Source: a virus (lineage: Duplodnaviria > Heunggongvirae > Uroviricota > Caudoviricetes). Taken from it: a stretch of DNA of 64,000 bases. The stretch covers positions 10,278 through 74,277 of IMG/VR virus record IMGVR_UViG_2836824207_000004; one strand, 5' to 3'. The position numbers and the translations under genes were made by a program. Position 1 is the first letter of the stretch, and each line of letters opens with the position of its first letter. The notes beneath the pieces were generated by a model, which did not search any database, was not told the origin of the DNA, and saw only the letters and a program-made list of their open reading frames with translations. Positions 1 through 64,000 of this stretch are shown here, piece after piece.

Positions 1-2395
1 CACGTTCTTCTTTTAAATTGAGCTTGTTAAACTGTTCGATCACCGTTTTAGCTAGCGTTTTTTGACTTGGCTCAATAAAATAACGCGTCATCTCTGAACT
101 CAGATCTCGATCAAGTAAGGTTTTTGTTACTTTATTAATAAAATTAAATGGGTGAGCCAACACTTCTGGCGTTTCACCTGTTTTAAGTGTAAGAGCCATC
201 ATATGTTCTTGTGTTTCCAAAGACACGTCCCCGTTTTTATCCACATAGCGTTTGGCTAAACGATAATCGGTTTTTAATGTTTCAATTGCTGCTTTAGTTT
301 CTTCAAATAAAGCGATATGAGTTTCGTTTTCTTCACTTTCTGGAATGTAATCTCGCCCATTTGGTAAATCATCAGCATTTTTAATCGCCGCAACGGATTG
401 AATAAGTTTGCGAAGCACGCCAACATTACGTAGCCCAGAAAAAACTTCAGTTTCCACTTCTCGCCCATCTACGGTACTTTCCTCGCGGGTCTCAATATAG
501 CAAAAATTTTCCAAAAATTGATCCGCACCTTTAATCCCTGTAAGACCATTGACTTTTTCTTCGCCGACAGCCAAAGAAAGCATTGAATAAATTTCTAATG
601 GGGAATTCGTAATAGGGGTTGCCGTGAGACAAAGTACACCATCTTGCTTTTGATTTTGCCCTCGTATATACCAGGCTTTAACCGCACCATTCACACCTCT
701 TGCTGAGGGATCAGCAAGTGAAAGCCATTTAACACGGCTACCAAAATTTCCTTTTTTGCCATTTTTGAAATTATGAGCTTCATCAATCACAAGACTATCA
801 ATGCCCATCAGCTCCAATAATTCGTTTTTCATTTTAGAGCCAATTAATTTTTTCAATTTGGCTAATGCCGATTTAAGCCGCTCATTATCCGCTGTACGTT
901 CTCCAAATTCATATTGGCGATCAAATTGACCTTGTGCCGATAAATAACGTTCAAGCGTATCGTCTTTCAATGAAATGGATTCAAAAGCTTCCATTGTCAT
1001 AAAAATCTTATCGTGCTTATTGTCCAAAATTGACACTAAATCAGCAGGCACTTCACTGGATTTTACGCTGAGATTGCCAGCTTTATCTTCTCTAATACCA
1101 ACAAATAAACAACGTGCAAAAACCTCATCAGCGTAAATGCCTTTTGCCTCTTTTCTCCAGTTAGTCAGCGTCGTATTAGGCACACAGAAAATCGTTTTCT
1201 TTTTAATGTTAATGGATTGTAAATGCTGAATGGTTAATAACGCACTCGCCGTTTTCCCAAGCCCTACATCAAATCCACAGATCCCACCAAATTGACGTGA
1301 TTGCTGGCGAATAAACGCCGCTTGATGAGGGCGGGGTTGGAAATCTGAATTTATCCCTATCATATTTAATGGTTCGCCATTCTCAATATTGCGGAACATT
1401 AACGCATCAGGATCATTGACTTTCTTATCGATTTCACCCATTAATTTTGAATTAGATTTCACCCACGCAGAGAAACGAATATTGGCAGAAGCAAGGATTT
1501 TTTTCATTAATACTCGACGTTCTTTGTCTTCTTCTTTTGTTTTCGCCGCCGTGGTAAAGCTGTGTGTGGTGACAAAGTTCGCTACACGCTTTAATACTTT
1601 GTCTTCAATGCTTTCATAAGAAGATGAACGGGAGGGCTTAAACTCAACCACCTGCTCCCCTTTCGTATTGGTACGAACAATGAAATTGCCCCTGCCATTT
1701 GAAACATATTGATTAAGAAAACGTACACGATCTTCAAGGCTAACAAAACTGGTTGTGATCTCAAAATCCATATCACGCACATTTGCACGCAATAACCGTT
1801 CTTCTGCTGCATTAAGTTGATTAATGAGCTGTATTTTATGTTCCCCCTCAGCTTGAGCAATCGCCTCTTCGTGTAATGTTCGAAAATCTCCAAAGTTTCC
1901 CGAATAATAATCCTCAGCGGAAATAATATTTTCACCGTTTAAGCTCACACACCATTCTTGAGATTGATTTAAATCAATCTCTGGAAAATGTTGTTGGAAA
2001 ATGGCTTTTGAAATTCCTCCATTAAGCCCAAATTTCGCCCCTTGCTCATACAGCAATTTTTCGTATTGTTGTGAAACGCTAAGCGAGGTGTTTTGTTCTG
2101 CTATTTGTGCCGTTTGCCCGAGCCAATACTCAGAAAAACGATTATGTTTTACCTCATAAACTTTAGGCGTTGAAGTCATAATCTTCAATGTGCCTTTCAT
2201 TCGTTTATCAAACCACACAGGGACGCGTGTTTTAGTAAGACGCAAGCGTTTGATTTGCTCTGAAAGCGTAGGGTAGAGTTCAAGTTTGTTAATGTTAGAT
2301 TGATTGGCGTGTTTTTGTTCGGCTTCATCATAAGCCAAAACCACAGTTGCCGTGGTTAAATCATTTAAAGAGAGCATTGTTTTCCCCTTGGTCAT
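1..2395 (-). CDS. SNF2-family DEAD/DEAH-box helicase, N-terminal ~800 aa; gene runs past window start
   Basis: Manual minus-strand translation from ATG at 2393-2395 stays open to position 1. It is absent from the ORF track because no stop lies in the window. Motif I ...RQFGGICGFDVGLGKTASALL (~1230-1270) and the DEAH box SLVIDEAHNFKN (~765-800) are present. The first ~300 aa have no recognised domain. Confidence 0.8.
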   Translation of the reverse strand, partial: MTKGKTMLSLNDLTTATVVLAYDEAEQKHANQSNINKLELYPTLSEQIKRLRLTKTRVPVWFDKRMKGTLKIMTSTPKVYEVKHNRFSEYWLGQTAQIAEQNTSLSVSQQYEKLLYEQGAKFGLNGGISKAIFQQHFPEIDLNQSQEWCVSLNGENIISAEDYYSGNFGDFRTLHEEAIAQAEGEHKIQLINQLNAAEERLLRANVRDMDFEITTSFVSLEDRVRFLNQYVSNGRGNFIVRTNTKGEQVVEFKPSRSSSYESIEDKVLKRVANFVTTHSFTTAAKTKEEDKERRVLMKKILASANIRFSAWVKSNSKLMGEIDKKVNDPDALMFRNIENGEPLNMIGINSDFQPRPHQAAFIRQQSRQFGGICGFDVGLGKTASALLTIQHLQSINIKKKTIFCVPNTTLTNWRKEAKGIYADEVFARCLFVGIREDKAGNLSVKSSEVPADLVSILDNKHDKIFMTMEAFESISLKDDTLERYLSAQGQFDRQYEFGERTADNERLKSALAKLKKLIGSKMKNELLELMGIDSLVIDEAHNFKNGKKGNFGSRVKWLSLADPSARGVNGAVKAWYIRGQNQKQDGVLCLTATPITNSPLEIYSMLSLAVGEEKVNGLTGIKGADQFLENFCYIETREESTVDGREVETEVFSGLRNVGVLRKLIQSVAAIKNADDLPNGRDYIPESEENETHIALFEETKAAIETLKTDYRLAKRYVDKNGDVSLETQEHMMALTLKTGETPEVLAHPFNFINKVTKTLLDRDLSSEMTRYFIEPSQKTLAKTVIEQFNKLNLKEER

Positions 2396-2443
2396 ATTTT
2401 CTCAAGAGAATTATGAATAATGTAAAGTTAGACCATTGGGAAA

Positions 2444-2460
2444 TTTTCCTATTAGGAAAA
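2444..2460. promoter_or_regulatory. 17-bp near-palindrome TTTTCCTATTAGGAAAA (copy 1 of 6) in divergent helicase/rha intergenic region
   Basis: Exact motif, repeated at 10631, 20334, 25138 (inverse orientation), 28863 (half) and 35344 (half). All copies sit 30-70 bp upstream of minus-strand late-type genes. Confidence 0.5.
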
Positions 2461-2607
2461 ATCAAAATTTCTCTTTTCATCTATTTCTTATTATTCACTC
2501 AAGCCCTAAAAGATAGTGCCAGTACTCACGAAAGCAGCGTTTATACTTTCCGCTCGCTGTTTCTTTTAGGGTGCTTGAGTCACCTAGCGGAAATAAGGAA
2601 AGTTAAA

Positions 2608-3138
2608 ATGCAATTAGCCAACCCAGAAAATTTTAAACAGTTTGTACAAATTAAAGATAACAGTACGGTAACCACTTCTGAGATTGTGGCAAAAGTGTTT
2701 GGAAAGCGACACGATAATGTTATTCGTGATATTCGGGCTATTCTACAAGAATGCGATGAGGATTTTGCAAAACTCAATTTTGAGGTTTGTTTTAAAATCA
2801 ATAAGTTACAGAATGGTAAACCCACACCTTATTATAATTTAACTAAAAACGGATTTATGTTACTTGTAATGGGCTATAAATCCAAAAAAGCAATGAAGAT
2901 GAAAATTGCTTATATTCAAGCTTTTGATTATATGGCTGGTGAATTGGCAAAAGGGGCGGCAGGGTTACTAGAGCAGTATTATCAATTATTAGGTGAGCAT
3001 AATGCCGAAAAACAATTTGCTAGTCTTTGTGGCAAAGGGTTAAACCAATGGAAAGAGAAAAAACCATTAATTGAGGCAACACTTCGATTATTTGAAGACA
3101 AAATGCAAATTGAGCTACCATTATTGAATAAGCTCTAA
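2608..3138 (+). CDS. Rha-family phage regulatory protein (antirepressor-like)
   Basis: N-terminus MQLANPENFKQFVQIKDNSTVTTSEIVAKVFGKRHDNVIRDIR matches the Rha (pRha) domain pattern. An AAGGA RBS precedes the ATG at 2608. The track ORF starts earlier at 2347 but overlaps the helicase start. Confidence 0.7.
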   Translation: MQLANPENFKQFVQIKDNSTVTTSEIVAKVFGKRHDNVIRDIRAILQECDEDFAKLNFEVCFKINKLQNGKPTPYYNLTKNGFMLLVMGYKSKKAMKMKIAYIQAFDYMAGELAKGAAGLLEQYYQLLGEHNAEKQFASLCGKGLNQWKEKKPLIEATLRLFEDKMQIELPLLNKL

Positions 3139-3156
3139 GCATACGAAAAATTAAAT

Positions 3157-3186
3157 CCCTGTTGACCTCAGCAGGGTTTTCTTTTA
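3157..3186 (+). terminator. Rho-independent terminator after rha
   Basis: Hairpin ccctg-ttgacctcag-caggg followed by a T-run. Confidence 0.6.
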
Positions 3187-3320
3187 TATTACCCACATAG
3201 GCGTCGAAACCTACAACCAAAGGCGGTAATCCGCACCCGACAGCATAGCGGTTTTTTTATGCGTAAAATTTGTGTTTCTCCTTTTTTCTCATAACGAATT
3301 GAACGCACATATCACTCTAT

Positions 3321-3398
3321 GCCGAGAGGGCGGAGAATAAAACACCCGAAAGGGGAATAATCCCGACCGTTCCTTTGGCGGTTTTCGAACCTCTTGGC
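3321..3398 (+). ncRNA. Conserved structured 5-prime leader element, copy A (cis-regulatory RNA candidate)
   Basis: Closing stem gccgagagg / cctcttggc encloses an acccGAAAgggg GNRA hairpin and a second hairpin. It is homologous to copies B (4225-4301) and C (36564-36639) with compensatory base changes. It is preceded by a conserved block GCGGTTTTTTT..TAAAATTTGTGTTTCTCCTTTT. Confidence 0.35.
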
Positions 3399-3419
3399 AA
3401 CCCAACTTAAGGACTAGAA

Positions 3420-3899
3420 GTGCAATTTGTCGAAACAAGTGAGAATAACATCACTTATATTCATACCGAATTTAATATTGAAAATGTAACTTATTTAGCC
3501 ATTTTTTCAAAAGATGATGAAACGTTATTTTTCTTTAACGATGACGTAAATATAACAAAATACATTCATCATCGTCAGGTATATTCTATTAAATTTCTTG
3601 TGAAAGATTATCTTGAAACAGAAAATGATGATTTGTACGCGCCACCGTTGGATCATAAATTTGGCAAAAAACAAATTGCTGAATTAAAACAAAAACTTGA
3701 GGAAATTGTCTATCAGCATTATTTAAGGTTTAAGCCAGATTGCTATGTTTTTGTAGGGGAACGCCCTTCATTAATCAGAATGTATAAAAAACTTTGTGCA
3801 AACCCAAGCGATTTTATGGTAAACTTTAAGCCAATAACGGATTTAGGCAGTCATAGAGATTGTTTTGTGATAAAAACCCCATCCTACAAGGAGGAATAA
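3420..3899 (+). CDS. hypothetical protein (159 aa), GTG start
   Basis: ORF with an AAGGA RBS, lying behind leader copy A. No recognisable domain. Confidence 0.5.
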   Translation: MQFVETSENNITYIHTEFNIENVTYLAIFSKDDETLFFFNDDVNITKYIHHRQVYSIKFLVKDYLETENDDLYAPPLDHKFGKKQIAELKQKLEEIVYQHYLRFKPDCYVFVGERPSLIRMYKKLCANPSDFMVNFKPITDLGSHRDCFVIKTPSYKEE

Positions 3900-3900
3900 A

Positions 3901-4011
3901 ATGATGAAGAAAACGACCGCTGCCGAAATGAAAAAACAAGCAGCCCAAAAATTTAAAAAAGCGTATCAACAAGCGAAAAAAAATGGCGCACTAAAAGAAA
4001 TTTCAGAATAA
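3901..4011 (+). CDS. small basic protein (36 aa)
   Basis: Strong RBS AAGGAGG 8 nt upstream of ATG 3901. Sequence MMKKTTAAEMKKQAAQKFKKAYQQAKKNGALKEISE. Below the ORF-track length cutoff. Confidence 0.45.
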   Translation: MMKKTTAAEMKKQAAQKFKKAYQQAKKNGALKEISE

Positions 4012-4028
4012 CCCCCTTAGTACAATTA

Positions 4029-4060
4029 CCCCTAGCAGTGAAAATTGGTAGGGGTTTTTC
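4029..4060 (+). terminator. terminator-like hairpin plus T-run
   Basis: acccctagc...gtaggggttttt. Confidence 0.4.
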
Positions 4061-4224
4061 ATTTGACAACCCAAATTTATTTCATTACTATTAGTTTCAT
4101 AGGTGTCAGAACCTTAGTAGCGGGAATCCGCAACCGAAATCCAATGCGGTTTTTTTGTGTCTAAAATTTGGTGTTTCTCCTTTTCTCAGCCAAGTTTAAC
4201 AAAAAACGGTAAATGACAATCAAT

Positions 4225-4301
4225 GATCGAGTGGGTGAGGAATACAATACCCGAAAGGGAAATAACTCCAGCTTACTACTAGGCTTCTGAACCACTCGAT
4301 C
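4225..4301 (+). ncRNA. Conserved structured 5-prime leader element, copy B
   Basis: 10-bp closing stem gatcgagtgg / ccactcgatc, internal cccGAAAggg GNRA hairpin and agctt..aggct hairpin. About 85% identical to copy C, with GU and compensatory changes. Confidence 0.4.
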
Positions 4302-4360
4302 ACCAGTTACCTTTATGATAAAGGCAACTGACATTATTCAGAAAATTAGTAGAGGCAATT

Positions 4361-5257
4361 ATGTCAAATATCATCACCGCTGATTACAACGGCACTCAAG
4401 TTTTCTTTCAAAACGACGCTTATCTCAATGCAACAGCAATTGCTAAACGCTTTAACAAACGCCCTAATGATTGGCTAAATTTACCAACCACACAAGAGTA
4501 CATTGAAGCCTTATCAAAAGCCGAAACAAGAAAATCTGGTAACGCTACCAAAGTGGAAAAATCCCACTTTGTAAAAACAGTAAGAGGTGGTAAAAATTTA
4601 TCAAAGCAAGGAACTTGGCTACATCGCCGTTTAGCTGTTCCATTCGCCCGTTGGTTAAATGTTGAATTTGCAATTTGGTGCGATGAAGAAATCGAGAAAA
4701 TACTAATCGGGCAAAAACAGGCAAACTTATTAACAACAGAAAACGACACCATCACCCCCGAAGAACAACGCCTTATTCAAAACGCCGTTGCTGCAACTCA
4801 TCAACGTACCAAAATGAGTTATGGCGAAATCTGGGCAAGAGTGAAAAATAAATTTGCGGTGGCGAAATATGAGCAAATCAAACGCAAAGATCATCGTGAT
4901 GTGATGATTTACATTGCTTCAATGCACTCAATGCAAGAATTGCCACCCAATAGCCTTGCGTTAGATATGGAAAATTTCTATATGCTAGCTAAAGCAATGA
5001 ATTACATCAATCATTCTGTTGCCGCTTGGGAGCGTTTAGAAGATTTATTTTCTGATTTGGAAAGCCATAAAAACTACAAAACCGCTTTCAACCTTGGCAC
5101 TGCGAGCAATCGCCTTGCACAAACGCTAGAAAGCTTTATCGCCAAGCACACCCAATCGCTTAAAGATAAAAACATACGCGAAGAAATCGAAAACTTGATT
5201 TTTAACAGCCCAAGAACAGAGCAAAGCCCCACAAAAACCGTAAATTACTTACGTTAA
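4361..5257 (+). CDS. phage antirepressor: KilA-N-like N-terminal domain plus C-terminal domain shared with the 35588-36523 paralog
   Basis: N-terminus ITADYNGTQVFFQNDAYLNATAIAKRFNKRPNDWLNL is KilA-N-like. The C-terminal ~170 aa is ~95% identical to the paralog. Confidence 0.7.
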   Translation: MSNIITADYNGTQVFFQNDAYLNATAIAKRFNKRPNDWLNLPTTQEYIEALSKAETRKSGNATKVEKSHFVKTVRGGKNLSKQGTWLHRRLAVPFARWLNVEFAIWCDEEIEKILIGQKQANLLTTENDTITPEEQRLIQNAVAATHQRTKMSYGEIWARVKNKFAVAKYEQIKRKDHRDVMIYIASMHSMQELPPNSLALDMENFYMLAKAMNYINHSVAAWERLEDLFSDLESHKNYKTAFNLGTASNRLAQTLESFIAKHTQSLKDKNIREEIENLIFNSPRTEQSPTKTVNYLR

Positions 5258-5339
5258 AAACCTAACCAAAACCGACCGCACTTCCTCGTGAACCGTGTGG
5301 CGGTTTTGCTCAACCTAAATTCAGTGAAAAGGTGGAATT

Positions 5340-5456
5340 ATGTTCAGAATTTTAATGATTATCGGCTTGTTGTGGTGTGCGTACGAACTCGATTTAGCTT
5401 CAGACTGCGATGGGCATTATTGTGGAATAACCACAGATTTGTTAGTGAAAAAGTAA
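5340..5456 (+). CDS. small hydrophobic protein (38 aa), conserved in both antirepressor cassettes
   Basis: RBS AAGGTGG precedes the ATG. Sequence MFRILMIIGLLWCAYELDLASDCDGHYCGITTDLLVKK. The paralog at 35389-35505 differs only by conservative substitutions. Confidence 0.5.
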   Translation: MFRILMIIGLLWCAYELDLASDCDGHYCGITTDLLVKK

Positions 5457-5464
5457 GAAAAAAA

Positions 5465-5495
5465 CGACCGCACTTTGTTGTGCGGTTCTTTATCT
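5465..5495. terminator. bidirectional terminator formed by an inverted USS pair
   Basis: accgcac-tttgtt-gtgcggt flanked by A/T runs. It lies between convergent genes. Confidence 0.6.
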
Positions 5496-5502
5496 TTACC
5501 AC

Positions 5503-6492
5503 TTACTGAATAAACGTGTCCGTTTGAACAAATCGCATCGTAAATTCTTGCATTGCGTCTTCTCGGCGACTGAAATCATATTCAATGCCAACAGGGCGGG
5601 CGATAATGGTTTCTTCAAAGCCACCGTTATTTGTCGCATCATTCACAAAAGCGTGCAGAATGCGGATTTGCACTAAACCGTCTAATAATACGCCCACCGT
5701 GCCATCTTTATGGATCATTGCTGAGGCTTGTTGTTTGAAAAAGCGTTTGATTGTGCCTTGTTCATCGTCCATTGTGGTGATCGATATTTCCGCCTGTTGT
5801 GAGCTTTTTACGCCATCAATGATTGCCGAACCGACATTGTACTGATCAGCCTCAATGGAGAATGGCGTGTAATTAATTTCTGTCGCTAACATATTAAAAT
5901 TAGAGGTAATCCCTCCGCCTTGTTCTCCTAATGCATTCAAAACAGGGATTGAATTAATAGCGTGATTGATGGCAGTTGTTGTAATTGATCCCGCAGCTTT
6001 GCCCCACGCACCACCGATACTAGACGAGAGTTCAGAACCGACTGCCTGACTAATCATTCCGCTTAGACTTCCAAATGCAGATCCTGAATAAGGGGAGATA
6101 TTTAGGAGCCATAAATTCTTTCTTGCTTGCTCTGTCGCATAGGATAACATTATTAATCTTTTGACTTCTTCCTGAGATAACTTCGCTGTCAAAGGACTAC
6201 TTGCAAGCCAAAACTTACTGGAATCGCTACCTATTAATCCTGGTATAAACTTATTGAGTACATTTGAGTTAATAATTGATCCCACAACATTTGCGACATT
6301 CTCAGCATTAAATCCTCCATTGATAAGTTGAACCGCCCCATTAAGAAAAGGGAGCTTATCAGAAGACATTTTAGACGCTGCTATTTTTACGCCCTGATTA
6401 ACAAGCGTATTTCCTATCTTCCCTAATGGGCTATCGCCAAATAAGTCCATTGCTCCGTTTCCTTTAGAACCAACTTCATCAAAAATTCCCAT
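5503..6492 (-). CDS. hypothetical protein (329 aa), Gly/Ser-rich, co-operonic with the ejection-type protein
   Basis: Track ORF ending 1 nt before the upstream gene. No recognised domain. Confidence 0.55.
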   Translation of the reverse strand: MGIFDEVGSKGNGAMDLFGDSPLGKIGNTLVNQGVKIAASKMSSDKLPFLNGAVQLINGGFNAENVANVVGSIINSNVLNKFIPGLIGSDSSKFWLASSPLTAKLSQEEVKRLIMLSYATEQARKNLWLLNISPYSGSAFGSLSGMISQAVGSELSSSIGGAWGKAAGSITTTAINHAINSIPVLNALGEQGGGITSNFNMLATEINYTPFSIEADQYNVGSAIIDGVKSSQQAEISITTMDDEQGTIKRFFKQQASAMIHKDGTVGVLLDGLVQIRILHAFVNDATNNGGFEETIIARPVGIEYDFSRREDAMQEFTMRFVQTDTFIQ

Positions 6493-7554
6493 TTACTCCT
6501 CCCCTGTTTTATTTTGTCTAATTTGTGCTTCAACTTGATGCAAGGCAGATAATACATTAAGCTTTTGTTGTGCATTTTTTCTATCTTTCCTAAATCGCGT
6601 TGGTGTTGGATTACTTAATGTTTGGCGATAACGAGAAAATAAGGTCGCTGCTATTTTTTGTTCTTGTTCACTTAAAATATCCCCATTTTCAACTTGCATT
6701 TTTGCAATATGCCGTTCCATCTGTCGCCTTGTGGTTTGCGTTTTGACTATTTTCGTCTTATCTTTCACTTGATATTGTTTCAAAATCGCTTTCACCAAAA
6801 ACTTATGAAATCCTGCATTTTTCTGAATGGTTTGCATTACCCGCAAAACGTGTTTACAAGCAATACCGTGTAAATTAGGATTGCGGATTTTAGGATAGGC
6901 TGTTTCTTTTCGTGCTAATGGATTTGTCCCCACATAAGCAAACCCGCCAATGGTTGCAATATAGCGATACCAGAATGTATGCCGTCCACAATCACAATCA
7001 AATTTTAATAATGAGGTTTTAAGTTGTTTGGCATCAATTTCGGCTTGCTTTTTAGGTTCGAGGTTAATCAGATGTTTGGTAATTGAACCAAATGCAGTAA
7101 ATTCAACATTGACATAATGTTTAGTCTCATTATATTTACCACTTGCTGCTGTGATAAAAGTAATCACTAAAGATCCTCTTGATGGGAGATAGCTTGCAGC
7201 AACAGGCTGTGCCCAAGGAATTTCCTTACTTGCTCTGGTTCTATCAATCGCACGAGACTTATTAATCACAAACTCAGCTGTTACCCCCTCTTTATATTTG
7301 CTATCTAAACGATGTCGTTTTCTATCAAATTCAATGAGGTCCTCTGCAGTGATCGGTCTTGACACCCCACCTAATGTGGTATTTAAAATCTCAGAAAAAC
7401 TCCCCTGAGATAAATCACCATACATTTCAGCAATTCTATGTTCAGGCAATAATCGAGAATGCTCTACGTGATTTCTTCGACTAATCTCTTGTTTAGCCCG
7501 AACTTTTTGGTGATTTAATTCAATGGACGCGATAGATGCTTGTCTTGCCATCAT
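6493..7554 (-). CDS. SWIM-type zinc-finger protein (353 aa)
   Basis: CDCGRHTFWYRYIATIGGFAYVG...HGIACKHVLRV fits the CxCx(n)CxH SWIM signature. Confidence 0.55.
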   Translation of the reverse strand: MMARQASIASIELNHQKVRAKQEISRRNHVEHSRLLPEHRIAEMYGDLSQGSFSEILNTTLGGVSRPITAEDLIEFDRKRHRLDSKYKEGVTAEFVINKSRAIDRTRASKEIPWAQPVAASYLPSRGSLVITFITAASGKYNETKHYVNVEFTAFGSITKHLINLEPKKQAEIDAKQLKTSLLKFDCDCGRHTFWYRYIATIGGFAYVGTNPLARKETAYPKIRNPNLHGIACKHVLRVMQTIQKNAGFHKFLVKAILKQYQVKDKTKIVKTQTTRRQMERHIAKMQVENGDILSEQEQKIAATLFSRYRQTLSNPTPTRFRKDRKNAQQKLNVLSALHQVEAQIRQNKTGEE

Positions 7555-10500
7555 TAAATTCTCCCTTTCTGTGCTATTCCACCCGTTACGATATGAGCAA
7601 TACGACGATCAGAAACATCTTGAGTCAAATATTGAGCAGCTGGATCTAATGAATTCGATGCTTGAGCAGTAGATTGTTCGACTTTTTGTTGCTCTATTGT
7701 TGCTTTTTTTGCCGTCTCTTGCTCAACGATTTTTAGCGACTCTTTTGAGGTATCTTGTGGCTGTTTAATCTTAGGTATAACCATACCATCTATCGATGAA
7801 ACCGGTTTCATCTGAGAAAGTAAGTCTGTATTTTTCTCTACATATTGTTTACTTAATCCAGTCATCTCGACAGGGTTATTCATAAATTTATCAACAGAAT
7901 TTAATTTGCTTTGCCCTTTTAGCAAGGCATCCCTTCCGTGAGCATTTGTCGTTACATTACCAATAATACCCGCACTAAAACGCGTAAAATCTTTTCCATA
8001 AGATCGATCTTTTAAATAAGCGTCGGCGACTTTGGCGGCGATAACTGGATCATTAACTAAGTCAGGGTTATTCACTAAATCTTCCCCGATCATTTGTCCA
8101 TATCGCATATAATTAGCCCTTCCAGTCAATTGAACAAGCCCGCGACCTCTGAAACGCCAACCATCTCCCTCCTGAGTATTACCTAGCTTAGAGCCATTCG
8201 CATCAGCATATACAACGTTAGCGAGTGCCTCAGGATTACGAACTAACGTGTTTACATCCCCACCCCATTTTTTTATTTTTGCACCGTGTACAGCCATAAT
8301 GCGTTCAGCCGAGCTATAATTCATATTTTCAGATGCCCCGTGTGCGAAATCGCCTGTTTCTCTCGCCATATTAGCAAGTGCAAAACGAATATCTTGTTCT
8401 GATGCACCATTCTTTCGAGCAATTTCAATATAGGCATCTCTCGCTTTAGCGGCATCCCCTTTATTATCAAATGAAACCACACTAGATGAATTGCTCACAG
8501 GCATACCGTTTTCAGTTATAGAAGAAGTCGGGTAGCCTACTTGCTCATTTATATAAGTCGCACCTCCTAATTTCTCTTTTAGAAAAGCAAAAATGTCATT
8601 TAATGTTGTAAAAATTAAACTTAGATATTCATTACTCAATGATACTCGTTCATTCGTATTACTGATTGCATTTACATTTTCTTCTTGAGAATGATTAACT
8701 TGTTGAAGCTGTTGCTCTACCTCTTGAGGCGAGTTTTCTGTAGGAGTTGAATGATTTAGCCCCAACCACCCACTGATCGTACTGATCGCAGAATCGGCTT
8801 TATCGACCGCCCAGTTTTTTACTGATGAACCAATATTTTTTGCACCCTGTACAGCTTGAATCCCAAGTCCTACTGCACCATCCTTTATTTTTGCACCAAT
8901 ATTTTTAGTTGTTTTCCATACGCCTGAGAAATCTAATTCATTCCAAACAGATGTAATCCAACTACTCACGCCCTCCCAAATTTGGTTTAGCTTTTCCCCA
9001 AAACTTCCCCAATCAAGACTATCCCATTGCGTTTTGATCCAACTGCTTGTGCTATCCCACGCTGCACTGACTTTAGCGGAAAAACTATCCCAACTAAGAT
9101 TGTCCCAAGTATCTTTTATCCACGCAATTGAAGCATCCCAAGCACCTGTAATTTTTTTACCAATAATACTCCAATCAAAATCTGCCGCCCACGCACCAAT
9201 TTTTTCACCTATCCAGTCGCCGATCATTGCCCCTGCAATCGTGCCAACAGGCCCTAAAAGCGATCCAATCCCCCCTCCAATTAAGGTGCCAACAGCCCCG
9301 CCGACACGTTTACCACGGTTTGATTTTCCCTCTTCATCTCGGCTATCATCAAATAATCCGCCAATGCCATCGCCAATTGCTAAAAGTGAACCTAATATAG
9401 GAATTTTCTTTAATGCCCCCTTCCCTAATCGTCCAAGCCCACCAAATATACCTTTACCAAGTTTGCCAATACCTCCCAAAAGCCCAGCACCCAATTTACC
9501 CGCACCGCCAAGCATTTTTAAAAGACCTCTTCCAATTGCAGTGGCAAACATAAAAGGTAATCGAGCCAAAAGGAAAGGGAAGCGGGCAAACATTCTCAAT
9601 AACCCAAATAATCGCCCAAAAACGCCATTTCCATTAGGCTTCTTCCAGATCCGCTTTAGCCAACTATTTTGTTGGTTATCAGCTTTTTCCTGTTGCTTAG
9701 TGAATTTTTTAAAAAATCGAAAGAAACGATTATGCTGACGCTGCTCTTTATCTTGGCCTCCAAATAACTTGCCAAATCCTCGCCCAGTAGCACCAACAAC
9801 AGTTTTCGTGGTATCAAATACCGAACCTAGCGGCCCTGTAATTTCTTTGACGCCATCAATAAGCGGATCGAGATTATCAGGGGTATCTATGGCATCTTTA
9901 ATTCCACTTAGCACTTCAACCATTGCGTTTTCGCGTGCAAGTTCCTGTGTTTCCTCCTCCGAATCTGATTTAGTCGGATTTTTTATGCCTTGTTCATCAA
10001 GTTCTGCCTCTTTGACAAAACGTCCGTCTTTATCTCGAACACGCCCGTTTTTATCTCGTTGCCATTGGTTAGGAAGCACTTCAGCATTCTCAGTCCTTTC
10101 CTTTTTCTTTGGTGGTTTATTCTGTTCAAGAATAGGTTGCGTTTGCTGTTTCGAGCTTTTTGTCTGACGTGCTTTTACAACTGGATTTAATTTTTCTTTT
10201 CCTGGATGTGTTTTACGTTCTTTAAAATGTCCAGTGTCAAATCTTGATTTATCATTTCGTTCTTCTTTCTGTTTTACTTTATGCAAATTCTCCTGATTTT
10301 TTGACCGCACTTTATCAACGACCTTGGGTGTTTTCAGTGCTTGAATTAATTCCTCGTTTGTGCGTTTTTCTGACAAATGACGCGATTTTGCTTGTTTCTC
10401 GGCTTGTGCTAACAGTGCAATTTGACGACCACCAAAATTCTCCAAAATATCGCGAATAGATGCGGTATCTTCCTTAATCTCAACTAAGGTATCACGTTTT

Positions 10501-10598
10501 TGTTCTTCTACGGTTTGTGCTTCATTTTGATTCGGGTTTTCAAATAACCCATCTTTTTCTGACATTGTGCTACTCCTTGGCAAATTGAGATGCCACAT
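7554..10598 (-). CDS. large virion/ejection-type protein (1014 aa) with glycine-zipper membrane region, Trp-repeat region and GH19-like lysozyme domain
   Basis: Gly-zipper stretch GGAGKLGAGLLGGIGKLGKGIFGG. Repeated W-x-x-S/D motifs. C-terminal region ...GDGWRFRGRGLVQLTGRANYMRYGQ... is typical of GH19-like phage muralytic domains. Confidence 0.75.
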   Translation of the reverse strand: MWHLNLPRSSTMSEKDGLFENPNQNEAQTVEEQKRDTLVEIKEDTASIRDILENFGGRQIALLAQAEKQAKSRHLSEKRTNEELIQALKTPKVVDKVRSKNQENLHKVKQKEERNDKSRFDTGHFKERKTHPGKEKLNPVVKARQTKSSKQQTQPILEQNKPPKKKERTENAEVLPNQWQRDKNGRVRDKDGRFVKEAELDEQGIKNPTKSDSEEETQELARENAMVEVLSGIKDAIDTPDNLDPLIDGVKEITGPLGSVFDTTKTVVGATGRGFGKLFGGQDKEQRQHNRFFRFFKKFTKQQEKADNQQNSWLKRIWKKPNGNGVFGRLFGLLRMFARFPFLLARLPFMFATAIGRGLLKMLGGAGKLGAGLLGGIGKLGKGIFGGLGRLGKGALKKIPILGSLLAIGDGIGGLFDDSRDEEGKSNRGKRVGGAVGTLIGGGIGSLLGPVGTIAGAMIGDWIGEKIGAWAADFDWSIIGKKITGAWDASIAWIKDTWDNLSWDSFSAKVSAAWDSTSSWIKTQWDSLDWGSFGEKLNQIWEGVSSWITSVWNELDFSGVWKTTKNIGAKIKDGAVGLGIQAVQGAKNIGSSVKNWAVDKADSAISTISGWLGLNHSTPTENSPQEVEQQLQQVNHSQEENVNAISNTNERVSLSNEYLSLIFTTLNDIFAFLKEKLGGATYINEQVGYPTSSITENGMPVSNSSSVVSFDNKGDAAKARDAYIEIARKNGASEQDIRFALANMARETGDFAHGASENMNYSSAERIMAVHGAKIKKWGGDVNTLVRNPEALANVVYADANGSKLGNTQEGDGWRFRGRGLVQLTGRANYMRYGQMIGEDLVNNPDLVNDPVIAAKVADAYLKDRSYGKDFTRFSAGIIGNVTTNAHGRDALLKGQSKLNSVDKFMNNPVEMTGLSKQYVEKNTDLLSQMKPVSSIDGMVIPKIKQPQDTSKESLKIVEQETAKKATIEQQKVEQSTAQASNSLDPAAQYLTQDVSDRRIAHIVTGGIAQKGRI

Positions 10599-10630
10599 TA
10601 TCTAGCTCTGCTATCTTCTCGCCTCGGTAA

Positions 10631-10647
10631 TTTTCCTATTAGGAAAA
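10631..10647. promoter_or_regulatory. TTTTCCTATTAGGAAAA motif copy 2
   Basis: Exact 17-mer in the divergent intergenic region 10599-10714. Confidence 0.5.
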
Positions 10648-10714
10648 ATCCAAAAATCCGAATTCAGCTCATTTCTAAAATGAAAGCTCTATTTACACAA
10701 TACAGGAGCTTTTT

Positions 10715-11227
10715 ATGGCATTAACAACAGCTGGACATTTGAAAAATCATTTTTCATTACGTCAAACAATGGGGGCAGACGCGACGAACTCTGATGCCAC
10801 TTTAGTCATTGATGGTTACGAGAATTTCTTCATTAAAGTTAAGTCGTTTCCTGATCCCTCTAGTGGCATTAGCGGGAATATTGAAGTCCCTTCCCCACTT
10901 GGCAACATTTACTATAAGCCTCAACAAGCAAAAACGGCATTTAATGGTTCAGCATCATTTTTAGAAACCGAAGATCGTGCTGTTCAAGCAATGCTTGACG
11001 AGATCAAACTGAAAGGCGGTTACTTCAATGCGTGGCTATATCACGGCGATCCTGACAAATATGTCAATCGAAAACGCTTAGAAAAATGCTTCTTTGAACA
11101 AGCTGCACCAACACAGCGTGATATGCAGTCAAATACCGAAATCCTGCTTATCGAGGGTGATATTTCAGGCAATTACTTCGGTGAGATTGAACAAGGGAAC
11201 GTTCAAACCTTAATGGGAGGCTACTAA
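10715..11227 (+). CDS. hypothetical tail/baseplate-module protein (170 aa)
   Basis: First gene of a four-gene plus-strand operon ending in the gpV-like spike. Confidence 0.45.
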   Translation: MALTTAGHLKNHFSLRQTMGADATNSDATLVIDGYENFFIKVKSFPDPSSGISGNIEVPSPLGNIYYKPQQAKTAFNGSASFLETEDRAVQAMLDEIKLKGGYFNAWLYHGDPDKYVNRKRLEKCFFEQAAPTQRDMQSNTEILLIEGDISGNYFGEIEQGNVQTLMGGY

Positions 11228-11230
11228 TCA

Positions 11231-11614
11231 ATGATAGAAATGACGGTAAGCGAACTTGCTGAAAATTATTCAGGGCATTTGCGTCCGACAGGGCTTGTTA
11301 TCACTGATGATGTCATTTTATCCCAAGCCCTTAAAGCTACTCGCTATTATGAGGGTTTTGGCGGATTGGCATTTTCTGAAGAAGGATCAAAGCAAATTAC
11401 TCCTGATACCCCTTTAACCAAAAGTGAACTTACTGTCATTTCACCGTTATTTGAGCTTTATGTGGAACGAGAAAATGCACTCATTCTTGAAGCGAGCCGT
11501 ACTCTAGGCGTTGAAGTCTATGGACGAACAGTATCGGAAATCAATAGCGATATTGTACAAAAAGAACAAGAAATTCAGCATTTAGCATTTCAATTCGATA
11601 TTATCACTATCTAA
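11231..11614 (+). CDS. hypothetical tail/baseplate-module protein (127 aa)
   Basis: Tightly packed in the operon with a 3-nt spacing. Confidence 0.45.
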   Translation: MIEMTVSELAENYSGHLRPTGLVITDDVILSQALKATRYYEGFGGLAFSEEGSKQITPDTPLTKSELTVISPLFELYVERENALILEASRTLGVEVYGRTVSEINSDIVQKEQEIQHLAFQFDIITI

Positions 11615-11616
11615 TA

Positions 11617-12528
11617 ATGGAAATTATTTTACCTAATAACAAAGTGTTGCGAGGTGATTTAACGCCTCTTGTGATCAAAAGGACAGATTTAACTGCTGTG
11701 CCATCAACCCTTGAATGTTTGATTCGAGTTGATAATGAATTAAATGAATTTATTCAAGAAGGGGAAATCATATCACTCGCTGAAAAAGACGTGAAGTATC
11801 GAATTATTGCTACCTCAAAGCAAGGCGATGGAATTAGAACCCAGGGAAACCCAGACTACACCCTGACTAAAGTCATTGCAATCTTAGATTCTTGTCATCA
11901 AATTGCTTTCGCAAAACAAAAAGCCATCATAAAAGAAAATACGAATTTTAGCACAATTTATCGTGCTTGCGGAGCAACTATTGGCGTATCAAAGGATATT
12001 AAAGTGCGTCGTTTTTCCTGTTATATCGGCTCCCCACCGAGTTTTCAAATTCAACAAGCTTTGCAACGTGAAGCAGCAACGATAGTTTGGGATGGCAAAC
12101 AAACTATCGCTTTTACCCGATTACGAGATCTATTTGAACAGCCACCTAAAGAAATTTTGCAACAAGATTGTACACAAGAATTTATTAGTGGTTTTGTCGA
12201 ACGACACGAAATACCCGCCTATTATTCAAATACAGAAAATGGTGATGTAATTACATCAACCACCAAATTAGGACGAGGAGCGGATTTTGCAATGTTTGCC
12301 GATAAGCAAATCTTAAATAATCTATCCACTTACCTAATTCAACGAAAAGTATGGACAACTAGGCTGACTCCTAATATCAATGCTGGAGATATCATAGAAG
12401 TGGAACATAAAAAGTATGTAATCATCACTGCAACCCATCTATTCAGCCAGTTTGACGCTGGTTCAGGATCGCAATTAAGCCGATTTTGGCTGGGCGAATT
12501 ATCTAATATGGTGAATAAAACAAAATAG
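11617..12528 (+). CDS. hypothetical protein (303 aa), possible baseplate hub (position-based)
   Basis: Lies immediately upstream of the gpV-like gene. No motif recognised. Confidence 0.4.
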   Translation: MEIILPNNKVLRGDLTPLVIKRTDLTAVPSTLECLIRVDNELNEFIQEGEIISLAEKDVKYRIIATSKQGDGIRTQGNPDYTLTKVIAILDSCHQIAFAKQKAIIKENTNFSTIYRACGATIGVSKDIKVRRFSCYIGSPPSFQIQQALQREAATIVWDGKQTIAFTRLRDLFEQPPKEILQQDCTQEFISGFVERHEIPAYYSNTENGDVITSTTKLGRGADFAMFADKQILNNLSTYLIQRKVWTTRLTPNINAGDIIEVEHKKYVIITATHLFSQFDAGSGSQLSRFWLGELSNMVNKTK

Positions 12529-12536
12529 GAGGAAAA

Positions 12537-13076
12537 ATGAAATTATTACCTGCTGAAGTGAAAAGTTGGGACGGTGTAAAAATGCGAATCGCCATTCCAG
12601 GCTATACCGATGGAGCAGATCAATTTCCCGAAGCGGAAATTTGCTACCCGCTTGCCGATAGACCCGCTGATACGGGCTATAAAATTCTCCCCGGTGATGC
12701 CATTTGGATTATGTTTAACGGCGGCGATGAAAATAGCCCTATTGTAATGGGCTTTCGCAATAAAAATACAGGAGTCAATAAAGATAAACGCTTTCTTGAG
12801 CATAAAAACTTTGAAACCAAAGCCGAAAATGTAATGAAAGAAAGTGCCAAAACCCACGAAATAACCGCAACAGATTTATTCACCGTAACTAGCGGAAAAA
12901 TTGTCTTTAATGCACCGGTACAGATCAACGGATCATTAAGTGCTTCTGGCGATGTTTCCATAGAAGGCGGATTTAATGCCAAAGGCAATATTTCAACGGA
13001 GGGAGACATTAATGCAACTGGCGATATTCATTCTAACGGCTCTATCACTGACAGTGATGGAGATGGCGGTGCTTAG
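12537..13076 (+). CDS. baseplate spike/assembly protein V-like (179 aa)
   Basis: ILPGDAIWIMFNGGDENSPIVMGF resembles the P2 gpV OB-fold core (..GEQVLILAVGGELDTAFVLPG..). The C-terminus is a beta-helix-like GDVSIEGGFNAKGNISTEGDINATGDIHSNG. Confidence 0.6.
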   Translation: MKLLPAEVKSWDGVKMRIAIPGYTDGADQFPEAEICYPLADRPADTGYKILPGDAIWIMFNGGDENSPIVMGFRNKNTGVNKDKRFLEHKNFETKAENVMKESAKTHEITATDLFTVTSGKIVFNAPVQINGSLSASGDVSIEGGFNAKGNISTEGDINATGDIHSNGSITDSDGDGGA

Positions 13077-13161
13077 TTAAGTTATTTTGTTCTGTTCGCG
13101 TGTAGTAGTATAAATGGTCACCCTACACGCCAACATCATTGAATACCCATTATTCTAACGA

Positions 13162-14154
13162 TTAACTATAATTTCTTGCACTTACCATCAATCCTCTTAC
13201 CCATTGCGGGATTTTCTGGCTATCTAGTCCCATTGATCTCACTTGGGCGATAAGTTCCAACAACCGATTTAAATCAAGATCACTTTCAATCGCAACAAGT
13301 GGCGAATGGTATTGTTCTAATTCGGTGTAAATATCATCAATCAACGTTGGCTTCGTTTCAGCTAATTTGGCATTCACCCAAGTTCCCTTTTTATATTCTT
13401 TAAGTACACCATCAAAATATAAGGTTTCGCCCTCTTGATAGGTGATGACGGGTTCATCTGCGGCATTGAGTAATGCCCAGTCAATCCGTGAACCCTCAAA
13501 ACGACGTAATAATTTAGCAATATTGGCAACACTCTCATCAGACATTACCGCTAAAACATCTTCACCATATTTTGACCGCACTTTGCTTTCTGTACCCAGA
13601 ATATATTGTGGGTTCGCTTTAAAATAACGCCCACTGATAAAGGTTTCCCATAAAACGTTCGCTTCTTTTAATATTTCTGGTGATGAATTTGCCAACTCAT
13701 CAATAATCAGTTTGTTAGGTCGGCTATGTTTCTTAAAGACCAATACATCAGTAACCACATCAGCCCCAGCAGTTTCAAACAGTTTATTCGGCAACCGATA
13801 CGCCCCCATAAATTCCGCTTTTAGAGAAATTTGATGGCGGATTTTGCGATAGCGTGTTCCCGTCATAATGCCTGTGCCACTCATAAACACAGCCAGCCCA
13901 TTCGGACGTAATTTATCTAGCGAACGCAAAATAAAGTAACTTTCTAGGTTTTCTTTTTGATAACGGCTATCTTTAAATTGATTACCCCCGCGATTATCCC
14001 CAAAAGGAACATTGGTAATCACTGCATCAACAATTTCATCTTCTGTCGCAGCAGCAACCGCCTCAAAGGGACTGATCGTAACTTTATGGCTATCATCATT
14101 AAATAAAATCTGATTGATTGTGCCACTCGTCTGATCAAGCTCAATACTTTCCAT
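13162..14154 (-). CDS. N6-adenine DNA methyltransferase C-terminal portion (motif IV NVPF); split from upstream ORF
   Basis: VITNVPFGDNRGG lies about 50 aa from the start. Motif I of the same domain is at the C-terminus of the preceding ORF. The junction is TAATG next to a G5 run. Confidence 0.65.
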   Translation of the reverse strand: MESIELDQTSGTINQILFNDDSHKVTISPFEAVAAATEDEIVDAVITNVPFGDNRGGNQFKDSRYQKENLESYFILRSLDKLRPNGLAVFMSGTGIMTGTRYRKIRHQISLKAEFMGAYRLPNKLFETAGADVVTDVLVFKKHSRPNKLIIDELANSSPEILKEANVLWETFISGRYFKANPQYILGTESKVRSKYGEDVLAVMSDESVANIAKLLRRFEGSRIDWALLNAADEPVITYQEGETLYFDGVLKEYKKGTWVNAKLAETKPTLIDDIYTELEQYHSPLVAIESDLDLNRLLELIAQVRSMGLDSQKIPQWVRGLMVSARNYS

Positions 14155-15080
14155 TAAAACATTTTGGGGGCTGTCGCACTAAAAATCCCCGTTCCCGCAC
14201 AAGGATCAAGCACTTTCCCACCACTAAATCCCATTTCCGTTAGCAAGTCCCACATTCCTTGTGCGATGGGTTTTGGCGTGTAATATTCATAGCTTGATCC
14301 TCGAGTTCCTTCAGCGGTAGTCAACCCACCACCAGATCCAGAATAATGCGATAAAATGATTTTTTGTTCTTGTGTAATGTCATCAATATTCATCTCACCA
14401 CGTTGAACTTTCTGTACAATCTCAATTGCCGCATTGTTGGCCGCTTGTCGTTGAGTTTGAGTTATGCCTTCGGGATTGTAATTAAATAAATCTGTAGGAT
14501 TAACTACTGTTTGTGATTCGTATTTGTCTCCTAGCCCTAAACTTTTTTCATACAATGATTTTAAATCTGAATATTCACCTACTAATTGATAAGATTGAGC
14601 ATCACCAATAGAAACCCAAGCAAAATCGTGCAATTCTTCTTTTTGTAATTTCACGTTTTGAGAGGCATCAACTACCAATAAGAAACGGTGCGATTCTCCG
14701 CCACTTGGTAGCTTTTTTTGCTCTAGAAATTCAACAGTACTAGCTTTAATACCTGTTTCTTCTTTTAATTCACGAATCGCTGCTTGTGCGGGAGTTTCGT
14801 TTTCTTCAATATGTCCGCCTGGGATCCACCATTTACCAGGTTTAAATTTGTCAGAAAGCGAACGTTGAACCAATAATATATTGCGATCTAAATCCTTAAC
14901 CAGCACATCTGCATAGCTATTTTGTTTATTTGACTCACGATCAATCACGCCTAATTGAGCAAGTAAGGCCTGAACCTTACCTGCTAACGCAATTTTTTGA
15001 ATAGGATTTGCTTCCGCTGTCATTGCATCGACAGCATCATTTAATTCGCCTGCCAACTTAATTTTTAATAAAGCATCCAT
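14154..15080 (-). CDS. Nudix hydrolase domain plus N6A-methyltransferase motif I (308 aa); truncated fusion
   Basis: Perfect Nudix box GGHIEENETPAQAAIRELKEETGI. C-terminus VLDPCAGTGIFSATAPKMF* is gamma-class methyltransferase motif I. Confidence 0.75.
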   Translation of the reverse strand: MDALLKIKLAGELNDAVDAMTAEANPIQKIALAGKVQALLAQLGVIDRESNKQNSYADVLVKDLDRNILLVQRSLSDKFKPGKWWIPGGHIEENETPAQAAIRELKEETGIKASTVEFLEQKKLPSGGESHRFLLVVDASQNVKLQKEELHDFAWVSIGDAQSYQLVGEYSDLKSLYEKSLGLGDKYESQTVVNPTDLFNYNPEGITQTQRQAANNAAIEIVQKVQRGEMNIDDITQEQKIILSHYSGSGGGLTTAEGTRGSSYEYYTPKPIAQGMWDLLTEMGFSGGKVLDPCAGTGIFSATAPKMF

Positions 15081-15092
15081 TATCTATTCCCC

Positions 15093-16028
15093 TTATGCCT
15101 GTCTTGCTTTTTCAGTCATTTTGGAAACATAAGCATTTGCAGCCTGCTGAACTAACTCAATATTAGAGCTTTGCAAGCGACTTGCAATCTCTGATAATTT
15201 TGCGTTAAAAGTAGCATCAAATACATTCACATTCCCCTCAATCACATCTTGCAAAAACTGGATATCAGCTTGTTTTTGTGCATTCTCTTCTACATTATTT
15301 TCCATTGAGCTTCCCTCTTCGGCTTCTAATTGATCTAAGTCAATAAGGTTACCATTTTTATCACGAATTTCTAAGATCGTGAGCGTTGCTAATGGTTCGT
15401 CTTCTTGTGAATCATCTAAAATAGCGGTATTATTGTGCAAACCACCTTCAGCATAATTAAAGTTCCCCGCTTGCGTATTGTTACGTCCAAGACTCTGGAA
15501 TGCGTTATCTAAGGTGGTTTTATAGACTGCTGATGAATAAGCAATTAACTCTTCAAATGCCTCTAATTCCCCATTTTCTTTTTCTCCAGCCTTAGCAACA
15601 GCAAGTACTTTCATTCCATCAATGTCAAGCCATTTGTCATAACGGTGGAAAGCAACAAAATCTTTTCTTGGTTTCGTAAGTTCTTCTCTATCCTGAGCAT
15701 TTCCTGTTGTAAATACTTCGACAATTTTCGATACGGCAATAGCATTTAATTTCCCTTTTCTGCCATCACTAACTAGATGCTTAACACTTTGCTTACTGTT
15801 AAATCTGACTTCTTTGCCATCCACCGTTCTAATTGTTTTACCCTGTAAGTTCGCTTTTAACCATTTTTCAACTGCTGTGCTGAGTGCTTTACGGCTTGCA
15901 TTCTCTGGTAGCACTAATTCGGGTAAATTCTCTTCTACGTTATTTTCTATTGCGTTTCCCTGTTCAGCTCCTAATCGATCTAAGTCAATTAAATTCCCAT
16001 ATTTATCGCGAATTTCAAGAATTTCCAC
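15093..16028 (-). CDS. repeat-module protein (311 aa, GTG start), paralogous to the C-terminus of the 1401-aa protein; probably its frameshifted continuation
   Basis: ILEIRDK.GNLIDLD...LPELVLPEN...GMK..A.AKAGEKENGELE modules occur twice here and also in the 1401-aa ORF. The reading frame stays open and homologous up to a TGA at 16113-16115. Confidence 0.55.
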   Translation of the reverse strand: MEILEIRDKYGNLIDLDRLGAEQGNAIENNVEENLPELVLPENASRKALSTAVEKWLKANLQGKTIRTVDGKEVRFNSKQSVKHLVSDGRKGKLNAIAVSKIVEVFTTGNAQDREELTKPRKDFVAFHRYDKWLDIDGMKVLAVAKAGEKENGELEAFEELIAYSSAVYKTTLDNAFQSLGRNNTQAGNFNYAEGGLHNNTAILDDSQEDEPLATLTILEIRDKNGNLIDLDQLEAEEGSSMENNVEENAQKQADIQFLQDVIEGNVNVFDATFNAKLSEIASRLQSSNIELVQQAANAYVSKMTEKARQA

Positions 16029-16060
16029 TAAATAATCAGCGATTTCTTCTTGTGTTTCAT

Positions 16061-19000
16061 CTAAAAATAGCGTACCTTTATTATCAGCGATGGCATAGCC
16101 CCCGAAGGTCTTTCACCATTTGGTGATGTAAGTACTGGGGGTGCGCCATCGCTGTTACTTTCCGCATTATCTAATAACTTATGCGTATAACCGATTAGTT
16201 TACCTGTTACTTCAAGTTCCCCATTCTCTTTTTCGCCTGCTTTGGTTTGTAGCAATAACTTCATTCCGTCAATTTCAACCTGTTTTTGGTAAACGTGAAA
16301 GGCAATGAACTTATCTTTTCTCTCTTTGTAAGTCTCTTCTCTTCCTACAAATATGCCCTGTGAAAAAACCTCCGCTATTTTAGTTAAGGCTTTCGTTTCT
16401 AGCTCGCCTACCTGTGCGTTAAAAGAAAAATGTTCCACACTTTGATCACGGTTAAAATGGACAATTTTCCCATCACTGGTTTTAATGCGTTTACCTTGCA
16501 AATGTGCTTTTAAATAATCTTGAGCGATCGCATTTAACGTTTCACGATTGGCATTCTCAGGCAAGACTAACTCAGGCAAGGTTTCCCCAACAGCATTGCT
16601 TTGCTCTGACTCCACCGTTGTCTCTTGATCTTCTTTATTAGCATTAATTTCCAAAATATCCGTACCAGAGCTAAGAGTTATTTCTGGCAATGTCCCTTTC
16701 ACATAAGCTCGGAAATAATTTTCTACCCCCTCTTTTAATTCAGTCAAACTATCAAAAGTCATTTCTTTTGGTTCACCAGATGACCATTGAATATAGGCTC
16801 TATATTTTAGCGTTTCTAAATTTTGCGACACATAAAAGAAATAGGTTTTACTCCGCCCCTTTGTAGCAAAATATGTTCCACTAATATAGCCTTTTTCCTT
16901 ACGTAATGGGCGATAATGTTTTTCTTCTTGAATTAACTCCTCGGCCAGTTGGATCGCATCGGTAACACTTTTTGCGTTTTCATTAGCACCAGATACTTTA
17001 GCTTGTCCACCATTGTTTTCTTTGGCATCAGTAACATAGCCCTTTTGTGGCGAAACATTGACCCAATAGCTTTTTTTGCCATCACTGTACCAATTGGCAG
17101 TAATATGAATGTTGTAAGGCTCAGCAGTTTTATGCACAGAATAAGTACAAGATCTTCCCTCAACCGAAAATGGCTCTAGCGTATATCCTGCTTGTTTAAA
17201 TTGTTCGATTTCTTCATCACGCCCAGGTAAGAAAGGTCTATAGCCCTCGCCTTTATAGAGTAAAGAGGTGTGAAGTAAAACAGGTTCAGATTGAATGTTT
17301 TCTGGTTGAGCATTGCTGTTTTCAGGCTCTACTTCCTCATCTTCATCTTTCAATTCAACCCAATTGCCGTTTTCGTCTTTATACTCAACGAAAAGATTAA
17401 GCACATAGCCATCATCATCGACACCATCTAATGCTGGCTGGGATTGTGAGACACTTAAGGCTTCTTTGATTGAGGCAATATGTTCACGTTCAAGCTCTGC
17501 TTGGGCGATATTCCCCTCTTGCTCGTTAATTGGCAAATTATTTTCAAGGACGCTTAATGCTGCTTCAAGCTGATCTTGTGCAAGTTGTGTCGCGTCAATA
17601 ACCAATCCGTCATCAAGGGTTGCGGCATAGTTTAATGCAATCATTAAGTTAGCTTGTTGCGTATCATCAAGTAAAAGTGGATTGAGGCTATTTTTCACTT
17701 GCTTACCATTTAGAATGGCGGTATTATCAGGCTGTAGCTCAGATTGAGCTTGGATTAGGCGACTCTCACCGTATTTGCTCGGCAAGTTTGTCGCCTTTTC
17801 TACATCAATACCATCTAGAATAGCGATATTATCAAGCAGTAGCTCAGATGATTGAGCTTGGTAAAGGTTGGAAACAGAGGATTTGTTAGCCTCGTACGAT
17901 CCAACCTTTTTCATTTCTATGCTATCCATAATTGCATCGAAACCGTCTTTACTATTGCATTCTCCCTCTAAGTTTTCTATACTGTTTCCAGTTGCACTTT
18001 TTGCATTGAATGTCCCTGGAATTGTGTTCAGGAAGGGTTCTATGCTATCAAGTGCAACTTTATTTTTCTCAAGCGTTAAATCATAATGAAGTAATCCATT
18101 AGTGTCCTCTTCAATTACGACATTAATTTTTAATGGTCTATTATCAACCAAAACGTGATTTTCTAAATGAAAATATCTTAATACATTAGGCTTTTTATCG
18201 CTTTTAAAATTATCTTGGATATAGTCCTTGCTGCCTTTAGCCGTTTTGATAATCTCTTCAAGTTGTGCTAATGCTTTTAATTTTAGAGGGTTGGCTGAGT
18301 TTGCTAACGTTTTCTTAATACCTCGCTTGCGGATCTCAATATCTCTATCTAAAAATAGGTTTTTAACCCACTTTCCTTTTAAAGTTTCAGTTAAATGTTC
18401 TAACACTTTACTCCGTAATGCCTTTTTGCCCTCTTCCGTCTCAGTGTCAAACTCGCCAAATTCTTTGCCTGAAATCACTATAGGTTGATCTTCTTGTAAT
18501 TTATCCTCTGTTTTTTCTACTTGTACACTTCCCTCTTCCTCCTCAATCACATCGCCTTTTTCATCTAAAAGAATGATATTGATCATATATTCTTCTTGAG
18601 CTTCATCTAGAATAATGTTATTGTTTTCTCTAGCAAAAGCCGTTATGGTTGATTGATCTTTCTCTGGATAGGTATCAGAGCCGATATCAATATTATCCAT
18701 AATGGCTTTTGATTTTCTTGGTAAAATGAAGTCATAATGCAATAGCCCTTTTTCATCTTGCTCAATCAACACGTCAAAATTCACGTTTTCGCCAGCAATA
18801 TTTACGCTATTTGCAAAACGATAATAGCCTTTTACATTACGCTTTTTCCCCTTTTTCGTGTTTTCTTCCCAAGCTGCTATACCATTCTTAGGTTTTGCTG
18901 TTGCAATAACCTGTTCTATAACAGCCGCAATTTGCAATTTTTTAGGATTAGCAGACCACGCGATAAGCTCGTTAATTCCACGTTGTCTAATTTCAATATC

Positions 19001-20266
19001 TTGATCTAACGCTTTATTTCTAATCCATTTTCCTTTTAAGTTATTTTCTAAGTACTCACGCACTGCCATTCTAAACTTAGTCTTCCCCTCTTCGCTCTCC
19101 GTATCAAACTCGCCAAATTCTTTGCCTGAAATCGCTATAGGTTGTTCTTTATCTTCTTCCTTGTCACTTTCCACTTGACTTAAACGCAATGCTTTTAATG
19201 CCTTATCAACAGGTTCATTAATCATTTCTGCGATTGCCTCAGGGGTATCAGTTAATTCATCGGTGTAGCTAAGGTTTAATTCAGGAATTGAATAAGTTAC
19301 GCCGATCATATTTGTGCCTGATTTTGAATAATGATAGGTTTCGGTTAAAACGTACCCCTCTTTACTTAATTCTTTGTAACTCTCACCTTTCCACCCCTTA
19401 TCTCTCAACATATTGCGAACAGCAACCACTCGGGCTTGGTAAATATTATCTAACTCATCTTCGCGGTCTGATAAACGATCTAAGGCTTTTAATTCAGCGT
19501 AAAGCGAAGCGTTAAGTTCGCTATCCATTAAGCGTTCATCTTCAAGGAGCTGGTCCACCTCTTCTTGTGCCTTCAAATATTGAAGTTCATCAATTTTTTT
19601 CAATTTCTGAGCAAGAATTTTTTCCTTTTCCGCAACACGCGTACGCAACGCATTGACACGTTCAAGGCGTTCTTTGCGATTTTTATTTTGGCGAGCAAAG
19701 GCAGCAGAATTTTTAGCGGCAATTTTCATAATGCGTAATGCCACTTGACGCACATCAATATCCTTACCTTTTTCTGGGGCAACTACAATCGTAATATCTT
19801 TTTTGTTTAGCAACCATTTGAAAGAAATCACCTCATCTTGTGGGGTAATTTTTTTCGGGGTTGTATCGGGATTATGAAAATAGATAGAAACGGTTTGCCC
19901 ATCAGAGAGTTCAAATAAAGCGACTACATTTGCCGTGCCTAATCGCATAAACGGATCGGAGATTTGATAACCTACCACAGTAAGCGGTACTGTTTTCCCT
20001 TCACTATCTTTTACATCAACGCCTGATCGGGACATCACACGTTGCATAATATTCATTTTTGCTGTCAATTTGGCATATTGTGCAATAATTGCATCCATAA
20101 TCAGTGCATTACTTGGTTCTGTTCCATCAAGAACATCATCCATTGTGCAAGGCTCATACATCAGCCCTGCTTTCATATCATCGTTTCGTAATGCGTCAAA
20201 TAATTGCTCAACAGTGGTATTTACTGGGTTTTGTTGGTTATCCCAAAAAGTCAGATTAAGTGCCAT
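16061..20266 (-). CDS. very large (1401 aa) multi-module protein with internal ~170-aa repeats; polyvalent/Dar-like virion protein candidate
   Basis: Repeat pair PIAISGKEFGEFDTESEEGK...LLHYDFILPRK / PIVISGKEFGEFDTETEEGK...LLHYDLTLEKN. Coiled-coil segment. C-terminal module paralogous to 15093-16028. Confidence 0.7.
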   Translation of the reverse strand: MALNLTFWDNQQNPVNTTVEQLFDALRNDDMKAGLMYEPCTMDDVLDGTEPSNALIMDAIIAQYAKLTAKMNIMQRVMSRSGVDVKDSEGKTVPLTVVGYQISDPFMRLGTANVVALFELSDGQTVSIYFHNPDTTPKKITPQDEVISFKWLLNKKDITIVVAPEKGKDIDVRQVALRIMKIAAKNSAAFARQNKNRKERLERVNALRTRVAEKEKILAQKLKKIDELQYLKAQEEVDQLLEDERLMDSELNASLYAELKALDRLSDREDELDNIYQARVVAVRNMLRDKGWKGESYKELSKEGYVLTETYHYSKSGTNMIGVTYSIPELNLSYTDELTDTPEAIAEMINEPVDKALKALRLSQVESDKEEDKEQPIAISGKEFGEFDTESEEGKTKFRMAVREYLENNLKGKWIRNKALDQDIEIRQRGINELIAWSANPKKLQIAAVIEQVIATAKPKNGIAAWEENTKKGKKRNVKGYYRFANSVNIAGENVNFDVLIEQDEKGLLHYDFILPRKSKAIMDNIDIGSDTYPEKDQSTITAFARENNNIILDEAQEEYMINIILLDEKGDVIEEEEGSVQVEKTEDKLQEDQPIVISGKEFGEFDTETEEGKKALRSKVLEHLTETLKGKWVKNLFLDRDIEIRKRGIKKTLANSANPLKLKALAQLEEIIKTAKGSKDYIQDNFKSDKKPNVLRYFHLENHVLVDNRPLKINVVIEEDTNGLLHYDLTLEKNKVALDSIEPFLNTIPGTFNAKSATGNSIENLEGECNSKDGFDAIMDSIEMKKVGSYEANKSSVSNLYQAQSSELLLDNIAILDGIDVEKATNLPSKYGESRLIQAQSELQPDNTAILNGKQVKNSLNPLLLDDTQQANLMIALNYAATLDDGLVIDATQLAQDQLEAALSVLENNLPINEQEGNIAQAELEREHIASIKEALSVSQSQPALDGVDDDGYVLNLFVEYKDENGNWVELKDEDEEVEPENSNAQPENIQSEPVLLHTSLLYKGEGYRPFLPGRDEEIEQFKQAGYTLEPFSVEGRSCTYSVHKTAEPYNIHITANWYSDGKKSYWVNVSPQKGYVTDAKENNGGQAKVSGANENAKSVTDAIQLAEELIQEEKHYRPLRKEKGYISGTYFATKGRSKTYFFYVSQNLETLKYRAYIQWSSGEPKEMTFDSLTELKEGVENYFRAYVKGTLPEITLSSGTDILEINANKEDQETTVESEQSNAVGETLPELVLPENANRETLNAIAQDYLKAHLQGKRIKTSDGKIVHFNRDQSVEHFSFNAQVGELETKALTKIAEVFSQGIFVGREETYKERKDKFIAFHVYQKQVEIDGMKLLLQTKAGEKENGELEVTGKLIGYTHKLLDNAESNSDGAPPVLTSPNGERPSGAMPSLIIKVRYF

Positions 20267-20333
20267 ATCAAATTATCCTTTTGTGAAAATAATAGGCACA
20301 GCATACGCACTTACTTTAAAGCGATGATTGCAA

Positions 20334-20350
20334 TTTTCCTATTAGGAAAA
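20334..20350. promoter_or_regulatory. TTTTCCTATTAGGAAAA motif copy 3
   Basis: Exact 17-mer between divergent starts 20266 (-) and 20417 (+). Confidence 0.5.
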
Positions 20351-20416
20351 ATACCGCACTTTTTCTCACTGTATTTTTCATAATACGGGTATATATCTCA
20401 ATAAAAAGGAAATGCA

Positions 20417-21283
20417 ATGACAAAGATGGTAACACCGATCATTCGGTACAACTTAAAAGAACGTATGCGTCGTTTTAACGGTACGGTAAGAAATTTTAAT
20501 ATTCCCAAATTGGTTGAAAATATTAACTCCCCCGCAATGCAAGAGCGGGTAAAACTTGGGGATTTACACGGTTATTATGGACATTGGCCACGTACAAAAT
20601 TTGGGGCTGAGCCGAAAGAAGGCGGGGTAATTGATGGCAAGGTCATCAATCTTGAACCTTGCTTTCGTACGGTTTATTTAAAAGCCTATGAAGATGGCAC
20701 AATTGAACATCAAGCAGAATTTTTTGATAATGATCCGGGTCGTAAAGCCTATGCTCAATCACAAGAAAAGAGCGGTGGTTTTTCGAGTGTTATTTTAGGT
20801 CGTGATCATTCTTTTCACGGTTTTGATTATGTCTTATTCCCGAATTATTCAGCGAATCGCCCTTATTCTGTAATGCTTGACTCGGCAGACGAAAATGTTG
20901 AGCAAGTCGTGCTTGTTCTTGATGAAATAGAAACCAGCACGGGGATCGCTCCAGAGTTACAAGCAGACTATATAGACTATCTACTAGACAGTATAGACCA
21001 ACTCAAAAAGGATAAGCTGCAGCTACTTACTGAGAATAAACAGCTTGCTGATACTCTTGCAGAAACGCTTAATCATAATGATTTACTCACTGATGACGTG
21101 CTTTTTTTGCAACAGAAATTAGTTCGACAAAAAGAAAACGAAAAATTTAATCCGATCGACCTTGATGACGCAATTTCTCAAGCTAACCACTTTAAAACGG
21201 CTAAAATTGAAACGGTTGAAACCGAAGAACCCAAAGCGATCACCGAATCAATGAAGCGGTTTAATCAAGTTTGGGGATTTTAA
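20417..21283 (+). CDS. hypothetical protein (288 aa) with C-terminal coiled coil
   Basis: Track ORF. Motif copy 3 lies upstream. Confidence 0.5.
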   Translation: MTKMVTPIIRYNLKERMRRFNGTVRNFNIPKLVENINSPAMQERVKLGDLHGYYGHWPRTKFGAEPKEGGVIDGKVINLEPCFRTVYLKAYEDGTIEHQAEFFDNDPGRKAYAQSQEKSGGFSSVILGRDHSFHGFDYVLFPNYSANRPYSVMLDSADENVEQVVLVLDEIETSTGIAPELQADYIDYLLDSIDQLKKDKLQLLTENKQLADTLAETLNHNDLLTDDVLFLQQKLVRQKENEKFNPIDLDDAISQANHFKTAKIETVETEEPKAITESMKRFNQVWGF

Positions 21284-21285
21284 CA

Positions 21286-22023
21286 ATGGCAACGCGTGCA
21301 ATTAAAGAAGCTGCGGCCCATTTTATGCAACGGTTTTTTCAGCAACTTGTCGCCAATGGTAATCAAGCCATTGCCCACTTTATCACCCGCCCTGATAATA
21401 AAAAAATGGCAATTGTACCGGGCCGCCTTGTTGATCAAGTAGAAGAAGCATTAAACAAATGGCGAGAAAAAGCCGCAAATGGAACACGCAGCCCGCTACC
21501 GATCTTTTTAATGGGCTTCGCTAAGGATTATAGCTCCACGGGCTTAGAAAAAGGGCGTAGTGTGGCACTGCCAAAATACACTGTATGCGATGATCAAGGT
21601 AACTTTTTTTATCTTCGTTTAGATAAACACGATCAGCGTGTTCAAATCGTCCTTTTTGCTCCCGATCACGAAACCGCCTTTTCACTTGCTAGCCAGTTTA
21701 AATTGTATTGTGGCGATTATGGCAATCGGCATTTATTCTCTATCAACCATTACAATGACTTGAACTACGGCTTTCCAATGCAATTAGAAGATAGCCAGAT
21801 CTTTGGGGCTTCTCAACAAATTGCAGATCAAGATAATTTGACCGTTTTAGTTTTTGATCTCACCTTTAATTGCAATACTCCTTACTTTTTAGGCGATAAG
21901 GTTAATCGCACCCCTTATCTACCAACAGTTCAAGCAGTAGTATTGCAAGAACAGCAAATTAAAACTCGACAAATGTTTTTTCATAATTTAGAAGGTACAT
22001 CTATTTCGGAGTTATTAGACTAA
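21286..22023 (+). CDS. hypothetical protein (~246 aa)
   Basis: ATG at 21286 follows the stop of the upstream gene. Confidence 0.5.
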   Translation: MATRAIKEAAAHFMQRFFQQLVANGNQAIAHFITRPDNKKMAIVPGRLVDQVEEALNKWREKAANGTRSPLPIFLMGFAKDYSSTGLEKGRSVALPKYTVCDDQGNFFYLRLDKHDQRVQIVLFAPDHETAFSLASQFKLYCGDYGNRHLFSINHYNDLNYGFPMQLEDSQIFGASQQIADQDNLTVLVFDLTFNCNTPYFLGDKVNRTPYLPTVQAVVLQEQQIKTRQMFFHNLEGTSISELLD

Positions 22024-22490
22024 TGTTATTACAAGCAAACATCGGGGGATTTCAGGGGCGACCTGCAACGGTTCTCGCTGTACTAGATGAAAATGAACAG
22101 CGTCTCTATATCGATCGTGCTATTGCACTGAGAGAAGAACGAGCAAAAAACGAACTCGGTGAAATGGCAGGCTTAATCACCAATCAACCTCAGAAAGATT
22201 TTGATTATTCGTTTTCTGAAAAAGACTTCCGCCAAGCCTTTCAGGATTTTCGTTTCTATCACAATAGTAGTCGGCTTACCTTTGGACAGTTAGCCAAACA
22301 AGCCATTCCCGCTGTAGAAATTGACAAAATTACAGAAAATGGCACAAATTTTGCCATTTATGGCGAGATAACCAATGAACAATTTGCCGTAATCGCATTA
22401 TGTTTCTTCGCCCAAAAAACGACGCAGATGCAAGATTCATTGAATGCCTTTGAGCATTACTCAGATTTCAATGAATGGATTACCATTTAA
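22023..22490 (+). CDS. hypothetical protein (155 aa)
   Basis: Track ORF with an ATGA-type overlap. Confidence 0.5.
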   Translation: MLLQANIGGFQGRPATVLAVLDENEQRLYIDRAIALREERAKNELGEMAGLITNQPQKDFDYSFSEKDFRQAFQDFRFYHNSSRLTFGQLAKQAIPAVEIDKITENGTNFAIYGEITNEQFAVIALCFFAQKTTQMQDSLNAFEHYSDFNEWITI

Positions 22491-22499
22491 GGAGGAGCG

Positions 22500-22982
22500 A
22501 TGGCACAAACTCAAGTTCATCAACAGCTACACAATATAGCAAGACAGGTTACACTTAATCACCCCAATGCGTTCGATGCAACCTGCTTTCAAAAAATCTA
22601 TTTATCTGCCAATGGAAAAAATCAAATTGGGGCGTTTGATGTTCTAGGCGGAGAAGATGTATCAGAAATTGATTTTAAACATCTTGGTATGGCAAAAGTC
22701 TTATTTGTCGAGCCGTGGCAAGCCTCAAAAATTCTTGCTGACGGTGAAAATGCGAATGATACCCGCATTAAAATAATGGCAATGATTGAACCAGATATTG
22801 AGGGAGAATTTACCCTTGATAAAGGGGATATTTTTTATATCCAAATAGATCAATCGCTAGGGCTTGCCTATGAAGTTGTTGGCATTGAATTACCTATTGG
22901 GCTTCCTACTGCAATGAATGCGAAACGCTATCTACTGAATAAACGTGATGATTTGGATTACATTGAAGACTTGCCAAAATGA
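22500..22982 (+). CDS. hypothetical protein (160 aa)
   Basis: GGAGG RBS upstream. Confidence 0.5.
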   Translation: MAQTQVHQQLHNIARQVTLNHPNAFDATCFQKIYLSANGKNQIGAFDVLGGEDVSEIDFKHLGMAKVLFVEPWQASKILADGENANDTRIKIMAMIEPDIEGEFTLDKGDIFYIQIDQSLGLAYEVVGIELPIGLPTAMNAKRYLLNKRDDLDYIEDLPK

Positions 22983-22985
22983 TTA

Positions 22986-23020
22986 AAAAGTGCGGTCATT
23001 TTCTACCGCACTTTTTTCTT
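22986..23020. terminator. bidirectional terminator (inverted USS pair)
   Basis: aaagtgcggt-cattttct-accgcacttttt between convergent operons. Confidence 0.6.
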
Positions 23021-23453
23021 AGCTAAATTGTTGCTCAAATTCTATATCATAAAGCGAATAGAAACTCCCATCTTCCCAGATCGCAAAATCACGATTTCCT
23101 TGAAAATAATTCGCATTATAGTAGTCTTTAAATTCCCAAGCTGCCATTAATGTTGCTAATTCATCAATCTGTAATGTAGCGGGATTTTTGACCGTATAAG
23201 CATCACGCAATAGAATTTCTGTTTCCCCCTCATAGCCAACAAATCCTTTAGCGTGCATAATCGCTTTTACTGACCACCAATAAGGCCCAAATTTAAGGTA
23301 ATTCAGCGGCAATTTCTTGATAAAACGATCGGTGATAGCATAAATTTCTTTATGATAATCGAGATTGGGAGAATGCTGTAAAAAATGGTGTTTGGCATCA
23401 TTAAATAAATCAATTAAATACTCATATTCAAGAAAAAATTCTGTCGCTTTCAT
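23019..23453 (-). CDS. hypothetical protein (144 aa)
   Basis: Track ORF downstream of the 544-aa gene. Confidence 0.45.
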   Translation of the reverse strand: MKATEFFLEYEYLIDLFNDAKHHFLQHSPNLDYHKEIYAITDRFIKKLPLNYLKFGPYWWSVKAIMHAKGFVGYEGETEILLRDAYTVKNPATLQIDELATLMAAWEFKDYYNANYFQGNRDFAIWEDGSFYSLYDIEFEQQFS

Positions 23454-23462
23454 AAGGTGTCC

Positions 23463-25097
23463 TTAATAATCGTTCTGTTGAGATTGTGAAGATATGATAG
23501 CTTTTGCATAAAGCTCCGCTTCATCTTGATCTAACAACATCTGTTTTGTCATAAATAGCACCATCTCTTTTTCACTAAATCCGAGATTTTTTGTTTGCTC
23601 TAGGGTCTGAGAGATCAGCCCCGCACTGCCTATCGCATTAGCTCGCGTTTGCTGGCGTTCTGATTCAAAGGCTGAAATTGAGCCATAGTAATTAATTTGG
23701 AATGGACGATTTGTGTTATTCCAGCATTTACCGTATTTATATAGCATATGTTTATCAATCAAATCGATAAAAAAATCAGCCATCGCAGCTCGAATAACTC
23801 GGCTAGACTCTGCAATTTGTGCCGACATTCTGAAAAATCCGCCATCACCTAATCCGCCAGACAACTGATCAGCAAAACCTAGCATAGACAAATCAATTCC
23901 TAATGTTCCCGCCAATAAACGTGCGTGAAGCATAATATCCTCTATTGAGACTGAGCCTTGACGACGAGAGCCCATTCCTTCGCCCTGTGTAACGACTTGC
24001 TTCTCTTCGTGGGTAAATAATACGTGGCGAATGCGGCCATATTGTGGCTCACCTTGCATTGCTTTATCTGCAAGGAGTTTAGATTTAAGCAGCGTTTGCT
24101 TAACATTTTGTGCAAGTTTTATTTGCTGTTCTCGTGTACCCCCGCTCATATTCACCATAATAAAACTTTCATCAATGGCATCGACTAAACGCTGTCCGAC
24201 AAGGGAAGCAAGAGAAATATAGAAATCGGTAAAAGGTTTTTCCGCAGTGAATAATAACGATCCGCCAATCATAGCGGGAACTATCGGCAATCGGTCAGGG
24301 TTATCTTCAGCAATATTATATTTATAGGATTTTGACAACATTCCCGCCTGCGGAACAGTAACAAATCTCGCCATTGCCATTCTAGCTATTTGTAAAGTCG
24401 TTAGTCTGGTCAAATGATGTCGTGTTGATCCCGCTAAAAATCCTACGGTTCGCCCGCCTTGTTCATAAGGCAAAATCAACGTAGGGTGAACCATTTCATC
24501 AGTTACTAACCCGACAAGCCCTTTGCCTTTCTCATAATAGGTTCTTGCATAACCATCACCAAAAGCCAACGCGTTGTAGGCAACAGAAAAGGCGTGCTTG
24601 TTAAACATTTCAGATAAATCAGAACGCACCTCCTCCAAAACTTTTTTATCCACTTCTGAAGCATTTGCGGCATCTTCAATAAAAACAACATCACCACTGG
24701 TTTCGTGTCCGCCCAATGCAGCTGTAACGTGCGTTTTAAGTGCTATCGAAATAACGGGATCTTTTTCCATTAATCGCCATTGCTGGTAAATTGCCGAACG
24801 AGAACGAGGCGGAGCATTACTTGTTCCCATCAATCCTGCAATAGTTAATCCACTTAAATCATCACCATAAGGCAACTCATAGGTTGAAGCCCATTGCTGA
24901 CTTTGACTAATCTCTTTTTCTTCAGGAAAAAGTAAACGATGTCTATCATCATCTAATAAGCGAGAGATTGAATTCGGTTTCGCGACAAGTGCGGTACTCT
25001 TTTCCGCTTGTTTTTCACCCAATCCAAACATACTTTTAAAAAAAGGCTTTTTTTTCAAAGGAAGTTCCATTCTCTTATGCCGTTCAAAATTTTTCAT
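23463..25097 (-). CDS. large structural-type protein (544 aa); portal-like is a guess
   Basis: Size and late-operon position only. No Walker motifs, so not a terminase. No motif match remembered. Confidence 0.3.
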   Translation of the reverse strand: MKNFERHKRMELPLKKKPFFKSMFGLGEKQAEKSTALVAKPNSISRLLDDDRHRLLFPEEKEISQSQQWASTYELPYGDDLSGLTIAGLMGTSNAPPRSRSAIYQQWRLMEKDPVISIALKTHVTAALGGHETSGDVVFIEDAANASEVDKKVLEEVRSDLSEMFNKHAFSVAYNALAFGDGYARTYYEKGKGLVGLVTDEMVHPTLILPYEQGGRTVGFLAGSTRHHLTRLTTLQIARMAMARFVTVPQAGMLSKSYKYNIAEDNPDRLPIVPAMIGGSLLFTAEKPFTDFYISLASLVGQRLVDAIDESFIMVNMSGGTREQQIKLAQNVKQTLLKSKLLADKAMQGEPQYGRIRHVLFTHEEKQVVTQGEGMGSRRQGSVSIEDIMLHARLLAGTLGIDLSMLGFADQLSGGLGDGGFFRMSAQIAESSRVIRAAMADFFIDLIDKHMLYKYGKCWNNTNRPFQINYYGSISAFESERQQTRANAIGSAGLISQTLEQTKNLGFSEKEMVLFMTKQMLLDQDEAELYAKAIISSQSQQNDY

Positions 25098-25137
25098 AAT
25101 GACATTTTGGAAGAAGTTAAGCTTAAATTTGTGGCAA

Positions 25138-25154
25138 TTTTCCTAATAGGAAAA
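25138..25154. promoter_or_regulatory. motif copy 4, inverse orientation TTTTCCTAATAGGAAAA
   Basis: Lies 41 bp upstream of the minus-strand start at 25097. Orientation follows the single downstream gene. Confidence 0.5.
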
Positions 25155-25213
25155 AATTTCAATGAAAAAGTAAAATAATAAACGGCAATATCACTTATCG
25201 CCGTTTATTTAAC

Positions 25214-25684
25214 TTATTTCGCTTGAAGTTCGTTTAAGGTTTTGTCTGCATTTGCAATTAACTCATCTAACTCTTGTTCTCGCTGAGTTAATGTTGCTTC
25301 CTCACTGGTAATCGTTGATTTAATTTTAGGCGGCAAAGCAACTTTTGTTCTCGCTAATTTTTTCTGGAAATCTAAACGTCCTTTATCCAATTTAGCGATA
25401 ATTTCTTGTATTGCTTGATCAATATTTTGTTGGTTCTTAATAGGCATTTCTTTGCCATTGATTTTCACCTTAAAAATATCGCCTGTTTGTTTAATTTGAA
25501 AAATGACTTGCTGTGAATCAGCGAACCCTAACGCCAATTCTTTATAAGAAATCCCACTTGTACGTTTAATCGCTGACAACTCACTTGAAGCTACTTCAAT
25601 TCCCGCTTTGGTGAAATACTTAATCACCTCTTTCGTGCTTTTGTCATCTTTACCATTCATTTTTTCGAAATCAAAAACAATCAC
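25214..25684 (-). CDS. hypothetical protein (156 aa)
   Basis: Track ORF at the end of the lysis operon, with a terminator hairpin downstream. Confidence 0.45.
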   Translation of the reverse strand: MIVFDFEKMNGKDDKSTKEVIKYFTKAGIEVASSELSAIKRTSGISYKELALGFADSQQVIFQIKQTGDIFKVKINGKEMPIKNQQNIDQAIQEIIAKLDKGRLDFQKKLARTKVALPPKIKSTITSEEATLTQREQELDELIANADKTLNELQAK

Positions 25685-25965
25685 TTTTTATCTCCTTCAA
25701 TTTGTTTTCCCCACTCAATTATCCCGTTTAGACGGCTTGCACAAATCTCACGTTCTTTCTGCACCACTCGCAAATAAATAATCGCCTCACCATAGGTTGA
25801 ACCACTGAATGCCGTTTGCGGGCAAGGGATTAAATAAATGCTCGGCGGCAGGCGATATTCCGTTTCAGTTTTTGTGCTGCAACCGCTTAATAACATCATC
25901 AGGCAAAGGCTCGCGACTACAATCTTGCCCTTTAATCCTTTTATAAATAACGCGAATATCTTCAT
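25681..25965 (-). CDS. Rz1-like o-spanin lipoprotein (overlapped architecture)
   Basis: Signal peptide plus lipobox MKIFALF...LCLMMLLSGC. The start is embedded in the Rz reading frame. Confidence 0.5.
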   Translation of the reverse strand: MKIFALFIKGLKGKIVVASLCLMMLLSGCSTKTETEYRLPPSIYLIPCPQTAFSGSTYGEAIIYLRVVQKEREICASRLNGIIEWGKQIEGDKK

Positions 25966-26242
25966 CGGCTTTTTCTCGCTGCACTTGTTCAAGTGCGGTC
26001 TGTTTTTGTGTCGTTTTTCGTTCATCTTCGAGCTGTTTTGTCTTTTCCGCTAGGTGATGATTAAGTTGCTGTATGGTTTGGGCTTGCATTTGATTTTTGG
26101 CACTTAAGCTACTTATCCTCTGCGACTGATACCAAACCCAACCACACAAGCCCAAAATCACGCATAACCACAACAGCGAGGAATATTTACGGATAAACGG
26201 CACGATGTAATTCAAAATGCGGGCCATCATAAAAACGTTCAT
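25865..26242 (-). CDS. Rz-like i-spanin
   Basis: N-terminal TM segment LLWLCVILGLCGWVWY followed by a charged coiled coil. Sits downstream of the endolysin. Confidence 0.6.
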   Translation of the reverse strand: MNVFMMARILNYIVPFIRKYSSLLWLCVILGLCGWVWYQSQRISSLSAKNQMQAQTIQQLNHHLAEKTKQLEDERKTTQKQTALEQVQREKADEDIRVIYKRIKGQDCSREPLPDDVIKRLQHKN

Positions 26243-26600
26243 CTTCACTTTTCCCATTACCGTTCCAATCTCCACCCCAGCGAATAGTGACATTTAATTC
26301 TTTGGCCGCTCGAAACATTGCCTTCGCAATTTCCTTAAATTTATCCCGTTCTGACCAAGGGATTTTTCCTTCAACCAGCGGGGCTAAATCCACCGCGTGA
26401 CCGGTTAAATGACGGCTATTCATTGTCTTAGTTGCCCCTTGCTTAAAGAGTTGGGCTTGGCGTTCTTTTGTTCTCACCCCTTCAATCACCGCAAAATCAA
26501 CAGTGCTATATTCAAGGGCTTTGTTTACTACGAGAATTAAATCTGAATGCACTCCCGAGAGTCGCTTTTTACTCATTGTTGATAGTTTAAAATTACTCAT
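26187..26600 (-). CDS. endolysin, peptidase M15 (L-alanyl-D-glutamate peptidase/VanY-like)
   Basis: SRHLTGHAVDL and DGPHFEL zinc-ligand motifs. 137 aa. Confidence 0.75.
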   Translation of the reverse strand: MSNFKLSTMSKKRLSGVHSDLILVVNKALEYSTVDFAVIEGVRTKERQAQLFKQGATKTMNSRHLTGHAVDLAPLVEGKIPWSERDKFKEIAKAMFRAAKELNVTIRWGGDWNGNGKSEDERFYDGPHFELHRAVYP

Positions 26601-26934
26601 TTTTTATACCAGCTTTACTTTTAAAAAAACCTAGTAAAAGTTGCCTTACCGCACTCGTTCCAGCCAACCCTATCGCAGCTCCAGCAGGCGTTATTAAAGA
26701 AATATCAAAATGAAAGTGCATTAATACTGGTTGCATAACCCCAGCAATTAAACTACATAACAGTGCTTCTGCTGTCACACGTCTTGGACTATCTGTCTTA
26801 CCATATAAAAAAGCCTTAAGTAATGATGCAAAAAATGCAACCACTACCGCACAGATAAGATGATTATGATTAGATAAATGAAATGTAATAAATGTCCAAA
26901 TTTGATTCCATACATCCGGATTTTTTTCTGGCAT
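26593..26934 (-). CDS. holin (113 aa, three predicted TM segments)
   Basis: Three hydrophobic helices. Lies immediately upstream of the endolysin with overlapping ends. Confidence 0.6.
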   Translation of the reverse strand: MPEKNPDVWNQIWTFITFHLSNHNHLICAVVVAFFASLLKAFLYGKTDSPRRVTAEALLCSLIAGVMQPVLMHFHFDISLITPAGAAIGLAGTSAVRQLLLGFFKSKAGIKNE

Positions 26935-26938
26935 AATT

Positions 26939-27109
26939 CTACAACCTTGTTTTGGCTATTGTTTTTAATAATGCTTCAAATTTTCGCTGCTCATTTTCCT
27001 TATAGCGTTTAAACTCCGCACCTTCAAATAAAGACTTCGTATCGCTTATGGTACTATTTGCAGCTTGTTTAAAGCTCCAGTGATACTCTAAAACAAGTGA
27101 ATTAACCAT
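26939..27109 (-). CDS. small hypothetical protein
   Basis: Track ORF 26939-27190. A later internal Met is more compatible with the upstream gene end. Confidence 0.35.
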   Translation of the reverse strand: MVNSLVLEYHWSFKQAANSTISDTKSLFEGAEFKRYKENEQRKFEALLKTIAKTRL

Positions 27110-27905
27110 CTTGGTCAAATTTTCCGAATAATTGTTTCGCTGGATCACTGATTGAGTCAGTAGAGCGAAATCGGGCAGGAAGTAATTCAACTTCCTCTCC
27201 TTTTTTATTAGTGGCTATAGGATAAGATGGTTGAATAATTACTCCTTGATTATCAAGATTAATATCAAAAAGATGAGTAATTGATTTCATCCCTTTATAA
27301 ATAAACATCATTAGCAAAGAGCAAAAAGCACTTTCAGGTAAACGTCTTAATCGCTCAACCCGAGACTCTAGCCAATCACCATAATTTATTGCATTCAGAT
27401 AAGGGGATACAACCTCCTCCTCTTTGCGAAAAAATTGGGCTGCCATCGTATAAAGAAACCAGTCCGCACGATTTGGCGTTTTATCTGCCATAAAGAGACG
27501 TTCTTCAATGACATCAAGCATAGCTCCTGTTAATGGTTGAATAAACCAAAGGTCTTCATCATCTGGAATCTGACCAATTTCAACCTGATCTAATTTATAT
27601 TGTTTTTCAACTTGCAAATAATTCGTGTAATGCCCATTACCAACATTAAAATCTGGTACATCTGACACGCTAGATAAATAAGTTGCCTCAATAAAAATGC
27701 GTTCTTGTGCCGTCAAGTGATCAATTGATAGCTCTGAATAGCCTTTATGCCAAGTAAGTTCTTTGATAGCAAATCGAAGAAATGCAGAGCGTGTAGTCTC
27801 AAGTAAATGAGTAGGAATATTAAGCAGCTCTTGTATATCTGCTATAGTTAACTCTTGTAATGTGAAAGTAAAACGTGCTGTGCGTACAGGTTGAAAATAA
27901 ATCAT
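27102..27905 (-). CDS. hypothetical protein (267 aa)
   Basis: Track ORF with overlapping stop/start against the 302-aa gene. Confidence 0.5.
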   Translation of the reverse strand: MIYFQPVRTARFTFTLQELTIADIQELLNIPTHLLETTRSAFLRFAIKELTWHKGYSELSIDHLTAQERIFIEATYLSSVSDVPDFNVGNGHYTNYLQVEKQYKLDQVEIGQIPDDEDLWFIQPLTGAMLDVIEERLFMADKTPNRADWFLYTMAAQFFRKEEEVVSPYLNAINYGDWLESRVERLRRLPESAFCSLLMMFIYKGMKSITHLFDINLDNQGVIIQPSYPIATNKKGEEVELLPARFRSTDSISDPAKQLFGKFDQDG

Positions 27906-28810
27906 TTTTTCCCTCCATAAATCCTCTGAATGTCTGCCTTATCCCAAGCGGTCAATGATGATATAGTCAGCGAAACTTCAGCTTTAGCATAACTACCATC
28001 AGAAGTGGTTGGAGATGTTATAGGATCACTAATCATTTCTATCACCAGTGGCTTATAAATACGACCTTTATATTCCATTGCAATAAGCCTAGGTGCTTTT
28101 GATGGCATTAATACATCAAGCCATTTCCCCTCACCTGATATCGCCTGCATCACATTTACCAATGCACCATCTGGCGACAGTTCTTGTGGCATAGCCCACT
28201 TAATAAGCGTTTTAATAGGATCCATAACTTCTGACTTTGGATCGCTATATGCTCGAAATAAAAGCTTCATCGTACATTTAACTGGTGGCATTCCAGCAAA
28301 CGTTTGGGTAGAGTTAAGCTTTGTTATTCCAGTTCTCCCTTCAAGACTTTTAAGCGCGCCCTGTATTGCACCTTGATTTTGGGTAGGATTCTCGCTATTT
28401 GCCCCTCCAACACCAACGGAACGCGTAAACTGACCAAAAAAGTCTGATAATAGCCCACTCTGTAACATTGCACTGATAGCTGGAGCTTTAGCTTCTGTTC
28501 CCATTTGTTCAAAAGGTGATTGCCAATTAAGTTGATATTCCATTTCCGCACCATCAAGAATCGGTGCGTATACCGCCAACTCATCAGGGTCCTTGACATA
28601 TCTACGATCTTTACCTTCCCCTACAGAATTTACTGGGTAAAATCTTGCTATTAAATGATTATTTAACCCTTGCCAATCTGAGCCTAAACCAGGGTTCAAA
28701 GAAGTTAATGCCTTATCAAAAGTTCCTTTCAGGAATTCATTCGTTTTATCTACAGCATCAGAAATAAATTGTTTTGTACTATCAAAAATCCCCATAGCAT
28801 CTAAACTCAT
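27902..28810 (-). CDS. hypothetical protein (302 aa)
   Basis: First gene behind motif half-copy 5. Confidence 0.5.
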   Translation of the reverse strand: MSLDAMGIFDSTKQFISDAVDKTNEFLKGTFDKALTSLNPGLGSDWQGLNNHLIARFYPVNSVGEGKDRRYVKDPDELAVYAPILDGAEMEYQLNWQSPFEQMGTEAKAPAISAMLQSGLLSDFFGQFTRSVGVGGANSENPTQNQGAIQGALKSLEGRTGITKLNSTQTFAGMPPVKCTMKLLFRAYSDPKSEVMDPIKTLIKWAMPQELSPDGALVNVMQAISGEGKWLDVLMPSKAPRLIAMEYKGRIYKPLVIEMISDPITSPTTSDGSYAKAEVSLTISSLTAWDKADIQRIYGGKK

Positions 28811-28862
28811 AATGTGTCTTTTACGTAAAATATGCTACGGAACAAAAAATCGAACAGTGCAA

Positions 28863-28879
28863 TTTTCCTATAATGACAA
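28863..28879. promoter_or_regulatory. motif half-copy 5 TTTTCCTATAATGACAA
   Basis: Left half-site conserved. It contains a TATAAT hexamer. Confidence 0.35.
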
Positions 28880-28920
28880 TATTCAAAAAAATGACCGCAC
28901 TTTATGCGGTCAATGAAAAA

Positions 28921-29244
28921 TCACTTTATAGCGGTAAAATCCTCCGGATATTGCCGCCGTTTCACCTCGCTTTCATAGGCGGTTTTGCAATGGTCTTTGT
29001 CGAAAAACAGCCCATTCACCAGCCGAAACCAAAACCGCCAGCGGGCTTTGGGTTTGCTCTCTAACACGGCTCGGCGGTAACAACGGCTGGAAAAGGTTTC
29101 ATCTGCCCCACCGCCCGTTAAGGCGTTGCAAAGTTGGTCGAGGGCAATCAAAACGTGATAGCCCCAAGTTTTAAATGGATTTTTCTTGCTCATTTTGGTA
29201 TTCCTCATAGGTTTGCGACCAGCCGATTGACCAGTCATACTCAA
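28921..29244 (-). CDS. hypothetical protein (107 aa)
   Basis: Track ORF that overlaps the end of the upstream tail-fibre assembly gene. Confidence 0.35.
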   Translation of the reverse strand: MSMTGQSAGRKPMRNTKMSKKNPFKTWGYHVLIALDQLCNALTGGGADETFSSRCYRRAVLESKPKARWRFWFRLVNGLFFDKDHCKTAYESEVKRRQYPEDFTAIK

Positions 29245-29809
29245 GCGGATTTTCCGCTTGTTCTAACAAAATTTTGTGCATATAGGCGTTTTCAAACATT
29301 TTTTCTTTGAGCGTTTTCGCCGCGTTCCACACCGCTTTGAATTTACCAAAATCTAACGGTTGAGCGGTGTTATCCGCACAAATCAGGGTGAAAATACGTG
29401 GCTCGCCGTTTTCTTCCGTTTTGCCGTTTAAGTCAAAATCCGCTTTGATTTCTACCAAGGTGGCACGCCCTTTTTCATCTGTATCCACCCATTTGCCGAT
29501 TTCTGGCACATACACGCCGCCATCAACACAGTTATCTCGTTTGGCATTAATTTTTGACCGCACTTGATTTCGCTGCTCGCTGAGCCGTTCCCCTTGTCTT
29601 GCCTCATCCATCACCCATTTTCCCCCTTGCAATCGGTGATATGGGCTTGGTTGTGGCTCAATCAAAACGGGATAGCCCCGCTCATCGGGGATAATCTGTT
29701 TTCCCTCACTTTGCCCTTCAAGTAAAGTGCGGTAGGTTTCTTCGCTGATTTCTATAGCACCTTCAGGTGCTGTGCCGTGATAAAAGCCTGATTTAAAATA
29801 AATCGTCAT
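29171..29809 (-). CDS. tail fibre assembly/chaperone protein (Tfa-like, 212 aa)
   Basis: Position immediately 3-prime of the tail fibre gene. Size and GKW/E-rich pattern are consistent with phage tail assembly chaperones. Confidence 0.5.
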   Translation of the reverse strand: MTIYFKSGFYHGTAPEGAIEISEETYRTLLEGQSEGKQIIPDERGYPVLIEPQPSPYHRLQGGKWVMDEARQGERLSEQRNQVRSKINAKRDNCVDGGVYVPEIGKWVDTDEKGRATLVEIKADFDLNGKTEENGEPRIFTLICADNTAQPLDFGKFKAVWNAAKTLKEKMFENAYMHKILLEQAENPLEYDWSIGWSQTYEEYQNEQEKSI

Positions 29810-29824
29810 AAATTCCCCTTAATG

Positions 29825-32437
29825 TTAAGTTAATAAGCCAGCTTCTCTAAAATAACTTTCCAGTTCCTCTAATACTTCTGGTGCAAGTACAGTCTCTCTG
29901 CTTCTGCGGCTCGTTTTCCATCTACCGATTGCCAAAAACTGAATTCGCATCGCTCCTTGATTAATGGTTCTGTGTTCATACTCATAATAAAAACACTGTG
30001 ATTTGTTAGATTTAGTTAAAATATTTATACCGAAACTGTGAGGGGTATTAACCGAAGTGGTTAGTGATGCGAAAATTAATGGTATATCAATGAAGGCTTC
30101 AGGCCACATAAAGGATTTCTCTCGCGTACCCACAATATCATTTTGATTAAAACAATAGGTCTGAATCATTGTCCCATCGGGGTACTTCATCACTTCGAAC
30201 CCACCTATGACGGATTTATTTGAAATTGATCTTGCAATAGACTCTTTTATCAATAGCTTTAAATCCGTTATCTCACTTGCGGTATGCGTATGCGAAATGT
30301 CCGCTTTTTCTGCCCGCACTTGTTGGATATCTTGAGCCAAACGGCCCACCTCAAGCTCACCCGCATTGCTCACATTGCCAAAGGCTTTAATCCAAAACTG
30401 CACCCCATCGAGCGTGTTTTGTGCTTTAATGCAGAGTTTGAGAACAAGGGATTTCGGGCGCGTTTCTTCCGCAGTTCGTGTATCTTTATCCGTACCATCC
30501 TTCGTAGAAGCAAGGTAGGTTTTTGCCCTTACCCCATCGGCGACTGCCGTGTTGTTCGCCTGCACCCTGCCTTGTTGTGCAGACTTAAACGAACCTGGCT
30601 CCACATCGGTGGTATCACCATCACGAATGACGAGAGTGATATCTTTCTCGGCTTGATAATCGCCCCCTGCTTCGGTAGGAATATAGTGAAAGTGGTCTTG
30701 AAGGGTATCTTCTTGCACCTCACCCACCGCAAGCAATGCCCCCGCGTTACGAATAAAGCGGTCTTTCGCTTTCGGCACGGCGGAAAGGCTGCCATATTTC
30801 GCCACAAGGTGGCGATACAGTTCGGGATAAGCCTGTTCACTCACCTGCTCTTCAATGTCATCAAAGGCAATCCAGCCCGCCGGAATGTTATCTGTGGGAA
30901 AATACGCCGTCATTCCCACATCAGAGCGGCGTAAATCAGGCAGTTTGTTGTTATTGCCTAACGTGCGGTATAAATCGGGGTAAGTGCTACTACCAAAAGT
31001 TGAGCCATCGCATCGCAAAAATCCGTGCGGATTTTGCACCGCACTTGGAAATGCCACGACCGCGCCGACAGGAATGATGCTTTGGATTTTCTCGTCGACC
31101 CAACCCCGATACGCTACAACCTCATTTTTAGTAAGCTGCGGAAATGCTAAACAGCGTTGCTCGCCACTTGCAGAGCGATAGACATAATTAAATCTTGGGT
31201 CGGTTGCTGAGGCAGGATTGACGTCCCACTGCCAATAGCCACCATCGGGTAGGGTGGCACGGATGCGCCCCCAACGATTGTTAGCAATATTAATAAGACC
31301 TGTTGCGGTTATATCTGGTGCGGCAATATTACCCGTAAATGTCCCACCAAGCTCGGTCATAATGCGCTTTTGACCAAGGTGATTGCCATTGGCATCAAAG
31401 GCTGTCGTAAATATATCCCAAGCAATATTGCCCGTTGAGCTACCATAGCTAAAGCAAATCCCTCTAGCGTGAGCATTGGTGCTGTAGCTTGGGTGGGTAA
31501 TGTGCATCATCAACCCATTGAGTGGGAGATTATTAAGTCTAGCGCCGTTTGGACGATAAAACCCGCTGTAGGTATAGCCATTAGCCTTGGTATAGTCGAT
31601 GGTTTTCAAAAATGCCTCGCCACCAACCTTATCTAGCTTGATGTCGTTAAGGTCATACACTGCCTTACTGGTCGCCACGGTGTCGCTACTTGCCAAATTA
31701 ATTGCATTAGATTTTTTGCTGTTGGGGATATAGTTACTCAGATTGCGGGTTAAGGCATCAATCAGCCCTTTCAACGTTTTCCCCGCTTTGGCGGTGAGCC
31801 CTAGGGTTTCTGCTTCGCTATCGGTGGCGTTGGTGAGTTGCACAATGCCCGCTTGGCTTGTGCTTGCTTTGTCGATTTCGTGGCTGTGGCCCGTTTCCTC
31901 CACGGCGTTTTGGCTAGTGGCGGTGAGAGTTTTTGGGGTATATTGAGGGTGTGGATTATCTTCATTTTCGTGCTGATTTATGAGCTGAATAAGTTTATCT
32001 TGATCTTGCATTATTTGCACATCAATACGTTCAACAGGCATTGCTTCCAAGGCAAGCGAAAATGAAATTGTTGTCTCCACTTTATCAGAGATAAAAATTA
32101 ACCCTTCGCCTTTTATTTCATCCGAAGAATAAACAGCGATAAGCGTATTATTTGCCCAAAAACCAATTTCATTACACCAAAAACCTTCATCTTGTTCTGC
32201 TTTTATAACAAAACGCATCTGGATTGTTTTCTCATCTAATCTTACAGCGGATGCAATACCTACACGCAATCTCTCTTGTTTTAGGGAAGTTTCTTCTCCC
32301 GTTGGTCGATATTTTTCCGTACCAAATGCCGCGTGTGTAATAGTCAGCGATAAATGCTGATTATTATTCATCGTAGCGAGTTTTAATCCTGCCTTAGTTA
32401 TTGTTGGGGGGCTATTGATTTGATTTACAGCCATCAC
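29825..32437 (-). CDS. tail fibre protein, P2 gpH-like N-terminus (870 aa)
   Basis: GFWCNEIGFWANNTLIAV and ASTSQAGIVQLTNATDSEAETLGLTAKAGKTL parallel P2 H (GFWMRELGLYDDAGTLIAV; ASLTAKGFTQLSSATNSTSETLAATPKA). Also has C-terminal HTHT motifs. Confidence 0.8.
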   Translation of the reverse strand: MMAVNQINSPPTITKAGLKLATMNNNQHLSLTITHAAFGTEKYRPTGEETSLKQERLRVGIASAVRLDEKTIQMRFVIKAEQDEGFWCNEIGFWANNTLIAVYSSDEIKGEGLIFISDKVETTISFSLALEAMPVERIDVQIMQDQDKLIQLINQHENEDNPHPQYTPKTLTATSQNAVEETGHSHEIDKASTSQAGIVQLTNATDSEAETLGLTAKAGKTLKGLIDALTRNLSNYIPNSKKSNAINLASSDTVATSKAVYDLNDIKLDKVGGEAFLKTIDYTKANGYTYSGFYRPNGARLNNLPLNGLMMHITHPSYSTNAHARGICFSYGSSTGNIAWDIFTTAFDANGNHLGQKRIMTELGGTFTGNIAAPDITATGLINIANNRWGRIRATLPDGGYWQWDVNPASATDPRFNYVYRSASGEQRCLAFPQLTKNEVVAYRGWVDEKIQSIIPVGAVVAFPSAVQNPHGFLRCDGSTFGSSTYPDLYRTLGNNNKLPDLRRSDVGMTAYFPTDNIPAGWIAFDDIEEQVSEQAYPELYRHLVAKYGSLSAVPKAKDRFIRNAGALLAVGEVQEDTLQDHFHYIPTEAGGDYQAEKDITLVIRDGDTTDVEPGSFKSAQQGRVQANNTAVADGVRAKTYLASTKDGTDKDTRTAEETRPKSLVLKLCIKAQNTLDGVQFWIKAFGNVSNAGELEVGRLAQDIQQVRAEKADISHTHTASEITDLKLLIKESIARSISNKSVIGGFEVMKYPDGTMIQTYCFNQNDIVGTREKSFMWPEAFIDIPLIFASLTTSVNTPHSFGINILTKSNKSQCFYYEYEHRTINQGAMRIQFLAIGRWKTSRRSRETVLAPEVLEELESYFREAGLLT

Positions 32438-32506
32438 ATATCCTTAACGATAAAAATCTGTGAGGCTAGTATAAAAAGATAGATATATTTAATACTTGTT
32501 TTTTTC

Positions 32507-32833
32507 CTAAATCACCGTTTTATAAAATTCTCTTTTTTCTTGGTTATTTTCATATCCAGCACGAGATTTTATTTCTTTAAGCTGTTTTTCAGTAGGCAGA
32601 ACAAGAATCTGTTCATTAAGTGGCTCATCAAAAGAACCAAGCCCAGCGGCTGCCATAATAGTAAGAAACTCATTTCGTCGCCCATACACCCGTAGGCTTA
32701 CCAAAGTAAGATCGTGCTTTTCATCAAATTTTGTTTCATAACGAATTGCTGGTTCCCATTTTTTAGTTCTGATCGAAAAATCACGAACAAGTTGTACAAA
32801 CCTATTACAAGCCATAGAATGACTTTCTATCAT
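32507..32833 (-). CDS. hypothetical protein between the I-like and H genes
   Basis: Track ORF 32507-32920. It was trimmed to an internal Met to avoid overlap. Confidence 0.4.
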   Translation of the reverse strand: MIESHSMACNRFVQLVRDFSIRTKKWEPAIRYETKFDEKHDLTLVSLRVYGRRNEFLTIMAAAGLGSFDEPLNEQILVLPTEKQLKEIKSRAGYENNQEKREFYKTVI

Positions 32834-32846
32834 AAATCCCCCTGCC

Positions 32847-33512
32847 TTAAATAATTGGTAATCGGCACTTGCCTTTAAATGAGGCAAAATTAAACCCAGA
32901 AAATCCCGTTCCAATAACAACTTTTGAAGGCTTGTTTTTATTTCCTAGTTCTTTTTTTACAGTCAGTCCAACAACAAATCTAGCTCCTATAATTGATTGA
33001 ATTGTAGATACATACTGCAGTATTTGTTGCCCATCTTCGCTTATATCGGTGATTGAAATTTTTATCCTAGATGTAAGCCAATGAGGGGTGTTTTTTCTAC
33101 GAACTCCTTCGGCATTTACAAGCGATGTTGTATATGGTTTATCTGTTTCCTGCCACAATTGCTCAATAGTGAAGCCATCTGGATAAAGCATTTGTAAATA
33201 AGTACGCAGAAAATGAAAACCTCTTTTAGGGTTTTTAACTCGCCAAGCCTTAAAAAGATAACGAAGTCTATCAATATCGCCATCAGCACGCATTAGACTT
33301 AGCCCATCATTTAACGCAAATTTCGTTAATAATGCACTTTGAGCCAAATAAGGCGATCCATAATGTAATAAGTCCCTTTGTCTATGCCATAGCATTTTCT
33401 TAAAAACCCTAAGAAAAACATTTTTCCAAGCTAGTTCAATTTCCTCTGTCATTTCTGAGGCCACAAATGGATAAATAGGCGTGACCTCTTTTGCTCCTGT
33501 CTGATTTACCAT
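32847..33512 (-). CDS. tail protein I-like (221 aa), position-based
   Basis: Lies between the J-like and fibre genes, as in P2 and Mu. Confidence 0.4.
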   Translation of the reverse strand: MVNQTGAKEVTPIYPFVASEMTEEIELAWKNVFLRVFKKMLWHRQRDLLHYGSPYLAQSALLTKFALNDGLSLMRADGDIDRLRYLFKAWRVKNPKRGFHFLRTYLQMLYPDGFTIEQLWQETDKPYTTSLVNAEGVRRKNTPHWLTSRIKISITDISEDGQQILQYVSTIQSIIGARFVVGLTVKKELGNKNKPSKVVIGTGFSGFNFASFKGKCRLPII

Positions 33513-33514
33513 AA

Positions 33515-34978
33515 TTACTCCACTGTATTATATCCACCGCCCCACACGCTACTTTCATACCCATTAGACGTTAAATTAATTGTGATTGACTCTTTATCTA
33601 GGTATCGAAATACTTCGGGAGCGGAATTCACTCCATTAGATATTGATACATTTAAATCACTTCTTTTGTCCGCAAGTGCTGGAATTGCCTGCTCTATCAA
33701 ACTAAATACTTCTTTATTTTTTACAACAACCTTCCCTTGCTTGGTTGAAAAAGCATTTTTGCCATATTCTTGTAACAAAAGATCAATGATTTGAGCTTTA
33801 ACTTGTAATACATCATAAGCTCTTGCAATGATTGCATTAACGGTAATATGAATTTTTTCTGTAATTGGTTCAACGAACTTTGTCTTATAGGAGTCATCAG
33901 CTTCCGCAATGACTTGTGATATTTGTCGCTTGATAGATTCTTTACTTTCAACTGAATTATCGGGTAAAGCAAAAGAGTAAAATAGCGTATTAACATTATT
34001 AATGTCAGCCCCTCGTATTTTTTCTTCTATCTGTTCATTCCATACGGCTAGAAATGCCAAATGATTAAAGTTTTTACGAAGTAATTTATCAAACTCACCG
34101 AGAAATACAGCATTATCATCATAAGTCGAAGGATAATTACACAAGTTTCTTAATGTTGCTATGTCAATAGGATTTTTCCCCGCCCGTTTTAATGCTTTCA
34201 TTTCTAAATTAATCTCGTTTTCCTCATTAGCTTGAATATATTGAAATGAAAATGTACTTCCAAGCTCAGGCTGAATGTCGCCAAAACATTGTCCGCACTC
34301 TATCGTTATAACATCATTAATCGAGGGTTGAAATCCCACAACGGAGGTTTCACCAAACTTGACATATAAACGTTTATATTCATCTGACTCAATATGAAAA
34401 ACCTTTTCTCCCGCATCAACACCATTAAATTTAAAACAGGGGTCAAATACCTCACCATTGACTTTCACTTGAATAGTAGATATATAACTACCATCCTTTG
34501 GCTCTTCAACCTCAATAGCATAAAATGGATAGGACTCGCTCATAGTATGAGAGTGTTTAACAAATTGTAATTGGGTTGCCATAATTTCTCCCTCACCATT
34601 ATTTTGCGTTGAAGCTGGTAATGTAACAGGGCTGTCAATTCGATACATACGTCCGCTTGCGTCAAATAAATAACGACCCGCTTCAATCCTAACAGGCGTA
34701 TTGCCATTATTAATGGCTTTAATCTGAACAATCGCGGGCTTTGCAGTAAAGATTAATCCTTTCAAGGCGGCATCTGCCAATACGGTTGCGTCTCTTGATT
34801 TCAAAAAAGGCTCTTGCATTGCGACTTCAAGTTGCTGGCTATACATAGCAAGCATTTGAGCGATTGCCCCTTGCATTTGTAAAAATCTCGGATCGCCCGC
34901 GTGATACAAGGCGGCAGTCAGCTCGTTTTTTAACGCCTCTTCTTTCACCGCTTCAAGGAAGTCTTCTTTGGTGTACAT
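33515..34978 (-). CDS. baseplate J-like protein (487 aa), position-based
   Basis: Large baseplate-sized gene upstream of the I-like and fibre genes. Confidence 0.45.
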   Translation of the reverse strand: MYTKEDFLEAVKEEALKNELTAALYHAGDPRFLQMQGAIAQMLAMYSQQLEVAMQEPFLKSRDATVLADAALKGLIFTAKPAIVQIKAINNGNTPVRIEAGRYLFDASGRMYRIDSPVTLPASTQNNGEGEIMATQLQFVKHSHTMSESYPFYAIEVEEPKDGSYISTIQVKVNGEVFDPCFKFNGVDAGEKVFHIESDEYKRLYVKFGETSVVGFQPSINDVITIECGQCFGDIQPELGSTFSFQYIQANEENEINLEMKALKRAGKNPIDIATLRNLCNYPSTYDDNAVFLGEFDKLLRKNFNHLAFLAVWNEQIEEKIRGADINNVNTLFYSFALPDNSVESKESIKRQISQVIAEADDSYKTKFVEPITEKIHITVNAIIARAYDVLQVKAQIIDLLLQEYGKNAFSTKQGKVVVKNKEVFSLIEQAIPALADKRSDLNVSISNGVNSAPEVFRYLDKESITINLTSNGYESSVWGGGYNTVE

Positions 34979-34988
34979 TGTTCAATCC

Positions 34989-35300
34989 TCACATAATATC
35001 TAACACAATATTGCCAATCTCTAAGATAAAGTGCATTTTATCTGGACTCACAGGCACAGAATAAATGTTCACCGCATCAGGAGGGAGCATATCCAAAACG
35101 GGAACATCTCGACGCAATTTAGCAATCACTTCATCAGCCGCCCCCATTGTAAGCGGAGCGAATAACAGGGCGTGTTTATCAAAACCATAATCAGACCCTA
35201 AATAGCTATTCACAGGTGTTGCCAACCAATGCCGCACCATTTTTTCAACATCACTTTGTGTAATTTTTGCTGTTTCCATAATGACAATGAACCTCATCAA
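34989..35300 (-). CDS. baseplate W/gp25-like small protein (103 aa), position-based
   Basis: First gene of the operon, directly behind motif half-copy 6. Confidence 0.35.
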   Translation of the reverse strand: MMRFIVIMETAKITQSDVEKMVRHWLATPVNSYLGSDYGFDKHALLFAPLTMGAADEVIAKLRRDVPVLDMLPPDAVNIYSVPVSPDKMHFILEIGNIVLDIM

Positions 35301-35343
35301 ATTAATGCTATTATCGGGGTTTACTTTCCTTGACTTCGCTAAA

Positions 35344-35360
35344 TTTTCCTAATAAAAAAC
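35344..35360. promoter_or_regulatory. motif half-copy 6 TTTTCCTAATAAAAAAC
   Basis: Half-site upstream of the start at 35300. It overlaps a USS hairpin. Confidence 0.35.
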
Positions 35361-35388
35361 CGCACAACAAAGTGCGGTCGTTTTTTTC
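35356..35388. terminator. terminator from an inverted USS pair
   Basis: accgcac-aacaaa-gtgcggt followed by a T-run. Confidence 0.6.
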
Positions 35389-35505
35389 TTACTTTTTCAC
35401 CAATAAATCTGTTGTTATTCCACAATAATGCCCGTTGCAGTCTGAGCTTAAATCTAATTCGTACGCACACCACAACAAGCCAATAATCATTACAATCTTG
35501 AACAT
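35389..35505 (-). CDS. small hydrophobic protein (38 aa), paralog of 5340-5456
   Basis: MFKIVMIIGLLWCAYELDLSSDCNGHYCGITTDLLVKK with an AAAGGTG RBS. Confidence 0.5.
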   Translation of the reverse strand: MFKIVMIIGLLWCAYELDLSSDCNGHYCGITTDLLVKK

Positions 35506-35587
35506 AATTTCACCTTTTTACTGAATTTGAGGTAAGTAAAACCGCCACACGGTTCACGGGGAAGTGCGGTCGGTTTTGGTTAGGTTT

Positions 35588-36523
35588 TTAACGTAAGTAA
35601 TTTACGGTTTTTGTGGGGCTTTGCTCTGTTCTTGGGCTGTTAAAAATCAAGTTTTCGATTTCTTGCTGTATTTTTTTATCTTTAAGCGATTGGGTGTGCT
35701 TGGCGATAAAGCTTTCTAGCGTTTGTGCAAGTCGATTGCTAGCAGTACCAAGGTTGAAAGCGGTTTTGTAGTTTTTATGGCTTTCCAAGTCGGAAAATAG
35801 CTCCTCTAAACGCTCCCAAGCGGCAACAGAATGATTGATGTAATTCATTGCTTTAGCTAGCATATAGAAATTTTCCATATCTAACGCAAGGCTATTGGGT
35901 GGCAATTCTTGCATTGGGTGCATTGAAGCAATGTAAATCATCACATCACGATGATCTTTGCGTTTGATTTGCTCATATTTCGCCACCGCAAATTTATTTT
36001 TCACTCTTGCCCAGATTTCGCCATAACTCATTTTTGTGCGTTGATGGGTTGCAGCAACGGCGTTTTGAATAAGGCGTTGTTCTTCGGGGGTGATGGTGTC
36101 GTTTTCATTTATTGATAAAACTTTTTCTGCCTTGCCTTTATTCCAATAATCAAACAATGCTTGATAACATTCTCTTTTGTAGGTGATCAAGGTTTCTCTG
36201 ATTTCAGGTTTCACCCGTTTTACATCAATGCCAAATAGCCAGCCGTTGAGGTATTGGATTGGAAGGCATAATGTTTGTTGTTCACCACCTTGTGAAGGTA
36301 TGGTTATAATGACCATACCTTGAGAAAGAACTTCATCGCGTTTAATTCTTGCATATTGAGCTTTCCAGTCCAGACCAATATTTTCACAAATTGGCTTCAT
36401 TGCGACATAATGAACGTTGTTTTGCTCAAATGTAGTTAAAGTGCGGTCGTAAAATTGGATTGTTTGGAGTTGAGTTTGAATTGACATAATAGCCTCTGTA
36501 ATTTTCGAAATTTTGCTAGCCAA
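35588..36523 (-). CDS. phage antirepressor with P22 Ant-type N-terminal domain plus the shared C-terminal domain
   Basis: YVAMKPICENIGLDWKAQYARIKRDEVLSQGMVIITIPSQGGEQQTLCLPIQYLNGWLFGIDVKRVKPEIRETLITYKRECY matches the P22 antirepressor N-terminal pattern. The C-terminal 170 aa is ~95% identical to 4361-5257. Confidence 0.75.
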   Translation of the reverse strand: MASKISKITEAIMSIQTQLQTIQFYDRTLTTFEQNNVHYVAMKPICENIGLDWKAQYARIKRDEVLSQGMVIITIPSQGGEQQTLCLPIQYLNGWLFGIDVKRVKPEIRETLITYKRECYQALFDYWNKGKAEKVLSINENDTITPEEQRLIQNAVAATHQRTKMSYGEIWARVKNKFAVAKYEQIKRKDHRDVMIYIASMHPMQELPPNSLALDMENFYMLAKAMNYINHSVAAWERLEELFSDLESHKNYKTAFNLGTASNRLAQTLESFIAKHTQSLKDKKIQQEIENLIFNSPRTEQSPTKTVNYLR

Positions 36524-36563
36524 TTTAAGGTGTTCTTATAACACGAATACCTTTTGAAATTGG

Positions 36564-36639
36564 TGATCGAGCGGTTCGAAAGCCTACAGCAGGCTGGAGT
36601 TATTTCCCTTGCGGGTATTGTATTCCTCGCCCACTCGAT
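36564..36639 (-). ncRNA. Conserved structured 5-prime leader element, copy C
   Basis: gatcgagtggg / cccgctcgatc closing stem with a GU wobble. Internal cccGCAAggg GNRA tetraloop and perfect agcct-gctgt-aggct hairpin. Confidence 0.4.
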
Positions 36640-36787
36640 CATAGATTAAAATTACCATTTTTGTCCAAACTTGGCTGAGAAAAGGAGAAACACCAAATTC
36701 TAGATACAAAAAAACCGCAATGGATTTAGGTCTTGCGGAACTGACCGCTGTAAGGTTTCGACACCTATCAGACTAATACTAATAAAA

Positions 36788-36810
36788 AGCCTATTGCTTG
36801 TCAATAGGCT
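36788..36810. terminator. hairpin AAAAGCCTATTG..CAATAGGCT bordering the accessory island
   Basis: 9-bp stem. The same 12-mer AAAAGCCTATTG starts the hairpin at 39085. Confidence 0.4.
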
Positions 36811-36831
36811 ATATTGATGTTCGGCAACAGA

Positions 36832-37068
36832 TCACTTTCTACGTCGTTTTCGGCGTTTTTTAGATGAATTGGAACCAAAAATACCTAATATTGATATTGC
36901 AACAAACAATACAAAAAACACAATTTTAAATATCCAAACTAGGATAGAAAATATCTTTTTAAATATCTTTTTTTTGCTGCCTTTTCTTTCTGCCAGCCAA
37001 ACTTCCTTAGGAATAAGATGAAGAACTGGTTTAGTCGGTTCGTTAGACATTTTCGTTATCCTCATCAT
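36832..37068 (-). CDS. small membrane protein with poly-basic tail (78 aa or shorter)
   Basis: TM segment ILVWIFKIVFFVLFVAISILGIF followed by KKRRKRRRK. It overlaps the end of the upstream gene. Confidence 0.4.
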   Translation of the reverse strand: MMRITKMSNEPTKPVLHLIPKEVWLAERKGSKKKIFKKIFSILVWIFKIVFFVLFVAISILGIFGSNSSKKRRKRRRK

Positions 37069-38305
37069 CTGATTCTGTTATTTCGTTATATTGATTGGAT
37101 TTTTTCATAGCTTGTGATTGGCGATATTCATTGGCTTCTGCAACCATTGTGAACTCCACTTCACAACCTAATTTTTCAGCAGCTTTTGCAATTTCGGCAA
37201 GATCGACCTCAAAAAATTCTTTTTTAGTATTAACTCTATTGACCTGACAATGTGCGAATTTTTTATGTAATGTGTTTTCTAGTTTTGGTGCATCATCTGT
37301 CCTAATTAAAGCGTGGACATCAAAAGGGAATGGAACACTGGCATCACCTAATTCTTTAACTCGATCTAACGGTTCTAATCTTCTTGTCATTCCGATTTTA
37401 TAAACATTTTCCCCAAAAGAACCAATGTTAGAAATGACATATACCGTACCTTGTTTGGTGAGTTGAGCCATTGATATAGCACGTTGAGAGTCTTCTATCG
37501 CTTGCTTTAAATCTTGTTCTGCTTGAGCCAGTTTAGCTAATAACTCTTTATTGGTTTTATCTAATTCAAGCAATTTTTTATACTGTGCGATCTCTTTTTG
37601 AGCTTCCCTCTCTTTTTGTTCCGCTAGTTTTCTTTGTTTTTCAGCTTCACGTTGAACTTTTTGTTCTTCTCTCATCTCTTCTTGAATACGTTGCTGTTCC
37701 TCTTTTTCTCGTTGTTTTTTAAGTTCATATTCAAAGGCTAGGTGTAATTCTTCGTGTTTCAGAGCTAAATAATCTTCGCTAATGAAGATCCGAAATATCA
37801 CGCCTTGTTTGTTTAACCTTTCAAAGGACTTAGTCATTTTATTCTTGAACAAATCAAAGTTTCGGAAAGAGACATCGTTAATCAATAAATCACATTCTTT
37901 GTCAAATGCCGTAAGCATTATAGTTGATATGTTATTCATCATAGTAAAACCATCTTTTTCAGCTGTTTTACCTAGCCCGACGACCCATTCAGCATCGGAA
38001 TATGTAGCTTGCTCTGATTTTTTTAATTCAGCTTGTTTCTGTTTATTTTCATTCCATTTTTCTTTGAAACGTTTAGAAGAGCGAAATCTGAATTTTGGTG
38101 TGTAAGGAGCAATAGTGGAGACTTCTTGAGCGCATTCTGATTGACTGCCCTTAGAAAAGGGTTGTCCTTGATTGTTTTTGAGTTTCTTCCATTTTCTATA
38201 GTAAATAACAAATAAGATTAAAAAAATAGGGGAGGATAAAAACCAAATGATTGGTAATGCGGCGTCCATAAATAAACTCCTAAAATGAATGTGGGAATTT
38301 ATCAT
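37043..38305 (-). CDS. membrane-anchored DUF4041-like coiled-coil protein with C-terminal T5orf172 (GIY-YIG-like) domain
   Basis: N-terminal TM, long E/K/Q coiled coil. C-terminus VYVISNIGSFGENVYKIGMTRRLEPLDRVKELGD...EFFEVDL fits the T5orf172 pattern. Confidence 0.6.
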   Translation of the reverse strand: MINSHIHFRSLFMDAALPIIWFLSSPIFLILFVIYYRKWKKLKNNQGQPFSKGSQSECAQEVSTIAPYTPKFRFRSSKRFKEKWNENKQKQAELKKSEQATYSDAEWVVGLGKTAEKDGFTMMNNISTIMLTAFDKECDLLINDVSFRNFDLFKNKMTKSFERLNKQGVIFRIFISEDYLALKHEELHLAFEYELKKQREKEEQQRIQEEMREEQKVQREAEKQRKLAEQKEREAQKEIAQYKKLLELDKTNKELLAKLAQAEQDLKQAIEDSQRAISMAQLTKQGTVYVISNIGSFGENVYKIGMTRRLEPLDRVKELGDASVPFPFDVHALIRTDDAPKLENTLHKKFAHCQVNRVNTKKEFFEVDLAEIAKAAEKLGCEVEFTMVAEANEYRQSQAMKKSNQYNEITESDDEDNENV

Positions 38306-38491
38306 ACCAAAATTAAGAAACTTTTAAAGTAAGTGAGAACACCTTAATCAGATTGTATTCAACGAGCTTAAAATTGAGCTGGCCAAATTTATCACTGAGA
38401 TAGCAGCATTAAAACTAACAAAAATTAACTCATTGAAAAAGTGTAGTGCTATGATATACAATAACCGTATTATTAATTAAATTCTTACCTT

Positions 38492-38770
38492 ATGATACTT
38501 TCATTTAAGCATAAAGGCTTGGAAAAATTCTATAAAACTGGCTCAACTGCTGGGATTATTGTTGCACATTCGGCTAAATTAAAGCGAATTTTAGCGCGAT
38601 TAAATAGCTCAAAACAAATACAAGATATGAATATCCCGGGTTGGAATTTGCACCCATTAGCTGGAAACCTAACCAATCATTGGAGTGTTAAGGTAAATGG
38701 TAATTGGCGAGTTACGTTTAAACTGGAAAATGGACACGCTGAAATTGTGGATTATCAAGATTATCATTAG
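38492..38770 (+). CDS. higB: HigB toxin (RelE/ParE superfamily)
   Basis: MILSFKHKGLEKFYKTGS... matches the HigB killer-protein family. Toxin-first gene order. Confidence 0.8.
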   Translation: MILSFKHKGLEKFYKTGSTAGIIVAHSAKLKRILARLNSSKQIQDMNIPGWNLHPLAGNLTNHWSVKVNGNWRVTFKLENGHAEIVDYQDYH

Positions 38771-38779
38771 GAGATTACG

Positions 38780-39073
38780 ATGAATATGTATTGCCCACCG
38801 CACCCAGCAGAAGTTATCAAAGAAGATATTTTACCCGAGTTAGGCTTAACTGTAACACAGGCGGCTAAACAGTTAGGCGTAAACAGGGTAACCTTTTCCC
38901 GATTATTAAACGGCAAGTCCGCAATTAGTGCTGAAATGGCTTTACGGCTGCACGCTTGGCTAGGGGAAAATAGCCCTAGTCCAGAGAGCTGGTTACATCA
39001 GCAAGCGGATTATGATTTATGGAAAGCCTCACAAAAGCAAACATTTTCGGTTCAGCCTGCTTTTGTAGTATAG
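38780..39073 (+). CDS. higA: HigA antitoxin (XRE HTH)
   Basis: HTH segment LTVTQAAKQLGVNRVTFSRLLNGKSAISAEMALRL. Gene follows higB with a 9-nt gap. Confidence 0.8.
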   Translation: MNMYCPPHPAEVIKEDILPELGLTVTQAAKQLGVNRVTFSRLLNGKSAISAEMALRLHAWLGENSPSPESWLHQQADYDLWKASQKQTFSVQPAFVV

Positions 39074-39084
39074 CGAATATAAGA

Positions 39085-39110
39085 AAAGCCTATTGATTAT
39101 CTATAGGCTT
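39085..39110. terminator. bidirectional hairpin aaagcctat..ataggcttt
   Basis: 9-bp stem after higA and after the convergent small terminase gene. Confidence 0.5.
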
Positions 39111-39182
39111 TGAACATATCTATTTTATTGATAATTCAACCAACCTGAAATGGGGTCGGCTAAACTCATCATCGTCCGTGTT

Positions 39183-39845
39183 TTACGCTTCTTCATTTTC
39201 CGCATCTAACAGTGCCTTTCTTTCTTCCATTTCAGCACGCTCCTGCATTAACCGCGTCTCTTCCTGTCCTGAAGCTAAAATTGCGTCAAGTTCTTCGTAA
39301 ACTTTATCCATACTTTTCACTTCAACGGTTGATTCGACTTGTTGTTTTGGAACTAAATCATAATTTACATTCCCCAAGAATTGCACAAGTCTTGAGTCAT
39401 ACATTCCAACTAAACCGCCCTCAACAAGCATTGTTTTGCCTAGATCTTTAAACCTTTTGTACGCACCGAATAATTGTTTATTTTTTATACTTCCATCTTC
39501 ATTTTTCGCAGTACAATTATCTGTAAATGTTTGTTCATCAACACCACACAATAGAGCCATTCTTGTTATTGTTGGGAAAGCAACGCCAAGTATATCCATT
39601 TTCTTTCCCTCACTGTCTTTTTGAATTAACTCATAGTATTTGAGTTTCCCTTCAACATAATCATTGATCGCAGCCTCCATTTTCTCAATAGCTAAATCTG
39701 GATCAAACTTATAGGGACGTCCCCGTTTGGTTTCCCATTGCCCCTCTTCTAATTTGAGTTCCCTCTTCGAAATTGCGGCACTCACTTTTGCTTTACGTTT
39801 AACTTTTGTTTTTGCCGTTGTTGCAGCTTCCTTTCTAGTCGCCAT
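39183..39845 (-). CDS. terminase small subunit (Terminase_2-like)
   Basis: KRGRPYKFDPD...PTITRMALLCGVDEQTF...LVGMYDSRLVQFLGNVNYD match the pattern of Terminase_2 small subunits. No large subunit follows. Confidence 0.6.
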   Translation of the reverse strand: MATRKEAATTAKTKVKRKAKVSAAISKRELKLEEGQWETKRGRPYKFDPDLAIEKMEAAINDYVEGKLKYYELIQKDSEGKKMDILGVAFPTITRMALLCGVDEQTFTDNCTAKNEDGSIKNKQLFGAYKRFKDLGKTMLVEGGLVGMYDSRLVQFLGNVNYDLVPKQQVESTVEVKSMDKVYEELDAILASGQEETRLMQERAEMEERKALLDAENEEA

Positions 39846-40476
39846 ATCTATATCCCACTAAATCCAGTTGCTTTTCGCTTCCATCACTTAACACGCTTTT
39901 GAATTGACGCAATATATTGTCATCATAGGATTCTTTTGATAGCCTTCTTCGAGTGGATGAAATACGTTGGTTGATTTTATCGACTTGCTTCATCACTAAT
40001 GACCCCGCTTTAATATCCTCATCGAAATTAGGGTTGAGTTCACGCATTCGATTTACCGCATCAACGAGTTCAGCACTCTCATCACAAAGCATTGATAAGT
40101 GCATACTCAGAACCTGAGCTGACGCACCTTTAACTATGGTTTCTGTCAGCCCCTCTAAAAGCTGATTAGCATAATGCTGCACACTGCTATAAATAGCGAG
40201 TTGCTCAACACTTCTTGGATCTCGTTCTGGGTAATTCGACATACCCAGCAAATAATCCATTGACACGCCATAGCACAATGATGCCCGAGCAAGAAAATTA
40301 TGATTAATCGCCGTTTTCGAGGTTTTTCTTTCCATCTTGGAAATCATACTCGTATTAGTATAGCCCATTTCCGCTGCGGCTCTCTCTGGGCTTTTCCTTG
40401 CAAGTAAACGCGCACTTAAACAACGTGCACGGATTAAATCAGGATTTAACTTAAAGTTACTAATTTTTTTCGTCAT
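39835..40476 (-). CDS. XRE-family HTH protein (213 aa) at the late-regulator (Q) position
   Basis: HTH AAEMGYTNTSMISKMERK...ASLCYGVSMDYLLGMS. Sits between NinG and the small terminase gene. Confidence 0.5.
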   Translation of the reverse strand: MTKKISNFKLNPDLIRARCLSARLLARKSPERAAAEMGYTNTSMISKMERKTSKTAINHNFLARASLCYGVSMDYLLGMSNYPERDPRSVEQLAIYSSVQHYANQLLEGLTETIVKGASAQVLSMHLSMLCDESAELVDAVNRMRELNPNFDEDIKAGSLVMKQVDKINQRISSTRRRLSKESYDDNILRQFKSVLSDGSEKQLDLVGYRYGD

Positions 40477-40549
40477 ACAACAACCTTACTTAACTAATCC
40501 ACTTAACCACACTCTCATTTCTAACTTTTTATAAACGACTAAATCAATA

Positions 40550-41224
40550 TTACCGCTCCCGCTTTTCTAATAACTTCACTTTCCGTTCAAAAATCCGCTT
40601 AATCCGTCTTAAATCCTCATCGCTATAATGCCTTGGGCGTTGGTCGTTTTCGATTTCTTGCACCTTTTCAATACCCAAACGCTCAATGATCCCAATGCGA
40701 TATTGATGATAGTTTCCGTCAAGCCAGCGATTACAGCGTTTGCACTGACCAAAAATGTTTAACGAATAAAACCGCAAGTGCGGGGCTGAACCCCGACTAC
40801 GATAATGCCCCGCGTCAAATCCCCCGCCTAATTTCTCGCTAATCAACGGCGTACCGCACGAGATACATTCCTTATTCGCATCACGAAAACGGATATATTT
40901 ATTCACCGCACTTTGTGCTTCAGCAATGAGCTGATGATGCGTTTTATTCTTCTCTTTAAGTGCGGTCATTCTTTTGCGAGTTTCTGTTCGCTCCACCTTA
41001 GCCATTTTTTCACGCTTTTTGCGTGATTGTTCTGCCGATAATTTGATCGCACAATCCACACTACAGACTTTCTGTAAGCTACTTACTGTCTTTGTGTAAT
41101 AAGTGCCACACACTTTGCATTTATGCTGTTTTGGTGCTTTTGCCATTATTACCCCACAAGCACGAGCGTTATCATATATGTGGTATAGCAAACCACCCCA
41201 ACGCAAATTGCGATATAAAACCAT
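40550..41224 (-). CDS. ninG: NinG/Rap-like protein
   Basis: CISCGT...DAGHYRSRGSAPHLRF...NIFGQCKRCN parallels lambda NinG (CISCGT..DAGHYR..AP.LRF..NI.KQC..CN). Confidence 0.8.
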   Translation of the reverse strand: MVLYRNLRWGGLLYHIYDNARACGVIMAKAPKQHKCKVCGTYYTKTVSSLQKVCSVDCAIKLSAEQSRKKREKMAKVERTETRKRMTALKEKNKTHHQLIAEAQSAVNKYIRFRDANKECISCGTPLISEKLGGGFDAGHYRSRGSAPHLRFYSLNIFGQCKRCNRWLDGNYHQYRIGIIERLGIEKVQEIENDQRPRHYSDEDLRRIKRIFERKVKLLEKRER

Positions 41225-41297
41225 TTATCGCCCATTGTTACTTTCTCCTGTTAAAAACCGTCCCAAGCCTCTTTCAATTCCATCAATAATCCCTTTT

Positions 41298-41459
41298 TCA
41301 TTTGAATAACAACAAGAAGCTCAATCCGCCAACACCGAAAATGACTAGCAACATTAACGCCTCAATTCTATTGATATGGTGTTTACTCTGTTTTTCCGCC
41401 ACCCAAAAGCCAAAGTACACACCTAAAAAACTTATAACACTTGATAAAATCGATAACAT
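41298..41459 (-). CDS. small two-TM membrane protein (53 aa)
   Basis: GGGAGGAAAG RBS precedes the ATG. Sequence MLSILSSVISFLGVYFGFWVAEKQSKHHINRIEALMLLVIFGVGGLSFLLLFK. Below the track cutoff. Confidence 0.45.
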   Translation of the reverse strand: MLSILSSVISFLGVYFGFWVAEKQSKHHINRIEALMLLVIFGVGGLSFLLLFK

Positions 41460-41470
41460 CTTTCCTCCCG

Positions 41471-41920
41471 TTAAAAAAATGAATGAAGTTGATTGATCAC
41501 ATTCGGATCGGTCGTATCGTTGAAAATATGCTTAATTGCCGCATTAATCAGAGCGGAGTAGCATTGTTCAAACTCGTCTTGTTCCATATTGCCGTAACTT
41601 AAACTTTGAGGCTCTACTCGCATTCTGCCGTCAATGGTGTAAGTAACCTCTCGAAACCCAGCAAGCACAGTAAGATTTTTGCGAAAGGTATCAAACTGCT
41701 TCGCCTCGCTTTGGAACTGCAGTTCTGTGTTTTCTGCGGCCCAATACTCAAAACAAAATTTAAAGAAAGCGAACACTTTACGATGAAACTGTGGATTGCG
41801 TGTACGTTTGATTTCAACGGAATACATTTCCCCGTTTTTGAAGCCTTGAAGTGCGGGCAAAAACATTTCATCAGCTGGCACAAACGTGCCTCCCGCACCT
41901 TTAACCATTTCAATAATCAC
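41471..41920 (-). CDS. conserved phage early protein (149 aa)
   Basis: Track ORF co-operonic with dam. I could not place it in a family. Confidence 0.5.
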   Translation of the reverse strand: MIIEMVKGAGGTFVPADEMFLPALQGFKNGEMYSVEIKRTRNPQFHRKVFAFFKFCFEYWAAENTELQFQSEAKQFDTFRKNLTVLAGFREVTYTIDGRMRVEPQSLSYGNMEQDEFEQCYSALINAAIKHIFNDTTDPNVINQLHSFF

Positions 41921-42528
41921 GGGTTATACCCACCGCACTTCTTCACAAAATCCAACGTAACCGACCGCTGTACAAAATCTTCCATCGCGGGATCGAACAC
42001 CACAACCATTTGCCCTTTTGTGTTGCCTTTGATTTCTTCGCCCGTGATAGGGTGAATAAAATTAATGCGGCCGCCGACAATGTCGATGACCTCATTGGCA
42101 ACATTGTGAATGTGGTTTTGATACCATTGCGTCGATTTATCGTTATTGAGCAACATCACCACCAAATAACCTGCGTCGCGTAATTCCTTTGCCCGTTTGA
42201 GGTAAGGCGTAACGTTGGAGTAAGGCGGATTGACGAAAATACGCAAAGGAAAATGGCAGGTTTCCGCCACCTCATCAAGCAATCGATCGAATAAATCCTC
42301 ACCGAGAAAATCTGTTGCTATGCACGTTTTATTAAATCCCTCCGCATCGTCATCATCTTCAGGGGCTGGCTTACCGATATAACGGTAAGCCAAGGCATTT
42401 TTGTGGTCGGCACAGCCGTCAATATCAAACCAGTTAAAACGCTGTAAAAGCCAGTCAAAAAAATATCTCGGGGTTCGCCACGTGTCTTTGTCAAATTGTT
42501 GTTCGGTCATTGTCTGTAGCTCTCCCAA
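41917..42528 (-). CDS. dam: phage DNA N6-adenine methyltransferase (Dam-type)
   Basis: VNPPYSN catalytic motif. 203 aa, typical of phage Dam. Confidence 0.8.
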   Translation of the reverse strand: MGELQTMTEQQFDKDTWRTPRYFFDWLLQRFNWFDIDGCADHKNALAYRYIGKPAPEDDDDAEGFNKTCIATDFLGEDLFDRLLDEVAETCHFPLRIFVNPPYSNVTPYLKRAKELRDAGYLVVMLLNNDKSTQWYQNHIHNVANEVIDIVGGRINFIHPITGEEIKGNTKGQMVVVFDPAMEDFVQRSVTLDFVKKCGGYNP

Positions 42529-43346
42529 TCAAAATTTATCACTGCACCTTTACCTTCCCGCATTCGATCAATGATTCTCTCACCGACATATCTGCTCAAT
42601 TCATCTTCCGATAGGTTGCTGATTAAAATTGTTGGTTTCATTTGCTCATAACGCTCATTGATGATTTCAAATAAAATAATCTTTTCCGATTCAGAGCAAA
42701 ATTGAATGCCTACCTCATCAATGATAAGTAAGTCCTTATCTGTGTAGATCTCCATTACTTCATTCTCGGTTAAAGAGGAATTTTTATCCCAAGTTGATTT
42801 TACTTTGCGGATAATTCTTAACGCGGTGGTTATCAACACTTCATCTTGATGTTGCTCGATGATGTGATGAGCAATCGCACTAGCAAGATGATTTTTCCCT
42901 GTACCGGGTTTCCCACAAAGAATTAGCCCTCCACCAACTGATTTGCGATCAACCCATTTTGTTGCATAAGCCTCACAAAAACGTTTAGCCTTACGGTTAT
43001 ATTCGGTTTCTTGATAATTACTAAAACGAGCCTGTTCAAAACGTTTAGCAATGCCAGAAGTCATTTTTAATACGTTAATGTTATGCTCACGTTCCGTTTG
43101 TTCCTGACGCGCTTTATCTGCCTCAAGTTTAAGGATTTTTTCCTTTAGGCATTCTGGGCATTGCGTTTTTGACTCAATCCCTCCCCCCATAGGAAAGTGT
43201 ATTTTTCGATAAAATTGGCGATACGATCCGTGCTTTTCACAGTCACCAATTTGTTCTTTCACTTCAGCATTTTCGACTTCAGAATTAAACCCTTCTAAAG
43301 CATTTTTCAATTCCTTTTGCAGGCCTTCTAGCGTTACTTTAAACAT
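42507..43346 (-). CDS. DnaC/IstB-like helicase loader
   Basis: Walker A LILCGKPGTGKNHLASAIAH and Walker B LLIIDEVG. The track start at 43418 overlaps the upstream gene, so an internal Met was chosen. Confidence 0.75.
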   Translation of the reverse strand: MFKVTLEGLQKELKNALEGFNSEVENAEVKEQIGDCEKHGSYRQFYRKIHFPMGGGIESKTQCPECLKEKILKLEADKARQEQTEREHNINVLKMTSGIAKRFEQARFSNYQETEYNRKAKRFCEAYATKWVDRKSVGGGLILCGKPGTGKNHLASAIAHHIIEQHQDEVLITTALRIIRKVKSTWDKNSSLTENEVMEIYTDKDLLIIDEVGIQFCSESEKIILFEIINERYEQMKPTILISNLSEDELSRYVGERIIDRMREGKGAVINFDWESYRQ

Positions 43347-44151
43347 TAATAAAATCCTCCGCCCATTCTGGTGTTTTGGTTTCCCCGTATATTTTTTTTG
43401 CAAATCCATTGTGTGCATCTGGCTTGTTATTCAACGGATTTGGCAATGCTTTCACATTTTCAGGTTGTGAATAATCATCTTCCCAACGGCGGTTGTTCAG
43501 GTATGTTGTCGGATGTAATTTTTCAAAACCGAACTGCCCAAGTGAAAATCGCCTGCGAATATCCAAAACGAGCATATCGGTAAACTCACGAATGGATTTA
43601 CCTGATGACTTAAACGCGGTGCCAAAACTTTTTAGTGCTTTTGCACGGTTGACTTTAACCAAGCCTGCCTGCCAGAAATCGGCAAAACACAGCTCAAATT
43701 CAGATTGCTCAACCGAGCTTTTTTTATTTATTTTTTTATTGTTATTTTGAGTAGTGTTTTTATTGTTATTTTGTGTGTGAACTTTTTTCACAGGATCTTG
43801 TGAACTTTCTTCACAGGTGCTATGAACTTTTTTCACAGGTGAACTTTCTTCACTAGTGAACTTTTTACACAGGTTAGGCGTGAAAACATTCACCCCTCTT
43901 GCCCCTTTTTGGCGAGTTAATAACCCGATTTCCGTTAAATGATTGCAGGCATCAATCACAGCTCTGTTGCTCAACCCTGTCACTTCCATTAACTGGCTAA
44001 TAGAAATCGCATCACAATCTTTGTTCCAGCCTTTTGTTTTACGCACAATCACTAAGTAACATTTAAGTTCTGAACCAGTTAAATCGCAGATTAAGTCATC
44101 AACCACTGCATTAGGAAGCTGGAATGAATTTGGGATAAATTGGTTACTCAT
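43339..44151 (-). CDS. replication initiator/replisome organiser (O-like)
   Basis: N-terminal winged-helix region [33 protein letters not shown]...[19 protein letters not shown] resembles a phage replisome organiser N-terminus. Confidence 0.6.
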
Positions 44152-44936
44152 AGCCCCACCGCCTTATCTTGCGTAAATTCACCGTTCCAATTTGCTTTCA
44201 TCGGCAAATTGCCTTTCACATACCATTCATAGAGCTTTGCTGCTCCTTTCTTTAACAACACGGGTTTATAAGCGATAAATGGATCTTTACCGTGTTGAGA
44301 AATTTCTGTGGTTTCTTCCGTGAGATATTGATCTCGGGCGTAGGACTTAACGCGTTTTGTTCGGTTATCTTGATACAGCCAGTTTTTGCCAATCAAAAAC
44401 TCACCCACTTTTAACGCATTAACCCCATTCAACCCTTTCACAAATTCAAATGGAGAAATTCCATTGCGGAAATAACTTTCCATCGAAGCGATTTGTTCAG
44501 ATTTTTGTTGATTTTCCAGTAAAGCCTGTTGCTCTCGAACCAATGCCCGCTGCTCGCGTTCTTTTGCGTCCGCCCAAGCCCGAGCGGCAGCAACAGGATC
44601 GTTAAAATTAGGCAAAAGTGCGGTGTTTTTTTGCTGATTTTCTAGTTCATTTAAACGATCAATAATCTTGGCTCTTAACTCAATCCGATAGCCAGAAACT
44701 AAAATCATCGTTTCTCGTTTTGGTAAACGAATTTCACTTGTTAAACCTGTTTCAGGATTTTTAATAATAAAAATCCCTTTAAAATCAAGACTATCCATAT
44801 TTGGATAGAGTTCATCAAGCATATTACGAATATCACGCATAACGTGAGCGTGTTGTTTTTCACATAATTGAGCAATTTCGCGACTGCTCATCGTAATACT
44901 TGATTTTTCTGTATTTATCGGTAATAATTTCGTCAT
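44148..44936 (-). CDS. Rha-family regulatory protein (second copy)
   Basis: [27 protein letters not shown] matches the Rha N-terminal domain. Confidence 0.7.
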
Positions 44937-44963
44937 CTATGTAGCTCCTTATAGCTCTTAATT

Positions 44964-44989
44964 GCCACCGTGCCAACGGTGGCTTTTTA
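44964..44989 (+). terminator. plus-strand terminator hairpin inside the minus-strand early operon
   Basis: gccaccg-tgccaa-cggtggc followed by TTTTT. Confidence 0.45.
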
Positions 44990-45049
44990 TTGCTTAAAAT
45001 TTACTTTTTTCTTACAATCTAATGCATTTTCACAACGAGTAGATTTGCT

Positions 45050-45457
45050 ATGGATATGTCCTCTATTTTCACTTCTGTCAAAACCACGCTTGATTTGCTC
45101 TCTGGTTTTGAGAGTAACGCTGTCTTGAGTGAGCGTGTTGCTTTGCTCAAGGATCAAATTGAAATACTCAGATATGCTCACGAAACGGCTCAAAAAGAAC
45201 TGTCCGAATATAAAGAAAAGTGTGCCGCACTTGAGAATGAAATAGCGAGTTATCGCCAAGCTGAACAATTTATCTTTGAACATGGTGCGGCGTTTAAAAA
45301 AACCTCTAGCGGGTACATCGAAGCGGTTTATTGCCCAAACTGTCTCACGGTCGCAGGAGGAAGTTTCAGCACATTCCCGTTTCAGTGTGGAAAATGTAAG
45401 TGGCGAAGCATGTTTAAGGTTTCTGAATTTAAAGGCATCTTTAAATCTCTGCCGTAA
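45050..45457 (+). CDS. coiled-coil plus zinc-ribbon protein (135 aa) on the strand opposite to the early operon
   Basis: CPNC...CGKC ribbon and heptad coiled coil. Own TACAAT -10 element upstream. The overlapping minus-strand ORF 44987-45463 is low-complexity. Confidence 0.5.
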   Translation: MDMSSIFTSVKTTLDLLSGFESNAVLSERVALLKDQIEILRYAHETAQKELSEYKEKCAALENEIASYRQAEQFIFEHGAAFKKTSSGYIEAVYCPNCLTVAGGSFSTFPFQCGKCKWRSMFKVSEFKGIFKSLP

Positions 45458-45474
45458 GCTCATTTTCTATCTCC

Positions 45475-45915
45475 CTATTGCTTATGAATAGCAATCGCCA
45501 CTTCGATCGCTTTTGCCGTGGTCTGTTGTGATTTGTGCAATAACTTATGCAACACATCTTGCTCTTCCTGCGTCAGTACGCCGTCGCTCAAAAACTCGTT
45601 GAGCTTGGCAAATAAAATCCCACGCTCTGCCAGTTCTTGCAGTTGTAACTGCGATAGCTCGACTAAGTCAGTTTCGTTTTCGTTCGGTACAGCAAAACTC
45701 ACCTTGCCTAAACGCCGATTGATTTCATCCGACCAATTACTTACGCCATATTCAAGCTCAATGGCAATCAATTCTTCGCAGGTGAAACGCTGTCCTTTCG
45801 TTTGATAAAGGCGGTTATTCAATGCCTGCTCTGTCATACCAAGAAAGCCCGCAACGGCTGCTTTTCCGCCTTGGCACTTTTCTATCATTTCAATAATCGT
45901 TTTCTTCATTGCCAT
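45475..45915 (-). CDS. CII-like HTH regulatory protein (146 aa)
   Basis: HTH KAAVAGFLGMTEQALNNRL. Located between the cro-like gene and the replication genes. Confidence 0.45.
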   Translation of the reverse strand: MAMKKTIIEMIEKCQGGKAAVAGFLGMTEQALNNRLYQTKGQRFTCEELIAIELEYGVSNWSDEINRRLGKVSFAVPNENETDLVELSQLQLQELAERGILFAKLNEFLSDGVLTQEEQDVLHKLLHKSQQTTAKAIEVAIAIHKQ

Positions 45916-45963
45916 AAATTCCTTGTGGATTTTGTGGTTTTGTTTTTGGGTGGGTTTGGTAAA

Positions 45964-46161
45964 TTAATCCTGAAATTCTGGGAAGAGCTCTCTTTTAGAT
46001 AGCCCTGTTACTTCTTTCCACTTATCCGCAGAAATATCTTGCGTAGAGATCCTTCCCCCAGATTTTTTCATTCTATAAATGAATTGAGAATTTTTGCCTA
46101 GAGCTTTAGCAAGTTTGGCTTGTGAGCCAACAGCCAAGATTGCTTTTTCTATTGGTGTCAT
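45964..46161 (-). CDS. Cro-like HTH repressor
   Basis: MTPIEKAILAVGSQAKLAKALGKNSQFIYRMKK is a Cro/YdaS-type HTH. Transcribed divergently from the CI-like gene. Confidence 0.6.
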   Translation of the reverse strand: MTPIEKAILAVGSQAKLAKALGKNSQFIYRMKKSGGRISTQDISADKWKEVTGLSKRELFPEFQD

Positions 46162-46266
46162 AAATAACCTCAACTATAAATTTAATTGCAATCAACAAAT
46201 GATAAATCAAGAGTTGATTTTTGTAAACATTTAATTTATTGAAAAACTAAATAATTTATTTAATCT

Positions 46267-46746
46267 ATGCAAAATCAAAACAAGGAGAAGCAAATGGAAA
46301 GTTTGGAGCATCAAGAAGTAGAACTAAGTCTGAAAGATCAGCTCGTTATTAAGCGTTTAGAGCAAATGGTTAAAGAAATTGGAAGTAAAATCGGATTAGC
46401 AAAAATAGCAGATGTATCTCCTCAAGCCGTAAATAACTGGTTTAAGAATGGCAAGGTCAGTGTTGATTCAGCACTAAAGTTACACAAGCACTTTGGCTAT
46501 CCTGTTGAGTGGATATTAGGGAAGGATAATAGCGATAATTCAGTTATATCTGGTAATAAATCACTAAATGTCGTTGGTACAACAATGAATGGCGGTTTGG
46601 TAAATCAAGTAAATAATGAAGGCACTTTGTATACAGAAGATTTGGTTGAGATCAAAGCTCAATTGGCACGCCTTGAGACTAAATTGGATCTATTGCAGCG
46701 TATTGAAACTAAAATTGATGTAATACTAATGCAGAAAGAAAAATGA
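46267..46746 (+). CDS. CI-like repressor, XRE HTH plus coiled-coil C-terminus, no S24 peptidase domain
   Basis: HTH LAKIADVSPQAVNNWFKNGKVSVDSALKL. The C-terminus lacks the LexA-type Ser/Lys motifs. Confidence 0.65.
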   Translation: MQNQNKEKQMESLEHQEVELSLKDQLVIKRLEQMVKEIGSKIGLAKIADVSPQAVNNWFKNGKVSVDSALKLHKHFGYPVEWILGKDNSDNSVISGNKSLNVVGTTMNGGLVNQVNNEGTLYTEDLVEIKAQLARLETKLDLLQRIETKIDVILMQKEK

Positions 46747-47081
46747 AAAACATAGCCAAACGAATTAAAGAAATCAGAGAACGAAAAGGTATATCAAGAG
46801 AAGATCTTGCTGATAACCTACATTTGTCTGTAGAAACATTGATCGGTTATGAAGAGGGATTAACCAAATTATCTACTGACTTAATCAGCGAGTTTGCTTT
46901 TGTTGATGAACATGGAGAATTATTCATTAAACGCCTACAACAAGTGCCGAATGGCGGAATAAAAATTTTATCGGACAATCCTCACTACGCCCCATTAGAT
47001 TTTACTCAAGAGGAATTGGAACGTTGTTACATTATGGGAAAATTGGTCAAAGCACTGCCATTACATATGATTGATCTATAA
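46743..47081 (+). CDS. XRE-family HTH protein (112 aa) co-transcribed with the repressor
   Basis: ATGA overlap with the repressor gene. HTH RIKEIRERKGISREDLADNLHLSVETL. Confidence 0.55.
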   Translation: MKNIAKRIKEIRERKGISREDLADNLHLSVETLIGYEEGLTKLSTDLISEFAFVDEHGELFIKRLQQVPNGGIKILSDNPHYAPLDFTQEELERCYIMGKLVKALPLHMIDL

Positions 47082-47093
47082 ACTCAAACATAA

Positions 47094-47230
47094 TGGGCGT
47101 GGCGGTTGAGCATAGGAGTTATTTGTAACCACCAAACCAGTAATTGAATTTTATTGGGTGTGGCGGTTGAGCATAGGCTGGAGCTGTAACAATAGTCCAC
47201 CAAAGCCAGAAGTTGAATTTTGTGGGCTAG
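47094..47230 (+). repeat. about 2.1 tandem copies of a ~62-bp repeat (TGGGYGTGGCGGTTGAGCATAGG...TTGAATTTT)
   Basis: Direct repeat units at 47094 and 47155, with a partial third at 47222. Confidence 0.6.
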
Positions 47231-47302
47231 GTAAAAGAACGAATAGAGCTTTGTAGCAACTAGAAGAGCGAATATCAATGATATAAAGTTTAAAGGAACG
47301 AT

Positions 47303-47842
47303 ATGGCAAGTATTGAAGATATTATTATTCCCCAGCAAGAAATCAATCATATCATGGCGATAGAAAAACAAATTCATTTTAAAGGAGCCACATGGGGGAA
47401 AAAACAAAAAACTCAGCCTTATCCTTATTGGCTTGAGTTAAAGCTTCCGTTCTTCGATAGTGATGGATTACCTATACCTCAGCTTAGGGCCTATTTTGCC
47501 TATCGTCCTGCTCGTAGAGAAAATTTAATGCCATCGATGAACTTTATTGCTTTTTATAAAAACAGACGGTTATTTGCTATTGATCAAGGTGAAAAGTTAG
47601 TTCATGTAAATAAAATAACTCATGTAAAGCCCATAGCCGAAAGCCGTATTTGTGGTGCTCACTACCACATTCTACACGGTAAAGAAAACCAAGAAACGGG
47701 CTATTTACTAGATGAAAAATATCAAAAATCAAATGATTTTTTTGAATTGATGTGCTATTTTCTAGCAAAATTTAATACTGTCGCAGTGGGGCAAATTCCT
47801 CACCCAATCTTATCAAACAACGGACAAATGGAGCTATTATGA
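47303..47842 (+). CDS. hypothetical protein (179 aa), first gene of the rex-position pair
   Basis: Track ORF. No recognised domain. Confidence 0.55.
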   Translation: MASIEDIIIPQQEINHIMAIEKQIHFKGATWGKKQKTQPYPYWLELKLPFFDSDGLPIPQLRAYFAYRPARRENLMPSMNFIAFYKNRRLFAIDQGEKLVHVNKITHVKPIAESRICGAHYHILHGKENQETGYLLDEKYQKSNDFFELMCYFLAKFNTVAVGQIPHPILSNNGQMELL

Positions 47843-48603
47843 TATGCAGCACAGTCTTATCCAATCTAGGCTATGAATGTCATTCTATTGCCGATGATTT
47901 GATTTTAATTAATACCCCTTTCACTCTTGAAGATGGTAGCGTTATTCAGGCATACATTGAACAAGTGGGAGAAAATCGTTTTACTGTCACTGACGATGCT
48001 CAAACTTTGTGGGAAATGAACGCTCGAGGAATCAATCTAACCACTAACCGTATCGACCAAATAAAAAGCACGTTAAAACGTTACGGATTAAACTTGAACG
48101 ATCGAGCGGAAATCAACACGACAACAAGCGGTGAAATGCTTACACATAATTTGCAACGCATCATTCAAGCGGCAATTATCACAGATACGCTTGCTATGGA
48201 TTGGTACAACGTGCCAATAGATAAATTCGAGATGATGGTAAAGTCTGATTTTCGCCATCATCAATTCCCTCAAAATATCGGATTTGATGTGAAAAAATCA
48301 GGATTGAGCGGTCATCAAATTACAATCCCAATTTCATTAACCGGCGGAGAGCGACACACCAAACAGATTTTTACAACGAGTGTAAAAGCAAAAGGCAGTT
48401 GGAGCAGTGCTTATGGCGTTCTAGGTAAAATAATGGATCTGACCAATCCAACAGCACAAACAAATGATGAATCTTATGTGGTCATTGATGATAAAGCAGT
48501 AGGTGATCAATTAAATAAACTTATTCTGCTCTTTAATCAATCTCCGGCAAAGATTCTGCCTTATGATAAAAAAGATATTTGGCTTGAAAAACTCGCCGCT
48601 TAA
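47839..48603 (+). CDS. hypothetical protein (254 aa), second gene of the rex-position pair
   Basis: Start overlaps the upstream stop (ATGA), so the two are translationally coupled. A terminator follows. Confidence 0.55.
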   Translation: MICSTVLSNLGYECHSIADDLILINTPFTLEDGSVIQAYIEQVGENRFTVTDDAQTLWEMNARGINLTTNRIDQIKSTLKRYGLNLNDRAEINTTTSGEMLTHNLQRIIQAAIITDTLAMDWYNVPIDKFEMMVKSDFRHHQFPQNIGFDVKKSGLSGHQITIPISLTGGERHTKQIFTTSVKAKGSWSSAYGVLGKIMDLTNPTAQTNDESYVVIDDKAVGDQLNKLILLFNQSPAKILPYDKKDIWLEKLAA

Positions 48604-48610
48604 AACATCA

Positions 48611-48636
48611 AACCGCCCCCACGGCGGTTTTCTTTT
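48611..48636 (+). terminator. Rho-independent terminator
   Basis: aaccgcc-cccac-ggcggtt followed by TTTC TTTT. Confidence 0.65.
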
Positions 48637-48894
48637 GCCTCAAATCCCTTAGAACCATTTTCGTGACGCCACGAAAATGGTATTCCAGCAAAATTCATTT
48701 CTCAATTTCCACTTTTTTACGCCTTCTTTGTTTAAAAGATAAGCAATTAAACAAATTTTTTCAAATTATTTTCCTTTAAAAATCAACAATATATTTACTT
48801 TTGGTGTAAATTTTATATTTATTTGATAAATTAAATATTTACAAATAATTAAATTTTTGATTTAATACCCCCATCAAAACGAAACAACGTTTAA

Positions 48895-48908
48895 TGCTCT
48901 TTAACAAT
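48895..48908 (+). promoter_or_regulatory. boxA-like antitermination element TGCTCTTTAACAAT (copy 1), with hairpin 48924-48943
   Basis: 14/14 match to the start of E. coli rrn boxA (TGCTCTTTAACAATTTA). A hairpin agccctg-cggtaa-cagggct lies 15 nt downstream, the spacing expected for a nut site. Confidence 0.5.
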
Positions 48909-48950
48909 CAAGATGAAATAAAAAGCCCTGCGGTAACAGGGCTTGGATAA

Positions 48951-49121
48951 TTAAACTTCGCGAACAGGTGTTTGTCGGTTAGTGTCCATAACAAGCCCGA
49001 TACAATGTAAGCAGTTTTGTTTGGTCGTATAACCTTCACTTTGAGCTATAGGTTCGTGATTGGCGGCTTTTAGTCGCCAATACCACTGACCATTAACACC
49101 TTTGAAAATTTCAAAATACAT
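48951..49121 (-). CDS. DUF1508 (YegP-like) small protein (56 aa)
   Basis: MYFEIFKGVNGQWYWRLKAANHEPIAQSEGYTTKQNCLHCIGLV fits the DUF1508 repeat. Confidence 0.7.
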   Translation of the reverse strand: MYFEIFKGVNGQWYWRLKAANHEPIAQSEGYTTKQNCLHCIGLVMDTNRQTPVREV

Positions 49122-49135
49122 AGAGGTAACTCCTT

Positions 49136-49357
49136 ATGCAAAACGAAATGAAACGCTATGCAATTTCTTACTTCTTCAAAGGAAAGAAGTGGTGTTCAGA
49201 TGTCTACGCCAACTCATTTGAAGAAGCACAAGAAAAAGTCAAAGCAATGTCCCAAGCAACTATTGATGGTGAGCTTTACTGTTCAATATATGTTCCAGTC
49301 AAGCCACAATCACGCATTGCAAGGTTGCTTTTAAAGCTACTACATAAATTTAGCTAA
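49136..49357 (+). CDS. hypothetical protein (73 aa)
   Basis: Track ORF with an AGGTAA-like RBS. Confidence 0.45.
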   Translation: MQNEMKRYAISYFFKGKKWCSDVYANSFEEAQEKVKAMSQATIDGELYCSIYVPVKPQSRIARLLLKLLHKFS

Positions 49358-49381
49358 TTCAATATTTCATCTTGGTGATGA

Positions 49382-49395
49382 TGCTCTTTAACAAT
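49382..49395 (+). promoter_or_regulatory. boxA-like element TGCTCTTTAACAATTTAGAAC (copy 2)
   Basis: 17/20 identical to rrnB boxA. Confidence 0.5.
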
Positions 49396-49613
49396 TTAGA
49401 ACCCACTCCCCTTTTTACAAAAGGAAGCCGAAAGGTTGGCAAGTCTGTGCCAGTGGGGCTGAGGCAAACAGGCTTATTTATTCAATGCCGTATTTACGGA
49501 GAACCAAGGCAGCAGAACCGAGAGGAATGCAATGCAAAGAATCAACCGTGATACCGAGCCGAGATGAACGTTAGACAAGTGCGGCATTGAATAAATAACA
49601 ACAACGGAGGTGA

Positions 49614-49931
49614 ATGATGAATATCGTCATTGAACGTAACCCAGCGAGCAAAAAATACTGCGAAAAGGCAGAAATTCGCTCAATGGGCAAGGCTGGCAGA
49701 TTAGCAAGAATGTTTGCCAAATCTCGCCAGAAAAAAATCAAAACGGGAAAACCTGACCGAATTAAGACCGCACTTGTAATGTTGCCGATTCCGTCAAAAT
49801 CCCAAATTGAAAAAGCGGCGGCTCAATTTCAAGCCGTCAAACCGAATTACCACAAAGGCGAAATCGGCGTAAATACCGTGCGGGCCACACAAAAAATCCG
49901 CCGTGGTTGTCAGGAGTTAATGAGGATTTAG
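49614..49931 (+). CDS. small basic protein (105 aa); N-like antiterminator is only a guess
   Basis: Lys/Arg-rich. First sizeable ORF after the second boxA. Confidence 0.45.
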   Translation: MMNIVIERNPASKKYCEKAEIRSMGKAGRLARMFAKSRQKKIKTGKPDRIKTALVMLPIPSKSQIEKAAAQFQAVKPNYHKGEIGVNTVRATQKIRRGCQELMRI

Positions 49932-49934
49932 ACG

Positions 49935-50192
49935 ATGAAAAATAAAATTACTGATTTAAACAACCATCTTTTTAGTCAATTAGAAAAATTGTTAGATGAA
50001 GATTTAACAGATGAAGAATTAAAAAGGGAAATTGCTAGAGCGAATGCGGTATCTGGTATTGCATCGAATATCATTCAAAATTCTAATACAGCCATTAAAG
50101 CAATGCAGCTTTTCGGTGACCGCACTATTGAGGCAGATGCACCCGATTTTTTAAGAATATCAAAGGCACAAAATGACAAAAAAACGCTTTAG
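49935..50192 (+). CDS. hypothetical protein (85 aa)
   Basis: Track ORF. Confidence 0.45.
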   Translation: MKNKITDLNNHLFSQLEKLLDEDLTDEELKREIARANAVSGIASNIIQNSNTAIKAMQLFGDRTIEADAPDFLRISKAQNDKKTL

Positions 50193-50880
50193 GTTTACTG
50201 ATGAACATATTGCTTTTATCCGTGAACATAAAGATTTAGCTCCTAAAGATCTCATTCAGGCCTTTTATCAACAATTTGGTTTGCTAAAGAATAGGCAGGT
50301 TTTTAGAAAGCTAAAAAAACGATTAGGAATTATCTCAACGGTTCAACATTGCAATCGATATACCAAAGAAGAGTTAGCCTTTATCAAAGAAAATTGCACT
50401 TTACCGCAAGCGGAATTAACCAAACTATTTAATCAAAAGTTTAACCGTAATCAGACCGCACAAGTAATTAGGGCACTGTGTGCTAAAAGAGGTTGGCTGA
50501 CTGGTAGAAATGGGCGATTTAAAAAAGGAGAACATTTAAAGCCTATTGGTTACGAGCGATTTTGCCCTATGGCAAAAGCCGTGTTGATAAAAACAGGAGT
50601 TAAGCGTTATGAAAGAAAATCACACGTTATCTGGGAACAAGCCTTTGGCAAAATCCCTCAAGGATTTGTTTTGTGGTTTAAAGACGGCAATATTCAAAAT
50701 TGTGAGTTATCTAATTTAGAACTAATCAGTCGTAATGAAATGCTATGGCGACATAAGCTGAATTACCACGAATTAGACAGCAGTGTGAAACAAACTTTTA
50801 ATGTGTTTATTCAACTACGAGAAAAATTGATAAAACTCAAAAAGCAACAGCAACAAAAGGACCGCATAGCAAAAGGATAA
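50173..50880 (+). CDS. HNH endonuclease (HNH_3-like)
   Basis: SHVIWEQAFGKIPQGFVLWFKDGNIQNCELSNLELISRNE is typical of HNH_3 homing-type endonucleases. Confidence 0.7.
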   Translation: MTKKRFRFTDEHIAFIREHKDLAPKDLIQAFYQQFGLLKNRQVFRKLKKRLGIISTVQHCNRYTKEELAFIKENCTLPQAELTKLFNQKFNRNQTAQVIRALCAKRGWLTGRNGRFKKGEHLKPIGYERFCPMAKAVLIKTGVKRYERKSHVIWEQAFGKIPQGFVLWFKDGNIQNCELSNLELISRNEMLWRHKLNYHELDSSVKQTFNVFIQLREKLIKLKKQQQQKDRIAKG

Positions 50881-50935
50881 GCTAAGGTGCTGTCACCACC
50901 TGAGATTGTAGGTTCAAGTCCTACTGCGGTCGCCA
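50860..50935 (+). tRNA. tRNA-like element with Asp (GUC) anticodon arm, non-canonical 5-prime half that overlaps the HNH stop
   Basis: Perfect acceptor pairing GACCGCA/TGCGGTC with a G discriminator and CCA. T-arm gtagg-ttcaagt-cctac. Anticodon arm aggtg-cuGUCac-cacct. The D-arm is one nt short and the V-loop is 6 nt. Confidence 0.3.
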
Positions 50936-50943
50936 ATTTATCA

Positions 50944-51009
50944 CAAGGCACACTGAGTCATTATCTACGGATTATTTTAGACCAATCTTCTTGCCGTAGT
51001 TAGTGTGCC
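50944..51009. repeat. nested inverted repeat (12-bp arms ACAAGGCACACT / AGTGTGCCTTGT with an inner 6-bp pair)
   Basis: Perfect 12-bp arms separated by 42 bp. Lies directly after the tRNA-like element. Confidence 0.6.
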
Positions 51010-51116
51010 TTGTCATAACTTTCATTCAAAACCGCATTCTTAGCCGCTCGTTTTTAGTCTTTTTCATCGTGGCTTTGCGTGCGGTTCTAAATGAGATGAG
51101 AAATAGGAGAAACGCA

Positions 51117-52265
51117 GTGAAAAAATATGAATTAACCGATGAATATATTGAGATCGGATTTACAACTAAAATTAAACTCTATCGCATAAAAGCTTTAGTA
51201 GCAATCGCATCAATCGGCGTTAGTGCTGGTGATTTGGGTGGCTATATTGAGAAAGAGTCAAACTTAGATCAGAGCGGCGATGCCTGGGTGTACGATAATG
51301 CCAAGGTGTACGATAATGCCAAGGTGTACGGCGATGCCGTGGTGTCCGGTAATGCCAAGGTGTCCGGTAATGCCAAGGTGTCCGGCGATGCCGTGGTGTG
51401 CGGTAATGCCGTGGTGTACGGTAATGCCAAGGTGTACGGCGATGCCAAGGTGTGCGGCGATGCCAAGGTGTACGGTGATGCCGAGGTGTACGGTGATGCC
51501 GTGGTGTGCGGTGATGCCAAGGTGTACGATAATGCCGTGGTGTGCGGTGATGCCGAGGTGTACGATAATGCCGTGGTGTCCGGTGATGCCGAGGTGTCCG
51601 GCGATGCCAAGGTGTACGGCGATGCCGTGGTGTGCGGTAATGCCGTGGTGTACGATAATGCCGAGGTGTGCGGTGATGCCGTGGTGTACGGTGATGCCGA
51701 GGTGTACGGTGATGCCAAGGTGTACGGCGATGCCGTGGTGTCCGGTGATGCCAAGGTGTCCGGCGATGCCGTGGTGTGCGGTGATGCCGTGGTGTACGGT
51801 AATGCCAAGGTGTACGGCGATGCCGTGGTGTACGGTGATGCCGTGGTGTCCGGTGATGCCGTGGTGTACGGTGATGCCGAGGTGTACGGTGATGCCAAGG
51901 TGTACGGCGATGCCGTGGTGTCCGGTGATGCCAAGGTGTCCGGCGATGCCGTGGTGTGCGGTGATGCCGTGGTGTACGGTAATGCCGTGGTGTGCGGTGA
52001 TGCCAAGGTGTACGGTAATGCCGTGGTGTGCGGTGATGCCAAAGTGTCCGAGAGATCTGATATTGTATGGTTTTCGAATGTTGGTACGGAGTACGGAACA
52101 TTAACCGTATTTAAAACTAAGCAAGGAGTATTGTGGGCTACTAGAGGATGTTTTAGTGGCTCTGTTGAGGAGTTTTTGAAAAAATCCGCGGAAGTTCACG
52201 ATGAAAAAACGAAAAGAGAATATCAACTCTTGATCGAAGTGGCTAAATCCAGATTAGGTGAATAA
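51117..52265 (+). CDS. 6-residue-repeat (beta-solenoid-like) protein, about 43 copies of V-[YSC]-G-[DN]-A-[KVE] plus unique N- and C-terminal domains
   Basis: GTG at 51117 has an AGGAGA RBS. The in-frame ATG at 51096 is an alternative start. The repeats are encoded by 18-bp tandem DNA repeats. Confidence 0.6.
   Translation: MKKYELTDEYIEIGFTTKIKLYRIKALVAIASIGVSAGDLGGYIEKESNLDQSGDAWVYDNAKVYDNAKVYGDAVVSGNAKVSGNAKVSGDAVVCGNAVVYGNAKVYGDAKVCGDAKVYGDAEVYGDAVVCGDAKVYDNAVVCGDAEVYDNAVVSGDAEVSGDAKVYGDAVVCGNAVVYDNAEVCGDAVVYGDAEVYGDAKVYGDAVVSGDAKVSGDAVVCGDAVVYGNAKVYGDAVVYGDAVVSGDAVVYGDAEVYGDAKVYGDAVVSGDAKVSGDAVVCGDAVVYGNAVVCGDAKVYGNAVVCGDAKVSERSDIVWFSNVGTEYGTLTVFKTKQGVLWATRGCFSGSVEEFLKKSAEVHDEKTKREYQLLIEVAKSRLGE
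51271..52050 (+). repeat. about 43 tandem 18-bp repeats (GGTGTACGGCGATGCCAA variants)
   Basis: Variation is concentrated at codon positions giving Y/S/C, D/N and K/V/E. All three minus and plus frames are open here, which is an artefact. Confidence 0.8.
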
Positions 52266-52318
52266 TACGCCCACACGGAAGGCGTTAAACCCGTGCAGAC
52301 ATAAATACTCCTAAGTTT

Positions 52319-52346
52319 GCCCACTGTAACAGGTGGGCTTTTTTAT
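52319..52346 (+). terminator. Rho-independent terminator
   Basis: gcccac-tgtaaca-ggtgggc followed by TTTTTT. Confidence 0.7.
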
Positions 52347-52358
52347 AGGTACAAAAAA

Positions 52359-52667
52359 ATGAAAATTTTTATTAATTTAACCGCAAAAGAAGCAACACCA
52401 GAGCAAAAATCTGCTGGTGTTATTGATGTCGATCCAGCGTTACGCCATCAATTCAACCGAGCATTAACCTTCTTCAGCCAGCCGAGCAAAGCATTGATTG
52501 AAGAGCGTGCCGCCTATCTAACCACAATGGCGGCACAACTTAATGCCGATTATGTGTTGGTTGATGCACCTCTGTTTTTAATTTCAACCCTTGAAAGCAA
52601 ACTCAAAGCAAGAGGCATTCAGCCCGTTTATTCCCTCTATCCCTATAGTGGATTTGTTGAAGTTTAG
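52359..52667 (+). CDS. hypothetical protein (102 aa)
   Basis: ATG 52359 lies downstream of the terminator. The track ORF started earlier at 52317. Confidence 0.45.
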   Translation: MKIFINLTAKEATPEQKSAGVIDVDPALRHQFNRALTFFSQPSKALIEERAAYLTTMAAQLNADYVLVDAPLFLISTLESKLKARGIQPVYSLYPYSGFVEV

Positions 52668-52688
52668 CCTGCACAGAGGAAACAAAAA

Positions 52689-52964
52689 ATGCACGACCTT
52701 ATCAAACACACAATACAAACCCTACTCTTTCTTGTTGCCACTATCGTTGTGCTTAGCCTTGCCGAAGCCTACGCACAAACAGCGGAAGATTACTACGCAA
52801 TGCAAGGTTTCAGCACTGAACAACTCGCCGAAATGGAACGCCAAGCCAACCTTGAGTGGCAACAAGAACAAGGCGACTTACCGCCCAATTTAACCGTTGA
52901 GGCTGAAAAATACCTCAAAAATTACACCGCACTTTTGCAGGAGGCGTTAGACAATGGCAAGTAA
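52689..52964 (+). CDS. small secreted protein (signal peptide)
   Basis: LLFLVATIVVLSLAEAYAQ signal sequence. Confidence 0.5.
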   Translation: MHDLIKHTIQTLLFLVATIVVLSLAEAYAQTAEDYYAMQGFSTEQLAEMERQANLEWQQEQGDLPPNLTVEAEKYLKNYTALLQEALDNGK

Positions 52965-53628
52965 AAAACGCAAGTATCTTTACAAACTCATTCAAGACCC
53001 TGTTTCATTTTATTGGCACGGTGAATGTTGGATTAATGACAAATTATGGAAAGCCACATTAAAAATGGTGAATCAAAAAGTGGCAATCAACCGTCTAAAT
53101 AAAATTATTGATAGCTACAACTTACAACATTCAGGAGCGGTGAAAACCTCAACGGTTATTCCAAACTTCGACCTTGAAAAAACTTCTCCTTATCAAGTTA
53201 TTCTGCCCGCAATACCTGATGATAAATGGCGAACTGCCACACCAAAGCCCAAAAATACGCCTGAGTTGCCCGTTATTCCAATGCGAAAAGAAGAACCCAC
53301 ACAGACAAAGGAAGCCACAATGAACACCGAAAGCCCACAAGAAATCCAAACCGTAACGATTAAAACCCAACGTAAAAAAGTCACGCCACGCAAGCCGTTT
53401 ACGCCTTATGGCTTGAATGGTTATCTCGTGGACAAAAACGGCAAAGTACGGCTAATGCTTGACCGCAAAGCCAACGCCCAAACCATCACGCTTGAACCTG
53501 AAATGTTCGCAATGCTTGCGGATATGGTCAAGGCGACACAAGCACAGGAGAGGAACAATGAATTACCTACAAATCGCACAAGCCTACGATCGCCAAAGCG
53601 AACGATTGTTAGAAGCCCATTACGCTGA
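52954..53628 (+). CDS. hypothetical protein (224 aa)
   Basis: Track ORF. Its 3-prime end overlaps the next gene by ~70 nt, so the true end is uncertain. Confidence 0.4.
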   Translation: MASKKRKYLYKLIQDPVSFYWHGECWINDKLWKATLKMVNQKVAINRLNKIIDSYNLQHSGAVKTSTVIPNFDLEKTSPYQVILPAIPDDKWRTATPKPKNTPELPVIPMRKEEPTQTKEATMNTESPQEIQTVTIKTQRKKVTPRKPFTPYGLNGYLVDKNGKVRLMLDRKANAQTITLEPEMFAMLADMVKATQAQERNNELPTNRTSLRSPKRTIVRSPLR

Positions 53629-54784
53629 AGATGGCTTTGAAGAACGGTTACAAGCAGAAATCCAACGCATTGACGAGCAAATCAGAAAGGGCGATGAAAC
53701 GCTCTTTGACGAGTTCACCCAAACCCTGTGCGACAACGATTTATTTTGGCTTGCCGTAGGAAGCGGAGCGGATTACCTCCCCTACCGACAACAAACCATC
53801 GAGAAATTAGCCAAGCAAAAAAATCATTCAGAGGATTTAATAATGGAATTCAATTTAATTTTATCCACCGAAAGCAAAGTGCTTTCAACCAACATTTCCA
53901 CCTTCCAACAACAAGCCGAAAACTATCTTGCCGGGCTTAGCAACAGATTTGAAACGGATGACGACTTCGCCCAAGCAAAGCAAGACATTAAAGATTTAAC
54001 CGAGCTAGAAAAACGCACTAAAGAAGCCATTGCCAATGCTCAAAATGGCGAAATTAAACAGCTTATTGAACAGGCTCAAGCGATGGCAGAACGTTTCCGC
54101 CAAGCTCGTTTAGAGCGTGAAAAGCTGGTGAAAACCAAAGAAGCGGAAATCAAAGCGAGCATTGTTAATGACGCATTTGAGCGACTTGCCGTCATTAAAT
54201 CAGGCTTTGAAAATGATGTGTGCATTGCACTTGAACAGGTTATCTCAAAAGCCACGATTAAAAAACGCTTAGACGAAGCAACCAAACGCCGTAGCACCCT
54301 TGCTACTCTCACGAAAGCTGTAAATGCCGAAGAAACCCTTATCGGGGCAGAAATTGCAGCAGAAGCCGCACGCCTTTCAGCGCGCCGCAAGCTAATCCCT
54401 ATCTCTTATGAGTATCTCTTTAAGGATTGGCTCAACCTGATTACTGGTGATGACGACCTTGAACCTATCATTCAAGCACGCATTGCTGATGAAGAAAAAC
54501 GTGAAGCGAAAATCAAAGCCAAAGCGGAGCAAGAGGCAAAAGCTCGCGCAGAAGCGAAAGCAAACCTTAACGCATTACAAACCAACGAGAAAACAGAAAC
54601 CAATGAAAACACGGCGCATATTGAACCGCAAACGCCAACACAAGAAACGGCAGCAACGGCAACGCAATTTATTCTCAAAATCCCAGCTCAAGAAATCCCA
54701 TTTACAGGAACGCTTGAACAATTAAGAGAATATTTCGCTCCAGTGAAAGCGTTGGGAATTACTGCAACGATTGTTAAACAATAA
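53558..54784 (+). CDS. coiled-coil protein (408 aa) upstream of recT
   Basis: Strong RBS GGAGAGG precedes ATG 53558. Long E/K/A-rich coiled coil. Confidence 0.5.
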   Translation: MNYLQIAQAYDRQSERLLEAHYAEDGFEERLQAEIQRIDEQIRKGDETLFDEFTQTLCDNDLFWLAVGSGADYLPYRQQTIEKLAKQKNHSEDLIMEFNLILSTESKVLSTNISTFQQQAENYLAGLSNRFETDDDFAQAKQDIKDLTELEKRTKEAIANAQNGEIKQLIEQAQAMAERFRQARLEREKLVKTKEAEIKASIVNDAFERLAVIKSGFENDVCIALEQVISKATIKKRLDEATKRRSTLATLTKAVNAEETLIGAEIAAEAARLSARRKLIPISYEYLFKDWLNLITGDDDLEPIIQARIADEEKREAKIKAKAEQEAKARAEAKANLNALQTNEKTETNENTAHIEPQTPTQETAATATQFILKIPAQEIPFTGTLEQLREYFAPVKALGITATIVKQ

Positions 54785-54794
54785 GGATTATACG

Positions 54795-55574
54795 ATGACA
54801 ACAGCACTTCAAACCTTAACAAATAAACTCGCTGAACGCTTTGAAATGGGCAGTAGCGAAAATCTACCACAAACCCTAATGGCAACTGCCTTTCGTGGGC
54901 AAAATGTAAGCCCCGACCAAATGACCGCCCTACTGGTTGTTGCTAACCAACACGGCTTAAACCCTTGGACAAATGAAATCTACGCATTCCCAAATAACGG
55001 TGGCATTGTGCCGATTGTCGGCGTGGATGGTTGGTCTCGCATTATGAACGACCACCCACAATTTGACGGTATTGAATTTACCTTTAATGATGATAACAGT
55101 TGCACCTGTAATATCTACCGCAAAGACCGCACTCGCCCAACAACAGTTACGGAATATATGATCGAATGTAGCCGCAACACGCAACCGTGGAAATCGCACC
55201 CAAAACGAATGTTACGCCACAAAGCGATGATCCAATGTGCAAGGTTAGCTTTTGGCTTTACTGGTATTTATGACCAAGACGAAGCTGAACGCATTGTAGA
55301 AAATCAAAAAGAACCGTTAAATGTAACGCCAAAACCGAATGTGATTGAAGGGCAAGCAGTCGAATTAGCCACATCTGAACAAATCGACACCCTCAATCAG
55401 CTTATTCAGCTCACGAACACTGACACTGAAAAAGCCTTTGCCTACTACAGTGTGCAAAGTATTGAGCAGTTGTCAAAAGCGAAAGCGGAGCATTTTATCA
55501 AGACCCTTAACGGGCGATTAGATGAATCTGCACAAAATGACAACAACAAGGCGAGCGAGGAAGTTCCACTATGA
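54795..55574 (+). CDS. recT: RecT-family single-strand annealing protein
   Basis: ..IYAFPNNGGIVPIVGVDGWSRIMNDHPQFDGIEF.. and ..RMLRHKAMIQCARLAFG.. match RecT. Confidence 0.85.
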   Translation: MTTALQTLTNKLAERFEMGSSENLPQTLMATAFRGQNVSPDQMTALLVVANQHGLNPWTNEIYAFPNNGGIVPIVGVDGWSRIMNDHPQFDGIEFTFNDDNSCTCNIYRKDRTRPTTVTEYMIECSRNTQPWKSHPKRMLRHKAMIQCARLAFGFTGIYDQDEAERIVENQKEPLNVTPKPNVIEGQAVELATSEQIDTLNQLIQLTNTDTEKAFAYYSVQSIEQLSKAKAEHFIKTLNGRLDESAQNDNNKASEEVPL

Positions 55575-56203
55575 TAGACGGTTTGATCACCCTTGATTGT
55601 GAACAAGGTTCGGAAGAATGGCTAACCGCACGGTTAGGCATTCCTACCGGTACGGGGTTCAAAAATATCGTTCGAATAAGCGGTGATAGATCCGCTACCT
55701 ATATAAAATACCTTGCCGAGTTGGTCGAAGAAAGCATTTTAGGTTTACCTGATAGCCGTTATAAATCTGATTATATGGAGCGTGGCAACCAGCTTGAACC
55801 GCTTGCACGCGGTGCTTATGAGTTCTTGACTGGCAACAAAGTACAGCAAGTCGGCGGCGTGTACCTTGATGAGAAACGAGAAGTAATGGTTAGCCCTGAT
55901 GGACTCATTCCCGAACTGAAAAAAGGGTTAGAAATTAAATGCCCGAAAATGAGCACACACATTACTTACATTATTGAAGGGGGCATACCGCTTGAATATG
56001 TTATCCAAGTGCAAGCGAATCTGTGGGTAACAGGCTATGAAACGTGGGATTTCGTCAGCTACTGCCCCGAATATCAAAAGCAGCCGCTTTATTTATTCAC
56101 GGTAGAACGAAATCAAGCATTGATGGAAGCGTTTGATTACCATATTCCCGAATTTTTGACCGCACTTAAGGCACTTAAAGGAGAAAACCAATGGCAGGCA
56201 TAA
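55571..56203 (+). CDS. YqaJ-like recombination exonuclease
   Basis: [21 protein letters not shown]...VSPDGLI... fits the YqaJ/lambda Exo-like fold. Paired with recT. Confidence 0.8.
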
Positions 56204-56670
56204 ACAAAGCCATCATCGTCGGCAATTTAGGCAACGATCCAGAAATCCGCACAATGCAAAATGGCGATCAGGTTGCAACAATCAGCGTGGCGACATCAGA
56301 AAGCTGGACGGATAAACAAACAGGCGAACGGCGAGAACTCACCGAATGGCACAGAATTGTACTTTATCGGCGGTTAGCGGAAATTGCAGGGCAATACCTC
56401 AAAAAAGGCTCAAAAGTTTATGTGGAAGGTCGTATCAGAACCAGAAAATGGCAAGATCAACAAGGCATTGAGCGTTACACCACCGAAATTCAAGGCGATG
56501 TATTGCAAATGCTAGACAGTCGCCAAGATGGACAAGGTGCGCAAACAAACGCACCACCACGTCAAACGCAATCAACAAAATCCAATGCTTATGCCAACGC
56601 TAAAAACGGCAACTACACGCCACCAGCGCAGAATAATGGTGATGAGCTAGATGATGATATTCCGTTCTAA
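56191..56670 (+). CDS. ssb: single-stranded DNA-binding protein
   Basis: [39 protein letters not shown]... with acidic tail DDDIPF. Confidence 0.9.
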
Positions 56671-56672
56671 GT

Positions 56673-56721
56673 TGTCTAATTTAGACAATTCTAGACAAAA
56701 TCTAGACAATTTTTTAGACAA
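56673..56721. promoter_or_regulatory. array of five TAGACAA sites (one inverted, four direct at 10-12 bp spacing)
   Basis: ttgtcta at 56673, then tagacaa at 56682, 56692, 56703 and 56715. Iteron or operator-like. Confidence 0.5.
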
Positions 56722-56723
56722 AT

Positions 56724-56745
56724 GCCCTCAGTTGAGGGCTTTTTT
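56724..56745 (+). terminator. Rho-independent terminator
   Basis: gccctca-gt-tgagggc followed by TTTTTT. Confidence 0.7.
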
Positions 56746-56756
56746 ACGAGGTAACA

Positions 56757-57074
56757 ATGAACACAGACCTACTCAACGAACGAGCAAAAACGCACGGCGA
56801 TTTTATCAGCGGTGCAGAAACCTTTTATCACCTGATGAAACCGATTATTGACAGCCAGCTTTTTGAACGCAACAAAGTCAAAGCCTACGCCGCCACAATG
56901 ATTGCCGCCAAACTTACCCGAATTTGCAACGGTGATGAAAACTTCCCCGACCACTGGGACGACATTATCGGCTACGCTCAATTAGCAACGGGCAAGCAAT
57001 TTGAGCCAACTTCGGCAGTAAGTCTGCCTTTTGCTCAACATATTCATCCAGACTTAGGAGGAGAAAACATATGA
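56757..57074 (+). CDS. hypothetical protein (105 aa)
   Basis: Track ORF. Confidence 0.45.
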   Translation: MNTDLLNERAKTHGDFISGAETFYHLMKPIIDSQLFERNKVKAYAATMIAAKLTRICNGDENFPDHWDDIIGYAQLATGKQFEPTSAVSLPFAQHIHPDLGGENI

Positions 57075-57466
57075 TTATCGAAATACCAACAACAAAACAA
57101 GTTAATATCAAATATATAAAACTAGTAATCCCTGTTAGATATGACGACGAAGATATCCCTTATAATTTTCCGTTGCGCGATGGTGATCAATGGTGCGGAA
57201 TAATTGATTTAGATGCATCTAAAATTGAAAACTGGCCAGAAAACCATCCCGCAAAAATGAATATGAAAATCTGTGATGAGGGAGAATATTATTTACTAGA
57301 TGAAAATAAAAATGTTATTAGCTCACTGATTAATGATTATATTCCTGATTGTTTACCTAATGATTATGGCGATTATATTGATTTACATATTGATGAAGCG
57401 GGTAAGGTTACCAATATGCCTAACAAATTAATATTTGATCAGTTCTTTGGTGGTTGCAGTGAATGA
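57071..57466 (+). CDS. hypothetical protein (131 aa)
   Basis: Track ORF with an ATGA overlap. Confidence 0.45.
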   Translation: MIIEIPTTKQVNIKYIKLVIPVRYDDEDIPYNFPLRDGDQWCGIIDLDASKIENWPENHPAKMNMKICDEGEYYLLDENKNVISSLINDYIPDCLPNDYGDYIDLHIDEAGKVTNMPNKLIFDQFFGGCSE

Positions 57467-57525
57467 TCATTAAAAATTCATAAAATTTAACCGCTAAATA
57501 GCGGTTTTTTATTGGAGAAAAGAAA

Positions 57526-58422
57526 ATGTTTTGGTTTAAAAATGCAATGATTTACCGCTTAACAAAAGCGATGGATTTTTCCAACCTCTCAAGCCAACTT
57601 GAGGCCTGTGAATTTACGCCTTGCGGTAGTAGTGAGGCAAGTAAATTTGGCTGGATTGCACCACTTAGCACGAGTGAACAGCTCTGCTTTGAGGCAAATG
57701 GGCAAATCCTACTTGTGGCCCAGCGAGAAGAAAAAATCTTGCCAAATTATGTCGTAACCAAAGAGCTAACTAACCGAGTAAAAGCGTTAGAAGAAAAAGA
57801 AGGGCGTAAACTCAAAAAAGTCGAAAGGCTGTCTATTAAAGATGATGTGGTTGCCTCTCTTTTGCCTCAAGCCTTTACCCGTAGCACCTACACCGCACTT
57901 TGGATTGATACGCAAAACCAGTTGATTTATGTGGACGCGGCTTCCGCTAAACGAGCCGAAGATGCATTAGCGTTACTACGTAAATCCCTAGGCTCATTGC
58001 CAGTTATTCCACTCGCCTTTGCAAATGACGCATCGCTAGTTATGACAAACTGGGTAAATGAAGCACCTGATTGGCTAACCGTGCTGGAAGAAGCCGAATT
58101 GACGGGGTTAAAAGAAGATGGCATAGCTAAATTTAAGCGACAAGATTTAGATAGCAACGAAATTTACTCATTACTTGAGGCGGGAAAAGTGGTAACAAAA
58201 ATCGCTCTAGAATGGGAAGGGAATTTAAGTTTTGTACTTTGTGATGATGGCACACTCAAACGCCTTAAATTTGCTGATGAAATCAAAGAGAAAAATGATG
58301 ACATTGCCAAAGAAGATATTGCTCAATGCTTTGACGCGGATTTTTTATTAATGGCTGCAACCATTTCAGAATTAACTAAGAGATTGCTCAATGAATTTGG
58401 TGGAGAAAAGGAAAGAGTATGA
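57526..58422 (+). CDS. rdgC: RdgC recombination-associated protein
   Basis: Full-length collinear similarity to E. coli RdgC (MFWFKNAMIYRL...FTPCGS...LRKSLGSLPVIPL...KRLKFADEI...). Confidence 0.85.
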   Translation: MFWFKNAMIYRLTKAMDFSNLSSQLEACEFTPCGSSEASKFGWIAPLSTSEQLCFEANGQILLVAQREEKILPNYVVTKELTNRVKALEEKEGRKLKKVERLSIKDDVVASLLPQAFTRSTYTALWIDTQNQLIYVDAASAKRAEDALALLRKSLGSLPVIPLAFANDASLVMTNWVNEAPDWLTVLEEAELTGLKEDGIAKFKRQDLDSNEIYSLLEAGKVVTKIALEWEGNLSFVLCDDGTLKRLKFADEIKEKNDDIAKEDIAQCFDADFLLMAATISELTKRLLNEFGGEKERV

Positions 58423-58628
58423 ACATTATAAAACGCTTGGCAGCAAAAATATTAAAAGCTGAAATTAATGCTTATGCCAAACAAATTGCTGTATTAGAAG
58501 ACGCAATCAGCAAGCAAACTAAACAAATGCTCGGCTTGCAAAAAATTATCGAAAATCAAAGAATCGATATTCTTGAATTAAGAAAACAAGCACAAAAACG
58601 ACCGCACTTTAAACGTAAAAGAAAATAG
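58419..58628 (+). CDS. small coiled-coil protein (69 aa)
   Basis: Track ORF. Confidence 0.4.
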   Translation: MNIIKRLAAKILKAEINAYAKQIAVLEDAISKQTKQMLGLQKIIENQRIDILELRKQAQKRPHFKRKRK

Positions 58629-58643
58629 CAAGGGGAATAAATA

Positions 58644-58841
58644 ATGACAGAAATAGAATATATAAATCCACAAAAAGGGAAATACATTCTTTTAGAATAT
58701 TCCAAATCCTCTGGCTGGGATATAGTCCGAGAAACAAGATATGGTTTGCCACTTGATGAAATAAAACAAGTACACGCATATCAAATTAAATATCGTGATA
58801 TTAGCCCTAAAAATTTATTGATTGTGCCAGTGGAGGATTGA
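58644..58841 (+). CDS. hypothetical protein (65 aa)
   Basis: AAGGGGAA RBS upstream. Confidence 0.4.
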   Translation: MTEIEYINPQKGKYILLEYSKSSGWDIVRETRYGLPLDEIKQVHAYQIKYRDISPKNLLIVPVED

Positions 58842-59173
58842 TTATGGAAATTAAAGAAACTTTACACGTACGAGACTTTATTTATCACGGCTTGCGTTTT
58901 GTCTCGGAAGATTGTCCCCTACTAAAAGAGCCAGGAGATATTAATTATGCACGTTGGATTATGTCAATGCACGATGTTCCCGCCACCTTAAGTTTTGACA
59001 TTGAGGAGTATGTTAAACAATTCCCTTTATATTGTATGTATAACGGGATTAAACATAAATTTATTAATGTTTCACGGTTAGGTGATGTATTTATTACTGA
59101 TAATCTAGAAAGTGAATCTTATAACAAACGAGTGTCAATTACTAACTTATATCAATTTTCAAAGGAAGTTTAA
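58838..59173 (+). CDS. hypothetical protein (111 aa)
   Basis: Track ORF. Confidence 0.45.
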   Translation: MIMEIKETLHVRDFIYHGLRFVSEDCPLLKEPGDINYARWIMSMHDVPATLSFDIEEYVKQFPLYCMYNGIKHKFINVSRLGDVFITDNLESESYNKRVSITNLYQFSKEV

Positions 59174-59175
59174 TT

Positions 59176-59277
59176 ATGTATTTAAACGATTTTGGTACAG
59201 CAATACTAACAATACTTATTTTTATAGCAGTTGTTGTTTTCGGTCTAGGTGTGCTAGTAGGTTGGTTATTTTTGTAA
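59176..59277 (+). CDS. small membrane peptide (33 aa)
   Basis: AAAGGAAG RBS precedes the ATG. Sequence MYLNDFGTAILTILIFIAVVVFGLGVLVGWLFL. Confidence 0.4.
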   Translation: MYLNDFGTAILTILIFIAVVVFGLGVLVGWLFL

Positions 59278-59288
59278 GGAAAATTAAA

Positions 59289-59792
59289 ATGAAACCATTT
59301 AATTTAGAAAAAGCCTTAGCGGGTGAGCCAGTTAGATTGAGTAACGGAAGAAAAGCGTATATTAAATACGTTCTCGGTGATGAATATAGTACGAATTACC
59401 CATTACGGGGCTTCGTAGAATGGAAAAGATTTCGTGACAGAAGTATTAGTATCGGAGAACACAGTTGGACACTTAAAGGCGAGTTCGCCAAATGCAAAGA
59501 AAACGAGTTAGATATTGTCGGAATGTGGGAAGAACCTAAACCTAAACCTAAACGTTTTATTAATGGTATCGAAGTGCCTGAACCAGTAACAGAAGAAACG
59601 TGGATAAATGGTGCAAAGTATTATTACGTAACATTAGTTACACCTAATTTAATTAATATAAGTAGCTTTTATATAGATAATGCTATTGATTACCACCTAA
59701 TTAAAAACAATCTAGTCTTTGAAACTCAAGAAGGGGCAGAAGCAATGGCTAAAGCATTGCTAAATTATAAAGTAGAGGTAAAAAATGAGTGA
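59289..59792 (+). CDS. hypothetical protein (167 aa)
   Basis: ATG 59289 has an AAGGAAAA RBS. The upstream part of the track ORF is probably untranslated. Confidence 0.45.
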   Translation: MKPFNLEKALAGEPVRLSNGRKAYIKYVLGDEYSTNYPLRGFVEWKRFRDRSISIGEHSWTLKGEFAKCKENELDIVGMWEEPKPKPKRFINGIEVPEPVTEETWINGAKYYYVTLVTPNLINISSFYIDNAIDYHLIKNNLVFETQEGAEAMAKALLNYKVEVKNE

Positions 59793-60018
59793 GTGGATTA
59801 GTGCGAATGAAAAACAGCCCGATATTGGTTCAGAAGTTTTATATTATTCAATAGAGAATGGAGCGGGATTAGGTTTAGTTAAAGCAATTGACTATGACTT
59901 TATCAATGACGAAGGCAAACCATACAAATTACTGCTTATCTATGATCCAAATGATGAGACAGAATTTATTACTTCTGCTGAATATTGGATACCAGTACCC
60001 CAGCCACCAAAAGCATAA
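59785..60018 (+). CDS. DUF551-like phage protein (77 aa)
   Basis: N-terminus EWISANEKQPD and C-terminus YWIPVPQPP match the DUF551 pattern. Confidence 0.55.
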   Translation: MSEWISANEKQPDIGSEVLYYSIENGAGLGLVKAIDYDFINDEGKPYKLLLIYDPNDETEFITSAEYWIPVPQPPKA

Positions 60019-60020
60019 CA

Positions 60021-60048
60021 AGCCACTGTAACAAGTGGCTTTTTATTA
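60021..60048 (+). terminator. Rho-independent terminator
   Basis: agccact-gtaaca-agtggc followed by TTTTT. Confidence 0.65.
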
Positions 60049-60093
60049 TCATAATGATTAACGGTGTTTTCGTCAAATAACAGGATTTATAAA

Positions 60094-60378
60094 ATGAAAG
60101 TAGAAATCGCAAGATATGAACTTAATGATTTAGTGGTTTATGCAGAAAGATATGCACTAGGAAGAAGCACTTATGCAGTAAATGATGTCTGTTCTTTCAT
60201 AAAAAATCATTATAAGAAATTATCAAAAAACACACTAAATATCTTGATAAAAGATATTCAAGACTACTGTGATAATCGCGGAGAGGTTACCTTCAGAGAA
60301 ATGTGGAAAGAAATATTAGGTTTATTAGAAGAAGAATATGCACATTGGCAACCATTACCTGATGAACCAAAATCTTAA
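60094..60378 (+). CDS. hypothetical protein (94 aa)
   Basis: ATG 60094. A terminator follows at 60404-60432. Confidence 0.45.
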   Translation: MKVEIARYELNDLVVYAERYALGRSTYAVNDVCSFIKNHYKKLSKNTLNILIKDIQDYCDNRGEVTFREMWKEILGLLEEEYAHWQPLPDEPKS

Positions 60379-60444
60379 CTCAATTACCAACATATTTATC
60401 ACTAGCCTAACCTAGCAAGTTAGGCTTTTTTATTGGAATAAATT

Positions 60445-60927
60445 ATGCAAAAACCCATTTTAGATGCCTGTTGTGGTAGCCGTATGTTTTGGTTCGACAA
60501 GCAAAATCCGAATGTGTTGTTTGCCGATAATAGACGGCTTGAAACCACAATGAAAGATAGGGATAAGCTCCGCAAACTTGAGATAAATCCTGACGTTATC
60601 CACGATTTCACCGATATGCCCTACCCCGATAAATCATTCAAACTTGTCATCTTTGACCCACCACATTTAAAGGCAGGTGGTGATAGTAGCTGGCTCGTGA
60701 AAAAGTATGGCCGTCTAAACAAAGACTGGCAAACACAGCTCAAAAAAGGTTTTGATGAATGTATGCGTGTGCTTGATGGCTGCGGCACGCTCGTTTTCAA
60801 GTGGAATGAAACGCAAATCACAGTCAGTGAAATTATTAAAGCTATCGGACATCAACCGCTAATTGGGCATAAATCAGGTAAAGCCAATAACACACATTGG
60901 CTTTTGTTTTTTAAATTCCCAGTATAA
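60445..60927 (+). CDS. small DNA methyltransferase-like protein (160 aa; motif I LDACCGSRMFWF, DPPH motif)
   Basis: FDPPHL resembles the amino-methyltransferase motif IV. The order of motifs I and IV is preserved. Confidence 0.45.
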   Translation: MQKPILDACCGSRMFWFDKQNPNVLFADNRRLETTMKDRDKLRKLEINPDVIHDFTDMPYPDKSFKLVIFDPPHLKAGGDSSWLVKKYGRLNKDWQTQLKKGFDECMRVLDGCGTLVFKWNETQITVSEIIKAIGHQPLIGHKSGKANNTHWLLFFKFPV

Positions 60928-60943
60928 TCTTAGGAAAACCTCA

Positions 60944-61540
60944 ATGCAAAAACTCATCAAATCCAAGGCGAGGGTAAGAGCGTTTGGCGAGGTGTACACA
61001 CCTCAAAAACTGGTGCAAAAAATGACCGCACTTTTACCCGAAGAGAGCTTTGAGCCTGAAAAGAAAATCCTCGAACCCAGCTGTGGCACGGGGAATTTTT
61101 TATACGACATTCTAAACCGCAAGCTATGTAAAATCCTCGTAGGTCCAAAGCACCCTTATTACAAAGTGCTGAATATGTATCAAGCACTAGCGAGCGTTTA
61201 CGGCGTAGATATTCAACTCGACAACGTGATCGAATGCCAACAACGTTTAAAAAGCCTATTTTACGAACGCCTCGCAATGCTGCACGTTAAGCCTTTTGAC
61301 TATTTTGTCGATCACGTCTTAATTAACAACATCAGGCGAGGAAACGCCCTTGAGGACGCATTCACCTTTATTGATGTCGAGATCGTTTTCAAAGATCGTG
61401 ATATTGGTATTAAGGTAGAGAAAGATAGTTTTTTGCTTAGCGAATATGAATGCCATTTGCAACAGAACACATCTCAACTCCAAGCCGTGCGATTGCTGGC
61501 ATTTGAAGATGAGATAGGGATTACTCGCAACAGTCAATAA
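60944..61540 (+). CDS. N6A-methyltransferase N-terminal-domain-like protein lacking the NPPY catalytic motif (198 aa)
   Basis: FGEVYTPQKLVQKM...EPSCGTGNFL is an HsdM/type IIG-style motif X-I pair. No motif IV was found. Confidence 0.45.
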   Translation: MQKLIKSKARVRAFGEVYTPQKLVQKMTALLPEESFEPEKKILEPSCGTGNFLYDILNRKLCKILVGPKHPYYKVLNMYQALASVYGVDIQLDNVIECQQRLKSLFYERLAMLHVKPFDYFVDHVLINNIRRGNALEDAFTFIDVEIVFKDRDIGIKVEKDSFLLSEYECHLQQNTSQLQAVRLLAFEDEIGITRNSQ

Positions 61541-61559
61541 TTTTCTACAGGAAATCAAA

Positions 61560-62948
61560 ATGTTTACTTATGGCTCAATCTGTTCAGGCATTGAGGCGGT
61601 TTCTTGTGCTTGGCATAAATTCGCTACGCCATTATGGTTCAGCGAAATTGAACCCTTCCCAAGTGCGGTGCTGGCTCACCATTTCCCAACCGTGCCAAAT
61701 CTAGGTGATATGACCGCCTTGCCTAACAAAATTTTACACCGTGAAGTCCCCGCTCCTGATGTGCTTGTTGGTGGCACACCTTGCCAAGCCTTTTCTGTGG
61801 CAGGGCTTCGACAATCCCTAGATGATGAGCGGGGGAATTTAACCTTAGTTTTAATCAATATTTTAGAGGCAATTGATTATGTTAGATACCAAGACGGAAA
61901 GCCCCCGTGCGTTCTTGTGTGGGAAAACGTTCCGGGTGTGTTATCCACCAAGGACAACGCTTTCGGACACCTTTTGGCTGGATTGGCTCAAGAATCAAAG
62001 CCTTTACAACCAGCAGGGCGAAAATGGACAAACGCTGGTTATGTGCATTCAAAACGCACCCTCGTCTGGCGAACCCTCGACGCTCAATATTTCGGAGTCG
62101 CCCAACGCCGTAAAAGAGTGTTCCTTGTGGCAAGTGCTAGAGGGCGAAGTGTCGCCGAAATACTCGTTGAGCGCCAAAGCCTGTCTGGGAATATTACGCC
62201 GTGCGGAAATCCGCAAGAAAACCCTACCGCCTTTGCTGAAAGCAGCTTTGGAGCATACCGTTCAACAAACATCGCTGGGACGCTAAAACGTTGCGGTGGT
62301 GCGTTAAGTGGCGGGAGTGAAACATTCATTATACACGGAACGCAAAACCCGATGATTGCTAAAAATCAAGCCCATTATTTGGGACGAAATAATGGACAAG
62401 AAAATGTCCTTTTTGAAATCAAAGGCGTGGAAGCGGTAAGGATAGCGGAAAAATCCTTATCCCCCACTTTAAAAGCCCGAATGGGAACAGGCGGTAACAA
62501 CGTCCCCTGTATTGCTCTTACAGGTAACACCATCGGACGGCAGCCTCATAACGGCGGTAATGGCAACGGCTTTGATGACACGGGTGTAAGTTATACCTTA
62601 ACCAGCACGGATGTTCACGCCGTTGCTTACGACAACCAATGTGTGAGCTGGAACGGCAATACAACGCCTAAGAGTAGCAATAACATTGCCCTCACAATGC
62701 GGGCAAATCAAGGTGGCGAAGGATATGGCGTTGCTTACGCCCACACCATAAGAAAACTCACCCCAAAAGAATGTGAACGATTACAAGGGTTTCCTGATGA
62801 TTGGACGAAAATCCCCTATCGCAACAAACCCACCGAAGATTGCCCCGACAGCCCACGCTACAAGTCCATTGGAAACAGTATGGCTGTCCCCGTAATGGAA
62901 TGGATAGGGCTACGCTTAAAACAATATTTAAAATATACCGCACTTTAA
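61560..62948 (+). CDS. dcm: DNA cytosine-5 methyltransferase
   Basis: CSGIE (motif I variant), GGTPCQAFSVAG (motif IV), ENV (motif VI), and QGFPDDW near the C-terminus. Confidence 0.85.
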   Translation: MFTYGSICSGIEAVSCAWHKFATPLWFSEIEPFPSAVLAHHFPTVPNLGDMTALPNKILHREVPAPDVLVGGTPCQAFSVAGLRQSLDDERGNLTLVLINILEAIDYVRYQDGKPPCVLVWENVPGVLSTKDNAFGHLLAGLAQESKPLQPAGRKWTNAGYVHSKRTLVWRTLDAQYFGVAQRRKRVFLVASARGRSVAEILVERQSLSGNITPCGNPQENPTAFAESSFGAYRSTNIAGTLKRCGGALSGGSETFIIHGTQNPMIAKNQAHYLGRNNGQENVLFEIKGVEAVRIAEKSLSPTLKARMGTGGNNVPCIALTGNTIGRQPHNGGNGNGFDDTGVSYTLTSTDVHAVAYDNQCVSWNGNTTPKSSNNIALTMRANQGGEGYGVAYAHTIRKLTPKECERLQGFPDDWTKIPYRNKPTEDCPDSPRYKSIGNSMAVPVMEWIGLRLKQYLKYTAL

Positions 62949-62981
62949 CGTGCTTTTTTAACTTAAACACAGGAGAAAACA

Positions 62982-63845
62982 ATGAAAAAATCGTATTTAG
63001 TTTTAGCACTCACGGCAGCATTAAGCCTTTCTGCTTGTACGCCATTCTCAGTGGACGAGGGGGAAATTGGGTTAGTTACCAAGTATGGCGAAATTGTCGA
63101 AACAAAATCGGCAGGTTTGCACTGGCGGTCGTGGTTGGAAGATGACATTAAGTTTTCCACCCGTGAGCAAAAAATCACGTTAGGTTCATTCGATAGTTCT
63201 GGAGATTTAACAAGTGGCATTTCTGCCTACACTCGCGATACACAGACCGTTACTACCGCTTTAGTGATTACTTATAAGCTCACTGACCCAATTTTAGTTT
63301 ATAAAAACTACCGCACTACGGAGAATATGATTAACCAGCTAATTGAGCCACGCAGTCGCCAAGCCCTTGAAATTGTGTTCAGCGGCTACACGGCCCAGCG
63401 TGCTTTGGAAAACCGAGCAAAACTCACAACGGATATTACCGCTCAAATTCGCGAAGCAGTAAAAGGCTATCCACTGGAAATCACGGCGGTTCAAACGGTT
63501 ATTCAGTTTAACAAAGAGTATGAAAAGCGAGTTGAAGAAAGCGTGCAGAAGAACGTTGCAATTCAGACCGCAGAGCGTGAGCTGATTATCCAGCAAAAAC
63601 AGGCGGAGATTGTAAAAGTCAATGCACAAGCTAAGGCAGACGCTGAGGTTATTCAGGCAAAAGCTGACGCGGAGAAAGTACGTTTAGCGGGTGAGGCAGA
63701 GGCCGCTGCTATCCGCGCCAAGGGTGAAGCGTTGAAAGAAAATCGTCAACTCGTTGAACTCACCGCTGCGGAAAAATGGAATGGTGTACTACCAACCACA
63801 ATGACACCAAATAGTTCAGTGCCATTTATTAAGGTAGGTCAATAA
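62982..63845 (+). CDS. SPFH/band-7 (prohibitin-like) lipoprotein
   Basis: Lipobox LSLSAC. SPFH core ...GEIGLVTKYGEIVETKSAGLHW... and an Ala/Glu/Lys-rich coiled coil. Confidence 0.7.
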   Translation: MKKSYLVLALTAALSLSACTPFSVDEGEIGLVTKYGEIVETKSAGLHWRSWLEDDIKFSTREQKITLGSFDSSGDLTSGISAYTRDTQTVTTALVITYKLTDPILVYKNYRTTENMINQLIEPRSRQALEIVFSGYTAQRALENRAKLTTDITAQIREAVKGYPLEITAVQTVIQFNKEYEKRVEESVQKNVAIQTAERELIIQQKQAEIVKVNAQAKADAEVIQAKADAEKVRLAGEAEAAAIRAKGEALKENRQLVELTAAEKWNGVLPTTMTPNSSVPFIKVGQ

Positions 63846-64000
63846 TGGTAGATGTACTTGAGGTGATTTTTTATTTAATCTGTATCGGCGTAATGTGCTT
63901 AGTTGGCAATGTGATGTACGAGTCAAAAAAGCTACTTAAACGCCAGCAAGATCAAGTTGAGATGCAAATCAAGAAACTTCAATCAGACAATAAGGAGTAA
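63845..64000 (+). CDS. small TM protein (51 aa) coupled to the SPFH gene
   Basis: ATG overlaps the SPFH stop (TAATG). Sequence MVDVLEVIFYLICIGVMCLVGNVMYESKK.... Ends exactly at 64000. Confidence 0.4.
   Translation: MVDVLEVIFYLICIGVMCLVGNVMYESKKLLKRQQDQVEMQIKKLQSDNKE

What the first reader, a model, noticed from the sequence alone, without database searches (positions are those of the whole stretch)
13162..20266. Dar-like cluster of very large, probably virion-injected multi-domain proteins (repeat modules, Nudix, N6A-methyltransferase)
Four consecutive minus-strand ORFs (1401, 311, 308 and 330 aa) are separated by 0-33 nt and sit behind one TTTTCCTATTAGGAAAA promoter-associated motif. They include duplicated ~170-aa modules, a perfect Nudix box, and an N6A-methyltransferase whose motif I and motif IV lie in adjacent ORFs. 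An SNF2 helicase (1-2395), a SWIM-finger protein and a 1014-aa muralytic ejection-type protein lie behind copies of the same motif. This is the domain mix of polyvalent, capsid-packaged anti-restriction proteins such as P1 DarB (methyltransferase plus helicase) and the Dar operon proteins. A Nudix-plus-methyltransferase fusion in that setting is one I do not recognise as described.
Basis: partly seen in the sequence, partly recalled or inferred. Interest (0 to 1): 0.85.

Follow-up and report, generated by a model that had tools for sequence, protein, structure and literature searches.

The report
P1-like prophage Dar antirestriction genes

Summary
The ORFs, the palindromic motif, the repeat modules, the Nudix box and the methyltransferase motifs are all real. 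The four ORFs are two genes. The window is A. paragallinarum FARPER-174 (CP034110), a PacBio-only assembly. Over 21 kb it differs from three other strains by 0-1 substitutions and exactly two 1-nt homopolymer deletions (G6>G5, C6>C5). Repairing them gives a 1724-aa DarA_N + 4xLPD3 polyvalent protein and a 639-aa leader-Nudix-N6A-methyltransferase, both present intact in 14 and 19 other contigs.

The Dar reading holds. Evidence: DarA_N (7.8e-40), LPD3, 39% identity to the P1 DarB methyltransferase, Hdf-like and Ulx-like genes, and the portal and Pro genes nearby.

DarB is split: its helicase part is a separate 1714-aa gene about 11 kb away. The methyltransferase half carries a MutT/NudG-like Nudix cassette, which other strains replace with LPD3 at the same locus and a 57%-identical metagenomic phage retains.

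DarA_N/LPD3 polyvalent proteins are numerous and already named in databases, and virion-packaged Nudix domains have been proposed before. This is a new variant of a known kind. Packaging, antirestriction activity and the Nudix substrate are untested.

The parts
20334..20350 (.). 17-bp palindrome TTTTCCTA-T-TAGGAAAA in the divergent intergenic region upstream of the darA-like gene. Candidate late-operon operator or promoter element.
   Evidence: 4 sites in the window against 0.06 matches expected; a TAnnnT hexamer lies 13-16 nt downstream in 3 of the 4 copies. The sequence is unrelated to the P1 -22 box AAGT[GT]A[CT]T.
15093..20266 (-). One gene, read as two ORFs (1401 + 311 aa) in this assembly. 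It encodes a 1724-aa DarA-related polyvalent protein: DarA_N, coiled coil, LPD3 x2, unassigned modules, LPD3 x2, and a conserved C-terminal helical tail.
   Evidence: Pfam; adding one G gives a 1724-aa protein that exists exactly in 14 other contigs (P0050)..
19706..20101 (-). DarA_N domain (aa 56-187)
   Evidence: PF18788, 7.8e-40; 33-36% identity to DarA of P1, P7 and SJ46 over aa 110-252.
18602..19114 (-). LPD3 module A1
   Evidence: 45% identical to A2
18017..18529 (-). LPD3 module A2
16157..16576 (-). LPD3 module B1
   Evidence: phrog_30637, 1.9e-42. (47% identical to B2).
16099..16103 (-). G5 run. One G is missing relative to three other strains, which creates the ORF1/ORF2 break.
15468..15923 (-). 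LPD3 module B2 (in 'ORF2')
   Evidence: (3.9e-21)
13162..15080 (-). One gene, read as two ORFs (308 + 330 aa) in this assembly. It encodes a 639-aa protein: N-terminal helical leader, Nudix, helical pre-methyltransferase domain, DarB-type N6-adenine methyltransferase, and a DarB-homologous C-terminal region.
   Evidence: P0001, 639 aa, in 19 contigs..
14946..15080 (-). N-terminal leader of about 45 aa, predicted as a helical hairpin. It is conserved in homologues whatever domain follows it. Candidate capsid-targeting sequence.
   Evidence: alignment. (helices 3-22 and 26-45). The analogy is to the N-terminal 30-aa targeting signal of P1 DarB (PMC9024508).
14529..14918 (-). Nudix hydrolase domain (aa 55-184), MutT/NudG-like
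   Evidence: 2.2e-23. (PDB 3hhj, 9.6e-9; 2rrk). (Nudix box invariant in 9 homologues). (fold matches to MutT, NudI, NudG and DR1025).
14166..14170 (-). C5 run. One C is missing relative to three other strains, which creates the ORF3/ORF4 break between methyltransferase motifs I and II.
13729..14459 (-). Helical pre-methyltransferase domain plus gamma-class N6A methyltransferase core (YYTPKP, DPCAGTG, IELD, NVPF)
   Evidence: 39% identity to P1 DarB aa 47-392. (fold matches to EcoKI HsdM, M.TaqI and M.BseCI).
1..2395 (-). N-terminal 798 aa of a separate 1714-aa SNF2 helicase gene that corresponds to the helicase part of DarB. It runs off the window; the full gene is L007:14098-19242.
   Evidence: phrog_11801 positions 535-1302, 3.9e-162. 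(P1 DarB aa 787-1560, 28% identity, 7e-65). (Xanthomonas phage Rb1 fused protein aa 641-1689, 38% identity)..
2444..2460 (.). Copy of the palindromic motif upstream of the helicase gene
25214..25684 (-). Hdf-like protein (stand-alone DarA_N, 156 aa)
   Evidence: DarA_N, 5.5e-16. (P1 Hdf 32% identity, 1e-8; Rb1 homologue 46%, 5e-40).
23019..23453 (-). Ulx-like protein (144 aa), immediately downstream of the portal gene
   Evidence: phrog_1629 Ulx-like anti-restriction, 2.5e-12..
23463..25097 (-). Portal protein (context: head morphogenesis), preceded by a motif copy at 25138-25154
   Evidence: phrog_1497, 4e-138. (P1 Prt 25% identity, 5e-37)..
20417..21283 (+). Homologue of P1 Pro (annotated 'head processing' in the P1 record), divergent from the darA-like gene
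   Evidence: P1 Pro 34% identity, 5.6e-20

Best explanation
The region is the late-expressed Dar (defence against restriction) module of a P1-related prophage integrated in the Avibacterium paragallinarum FARPER-174 chromosome.

Gene structure (shown). There are two genes, not four:
- a 1724-aa DarA-related polyvalent protein (DarA_N, a coiled coil, four LPD3 modules in two tandem pairs, unassigned modules, and a conserved C-terminal tail);
- 12 nt downstream, a 639-aa protein made of a helical leader of about 45 aa, a MutT/NudG-like Nudix hydrolase, and the methyltransferase part of DarB.

The helicase part of DarB is a separate 1714-aa gene about 11 kb away, behind another copy of the same palindromic motif. 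In this PacBio-only assembly each of the two genes is cut by a single-base deletion in a G6 or C6 run. This is most probably a homopolymer consensus error, and less probably a real inactivating mutation.

Mechanism (inferred from P1):
1. The operon is transcribed late together with the head genes.
2. The DarA_N protein, with the Hdf-like protein, docks on the inner capsid wall and recruits the other Dar components.
3. The N-terminal leader targets the Nudix-methyltransferase protein into the procapsid.
4. The proteins leave the head with the DNA at infection.
5. The methyltransferase and the SNF2 translocase act on the incoming DNA in cis to blunt type I restriction.
6. The Nudix domain hydrolyses a nucleoside-diphosphate-linked small molecule in the newly infected cell. 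This is most likely an NTP-type or other nucleotide that the host uses as a signal or toxin. The substrate is unknown.
For: Identity of the window: CP034110.1; PMC6473136: PacBio RS II, HGAP3, 2,425,949 bp.

Two genes rather than four:
- over 21 kb this strain differs from three other strains by 0-1 substitutions and exactly two indels, G6>G5 and C6>C5.
- the G-repaired 1724-aa protein exists exactly in 14 contigs. The 1401-, 311- and 308-aa products occur on one contig only.
- the intact 639-aa protein occurs in 19 contigs.
- other strains have 1724-aa and 639-aa genes in the same context.

Dar homology:
- DarA_N at 7.8e-40 and four LPD3 copies.
- 33-36% identity to DarA of P1, P7 and SJ46.
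- the DarB PHROG family and P1 DarB align in two pieces to two different genes.
- Xanthomonas phage Rb1 has both pieces in one 2238-aa protein.
- Hdf-like, Ulx-like, Pro, portal and BplA homologues.

One transcription unit: one search finds no terminator-like site on the coding strand and no excess of promoter-like sites inside the cluster. One search places the motif upstream.

Nudix domain intact and conserved.

The architecture is not an accident:
- a phage only 57% identical has DarA_N-LPD3, then Nudix-LPD3-methyltransferase, then a separate 1728-aa SNF2 gene.
- other A. paragallinarum strains carry LPD3-methyltransferase (726 aa) at the same locus.

Against: - There is no direct evidence here that any of these proteins is in a virion, is ejected, methylates DNA or protects against restriction.
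- No DdrA or DdrB homologue was found in the window, and no processing metallopeptidase (MPTase), so the P1 assembly pathway cannot be transferred unchanged.
- The leader has no detectable sequence similarity to the N-terminus of P1 DarB.
- The Nudix domain scores far below every curated equivalog cut-off (best is MutT, 48.6 bits against 148), so its substrate is open.
- The C5 allele is also present in an independent read set (SRR26939744, contig L002, 100% identical over 2328 nt). At least that frameshift may therefore be real, in which case the methyltransferase is inactive in this strain.
Confidence: 0.7

Rival explanations
1. The frameshifts are real. In FARPER-174 and close relatives the darA-like gene and the Nudix-methyltransferase gene are pseudogenes in a decaying or domesticated prophage, so no functional Dar module is made in this strain.
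For: The C5 allele also occurs in a contig from another sequencing run (SRR26939744), which is 100% identical to the window over 2328 nt. The genome announcement reports 106 pseudogenes.
Against: Over 21 kb there are 0-1 substitutions but two indels, both in G/C homopolymers of adjacent genes. That pattern fits residual homopolymer errors in a PacBio RS II-only assembly better than mutation. The 1401-, 311- and 308-aa products are recorded on one contig only. The Logan contig starts 18 nt before the C run, so it may reflect an assembly problem at that run.
Confidence: 0.25
2. There are four separate functional proteins as read. The methyltransferase is assembled from two polypeptides, or full-length products are made by programmed -1 frameshifting or transcriptional slippage at the G and C runs.
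For: Both junctions need a -1 shift and both lie at homopolymer runs. ORF4 starts with an ATG that overlaps the ORF3 stop codon.
Against: Other strains encode both proteins as uninterrupted ORFs from otherwise identical DNA, so no recoding is needed. By inspection of the sequence, neither junction has an X XXY YYZ slippery heptamer. The break falls between methyltransferase motifs I and II, inside the Rossmann fold.
Confidence: 0.03
3. The Nudix-methyltransferase is not an injected antirestriction factor. It acts inside the producing cell, for example by methylating progeny DNA before packaging, with the Nudix domain cleaning the nucleotide pool.
For: The methyltransferase is separated from the helicase, which Iyer et al. 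consider strictly required for DarB-type action. The Nudix domain most resembles house-cleaning NTP pyrophosphohydrolases of the MutT, NudG and NudI types.
Against: The gene is the second in an operon with a DarA_N polyvalent protein, among head and tail genes. It keeps 39% identity to the DarB methyltransferase and the DarB-specific C-terminal region. A helicase gene homologous to DarB is retained in the same phages. The N-terminal leader is conserved regardless of the cargo domain behind it, which fits a targeting signal.
Confidence: 0.12
4. The cluster belongs to a conjugative element rather than a phage, since polyvalent proteins also occur in conjugative elements.
For: LPD3 and N6A methyltransferase/SNF2 dyads occur in both kinds of element.
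Against: Portal, Pro, tape-measure, tail tube, baseplate and tail-fibre genes surround it. [quoted passage not shown]
Confidence: 0.01

Closest known systems
Phage P1 DarB (2255 aa; N6A methyltransferase + SF2/SNF2 helicase; head-packaged; protects against EcoK/EcoB type I restriction)
   Same: The methyltransferase region is homologous (39% identity, P1 aa 47-392), and so is the helicase region (28% identity, P1 aa 787-1560). The motif IV variant NVPF and the YYTPKP motif are the same. Both lie in a P1-like late-gene context with portal and Ulx.
   Different: Here the two halves are separate genes about 11 kb apart (639 aa and 1714 aa). The methyltransferase half sits directly after the darA-like gene and carries an N-terminal leader plus a Nudix domain that P1 DarB lacks. 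The N-termini show no similarity.
Phage P1 DarA / Hdf (DarA_N family, inner-capsid proteins)
   Same: The DarA_N domain is present (7.8e-40), with 32-36% identity to P1 DarA over about 140-210 aa. A separate Hdf-like DarA_N protein is also present.
   Different: The protein is 1724 aa against 639 aa in P1. Downstream of DarA_N it has four LPD3 modules and other cassettes joined by a recurring linker. No lydA/lydB, ddrA or ddrB genes were found in the same operon.
Polyvalent proteins of phages and conjugative elements (Iyer, Burroughs, Anand, de Souza, Aravind 2017, PMC5512222)
   Same: It has several effector and LPD domains in one polypeptide, a phage morphogenesis context, DarA_N as a phage-type domain, a DarB-type methyltransferase, and rapid cassette shuffling between orthologues.
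   Different: That paper describes the methyltransferase as nearly always fused to the helicase, and its main text does not list Nudix among polyvalent-protein domains. No processing metallopeptidase (MPTase) was found here.
Xanthomonas phage Rb1 (PQ569993.1): internal head protein, metallopeptidase, and 2238-aa 'chromatin remodeling complex ATPase'
   Same: It is the best phage match for all three proteins: 40% to DarA_N, 44.5% to the methyltransferase and 35-38% to the helicase. The order is the same, with the darA-like gene before the DarB-like gene.
   Different: In Rb1 the methyltransferase and helicase are one protein, a DdrB-like metallopeptidase lies between it and the darA-like gene, and tblastn with P0001 aligned only aa 210-632, so the Nudix part found no match in Rb1.
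Virion-associated phage Nudix proteins (T4 NudE clade fused to MuF, portal or prohead protease; Iyer et al. 2022, PMC9503650)
   Same: A Nudix domain encoded among head genes, and presumably packaged and injected. A portal-Nudix PHROG family also hits this domain (phrog_15528).
   Different: Here the Nudix domain is fused to a DarB-type methyltransferase. It most resembles MutT/NudG/NudI-type NTP pyrophosphohydrolases rather than NudE/NadM ADP-ribose-type enzymes (NudE 29.6 bits against MutT 48.6 bits).

Membership tests
P1-type Dar antirestriction system | DarA_N-domain head protein (DarA) | tested here: met
   Pfam DarA_N at 7.8e-40. tblastn gives 33-36% identity to DarA of P1, P7 and SJ46. 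The NCBIfam DarA equivalog scores 88 bits, below its 350-bit cut-off, so this is a relative and not an equivalog.
P1-type Dar antirestriction system | Hdf (stand-alone DarA_N partner) | tested here: met
   Window 25214-25684(-): DarA_N at 5.5e-16; P1 Hdf at 32% identity, 1e-8.
P1-type Dar antirestriction system | DarB: methyltransferase and SF2 helicase in one ~250-kDa polypeptide | tested here: not met
   Both halves are present and homologous, but they are separate genes of 639 and 1714 aa.
P1-type Dar antirestriction system | Ulx | tested here: met
   Window 23019-23453(-): phrog_1629 'Ulx-like anti-restriction' at 2.5e-12. tblastn with P1 Ulx gave no hit at 1e-3, so only profile-level similarity supports this.
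P1-type Dar antirestriction system | DdrA and DdrB | tested here: not met
   tblastn with P1 DdrA, P1 DdrB and the Rb1 metallopeptidase gave no hit in the window at E<=1e-3. Only the 64-kb window was searched.
P1-type Dar antirestriction system | Proteins incorporated into the capsid, ejected at infection, and protective against type I restriction in cis | not testable with these tools
   Inferred only from homology, late-gene context and P1 data.
Polyvalent proteins (Iyer et al. 2017) | Two or more effector or LPD domains in one polypeptide of a phage or conjugative element | tested here: met
   DarA_N plus four LPD3 copies in the 1724-aa protein. Nudix plus methyltransferase in the 639-aa protein.
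Polyvalent proteins (Iyer et al. 2017) | Linkage to virion packaging or late genes | tested here: met
   Portal, Pro, tape-measure, tail and baseplate genes flank the cluster.
Polyvalent proteins (Iyer et al. 2017) | Processing peptidase (MPTase) in cis or nearby | tested here: not met
   No peptidase family was hit in the proteins scanned. A Pro homologue lies next door.
Gamma-class (EcoKI/TaqI-like) N6-adenine DNA methyltransferase | SAM-binding motif I, the catalytic (D/N)PP(Y/F)-type motif IV, and the N-terminal TP motif helix | tested here: met
   YYTPKP, VLDPCAGTG and NVPF are present, the last identical to P1 DarB's NVPF. Pfam N6_Mtase at 1.5e-10. Fold matches to EcoKI HsdM, M.TaqI and M.BseCI. 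Activity is untested, and the gene is frameshifted in this assembly.
Nudix hydrolase superfamily | Nudix box GX5EX7REUXEEXGU on a Nudix fold | tested here: met
   The box is perfect. Pfam NUDIX at 2.2e-23. The catalytic residues are invariant in 9 homologues down to 28% identity. The predicted fold matches MutT, NudI, NudG and DR1025 (model mean pLDDT 70.9).
MutT (8-oxo-dGTP diphosphatase) equivalog | Score above the curated family cut-off | tested here: not met
   48.6 bits against a cut-off of 148. NudG-type scores 47.6 against 156.

The most novel reading that the evidence does not exclude
The Nudix cassette on the DarB-type methyltransferase is a capsid-delivered anti-defence enzyme in its own right. 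On this reading it enters with the DNA and destroys a host nucleotide-based immune molecule at the entry site, extending the Dar system beyond restriction-modification. Candidates include a chain-terminating or deaminated NTP, an alarmone, or an NDP-linked signal. The split of DarB into methyltransferase and helicase genes would then be what allows different N-terminal cargo cassettes (Nudix or LPD3) to be swapped onto a common packaging leader.
Probability: 0.2. Interest if true: 0.65.

Novelty: new variant of a known kind. Interest (0 to 1): 0.35.

Why it matters
If the inference holds, the Dar system of P1-like phages is a modular delivery platform rather than a fixed gene set. It would combine a DarA_N scaffold protein carrying exchangeable cassettes with a short N-terminal leader that can load different enzymes (Nudix, LPD3, methyltransferase) into the capsid. 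A packaged MutT/NudG-like Nudix joined to an antirestriction methyltransferase would suggest that injected proteins also target nucleotide-based defences.

The natural separation of the DarB methyltransferase and helicase gives a simple genetic system for asking whether the two activities must be physically coupled.

On the practical side, the finding shows that the CP034110 annotation splits two genes because of homopolymer indels.

Tried and rejected
- Megablast of 13000-20500 against 50,697 phage records gave no match. Only protein-level searches were informative.
- Programmed frameshifting was considered and rejected. Intact alleles exist in otherwise identical DNA, and neither junction has a slippery heptamer on inspection.
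- I tested whether the palindromic motif is the P1 Lpa-type late promoter. The P1 -22 boxes (AAGT[GT]A[CT]T) are unrelated in sequence. A TAnnnT hexamer follows the motif at variable spacing (13-16 nt) in 3 of 4 copies, so a promoter role stays plausible but unproven. I did not look for an Lpa homologue.
- The sigma-70 promoter and terminator scan of the cluster found nothing above background.
- A regex for the SWIM finger (CxCx6-25CxH) found no hit in ORFs of 80 aa or more. The 159-aa ORF at 3420-3899 has no Pfam hit.
- I tried to assign a Nudix substrate from sequence. No family cut-off was reached. By eye I saw no ADP-ribose-type conserved proline, NADH-type SQPWPFPxS motif or Ap4A-type tyrosine. 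The region upstream of the box resembles the generic Nudix consensus and is not diagnostic.
- tblastn with P1 Sit, DdrA, DdrB, LydA/B, PmgA and gp16 found nothing in the window at 1e-3.
- The unassigned modules of the 1724-aa protein (about aa 750-1225) had no Pfam hit even at E<=1. I did not model their structure.

Full report
**Observation**

The four minus-strand ORFs exist at exactly the stated coordinates: 16061-20266 (1401 aa), 15093-16028 (311 aa), 14154-15080 (308 aa) and 13162-14154 (330 aa). The gaps are 32 nt and 12 nt, and the last pair overlaps by 1 nt. The 17-mer TTTTCCTATTAGGAAAA lies at 20334-20350. It recurs exactly at 2444, 10631 and 25138 (central base complemented in the last copy). 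That is 8 strand matches, against 0.06 matches expected by chance. Each copy lies 33-68 nt upstream of a minus-strand gene start: the SNF2 gene, the 1014-aa tape-measure/GH19 gene, the darA-like gene and the portal gene.

Pfam gives the following:
- ORF1: DarA_N (aa 56-187, 7.8e-40) plus three LPD3 copies.
- ORF2: LPD3.
- ORF3: NUDIX (2.2e-23) plus a weak N-terminal N6_Mtase match.
- ORF4: N6_Mtase (1.5e-10).

The Nudix box GHIEENETPAQAAIRELKEETGI is canonical. The repeat modules are two tandem pairs of LPD3-containing cassettes. A1/A2 are 45% identical over 171 aa and B1/B2 are 47% identical over 211 aa.

**The four ORFs are two genes**

ORF1>ORF2 and ORF3>ORF4 each need a -1 frame change. 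ORF2 and ORF3 are in the same frame but are separated by TAA, an in-frame TAG and a Shine-Dalgarno sequence (AAGGGGA), which makes that a true gene boundary.

The ORF2 frame stays open upstream of its GTG. There it encodes the same linker (...LFLDETQEEIADYLVEILEIRDKYGNLIDL) that recurs between modules elsewhere in the protein. Adding one G to the G5 run at 16099-16103 fuses ORF1 and ORF2 into a 1724-aa protein. That exact sequence is in the protein collection as 'LPD3 domain-containing protein [Avibacterium paragallinarum]' on 14 contigs. The 1401-aa and 311-aa products occur on a single contig.

An intact 639-aa 'NUDIX domain-containing protein' occurs on 19 contigs. It reads ...SATAPQNVLMESIELD..., which means C6 where the window has C5 at 14166-14170.

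An exact look-up identifies the window as A. paragallinarum FARPER-174, CP034110.1. This is a PacBio RS II/HGAP3-only assembly (PMC6473136). Aligning 21 kb of this strain with three other strains gives 0-1 substitutions and exactly two indels, these two homopolymer deletions. In the other strains the locus carries a 1724-aa gene and a 639-aa gene 12 nt apart.

So the 'methyltransferase motifs I and IV in adjacent ORFs' are a frameshift. It is most probably a homopolymer consensus error. One caveat remains: a 2.3-kb contig from another run (SRR26939744) is 100% identical to the window and also has C5, although it begins only 18 nt before the run. A real mutation therefore cannot be excluded.

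**What it is**

The surroundings are a P1-related myovirus prophage:
- portal (phrog_1497, 4e-138; P1 Prt 25% identity);
- a P1 Pro homologue (34% identity);
- a baseplate protein (P1 BplA 23% identity);
- tail fibre, tail tube and tail proteins;
- a tape-measure protein with a GH19 domain.

The DarA_N region aligns to DarA of P1, P7, SJ46 and D6 at 27-36% identity. It aligns best (40%) to the 'internal head protein' of Xanthomonas phage Rb1.

The C-terminus of ORF3 plus ORF4 match phrog_11801, the family that contains P1 DarB, at positions 74-510. The SNF2 ORF at 1-2395 matches the same family at positions 535-1302 (3.9e-162).

By BLASTP, P1 DarB aa 47-392 aligns to aa 211-571 of the 639-aa protein (39% identity, 3e-68). 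P1 DarB aa 787-1560 aligns to aa 307-1057 of the full 1714-aa helicase protein (28% identity, 7e-65). The full helicase gene was recovered from the same genome. In phage Rb1 both parts lie in one 2238-aa protein, and the break between the two Avibacterium proteins maps to Rb1 aa ~612-641. DarB is therefore split here. The methyltransferase half lies immediately after the darA-like gene. The helicase half is about 11 kb away, behind another copy of the palindromic motif.

The window also encodes an Hdf-like stand-alone DarA_N protein at 25214-25684 (5.5e-16) and an Ulx-like protein at 23019-23453 (phrog_1629, 2.5e-12). No DdrA, DdrB or metallopeptidase homologue was found in the window.

**The Nudix-methyltransferase protein**

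An AlphaFold model (mean pLDDT 70.9, 9-sequence alignment) shows five parts:
- an N-terminal helical hairpin (aa 3-45);
- a Nudix fold (aa 55-184);
- a disordered linker;
- a helical domain;
- the methyltransferase core and an alpha/beta C-terminal region.

Foldseek matches the methyltransferase to type I HsdM (EcoKI, Vibrio vulnificus), M.TaqI and M.BseCI. It matches the Nudix domain to MutT, NudI, NudG (ORF135) and DR1025. This agrees with the sequence searches: PDB 3hhj MutT at 9.6e-9 and 2rrk CTP pyrophosphohydrolase, and NCBIfam MutT at 48.6 bits and the NudG type at 47.6 bits. All of these are far below the curated cut-offs.

The Nudix catalytic residues are invariant across nine homologues down to 28% identity, so the domain is under selection. 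Its substrate cannot be assigned from sequence.

The N-terminal leader (MxALxKxKL...NPxxKxxLAxxVQxLxxQLG) is kept at the N-terminus whether the next domain is Nudix or LPD3. [quoted passage not shown] By analogy, and not by sequence similarity, I propose the leader is a capsid-targeting sequence.

**Conservation and modularity**

A metagenomic phage whose methyltransferase protein is only 57% identical has the same layout. It has an Hdf-like gene, holin and endolysin genes, a DarA_N-LPD3 gene (1096 aa), a Nudix-LPD3-methyltransferase gene (841 aa) 2 nt later, and a separate SNF2 gene (1728 aa) 6 kb further on. The split DarB and the N-terminal Nudix are therefore stable features of a clade.

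Within A. paragallinarum, other strains carry different genes at the same locus between identical flanking genes: a 1429- or 1512-aa darA-like gene and an LPD3-methyltransferase of 726 aa. The methyltransferase part of that protein is 96% identical to the one here. Nudix and LPD3 are thus exchangeable cassettes.

Homologues of the 1724-aa protein share the DarA_N/coiled-coil head and a C-terminal tail (...QFLQDVI.G..DV....F...). Between them they carry different cassettes, joined by a recurring linker (GYVLNLFV.DKDGN.I.DE / ILEIRDKNGNLIDL). More than 378 DarA_N-containing polyvalent relatives were found. They combine DarA_N with further families (PF18823, PF18763, PF18809, PF18796, PF18812), and several are already named 'defense against restriction DarA-related protein'.

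**How it most likely works**

- Shown: gene structure, domain content, homology to DarA, Hdf, DarB and Ulx, late-gene context, a single transcription unit with no coding-strand terminator-like site or promoter excess inside it, and conservation of the Nudix active site.
- Inferred from P1: cryo-EM shows 55 DarA-Hdf pairs on the inner capsid surface (PMC12810830), and the virion proteome and DarB targeting signal are described in PMC9024508. On that basis the DarA_N protein and the Hdf-like protein would dock inside the procapsid and recruit the other components. The leader would load the Nudix-methyltransferase. The proteins would leave with the DNA. The methyltransferase and the SNF2 translocase would protect the incoming DNA from type I restriction.
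- Speculative: the Nudix domain removes a nucleotide-type host signal or toxic nucleotide at entry.

**Comparison with the literature**

Iyer et al. 2017 (PMC5512222) define polyvalent proteins. They list DarA_N as phage-specific and state that the DarB-type methyltransferase is 'nearly always' fused to an SF2 helicase. Nudix appears once in the main text, only as a neighbour of InPase domains. Iyer et al. 2022 (PMC9503650) propose that Nudix proteins, mainly of the T4 NudE clade fused to MuF, portal or prohead protease, are packaged in virions. I found no paper that describes a Nudix-DarB methyltransferase fusion or a split DarB.

**Verdict**

The four-ORF anatomy is an artefact or strain-specific lesion, and the family is well populated and already named. 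The split DarB and the Nudix cassette are a modest new variant of a known system. Interest 0.35.

Noticed in passing
window 2444-2460, 10631-10647, 20334-20350, 25138-25154 (possible degenerate copy at 35346-35358): A perfect 8+1+8 palindrome, TTTTCCTA(A/T)TAGGAAAA, precedes four late (structural or Dar) transcription units. Two of the copies lie in divergent intergenic regions. It is unrelated in sequence to the P1 Lpa -22 box. It is too short-looped to form a hairpin, so it is probably the site of a dimeric late regulator.
   Followed up: partly
L009-L011 (other A. paragallinarum strains) against window 13162-20266: At the same locus, between identical flanking genes, other strains carry a 1429- or 1512-aa darA-like gene, an extra 82-aa ORF, and an LPD3-methyltransferase (726 aa) in place of Nudix-methyltransferase. 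This is allelic cassette exchange within one prophage lineage.
   Followed up: partly
window 15093-20266 (protein P0050) and its homologues P0067-P0093: A recurring inter-module linker (for example NIILLDEKGDVIEEEEG, LNLFVEYKDENGNWVELKDEDEE, ILEIRDKNGNLIDLDQLEAEEG) separates the cassettes. It could be a recombination joint or a prohead-protease cleavage site. P1 major capsid protein is processed between E120 and S121 (PMC9024508).
   Followed up: no
L002 (Logan contig SRR26939744_1410) = window 13162-14189 and downstream: An independent read set yields a contig 100% identical to the window that also has the C5 allele. The contig starts only 18 nt upstream of the C run, which may mean length heterogeneity at that run in the sample.
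   Followed up: partly
window 16592-18016 (aa ~750-1225 of the 1724-aa protein): About 475 aa between LPD3 pairs A and B have no Pfam hit, apart from a small PHROG hit (phrog_3376, aa 895-939). The stretch includes two compact-looking modules (VLLHTSLLYKGEGYRPF... and HYRPLRKEKGYISGTYF...) that are conserved in the A. paragallinarum alleles.
   Followed up: no
window 2608-5257 (+ strand): A plus-strand island lies between the tail genes and the DarB-helicase gene. It carries a pRha/ORF11CD3 antirepressor-like gene, a 159-aa ORF with no hits, and a KilA-N protein. GC content dips to 0.358 over 2001-4000.
   Followed up: no
window 29825-32437: The tail-fibre gene (870 aa, phrog_2915/7489) sits in the GC-richest stretch of the prophage (0.47 against about 0.39), which suggests the receptor-binding region was acquired horizontally.
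   Followed up: no
window 50860-50935 and 51003-52265: A tRNA-Asp(GTC) gene is followed by a GC-richer segment (0.43-0.46) with ORFs overlapping on both strands. This could be a prophage boundary or attachment site, or host DNA.
   Followed up: no
L007:19276-20808 (just beyond window position 1): A 510-aa gene convergent with the DarB-helicase gene has weak Terminase_6N/helicase-type P-loop hits (E 0.0015-0.04). It may be the terminase large subunit.
   Followed up: no

Follow-up and report, generated by a model that had tools for sequence, protein, structure and literature searches.

Results

Genes and features of the locus

The window, by which we mean the whole 64,000-nucleotide stretch of viral DNA (Caudoviricetes) that was analysed, carries a nuclease gene and a small downstream ORF on the minus strand, with a toxin-antitoxin pair transcribed divergently from them. 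The features are listed below in window coordinates.

36558..36639, minus strand: sRNA-Xcc1 family RNA (Rfam RF02221, 59.9 bits; gathering score 53)
36779..38428, minus strand: swappable SNIPE cassette of promoter, SNIPE gene, partner gene and terminator, delimited by comparison with the sister prophages L004-L006
36788..36810, minus strand: intrinsic terminator of the SNIPE-partner operon, a 9-bp stem followed by TTTTTATTAG (-11.9 kcal/mol, z -4.4)
36832..37050, minus strand: small membrane partner ORF, 72 aa (78 aa, 36832-37068, if open from ATG 37068)
37043..38269, minus strand: short-stalk SNIPE/PD-lambda-1 homologue, 408 aa (420 aa, 37043-38305, if open from ATG 38305)
38301..38328, minus strand: putative promoter of the SNIPE operon, TTTAAA-16-TATGAT with an extended TG
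38492..38770, plus strand: higB toxin, 92 aa (Pfam HigB-like_toxin, E 2e-22; PHROG 3066, toxin of a TA system)
38780..39073, plus strand: higA antitoxin, 97 aa, with an HTH (TIGR02607 antidote_HigA, 92.4 bits, cutoff 47.7; HTH_3)
39084..39111, either strand: hairpin between the convergent higA and TerS-like genes, folding on both strands and followed by UUUUCUUAUAUU on the minus strand

All four ORFs are found where the original prediction had placed them. An AGGAG ribosome-binding site marks ATG 38269 as the likely start of the SNIPE gene, and the NCBI annotation uses the same codon. The promoter-like site lies downstream of ATG 38305 and upstream of ATG 38269, and thus fits the 408-aa start. 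The 78-aa ORF is co-oriented with the SNIPE ORF and overlaps its 3' end; its likely start, ATG 37050, has GAGGA upstream and overlaps the SNIPE stop codon by 8 nt (aaATGtcTAA).

The nuclease gene encodes a SNIPE homologue

PD-lambda-1, or SNIPE, of E. coli (Vassallo et al. 2022, PMC9519451; Saxton et al. 2026, PMC13190303) is a membrane-anchored nuclease that cuts the DNA of siphophages while it is being injected. The 420-aa ORF had been described from the letters as a TM-anchored coiled-coil protein with a T5orf172/GIY-YIG-like domain, and a PADLOC check had been proposed for it. When that check was run, the ORF matched PDLC03976, that is, PD-lambda-1, with an E-value of 7e-132, and residues 59-410 aligned to profile positions 131-482 of 491, as expected of full-length homology. 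In a BLASTP comparison the protein was 46% identical over 349 aa (E 2e-80) to the annotated PD-lambda-1 of E. coli phage PhiR26_1. The Pfam domains DUF4041/SNIPE, T5orf172 and MUG113 are all present, the central DUF4041 (PF13250) scoring 55.5 bits against a cutoff of 27 (E 5.2e-15), and the catalytic glutamate of the C-terminal GIY-YIG nuclease is kept, E414 of the E. coli protein corresponding to an invariant E331 here. A single transmembrane pass is predicted within the first 70 residues (Kyte-Doolittle 19-residue maximum of 2.44 at ALPIIWFLSSPIFLILFVI; AF2 helix 4-33). The AF2 model (pLDDT 86) comprises this helix, a helix/strand middle, a helical hairpin and an alpha/beta C-terminal domain, with the DUF4041 region modelled at high confidence (10-residue block pLDDT up to 98). 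The nuclease domain had zero matches among PDB sequences, and the top ranks of its fold comparison were mostly generic helical hairpins. By homology, the 420-aa ORF is a clear relative of PD-lambda-1/SNIPE, and the anchored nuclease that had been predicted is thus related to a validated defence protein.

A rare form of SNIPE with a short stalk

The region between the TM helix and DUF4041 is unusually brief. In the AF2 model DUF4041 comes after the helix and a low-confidence segment of 16 residues; about 25-30 residues, partly of low confidence (35-50), separate the two, and the long N-terminal region is lacking. The E. coli protein has approximately 83-105 extra residues of helical stalk at this position, and the modelled Pasteurella long form begins with helices 3-105 and 114-143. 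N-terminal lengths are highly variable across the SNIPE family (PMC13190303), so a short N-terminal region does not bar membership.

Five short-stalk loci were identified: that of the window and those designated L087, L088, L089 and L096/L097. They form one clade, in which the SNIPE proteins share 50-57% identity. Searches for additional members with SNIPE alignments in genome, metagenome and viral contigs gave, among the matches listed, only alignments starting at about residue 45-58, and a protein search with the short-form N-terminal alignment gave zero matches, missing even the input proteins, and is uninformative. Among the loci covered, the short-stalk clade is a rare form of SNIPE.

A small membrane protein accompanies short-stalk SNIPE

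A homologue of the small ORF lies directly downstream of SNIPE in L087, L088, L089 and L096/L097; the partner is therefore present at five of five short-stalk loci, as against none of 208 parsed long-form loci. The link between the small TM peptide and the nuclease that the original prediction proposed is upheld by this strict association. The window partner consists of an N-terminal KPVLHLIP..W motif, a basic patch, one hydrophobic helix and a poly-basic KKRRKRRRK tail. The tail is predicted to lie on the periplasmic side, a poor fit to the positive-inside rule. The partners of all five loci, short proteins that have diverged to 26-43% identity and have either 1 or 3 TM helices, share an HLIP-type motif at the N-terminus. 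The start of the partner overlaps the SNIPE stop by 4-8 nt in four loci and follows it after an 11-nt gap in the fifth.

The distribution of the family is equally narrow. A partner profile searched against 1.84 billion representatives returned only SNIPE-linked homologues, with HMM E-values of 1e-7 to 1e-42, and a local HMM detected none in 258 other fetched loci. Small TM ORFs adjoin long-form SNIPE at just 6 of 128 parsed loci, all of them unrelated to the partner. We also asked whether the partner could be a detached fragment of the N-terminal region of long-form SNIPE; hhalign of its profile with the SNIPE alignment gave a probability of 0.2%, and the idea was rejected.

An ORF this short, with a low-complexity poly-basic tail, might be a chance reading frame in AT-rich, lysine-codon-rich sequence that yields no product. 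It has zero matches in Pfam, PHROGs and PADLOC, its NCBIfam matches are limited to YidC TM regions below threshold, and a word-indexed search with the partner alignment returned just the three known partners and missed the window's own peptide, all of which would suit such a frame. However, the N-terminal motif and TM helix are kept where the SNIPE genes share only 50-57% identity, the HMM E-values were obtained against the whole library, a ribosome-binding site and overlapping start are conserved, and independent gene callers annotate the ORF. A chance frame is, in our view, scarcely credible. On comparative grounds, the small TM ORF is a real and conserved family, found only directly downstream of the short-stalk SNIPE clade.

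A second possibility is that the ORF is an independent prophage moron, a superinfection-exclusion or holin-like peptide that shares the SNIPE transcript and has no functional interaction with the nuclease. Small membrane exclusion proteins are common in prophages. Membrane-acting superinfection exclusion is mentioned in the discussion of the SNIPE paper (PMC13190303). The variation of the partner between one and three TM helices and the few long-form loci with unrelated small TM ORFs downstream would agree with a passenger of this kind, as would the fact that E. coli SNIPE functions as a single gene and needs no partner (PMC13190303). Against it, the family occurs only beside SNIPE, at all five loci and nowhere else among the representatives searched; its presence coincides specifically with loss of the N-terminal stalk; and the start/stop overlap in four of the five loci points to coupled translation of SNIPE and partner. 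We therefore regard an independent moron as unlikely. The conserved downstream ORF sets these loci apart from a single-gene system and is their chief departure from SNIPE as described. Taken together, the comparisons suggest a two-gene SNIPE variant that is absent from the description in the SNIPE paper, in which the partner ORF appears to be the new element.

The SNIPE cassette is swapped in sister prophages

The boundaries of the cassette are revealed by sister prophages of Avibacterium paragallinarum. Collinearity between L004-L006 and the window extends to 38429 and resumes at 36778, the sequence in between being unrelated; the strain-variable unit is thus 36779-38428 rather than the span from hairpin to hairpin. 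The slot in L004-L006 holds a 179-aa ORF that, judged by eye, resembles P22-type antirepressors, together with a 70-aa ORF. The GC content of the cassette is 33.7%, compared with 39.7% for the window, and 450 SNIPE relatives were confirmed in a scan of viral contigs. The replacement in sister prophages, the low GC content, the cassette's own promoter-like site and terminator, and the relatives in viral contigs together argue that SNIPE is prophage cargo, a moron, as had been anticipated for a defence gene at this position.

The window has just two exact copies of the 12-mer AAAAGCCTATTG, at 36785 and 39084, and, as originally noted, each opens a hairpin, which folds stably at -11 to -13 kcal/mol (z from -3.2 to -4.4); four one-mismatch copies elsewhere in the window have no such hairpin. 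The reading of these hairpins as island borders did not hold. Both appear to be terminators, and only the left one belongs to the cassette. The right hairpin, with fold energies of -11.4 kcal/mol (z -3.3) on the plus strand and -13.0 kcal/mol (z -4.4) on the minus strand, is kept in L004-L006, which lack SNIPE, and is likely a bidirectional terminator rather than a cassette border. Nor do we accept the repeated 12-mer as an att-like or recombination border that would explain the island, since the right hairpin is kept where the cassette is absent and the right junction, 38428/38429, has no hairpin. The identity of the two copies may reflect chance (about 1-2%, a rough estimate) or shared terminator ancestry.

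On the far side of the left hairpin, a promoter-like TTGACA-17-TAGTAT at 36804-36776, whose -35 TTGACA sits in the terminator loop, putatively serves the downstream sRNA and ant gene. The sRNA-Xcc1 lies in a conserved leader of about 230 nt upstream of ant, which is context outside the defence unit; the leader element is conserved in L004, L006, L090, L091, L093 and L094. A hairpin with a TTGAC loop followed by TTTTTTATTA precedes it in L088, L090 and L093.

It had been proposed that the island displaced the large terminase gene. The genes flanking the slot follow one order, TerS-like, HigA, ant region and baseplate, in the SNIPE-less sister prophages as in the window, and displacement was rejected on this ground. 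The TerS-like call itself is weak (PHROG E 6.5e-6; zero Pfam or NCBIfam matches). The larger ORFs scanned across the window include no recognisable large terminase, and the gene may lie outside it. The late genes of the window resemble those of phage P1, in which packaging genes are placed away from the remaining late genes. Megablast of 30-45 kb against GenBank phages gave zero matches, indicating a prophage without a close sequenced phage relative.

HigBA is a separate neighbour

The genes higB and higA lie on the same strand, toxin first and 9 nt apart, in the arrangement of a type II HigBA pair, and HigB has a full-length match to the Proteus HigB structure 4mct (E 1.6e-19). The original prediction had joined HigBA, the nuclease and the TM peptide in one abortive-infection or exclusion module. 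The genes do adjoin within 2.3 kb, and HigB-type toxins are part of some defence systems, a HigB toxin being listed among the domains newly associated with defence (Vassallo et al. 2022, PMC9519451). Additionally, the window strain and contigs L001-L003 have both an intact higB and SNIPE, and L004-L006 have neither. The latter have lost the sequence corresponding to window 38543-38777 and retain higA; however, higB was deleted in an event distinct from the cassette swap, with 114 bp of 100% identity between the two. Furthermore, higBA is transcribed divergently from the SNIPE cassette with its own promoter-like site. No HigBA was seen among the called genes beside SNIPE at the four other short-form loci (L087, L088, L089 and L096) or at the long-form Pasteurellaceae loci L090 and L093, and across homologous loci only the peptide tracks SNIPE. 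Together with the unchanged order around the missing terminase in SNIPE-less relatives, and with the action of SNIPE as a direct defence rather than an Abi system, these comparative data largely refute the single module, which we consider very improbable. By its gene content and order, HigBA is a canonical toxin-antitoxin pair independent of the SNIPE cassette.

Discussion

The locus is probably a self-contained short-stalk SNIPE cassette of an Avibacterium paragallinarum prophage, with the partner as a proposed second subunit, HigBA as a separate element and the hairpins as terminators. We infer defence activity in this host, a physical interaction of SNIPE with the partner and a role for the partner. 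By homology, the N-terminal helix would hold SNIPE in the inner membrane, DUF4041 would bind DNA as well as the siphovirus tape-measure protein during an infection, and the GIY-YIG domain would cut the siphovirus DNA as it is injected. The lysogen would then be protected and survive, through direct immunity rather than abortive infection. E. coli SNIPE is likewise a direct defence in which infected cells survive (PMC13190303). Thus, of the two activities originally suggested, exclusion agrees with action at DNA entry, and abortive infection does not agree with the survival of infected cells. A Streptococcus thermophilus SNIPE homologue is also reported to protect against phage.

E. coli SNIPE associates with ManYZ, and its N-terminal region is a proposed adaptor (PMC13190303). 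The conserved cytoplasmic N-terminal motif of the partner could dock on SNIPE, and its membrane helix or helices could supply the adaptor, positioning or restraining role proposed for the N-terminal region of single-gene SNIPE. In a more tentative extension, to which we give somewhat less than even weight, short-stalk SNIPE would be an obligate two-component system whose partner, an adaptor or regulatory subunit, tethers or auto-inhibits the nuclease and sets the injection route that is recognised. The need for a partner is not obvious, because E. coli SNIPE works alone and the family tolerates very variable N-termini, and the linkage could be inherited within one clade and not functionally required.

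SNIPE represents a recently described way of telling self from non-self by location, in which DNA is cut only during its injection through the membrane. A stalk-less SNIPE with a separate partner would offer a genetic handle on how the nuclease is restrained at the membrane and matched to an injection route, since the part that anchors or regulates the nuclease could be deleted or replaced while the nuclease itself stays intact. If the two-component model is correct, recognition by this membrane-localised anti-injection nuclease is a module that has its own gene and can be swapped, and annotation of PD-lambda-1 as a single-gene system would miss one component in the short-stalk clade. Avibacterium paragallinarum is a poultry pathogen, and a strain-variable prophage defence cassette could affect its phage susceptibility.

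Each part of the locus has a known counterpart. The HigBA pair resembles that of Proteus vulgaris Rts1 in its toxin-first order, its match to 4mct and its TIGR02607 equivalog, and nothing about it is unusual. HK97 gp15 is reportedly a small prophage inner-membrane protein that blocks DNA entry. The partner is likewise a small inner-membrane product of prophage cargo tied to defence at the DNA-injection step, but it is linked to a nuclease gene instead of acting alone, and its sequence showed no similarity to any PHROG or Pfam family. Among long forms, those of Pasteurella multocida P0014 and metagenomic P0006 are 46-49% identical to the window SNIPE. Pasteurellaceae long-form loci occupy the same kind of slot inside late-gene clusters, with SNIPE, a TTGAC-loop terminator, the sRNA-Xcc1 leader and an ant/Bro gene; they keep the stalk and lack the partner, the terminator following directly after the SNIPE stop (L090 and L093, compared base by base). 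The E. coli protein shares the N-terminal TM helix, DUF4041, long helical hairpin and C-terminal GIY-YIG (T5orf172) domain, and its gene is also prophage cargo with its own promoter. The segment before DUF4041 is basic in the window protein (FRFRSSKRFK) and acidic in E. coli SNIPE (FDTSEEYK). Finally, the E. coli gene stands alone between genes on the opposite strand, whereas the SNIPE gene of the window is coupled to a small membrane protein encoded directly downstream.

Results

Prophage setting of the island

The window covers a large, mosaic prophage region in the genome of a member of the Pasteurellaceae; it contains 28 copies of Haemophilus-type uptake signal sequences, and its 420-aa protein is identical to an NCBI protein named from Avibacterium paragallinarum. 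A TerS-like gene, the island and a P22-type antirepressor gene lie between lambdoid early genes and a late gene block:

about 46.7 to 40.5 kb (-), early genes of lambdoid type (repressor, CII, O-like, DnaC-like, Dam, NinB, NinG)
39183-39845, TerS-like gene, a weak assignment from PHROG alone (E 6.5e-6; nothing in Pfam or NCBIfam)
37043-38305 (-), 420-aa ORF
36832-37050 (-), small membrane ORF directly 3' of it
35588-36523, P22-type antirepressor gene
from about 35.3 kb downwards, baseplate, tail fibre, PmgG-like, lysis, Hdf-, Ulx- and DarB-like, portal, tape-measure-like and tail-tube genes (PHROG labels)

By its gene names we take the late gene set below about 35.3 kb to be P1-like, so that lambdoid early genes would be combined in one prophage with late and counter-defence genes presumably of P1 type. 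The presence of baseplate J-like and wedge proteins makes the tail of the resident prophage appear contractile. Proteins homologous to anti-restriction and to internal proteins (PHROG labels Hdf-like, Ulx-like and DarB-like methyltransferase/helicase fragments) occupy 13162-25684 together with a 1401-aa protein, adjoining a portal gene. Also within the phage-like region, a tRNA-Asp(GTC) gene (50860-50935, +) overlaps the 3' end of an HNH-endonuclease ORF (50173-50880). A second 420-aa ORF, at 51003-52265, is matched internally, more than once, by several PHROGs of no assigned function. It shares its span with long ORFs read in other frames or from the opposite strand, a pattern that suggests a repetitive or low-complexity coding sequence.

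The 420-aa protein is a SNIPE homologue

All four ORFs predicted for the island are present. The 420-aa protein is almost certainly a member of the SNIPE family, matching the PADLOC PD-lambda-1 model with an E-value of 7e-132 and possessing the Pfam domains DUF4041 (listed as SNIPE in one gene table), T5orf172 and MUG113. PD-lambda-1 was discovered by a functional screen (PMC9519451) and characterised in 2026 as SNIPE, a nuclease that cuts phage DNA during injection while the cell survives, whose DUF4041 domain binds DNA and siphovirus tape-measure proteins, which needs E414, and which is toxic when its TM helix is removed (PMC13190303). Its N-terminal region has been proposed as an adaptor influencing phage specificity and, in E. 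coli, associating with ManYZ (PMC13190303). The window protein is 46% identical over 349 residues to the annotated PD-lambda-1 of an E. coli phage record, the E414 of which aligns with E331 of the 408-aa form; this residue and the GIY, YIG and Arg motifs are invariant in alignments of 20 and 81 homologues. The 408-aa form begins at ATG 38269, most likely the true start: it is preceded by AGGAG, coincides with the NCBI start and lies downstream of the best promoter-like site (38328-38301). An AlphaFold2 model (pLDDT 86) contains the following segments:

4-33, TM helix
35-50, low-confidence
65-163, helix/strand
165-272, long helical hairpin
274-390, alpha/beta domain

We identify the middle region of this model with DUF4041 and its final domain with GIY-YIG. 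The main gene of the island belongs to a defence system that has already been described, and its position is typical of prophage cargo.

SNIPE is carried on an exchangeable cassette

On both flanks, three IMG/VR prophage contigs from the window's own lineage (L004-L006) match it at 97-99% identity, but the sequence they carry between 38429 and 36778 of the window is unrelated. This defines 36779-38428 as the exchangeable unit, comprising promoter, SNIPE gene, small ORF and terminator; its GC content is 33.7% versus 39.7% for the window. The replacement sequence encodes, as judged by eye from translations, a 179-aa ORF resembling P22-type antirepressors and a 70-aa Arc/Mnt-type repressor-like ORF. 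These SNIPE-less relatives keep the gene order TerS-like, higA, ant region, baseplate, so the cassette displaced no terminase gene, contrary to the original prediction that the island had replaced the large terminase.

HigBA, grouped in that prediction with the two cassette genes as a three-gene abortive-infection or exclusion unit, is itself well identified: HigB matches a Proteus HigB structure over its full length (E 1.6e-19), and HigA exceeds the TIGR02607 equivalog cutoff. The pair is transcribed divergently from the cassette, has a promoter-like site of its own, and lies beside SNIPE at no other locus examined. The sister prophages lack window positions 38543-38777, a clean 235-bp deletion that takes out higB beyond codon 17, so that higA and its promoter remain as an orphan (L004 3440-3570, with equivalents in L005 and L006). 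Because 114 bp of 100% identity separate this deletion from the cassette swap, the two were separate events. The three-gene abortive-infection reading is not supported, and we regard HigBA as an ordinary toxin-antitoxin module next to the cassette.

Exactly two copies of the 12-mer AAAAGCCTATTG are present in the window, at 36785 and 39084, and both start stable hairpins (-11 to -13 kcal/mol; 0 or 1 of 200 shuffles fold as well); the four one-mismatch copies elsewhere in the window form no comparable hairpin. In a terminator scan the left hairpin, with TTTTTATTAG after it on the minus strand, scores as an intrinsic terminator for the nuclease operon. The TTGACA of its loop makes up a promoter-like site together with a TAGTAT located 17 nt downstream, so that the hairpin is both the cassette terminator and part of the sRNA/ant promoter. 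The right hairpin, between the convergent higA and TerS-like genes and followed on the minus strand by UUUUCUUAUAUU, is read as their shared terminator. At 35358-35379, an inverted pair of uptake signal sequences (AAGTGCGGT) forms a bidirectional terminator-like hairpin.

Other Pasteurellaceae prophages carry a long-form SNIPE in the equivalent slot, in tail-gene clusters and directly upstream of an ant or Bro-N gene. In all of them the loop of the SNIPE terminator hairpin contains TTGAC; TTTTTTATTA follows, and after it a conserved, roughly 230-nt leader with a match to Rfam sRNA-Xcc1. The window has three such matches (gathering score 53):

3321-3406 (+), sRNA-Xcc1, 72 bits
4225-4309 (+), sRNA-Xcc1, 61 bits
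36558-36639 (-), sRNA-Xcc1, 60 bits

The latter two lie in the leader 5' of Ant-like genes (4361-5257 and 35588-36523). This leader also occurs 3' of SNIPE genes in Pasteurella multocida prophages and related metagenomic contigs (L090/L091), and may be an immI-like RNA that regulates expression of the antirepressor.

A small membrane protein accompanies short-stalk SNIPE

The best start of the small ORF, ATG 37050, is preceded by GAGGA, overlaps the SNIPE stop by 8 nt and yields 72 aa. Outside A. paragallinarum, its closest SNIPE relatives (P0002, P0003, P0008 and P0010; 50-57% identity to the window protein) have the same short N-terminus: TM helix, basic patch rich in R and K, some 20 residues, then Y-x-P-K-Y-R-F-R-S-S-K-R-Y-K. 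Each of their genes is followed by a small co-oriented ORF (48, 97, 97 or 98 aa); in three cases it has a 4- or 8-nt overlap with the SNIPE stop, and in the fourth it starts 11 nt downstream. The five small proteins are alignable, with a common N-terminal motif, (K)P-x-x-[HY]-L-[IY]-P-x-x-x-[YWF], a basic patch and either one or three hydrophobic helices.

When 1.84 billion representative proteins were searched with it, a profile of this family returned these partners alone, its single new match (P0124) being the neighbour of SNIPE P0008. Likewise, when all six-frame ORFs of 25 aa or more from the 258 fetched loci were scanned with a local HMM, the family turned up in short-stalk loci only. 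The predicted association of the TM peptide with the nuclease is supported. An adjacent small TM ORF is present in six of the 128 parsed long-form loci that extend far enough downstream, in no case related to the partner; the 80 viral loci were covered by the HMM alone. A split-off SNIPE N-terminus was ruled out as the origin of the partner, as the two have no profile similarity. Together, the small ORF and SNIPE point to an undescribed two-gene, short-stalk SNIPE variant; the SNIPE paper makes no mention of a downstream, accessory or two-gene arrangement (PMC13190303).

Unrelated small TM ORFs 3' of long-form SNIPE occur at L010 (offset +4, 64 aa), L019 (+26, 70 aa), L133 (+4, 112 aa) and L163 (-34, 109 aa), and could reflect chance or independent recruitment of small membrane partners; two long-form SNIPE genes with such an ORF are in Hymenobacter.

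Discussion

By homology, the prophage would express SNIPE constitutively, and the protein would reside in the inner membrane and cut the entering DNA of superinfecting siphoviruses without killing the cell. E. coli SNIPE does not target myoviruses and leaves prophage induction unaffected (PMC13190303); given the apparently contractile tail of the resident prophage, SNIPE may thus impose no cost on its carrier.

The small ORF is the part of the locus that goes beyond published knowledge of SNIPE. Its product probably works with SNIPE, and we infer that it would be a co-translated second subunit. The charge distribution of three-TM members, read by eye, indicates that the N-terminal motif should face the cytoplasm, the side of the SNIPE domains. 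With that orientation the C-terminal SNSSKKRRKRRRK following the single helix of the A. paragallinarum partner would face the periplasm, against the positive-inside rule; the other one-helix partner (locus L087), in contrast, ends right after its helix.

The short forms differ from known SNIPE proteins in what lies between membrane and DUF4041. In the AlphaFold2 model of the P. multocida long form, the TM helix extends into a helix of about 100 residues (3-105), and a return helix (114-143) leads to DUF4041. The partner may replace this missing stalk in positioning, partner recognition or auto-inhibition, although any specific role is at present tentative and rather doubtful. Where short forms have their basic Y-x-P-K-Y-R-F-R-S-S-K-R-Y-K, long forms have an acidic F-D-T-S-E-E-Y-K, and whereas E. 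coli SNIPE has about 105 residues at the stalk position, the window protein has only about 25-30, part of them low-confidence in the AlphaFold2 model.

Follow-up and report, generated by a model that had tools for sequence, protein, structure and literature searches.

Two copies of an rrn-type boxA lie on the sense strand of the repressor-controlled early-left operon of this Avibacterium prophage. Both are probably functional sites of the rrn/CRISPR type at which Nus factors load; they would shield the early-left transcript against termination, perhaps with the aid of a 105-aa basic protein encoded downstream. Their identity to the rrn boxA, their position and strand, their conservation, and the structure of the surrounding RNA were established directly. 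A comparison with approximately 90 related phage leaders indicated that the boxA signal is under selection; therefore, these phages probably borrow the rRNA anti-termination machinery of their hosts.

The 14-mer TGCTCTTTAACAAT occurred exactly twice on the + strand of the 64-kb window (the whole stretch of DNA that was analyzed), at boxA1 and at 49382–49395 within boxA2 (Table 1), against 0.00 matches expected from 100 dinucleotide shuffles. The two copies belong to a direct repeat of 20 nt with 18 of 20 positions identical, and boxA2 equals the boxA of the E. coli rrnB leader across 17 nt (TGCTCTTTAACAATTTA). The original prediction of rrn-type elements, the second nearly identical to the E. 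coli rrn boxA, was thus borne out. Both copies fit GYTCTTTAANA (GCTCTTTAACA), the experimentally derived functional boxA consensus of gamma-proteobacteria (PMC5725501). This degenerate 11-mer alone is expected approximately 0.9 times per window and is not significant. What makes the sites significant is the exact 14–20-mer, together with its strand, its position, and its conservation in the comparison.

The rrn-leader boxA of E. coli had the same sequence as TGCTCTTTAACAAT, and so did that of 9 leaders representing 7 Pasteurellaceae genera, among which the leader of Avibacterium paragallinarum was not represented. A scan of genome contigs for boxA followed after 91–151 nt by a 16S start of the Pasteurellaceae type gave matches in Orbaceae and in 7 other genera of Pasteurellaceae, and none in Avibacterium. 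The original prediction had named a differing host rrn boxA as evidence against itself; since the boxA of the host family is identical, no such difference exists at the family level.

Table 1. Features of the early-left leader and operon (positions in the window).
Feature	Position	Strand	Basis and remarks
Intrinsic terminator	48610–48630	+	Terminator scan; 8-bp stem and TCTTTTG; ends the repressor/moron transcription unit
Operator-like sequence	48826–48845	+	Overlaps the predicted pL-type promoter
Predicted pL-type promoter	48838–48866	+	Read from sequence; −35 TTTACA (48838–48843), 17-nt spacer, −10 TTTAAT (48861–48866)
Hairpin AAACG-AAACAA-CGUUU	48877–48892	+	RNA fold; directly 5′ of boxA1, rrn-like order of hairpin, then boxA
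boxA1	48895–48908	+	TGCTCTTTAACAAT; ~22 nt past the predicted transcription start
Inverted repeat, left arm	48909–48920	+	Repeat search; perfect 12 nt, CAAGATGAAATA; abuts boxA1
Intrinsic terminator of the DUF1508 gene	48923–48944	-	9-bp stem, then TTTATTT
DUF1508 (YegP-like) gene	48951–49121	-	Pfam PF07411, E = 6.8e-17; phrog_1422; transcribed toward the pL-type promoter
73-aa gene, phrog_2920 (unknown function)	49136–49357	+	PHROG E = 3.1e-32
Inverted repeat, right arm	49363–49374	+	Repeat search; 12 nt, TATTTCATCTTG
Hairpin UCAUC-UUGGU-GAUGA	49367–49381	+	RNA fold; directly 5′ of boxA2
boxA2	49382–49402	+	TGCTCTTTAACAATTTAGAAC; copy invariably linked with the structured leader and the 105-aa gene
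Structured domain	49402–49472	+	RNA fold and covariation
Helix P1	CCCAC 49402–49406 with GUGGG 49453–49457	+	Fold
Hairpin H3	49437–49441 with 49448–49452	+	Fold
Pseudoknot-type helix	49444–49448 with 49468–49472	+	4 of 5 pairs changed on both sides
Invariant GCUGAGGCAA	49458–49467	+	Within the structured domain
Long-range stem P2, 17 bp	49475–49491 with 49581–49597	+	Closes a variable 89-nt insert
105-aa basic ORF, phrog_16543 (unknown function)	49614–49931	+	PHROG E = 5.4e-22; candidate phage partner of the boxA2 leader
tRNA-Asp	50860–50935	+	ARAGORN and Rfam; untranslated stretch embedded in the early-left operon
Strong intrinsic terminator in operon	52319–52338	+	Terminator scan
Strong intrinsic terminator in operon	56724–56739	+	Terminator scan
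Strong intrinsic terminator in operon	57489–57506	+	Terminator scan
Strong intrinsic terminator in operon	60020–60041	+	Terminator scan
Strong intrinsic terminator in operon	60404–60426	+	Terminator scan

Both copies were located downstream of a predicted promoter at a conserved position. The region 48625–48874 contained 24.8% GC, compared with 38–44% in its surroundings; boxA1 lies just downstream of this AT-rich region, as had been claimed for both copies, whereas boxA2 is 487 nt further on, behind two genes. The DUF1828 gene (47839–48603) precedes the first terminator in Table 1, and equivalent hairpins precede the leader in the related loci L001, L018, L020, and L012. The predicted start of the pL-type transcript is near A48873. 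The standard consensus promoter scan did not list this promoter because TTTAAT breaks the rule of the scan for position 2. The operator-like sequence shares 21 of 22 nt with the divergent minus-strand pR-type promoter (46218–46239), and the homology block shared by prophages whose repressors differ has its start at the −10 hexamer; these two observations support the suggestion that a promoter and operators lie just upstream. Promoters with the same spacing and different operators were present at this position in L001, L002, L004, and L018–L023 and in approximately 66 IMG/VR leaders. The possibility that an rrn promoter gave rise to this promoter and leader was also considered and rejected, as the approximately 11 of 20 identities past the −10 hexamer (counted by eye) are not significant.

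The operon is of the lambda-pL type, in which the promoter is followed by the 105-aa ORF, RecT, an exonuclease (YqaJ), SSB, and RdgC. The elements are thus placed on the sense strand of an early operon of the pL type, ahead of the basic ORF and the recombination genes, as originally described. The terminator scan of the operon region gave 35 terminators against 17.6 expected, including five strong ones on the sense strand. Complexes of the rrn type act mainly on Rho-dependent terminators, so a mechanism using host factors only may not pass these five, and the 105-aa protein may add N-like activity against intrinsic terminators further down. In regards to the pR-type arm, the minus-strand cro-cII leader contained no GCTCTTTA, GCTCTTA, or CTCTTTAA, and the cro-cII gap (48 nt) was without boxA, which indicates that the phage does not need boxA everywhere.

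A sense-strand consensus boxA was present in 65 of 66 distinct IMG/VR leaders taken in promoter context (53 within 90 nt, at the position of boxA1, and 12 at 303–334 nt), and no antisense boxA was found in these 66 leaders. At all 31 loci with a homologue of the 105-aa protein, a consensus boxA was located 150–241 nt upstream of the ATG. The element is therefore strongly conserved in related leaders. The counts for the 66 leaders rest on an unbiased anchor scan, because approximately half of the 119 matches to CAAAACGA-N(6–36)-boxA were estimated to arise by chance. In alignment A6, boxA columns 2 and 4–10 (G, TCTTTAA) were invariant, compared with a mean column identity of 61%. A gene of phrog_16543 was found within 3 kb in only 5 of 67 leaders of the wider family; boxA is thus generally independent of the 105-aa protein. 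The first genes behind the related boxA leaders were heterogeneous.

The two copies do not form a pair resembling nutL and nutR. They are a direct repeat around an inserted cassette within one operon, and the pR-type arm carries neither. The DUF1508 and phrog_2920 genes form a mobile two-gene cassette, which in G. parasuis is placed downstream of the 105-aa homologue, where the distal junction retains only ACAATTTAGA. The hairpin AGCCCTG-CGGTAA-CAGGGCT, proposed as a nut element, has the sequence and the place described (48924–48943, 15 nt past boxA1), but it is actually the terminator of the convergent DUF1508 gene, with its T-tract on the minus strand. This terminator is kept, with a different sequence, after the DUF1508 homologues in Pmp14 and G. 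parasuis, and in Glaesserella prophages it accompanies the gene to a site that no boxA precedes. A role of this hairpin as boxB was excluded, as it is a minus-strand terminator that moves with the DUF1508 gene.

Insertion of the cassette could have produced the duplication incidentally, which counts against a functional reading of both copies. On this account, the 20-nt repeat is a non-functional junction duplication, the conserved linkers merely serve module exchange in mosaic phages, and the resemblance to rrn boxA is due to a captured host sequence. The direct repeat does flank a cassette bounded by inverted repeats, the cassette lies at another position in G. parasuis, with the distal junction described above, and two copies occurred in only 1 of the 66 leaders. 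However, a single boxA was present in 64 of the 66 leaders without any duplication, always on the sense strand, and its core was invariant among diverged flanks. Furthermore, the two copies in Pmp14 are unlike each other and yet both remain within the functional consensus, with a flank identity of approximately 70%. Insertion accounts for the copy number of two and not for the sequence itself, and we consider a mere recombination scar very improbable.

The 12-nt inverted repeat around the cassette covaries in other phages (ATCTAGATGAAA, ATTTGTGATGAAA, and ATTGTGATGA), and in four sequence variants the first base of its left arm directly follows boxA. Because the left arm lies within the T-tract of the minus-strand terminator, the full helix is possible only on the + strand transcript; because the hairpin directly 5′ of boxA2 overlaps the right arm, that hairpin and the helix are alternative pairings. 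These features, together with the covarying 17-bp duplex P2, are consistent with a role in RNA folding or processing, in which a boxA-tethered complex would hold the 5′ arm of a long-range helix (the inverted repeat around the 442-nt cassette, or P2 around 89 nt) close to the polymerase until the 3′ arm has been transcribed. This would allow correct folding and processing of the early RNA, for example by RNase III, as has been proposed for the leader-trailer helices of rRNA; two papers describe how the rrn antitermination complex acts as a chaperone (PMC10250234, PMC8632103). However, 12 bp is short for RNase III, and the complementarity of the inverted repeat is equally preserved at the DNA level. 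Such a role, which we regard as unlikely, would be compatible with antitermination as an added function.

A small hairpin of varying sequence was found directly 5′ of boxA in all leader types. In this phage, the hairpins before both copies have 5 bp, in the arrangement of rrn leaders, where a boxB-type hairpin stands 5′ of boxA; the same slot holds GAGC/GCUC in G. parasuis, CGAGAU/AUCUCG in Pmp14, and GAGAU...AUCUC in most IMG/VR leaders. The boxA itself was predicted to be mostly unpaired. Downstream of boxA2, a multi-helix domain takes the place of a simple boxB, and its GAAA-loop hairpin occurs in the Avibacterium subgroup only. P1 and H3 covary, as read by eye (CCCAC/GUGGG, CACUC/GAGUG, and CACCC/GGGUG). 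P2 showed compensatory double changes in 13 of 17 pairs, and 98% of its cells were paired compared with 35–49% in slid controls; its end is 8 nt ahead of the Shine-Dalgarno sequence GGAGG (49606–49610). The leader (49400–49600) had no Rfam match at the gathering threshold or at E ≤ 5. The leader also contained no rut-like segment rich in C and poor in G, which counts against the reading as Nus-factor loading sites.

It is improbable, though somewhat less so than a scar, that boxA2 serves translational control or autoregulation instead of antitermination. In that case, a Nus complex at boxA2, or pairing of the boxA CUCU with the GGAG of the Shine-Dalgarno sequence, would repress translation of the 105-aa gene, promoting Rho termination as at suhB and limiting early-left expression. 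BoxA-dependent repression of suhB is documented (PMC5725501), and RNAalifold paired boxA columns 3–6 with Shine-Dalgarno columns 248–251 in 9–12 of 12 sequences. However, these pairs never covary and therefore carry no evidence. Furthermore, boxA lies 150–241 nt from the ATG, whereas sites within 50 nt were considered in PMC5725501, most related leaders have boxA ahead of heterogeneous genes or long untranslated stretches, and boxA1 precedes an antisense stretch and not a gene.

The linkage of boxA2 to the 105-aa gene also raises a strict lambda-type nut site, in which boxA2 and the structured RNA would work only with the 105-aa protein as a very diverged N analogue, the basic helix of the protein binding RNA and bridging to NusA and RNA polymerase, and boxA alone would be inert. 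The layout mirrors pL, nutL, leader, and N in lambda; the leader of lambda N is approximately 220 nt with a long stem. Here, the distance from boxA to the 105-aa gene is near-constant over the 31 loci, a conserved pseudoknotted RNA lies between them, and the five intrinsic terminators follow downstream. The protein has approximately 100 aa and is basic, and non-globular in the AF2 model (pTM 0.23), with a basic helix at residues 25–42, and a weak collinear motif, SRVxxA(I/L)sL, occupies the same relative position in lambda N and P22 gp24.

Against this, no member of the phrog_16543 family, which has only 19 representatives among 1.84 billion proteins, matched the N families PF25694 or phrog_271 at E ≤ 1 in Pfam and PHROGs: the 105-aa ORF and its 18 relatives matched phrog_16543 only, whereas lambda N and P22 gp24 matched phrog_271. 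A PDB profile search with the 105-aa protein gave no match to N, and hhalign of the family against a lambda N/P22 gp24 alignment gave P values of 0.016–0.1 (E = 0.016). Homology to N was not accepted, as it would rest on the short SRVxxA motif and these P values, and the suggestion of a phage without a lambda N homologue holds in that none was detectable by these four approaches. A tblastn search of 50,697 phage records with the 105-aa protein returned no match, although Pmp14_0054 was a remote member by HMM. The pR-type arm is without a nut-like site, 62 of 67 related boxA leaders have no phrog_16543 protein nearby, and their first genes vary. A strong rrn-type boxA binds NusB/E without N, and the rrn BoxA binds NusB approximately 17-fold tighter than the BoxA of lambda nutL (130 vs 2200 nM; PMC2800207). 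We regard the strict nut site as rather unlikely.

In the reading that we prefer, loading of host Nus factors, the point at which transcription starts, the binding of Nus factors, antitermination itself, and whatever part the 105-aa protein plays are inferred, and the course of events would be as follows. Loss of the repressor would let the pL-type promoter fire, and the nascent RNA would expose boxA1 early on, followed by boxA2 after a further 487 nt. Each BoxA would be bound by the NusB-NusE(S10) dimer of the host, which, with NusA, NusG, and probably SuhB, would make RNA polymerase resistant to termination, as on rRNA operons and CRISPR arrays. The modified polymerase would keep Rho from aborting the mosaic operon of approximately 15 kb, the beginning of which is untranslated or antisense over long stretches: approximately 260 nt antisense to DUF1508, the 256-nt structured leader, the tRNA gene, and several intergenic gaps. 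There would be two copies because the cassette sits in the leader between duplicated boxA elements, and boxA2 is part of one conserved module with the pseudoknotted leader RNA and the 105-aa protein.

BoxA-dependent antitermination is textbook knowledge for lambda and rRNA. In the literature on Pasteurellaceae phages that we examined, no nut or boxA sites were described; a paper on a lambda-like Mannheimia phage annotates Q alone and does not contain the word boxA. If our reading is true, a large group of prophages (in Avibacterium, Glaesserella, Pasteurella, Mannheimia, and relatives), whose hosts are veterinary and human pathogens, runs early-left expression, which spans recombination, anti-defence, and moron genes, through host Nus factors and without a recognizable N. 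boxA would then offer an easy way to recognize where the early-left operon begins in prophages that lack annotation, and these phages would be a natural test case of whether a consensus rrn boxA alone is sufficient for phage gene expression. They would also provide a structured RNA that is new and conserved, as well as a protein family whose function can be tested. Quite tentatively, temperate phages of Pasteurellaceae may have swapped the N/nut logic of lambda for a host rRNA antitermination signal in one early operon only. A subset in which boxA is fused to the new pseudoknotted RNA (P1, H3, and pseudoknot, invariant GCUGAGGYAA, and 17-bp P2) and to phrog_16543 might then represent a new class of antitermination or RNA-processing module, and the boxA-adjacent helix around the DUF1508 cassette might mimic the leader-trailer helix of rRNA.

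Among known systems, the arrangement resembles lambda nutL/N, and also P22 gp24 and the N-like Gp17 of mEp021 (PMC11893012), in its place between a repressor-controlled early-left promoter and the gene for a basic protein of approximately 100 aa. It also combines boxA with structured RNA in a leader of approximately 230 nt, with a long stem ahead of the gene, and has recombination genes and terminators downstream. Unlike lambda nutL, the phage boxA carries the full rrn consensus and not CGCTCTTA, the P1/H3/pseudoknot and P2 fold replaces a simple boxB 3′ of boxA, no N-family protein is encoded downstream, sites are absent from the second early operon, and the protein is absent near most related leaders. 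The put RNA of HK022 mediates protein-independent phage antitermination and is present in both early operons without boxA. Both put and the RNA studied here are structured early-leader RNAs of lambdoid phages without a functional N, but the present leader contains boxA, is confined to the early-left operon, and lacks an Rfam match.

The suhB 5′UTR and the leaders of CRISPR arrays (Baniulyte 2017, Stringer 2020) likewise carry a consensus boxA, close to the 5′ end of transcripts that are long and translated poorly. BoxA of this type uses host Nus factors only and antagonizes Rho (PMC5725501, PMC7665894), and these factors alone shield untranslated CRISPR arrays from Rho (PMC7665894). In contrast to these chromosomal host genes or arrays, the present site belongs to a phage early operon, is duplicated, and is joined to a phage RNA-protein module. 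In regards to the rrn leader antiterminator (boxB-boxA-boxC; NusA/B/E/G, SuhB, and S4), boxA is identical over 13–17 nt (TGCTCTTTAACAA(TTTA)). As in rrn leaders, it is promoter-proximal, with a hairpin immediately 5′ and a long-range helix right after it, and a tRNA gene lies within the transcript. Unlike rrn leaders, the phage copies have no boxC (CAGACAATCTGTGTGGGCAC) past boxA: all Pasteurellaceae rrn leaders run on as TCAGACAATCTGTGTGGGCAC, and boxC (…UGUGUGGG…) is absent 3′ of the phage copies. The phage boxA also drives a repressor-controlled protein-coding operon with intrinsic terminators downstream. Pasteurella phage Pmp14 and Mannheimia phage 587AP2 carry the variant TGCTCTTTAAAAATC, the same sequence as the boxA of the E. 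coli 16S-23S spacer.

The sequence TGCTCTTTAACAAT occurred exactly twice in the 64-kb window, both times on the plus strand, and zero matches to it were obtained in dinucleotide shuffles. These copies (boxA1 and boxA2) are the two rrn-type elements of the original prediction; they make up the core of a direct repeat of 20 nt, with 18 identical positions, and fit GYTCTTTAANA, the boxA consensus from mutational work (PMC5725501). Because approximately 0.9 chance occurrences of the degenerate consensus alone are expected per window, the case for the two copies rests on the exact long match, the strand, the place, and the conservation.

In E. coli, direct reading gave …CACTGCTCTTTAACAATTTATCAG… for the rrnB leader and TGCTCTTTAAAAATC for the spacer boxA. 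Scanning a sequence collection yielded rrn leaders of Actinobacillus, Rodentibacter, Cricetibacter, Mesocricetibacter, Phocoenobacter, Pasteurella bettyae, and a Glaesserella MAG, and all of these Pasteurellaceae leaders carried TGCTCTTTAACAA(T) approximately 141–162 nt upstream of 16S, followed by TCAGACAATCTGTGTGGGCAC. The window is part of a prophage of Avibacterium paragallinarum (the species named for identical proteins), and Avibacterium was not among the matches of the same scan, so the predicted agreement with the host rrn boxA holds at the family level only. The boxC-like continuation of the rrn leaders was absent after both phage copies; the phage element would resemble the rrn antiterminator in boxA action but, having no boxC, is not a complete one. 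Mannheimia phage vB_MhS_587AP2 (L011, 3159–3476) has the same promoter-hairpin-boxA leader, with a boxA equal to the E. coli spacer boxA. Its leader continues with an unrelated ~300-nt untranslated region and then a different small gene, and the published record has no nut site annotated at this place.

By gene order, the plus-strand arm bearing the boxA copies corresponds to the lambda pL-type arm, in agreement with the early leftward-type operon originally proposed. The predicted AT-rich region was also found (24.8% GC, compared with 38–44% nearby). Transcription from the promoter predicted in it would start near 48873, ~22 nt upstream of boxA1. The pL-type site at 48838–48866 was not among the promoters listed by a consensus promoter scan. 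From the −10 region on, the window is identical to prophages that have different repressors; upstream of it the sequences diverge, each prophage having its own −35/−10 pair at unchanged spacing. Furthermore, a 22-nt sequence covering the −35 region matches, at 21 of 22 positions, its counterpart at the −35 of the divergent pR-type promoter, as would be expected of shared operators. The homology edge at the −10 region and the operator-like 22-mer common to both arms support the promoter call.

Roughly 85–130 nt before the predicted start lies a ~50-bp block (AAGCAATTAAACAAATTTTTTCAAATTATTTTCCTTTAAAAATCAACAA) that is conserved across prophages with different repressors and operators, as well as in 587AP2 and Pmp14. 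Its possible roles include a host-factor site, an UP-like element, and a minus-strand promoter. The cI-like repressor is apparently split into two overlapping proteins, one of 159 aa with an HTH and one of 112 aa that combines an HTH with just the C-terminal portion of the S24 peptidase domain; in related prophages, the repressor is a single HTH+S24 protein of 217–229 aa. In the related loci L001 and L005 (CP051639.1 and AFFP02000041.1), the identical promoter-boxA module directly follows a RusA-Q-334-aa gene block and precedes an integrase and an N6 methylase, indicating that the module is shuffled between very different prophage contexts.

Features of the window, by position
Feature	Position	Strand	Remarks
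sRNA-Xcc1 (RF02221), copy 1	3321–3406	+	60–72 bits; 5′ of ORF 3420–3899 (no Pfam match)
sRNA-Xcc1, copy 2	4225–4309	+	60–72 bits; 5′ of ORF 4361–5257 (KilA-N + ORF6C)
sRNA-Xcc1, copy 3	36558–36639	−	60–72 bits; 5′ of minus-strand ORF 35588–36523 (P22_AR_N antirepressor + ORF6C)
cro-like, cII, Rha, O, DnaC-like, Dam, NinG		−	pR-type arm
Divergence point	~46200
22-mer, pR-type −35	46218–46239	−
cI-like repressor, split	46267–46746; 46743–47081	+	Start of plus-strand arm
Two moron genes		+	One DUF1828; after repressor
Terminator	48610–48630	+	After moron genes, before AT-rich region and boxA1
AT-rich region	48625–48874
Conserved ~50-bp block	48741–48789
22-mer, pL-type −35	48826–48845
Predicted promoter	48838–48843; 48861–48866	+	−35 TTTACA, 17-nt spacer, −10 TTTAAT
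boxA1	48895–48908	+
Inverted repeat	48909–48920; 49363–49374		Bounds cassette
Hairpin	48924–48943		After boxA1
DUF1508 gene	48951–49121	−	Pfam E=7e-17
73-aa gene			phrog_2920; plus strand; between DUF1508 gene and boxA2
boxA2	49382–49395	+
Untranslated leader		+	230 nt, between boxA2 and 105-aa ORF
5-bp helix	49444–49448; 49468–49472
P2	49475–49491; 49581–49597		17-bp long-range stem
105-aa ORF		+	phrog_16543; 3′ of leader
85-aa ORF	49935–50192	+	phrog_2044; after 105-aa ORF
HNH endonuclease	50173–50880	+
tRNA-Asp(GTC)	50860–50935	+
RecT, YqaJ exonuclease, SSB, RdgC, C5 methylase		+	In this order, after tRNA-Asp
YdcK-type protein	51003–52265		420 aa
Five strong intrinsic terminators	52319; 56724; 57489; 60020; 60404	+	Further down the operon

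A consensus boxA was present 150–241 nt upstream of the start codon in all 31 loci encoding a 105-aa homologue. These loci, drawn from Avibacterium, Glaesserella, Pasteurella phage Pmp14, IMG/VR contigs, and metagenomes, comprise ~22 distinct leaders. The leader alignment, with a mean column identity of 61%, shows no variation in the boxA core. The transcript start CAUCAAAACGA is common to a much larger group of leaders. When viral contigs were scanned without bias for CATCAAAACGAGATA, 66 distinct leaders lay in promoter context. Of these, 65 had a consensus boxA on the sense strand within 2 kb, and the one lacking it is a 204-nt fragment; the distance was ≤90 nt in 53 leaders and 303–334 nt, after a short first ORF, in 12. 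An antisense consensus boxA was found in none of the 66, and matches to CATCAAAACGAGATA arising by chance outside promoter context had a boxA in 3 of 30 cases. All leader types carry a short hairpin of varying sequence directly upstream of boxA (for example AAACG/CGUUU, UCAUC/GAUGA, GAGC/GCUC, CGAGAU/AUCUCG, and GAGAU…AUCUC), and boxA itself was mostly unpaired in RNA structure prediction.

The hairpin AGCCCTG-CGGTAA-CAGGGCT follows boxA1 as predicted, but its proposed role in a nut site was not borne out. We rejected it as a boxB since the T-tract (AAGCCCTGTTACCGCAGGGCTT TTTATTT) belongs to the minus strand, and the hairpin accompanies the minus-strand DUF1508 gene, whose stop it directly follows. 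At the equivalent place in Pmp14 and G. parasuis, each DUF1508 homologue is accompanied by a hairpin of its own with a different sequence; in G. parasuis, gene and hairpin lie 3′ of the 105-aa homologue and are not preceded by a boxA.

DUF1508 and phrog_2920 together make up a cassette, which in both the window and Pmp14 lies inside the leader with the boxA direct repeat on either side. An inverted repeat (CAAGATGAAATA and TATTTCATCTTG) also bounds it, with a left arm that begins at the base immediately following boxA1. The inverted repeat covaries among phages (ATCTAGATGAAA, ATTTGTGATGAAA, and ATTGTGATGA) and could act either in RNA, as a long-range helix on the pL transcript, or in DNA, as the boundary of the cassette. 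Its length is 10–13 nt across phages, and it also occurs in the compared element L010 (2723–2744 and 3165–3186) and the IMG/VR loci L153, L169, and L224. Leaders of the L018–L026 type, from other prophages, have neither cassette nor boxA1; a 114-aa ORF comes right after the conserved 5′ end, and one boxA precedes the structured leader. Two copies were found in only 1 of the 66 wider-family leaders. The Pmp14 copies (TGCTCTTTAAAAA and TGTTCTTTAAAAA) both lie within the consensus despite differing from each other, which argues for selection on both.

RNAalifold and pair counting were applied to 12 diverse leaders to characterize the RNA downstream of boxA2. In P2, 13 pairs were changed on both sides, as were 4 pairs of the 5-bp helix. 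In the helices, 98% of the cells were paired, compared with 35–49% with slid partners, and the covariation score was 0.66 against ≤0.13 in the slid controls. By eye, the outer helix P1 (CCCAC/GUGGG, CACUC/GAGUG, and CACCC/GGGUG) and the hairpin H3 also covary. The 5-bp helix joins the H3 loop to sequence beyond the invariant GCUGAGGYAA, which indicates a pseudoknot. No Rfam family matched this RNA. We rate the boxA-linked structured RNA and the associated protein family as the most novel part of the system.

The 105-aa protein is a member of phrog_16543, which carries no functional annotation and has only 19 representatives in 1.84 billion proteins. It is basic, and AlphaFold predicts a non-globular structure (pTM 0.23) in which residues 25–42 form a long basic helix. 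Lambda N and P22 gp24 both match phrog_271 and PF25694, whereas none of the 19 members does. Profile comparison with N aligned no more than a short SRVxxA motif, which has the same relative position in both (E 0.016–0.1), and a PDB profile search found no N. These results do not establish homology with N and agree with the suggestion that a lambda N homologue is perhaps lacking; by position, the protein is a possible N analogue. A phrog_16543 gene lay within 3 kb in only 5 of 67 wider-family boxA leaders, in which the first genes 3′ of boxA are heterogeneous.

boxA1 and boxA2 are rrn-type BoxA sites, at which, in our judgement, host Nus factors would load on the early-left transcript. Untranslated and antisense stretches, tRNA genes, and gaps make up the type of RNA attacked by Rho, and loading would protect the early RNA, whose first parts are ~260 nt antisense to DUF1508 and an untranslated leader of 256 nt, and which also holds a tRNA gene and several gaps. 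NusB binds rrn BoxA at 130 nM, compared with 2200 nM for lambda nutL BoxA, and at 8 nM with NusE (PMC2800207); consensus boxA and host factors alone stop Rho termination of untranslated CRISPR arrays (PMC7665894). The phage element would act like the BoxA of rrn or CRISPR leaders and occupies a position like that of lambda nutL, but differs from a lambda-type nut site in having no boxB, N family protein, or nutR, and is not assigned to that class; the pR-type arm has no boxA. A host-only complex may be unable to pass the five intrinsic terminators, and the 105-aa protein could therefore have an N-like role in the phrog_16543 subgroup. Diverged N-like systems are still emerging, such as Gp17 of mEp021 (PMC11893012). 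In the literature examined, we found no boxA or nut site described for Pasteurellaceae phages, and the paper on the Mannheimia lambda-like phage annotates Q alone.

The sRNA-Xcc1 copies, each directly 5′ of an ORF, look like a leader RNA of Ant/KilA-type genes. The final 21 nt of the HNH endonuclease ORF are also part of the tRNA-Asp; the same operon has an annotated tRNA-Arg in 587AP2 and, by eye, a tRNA-like stretch in the compared element L012 (~4040–4115). The label of phrog_2044, 'RNA polymerase beta subunit', is implausible for the 85-aa protein, whose DNA shows an odd cross-phylum similarity (~76% identity over ~100 nt) to Staphylococcus epidermidis phages. The YdcK-type beta-solenoid protein has G[DN]A[KVE]V[YSC] repeats, and the repeat DNA opens 257–293-aa ORFs in three other frames.
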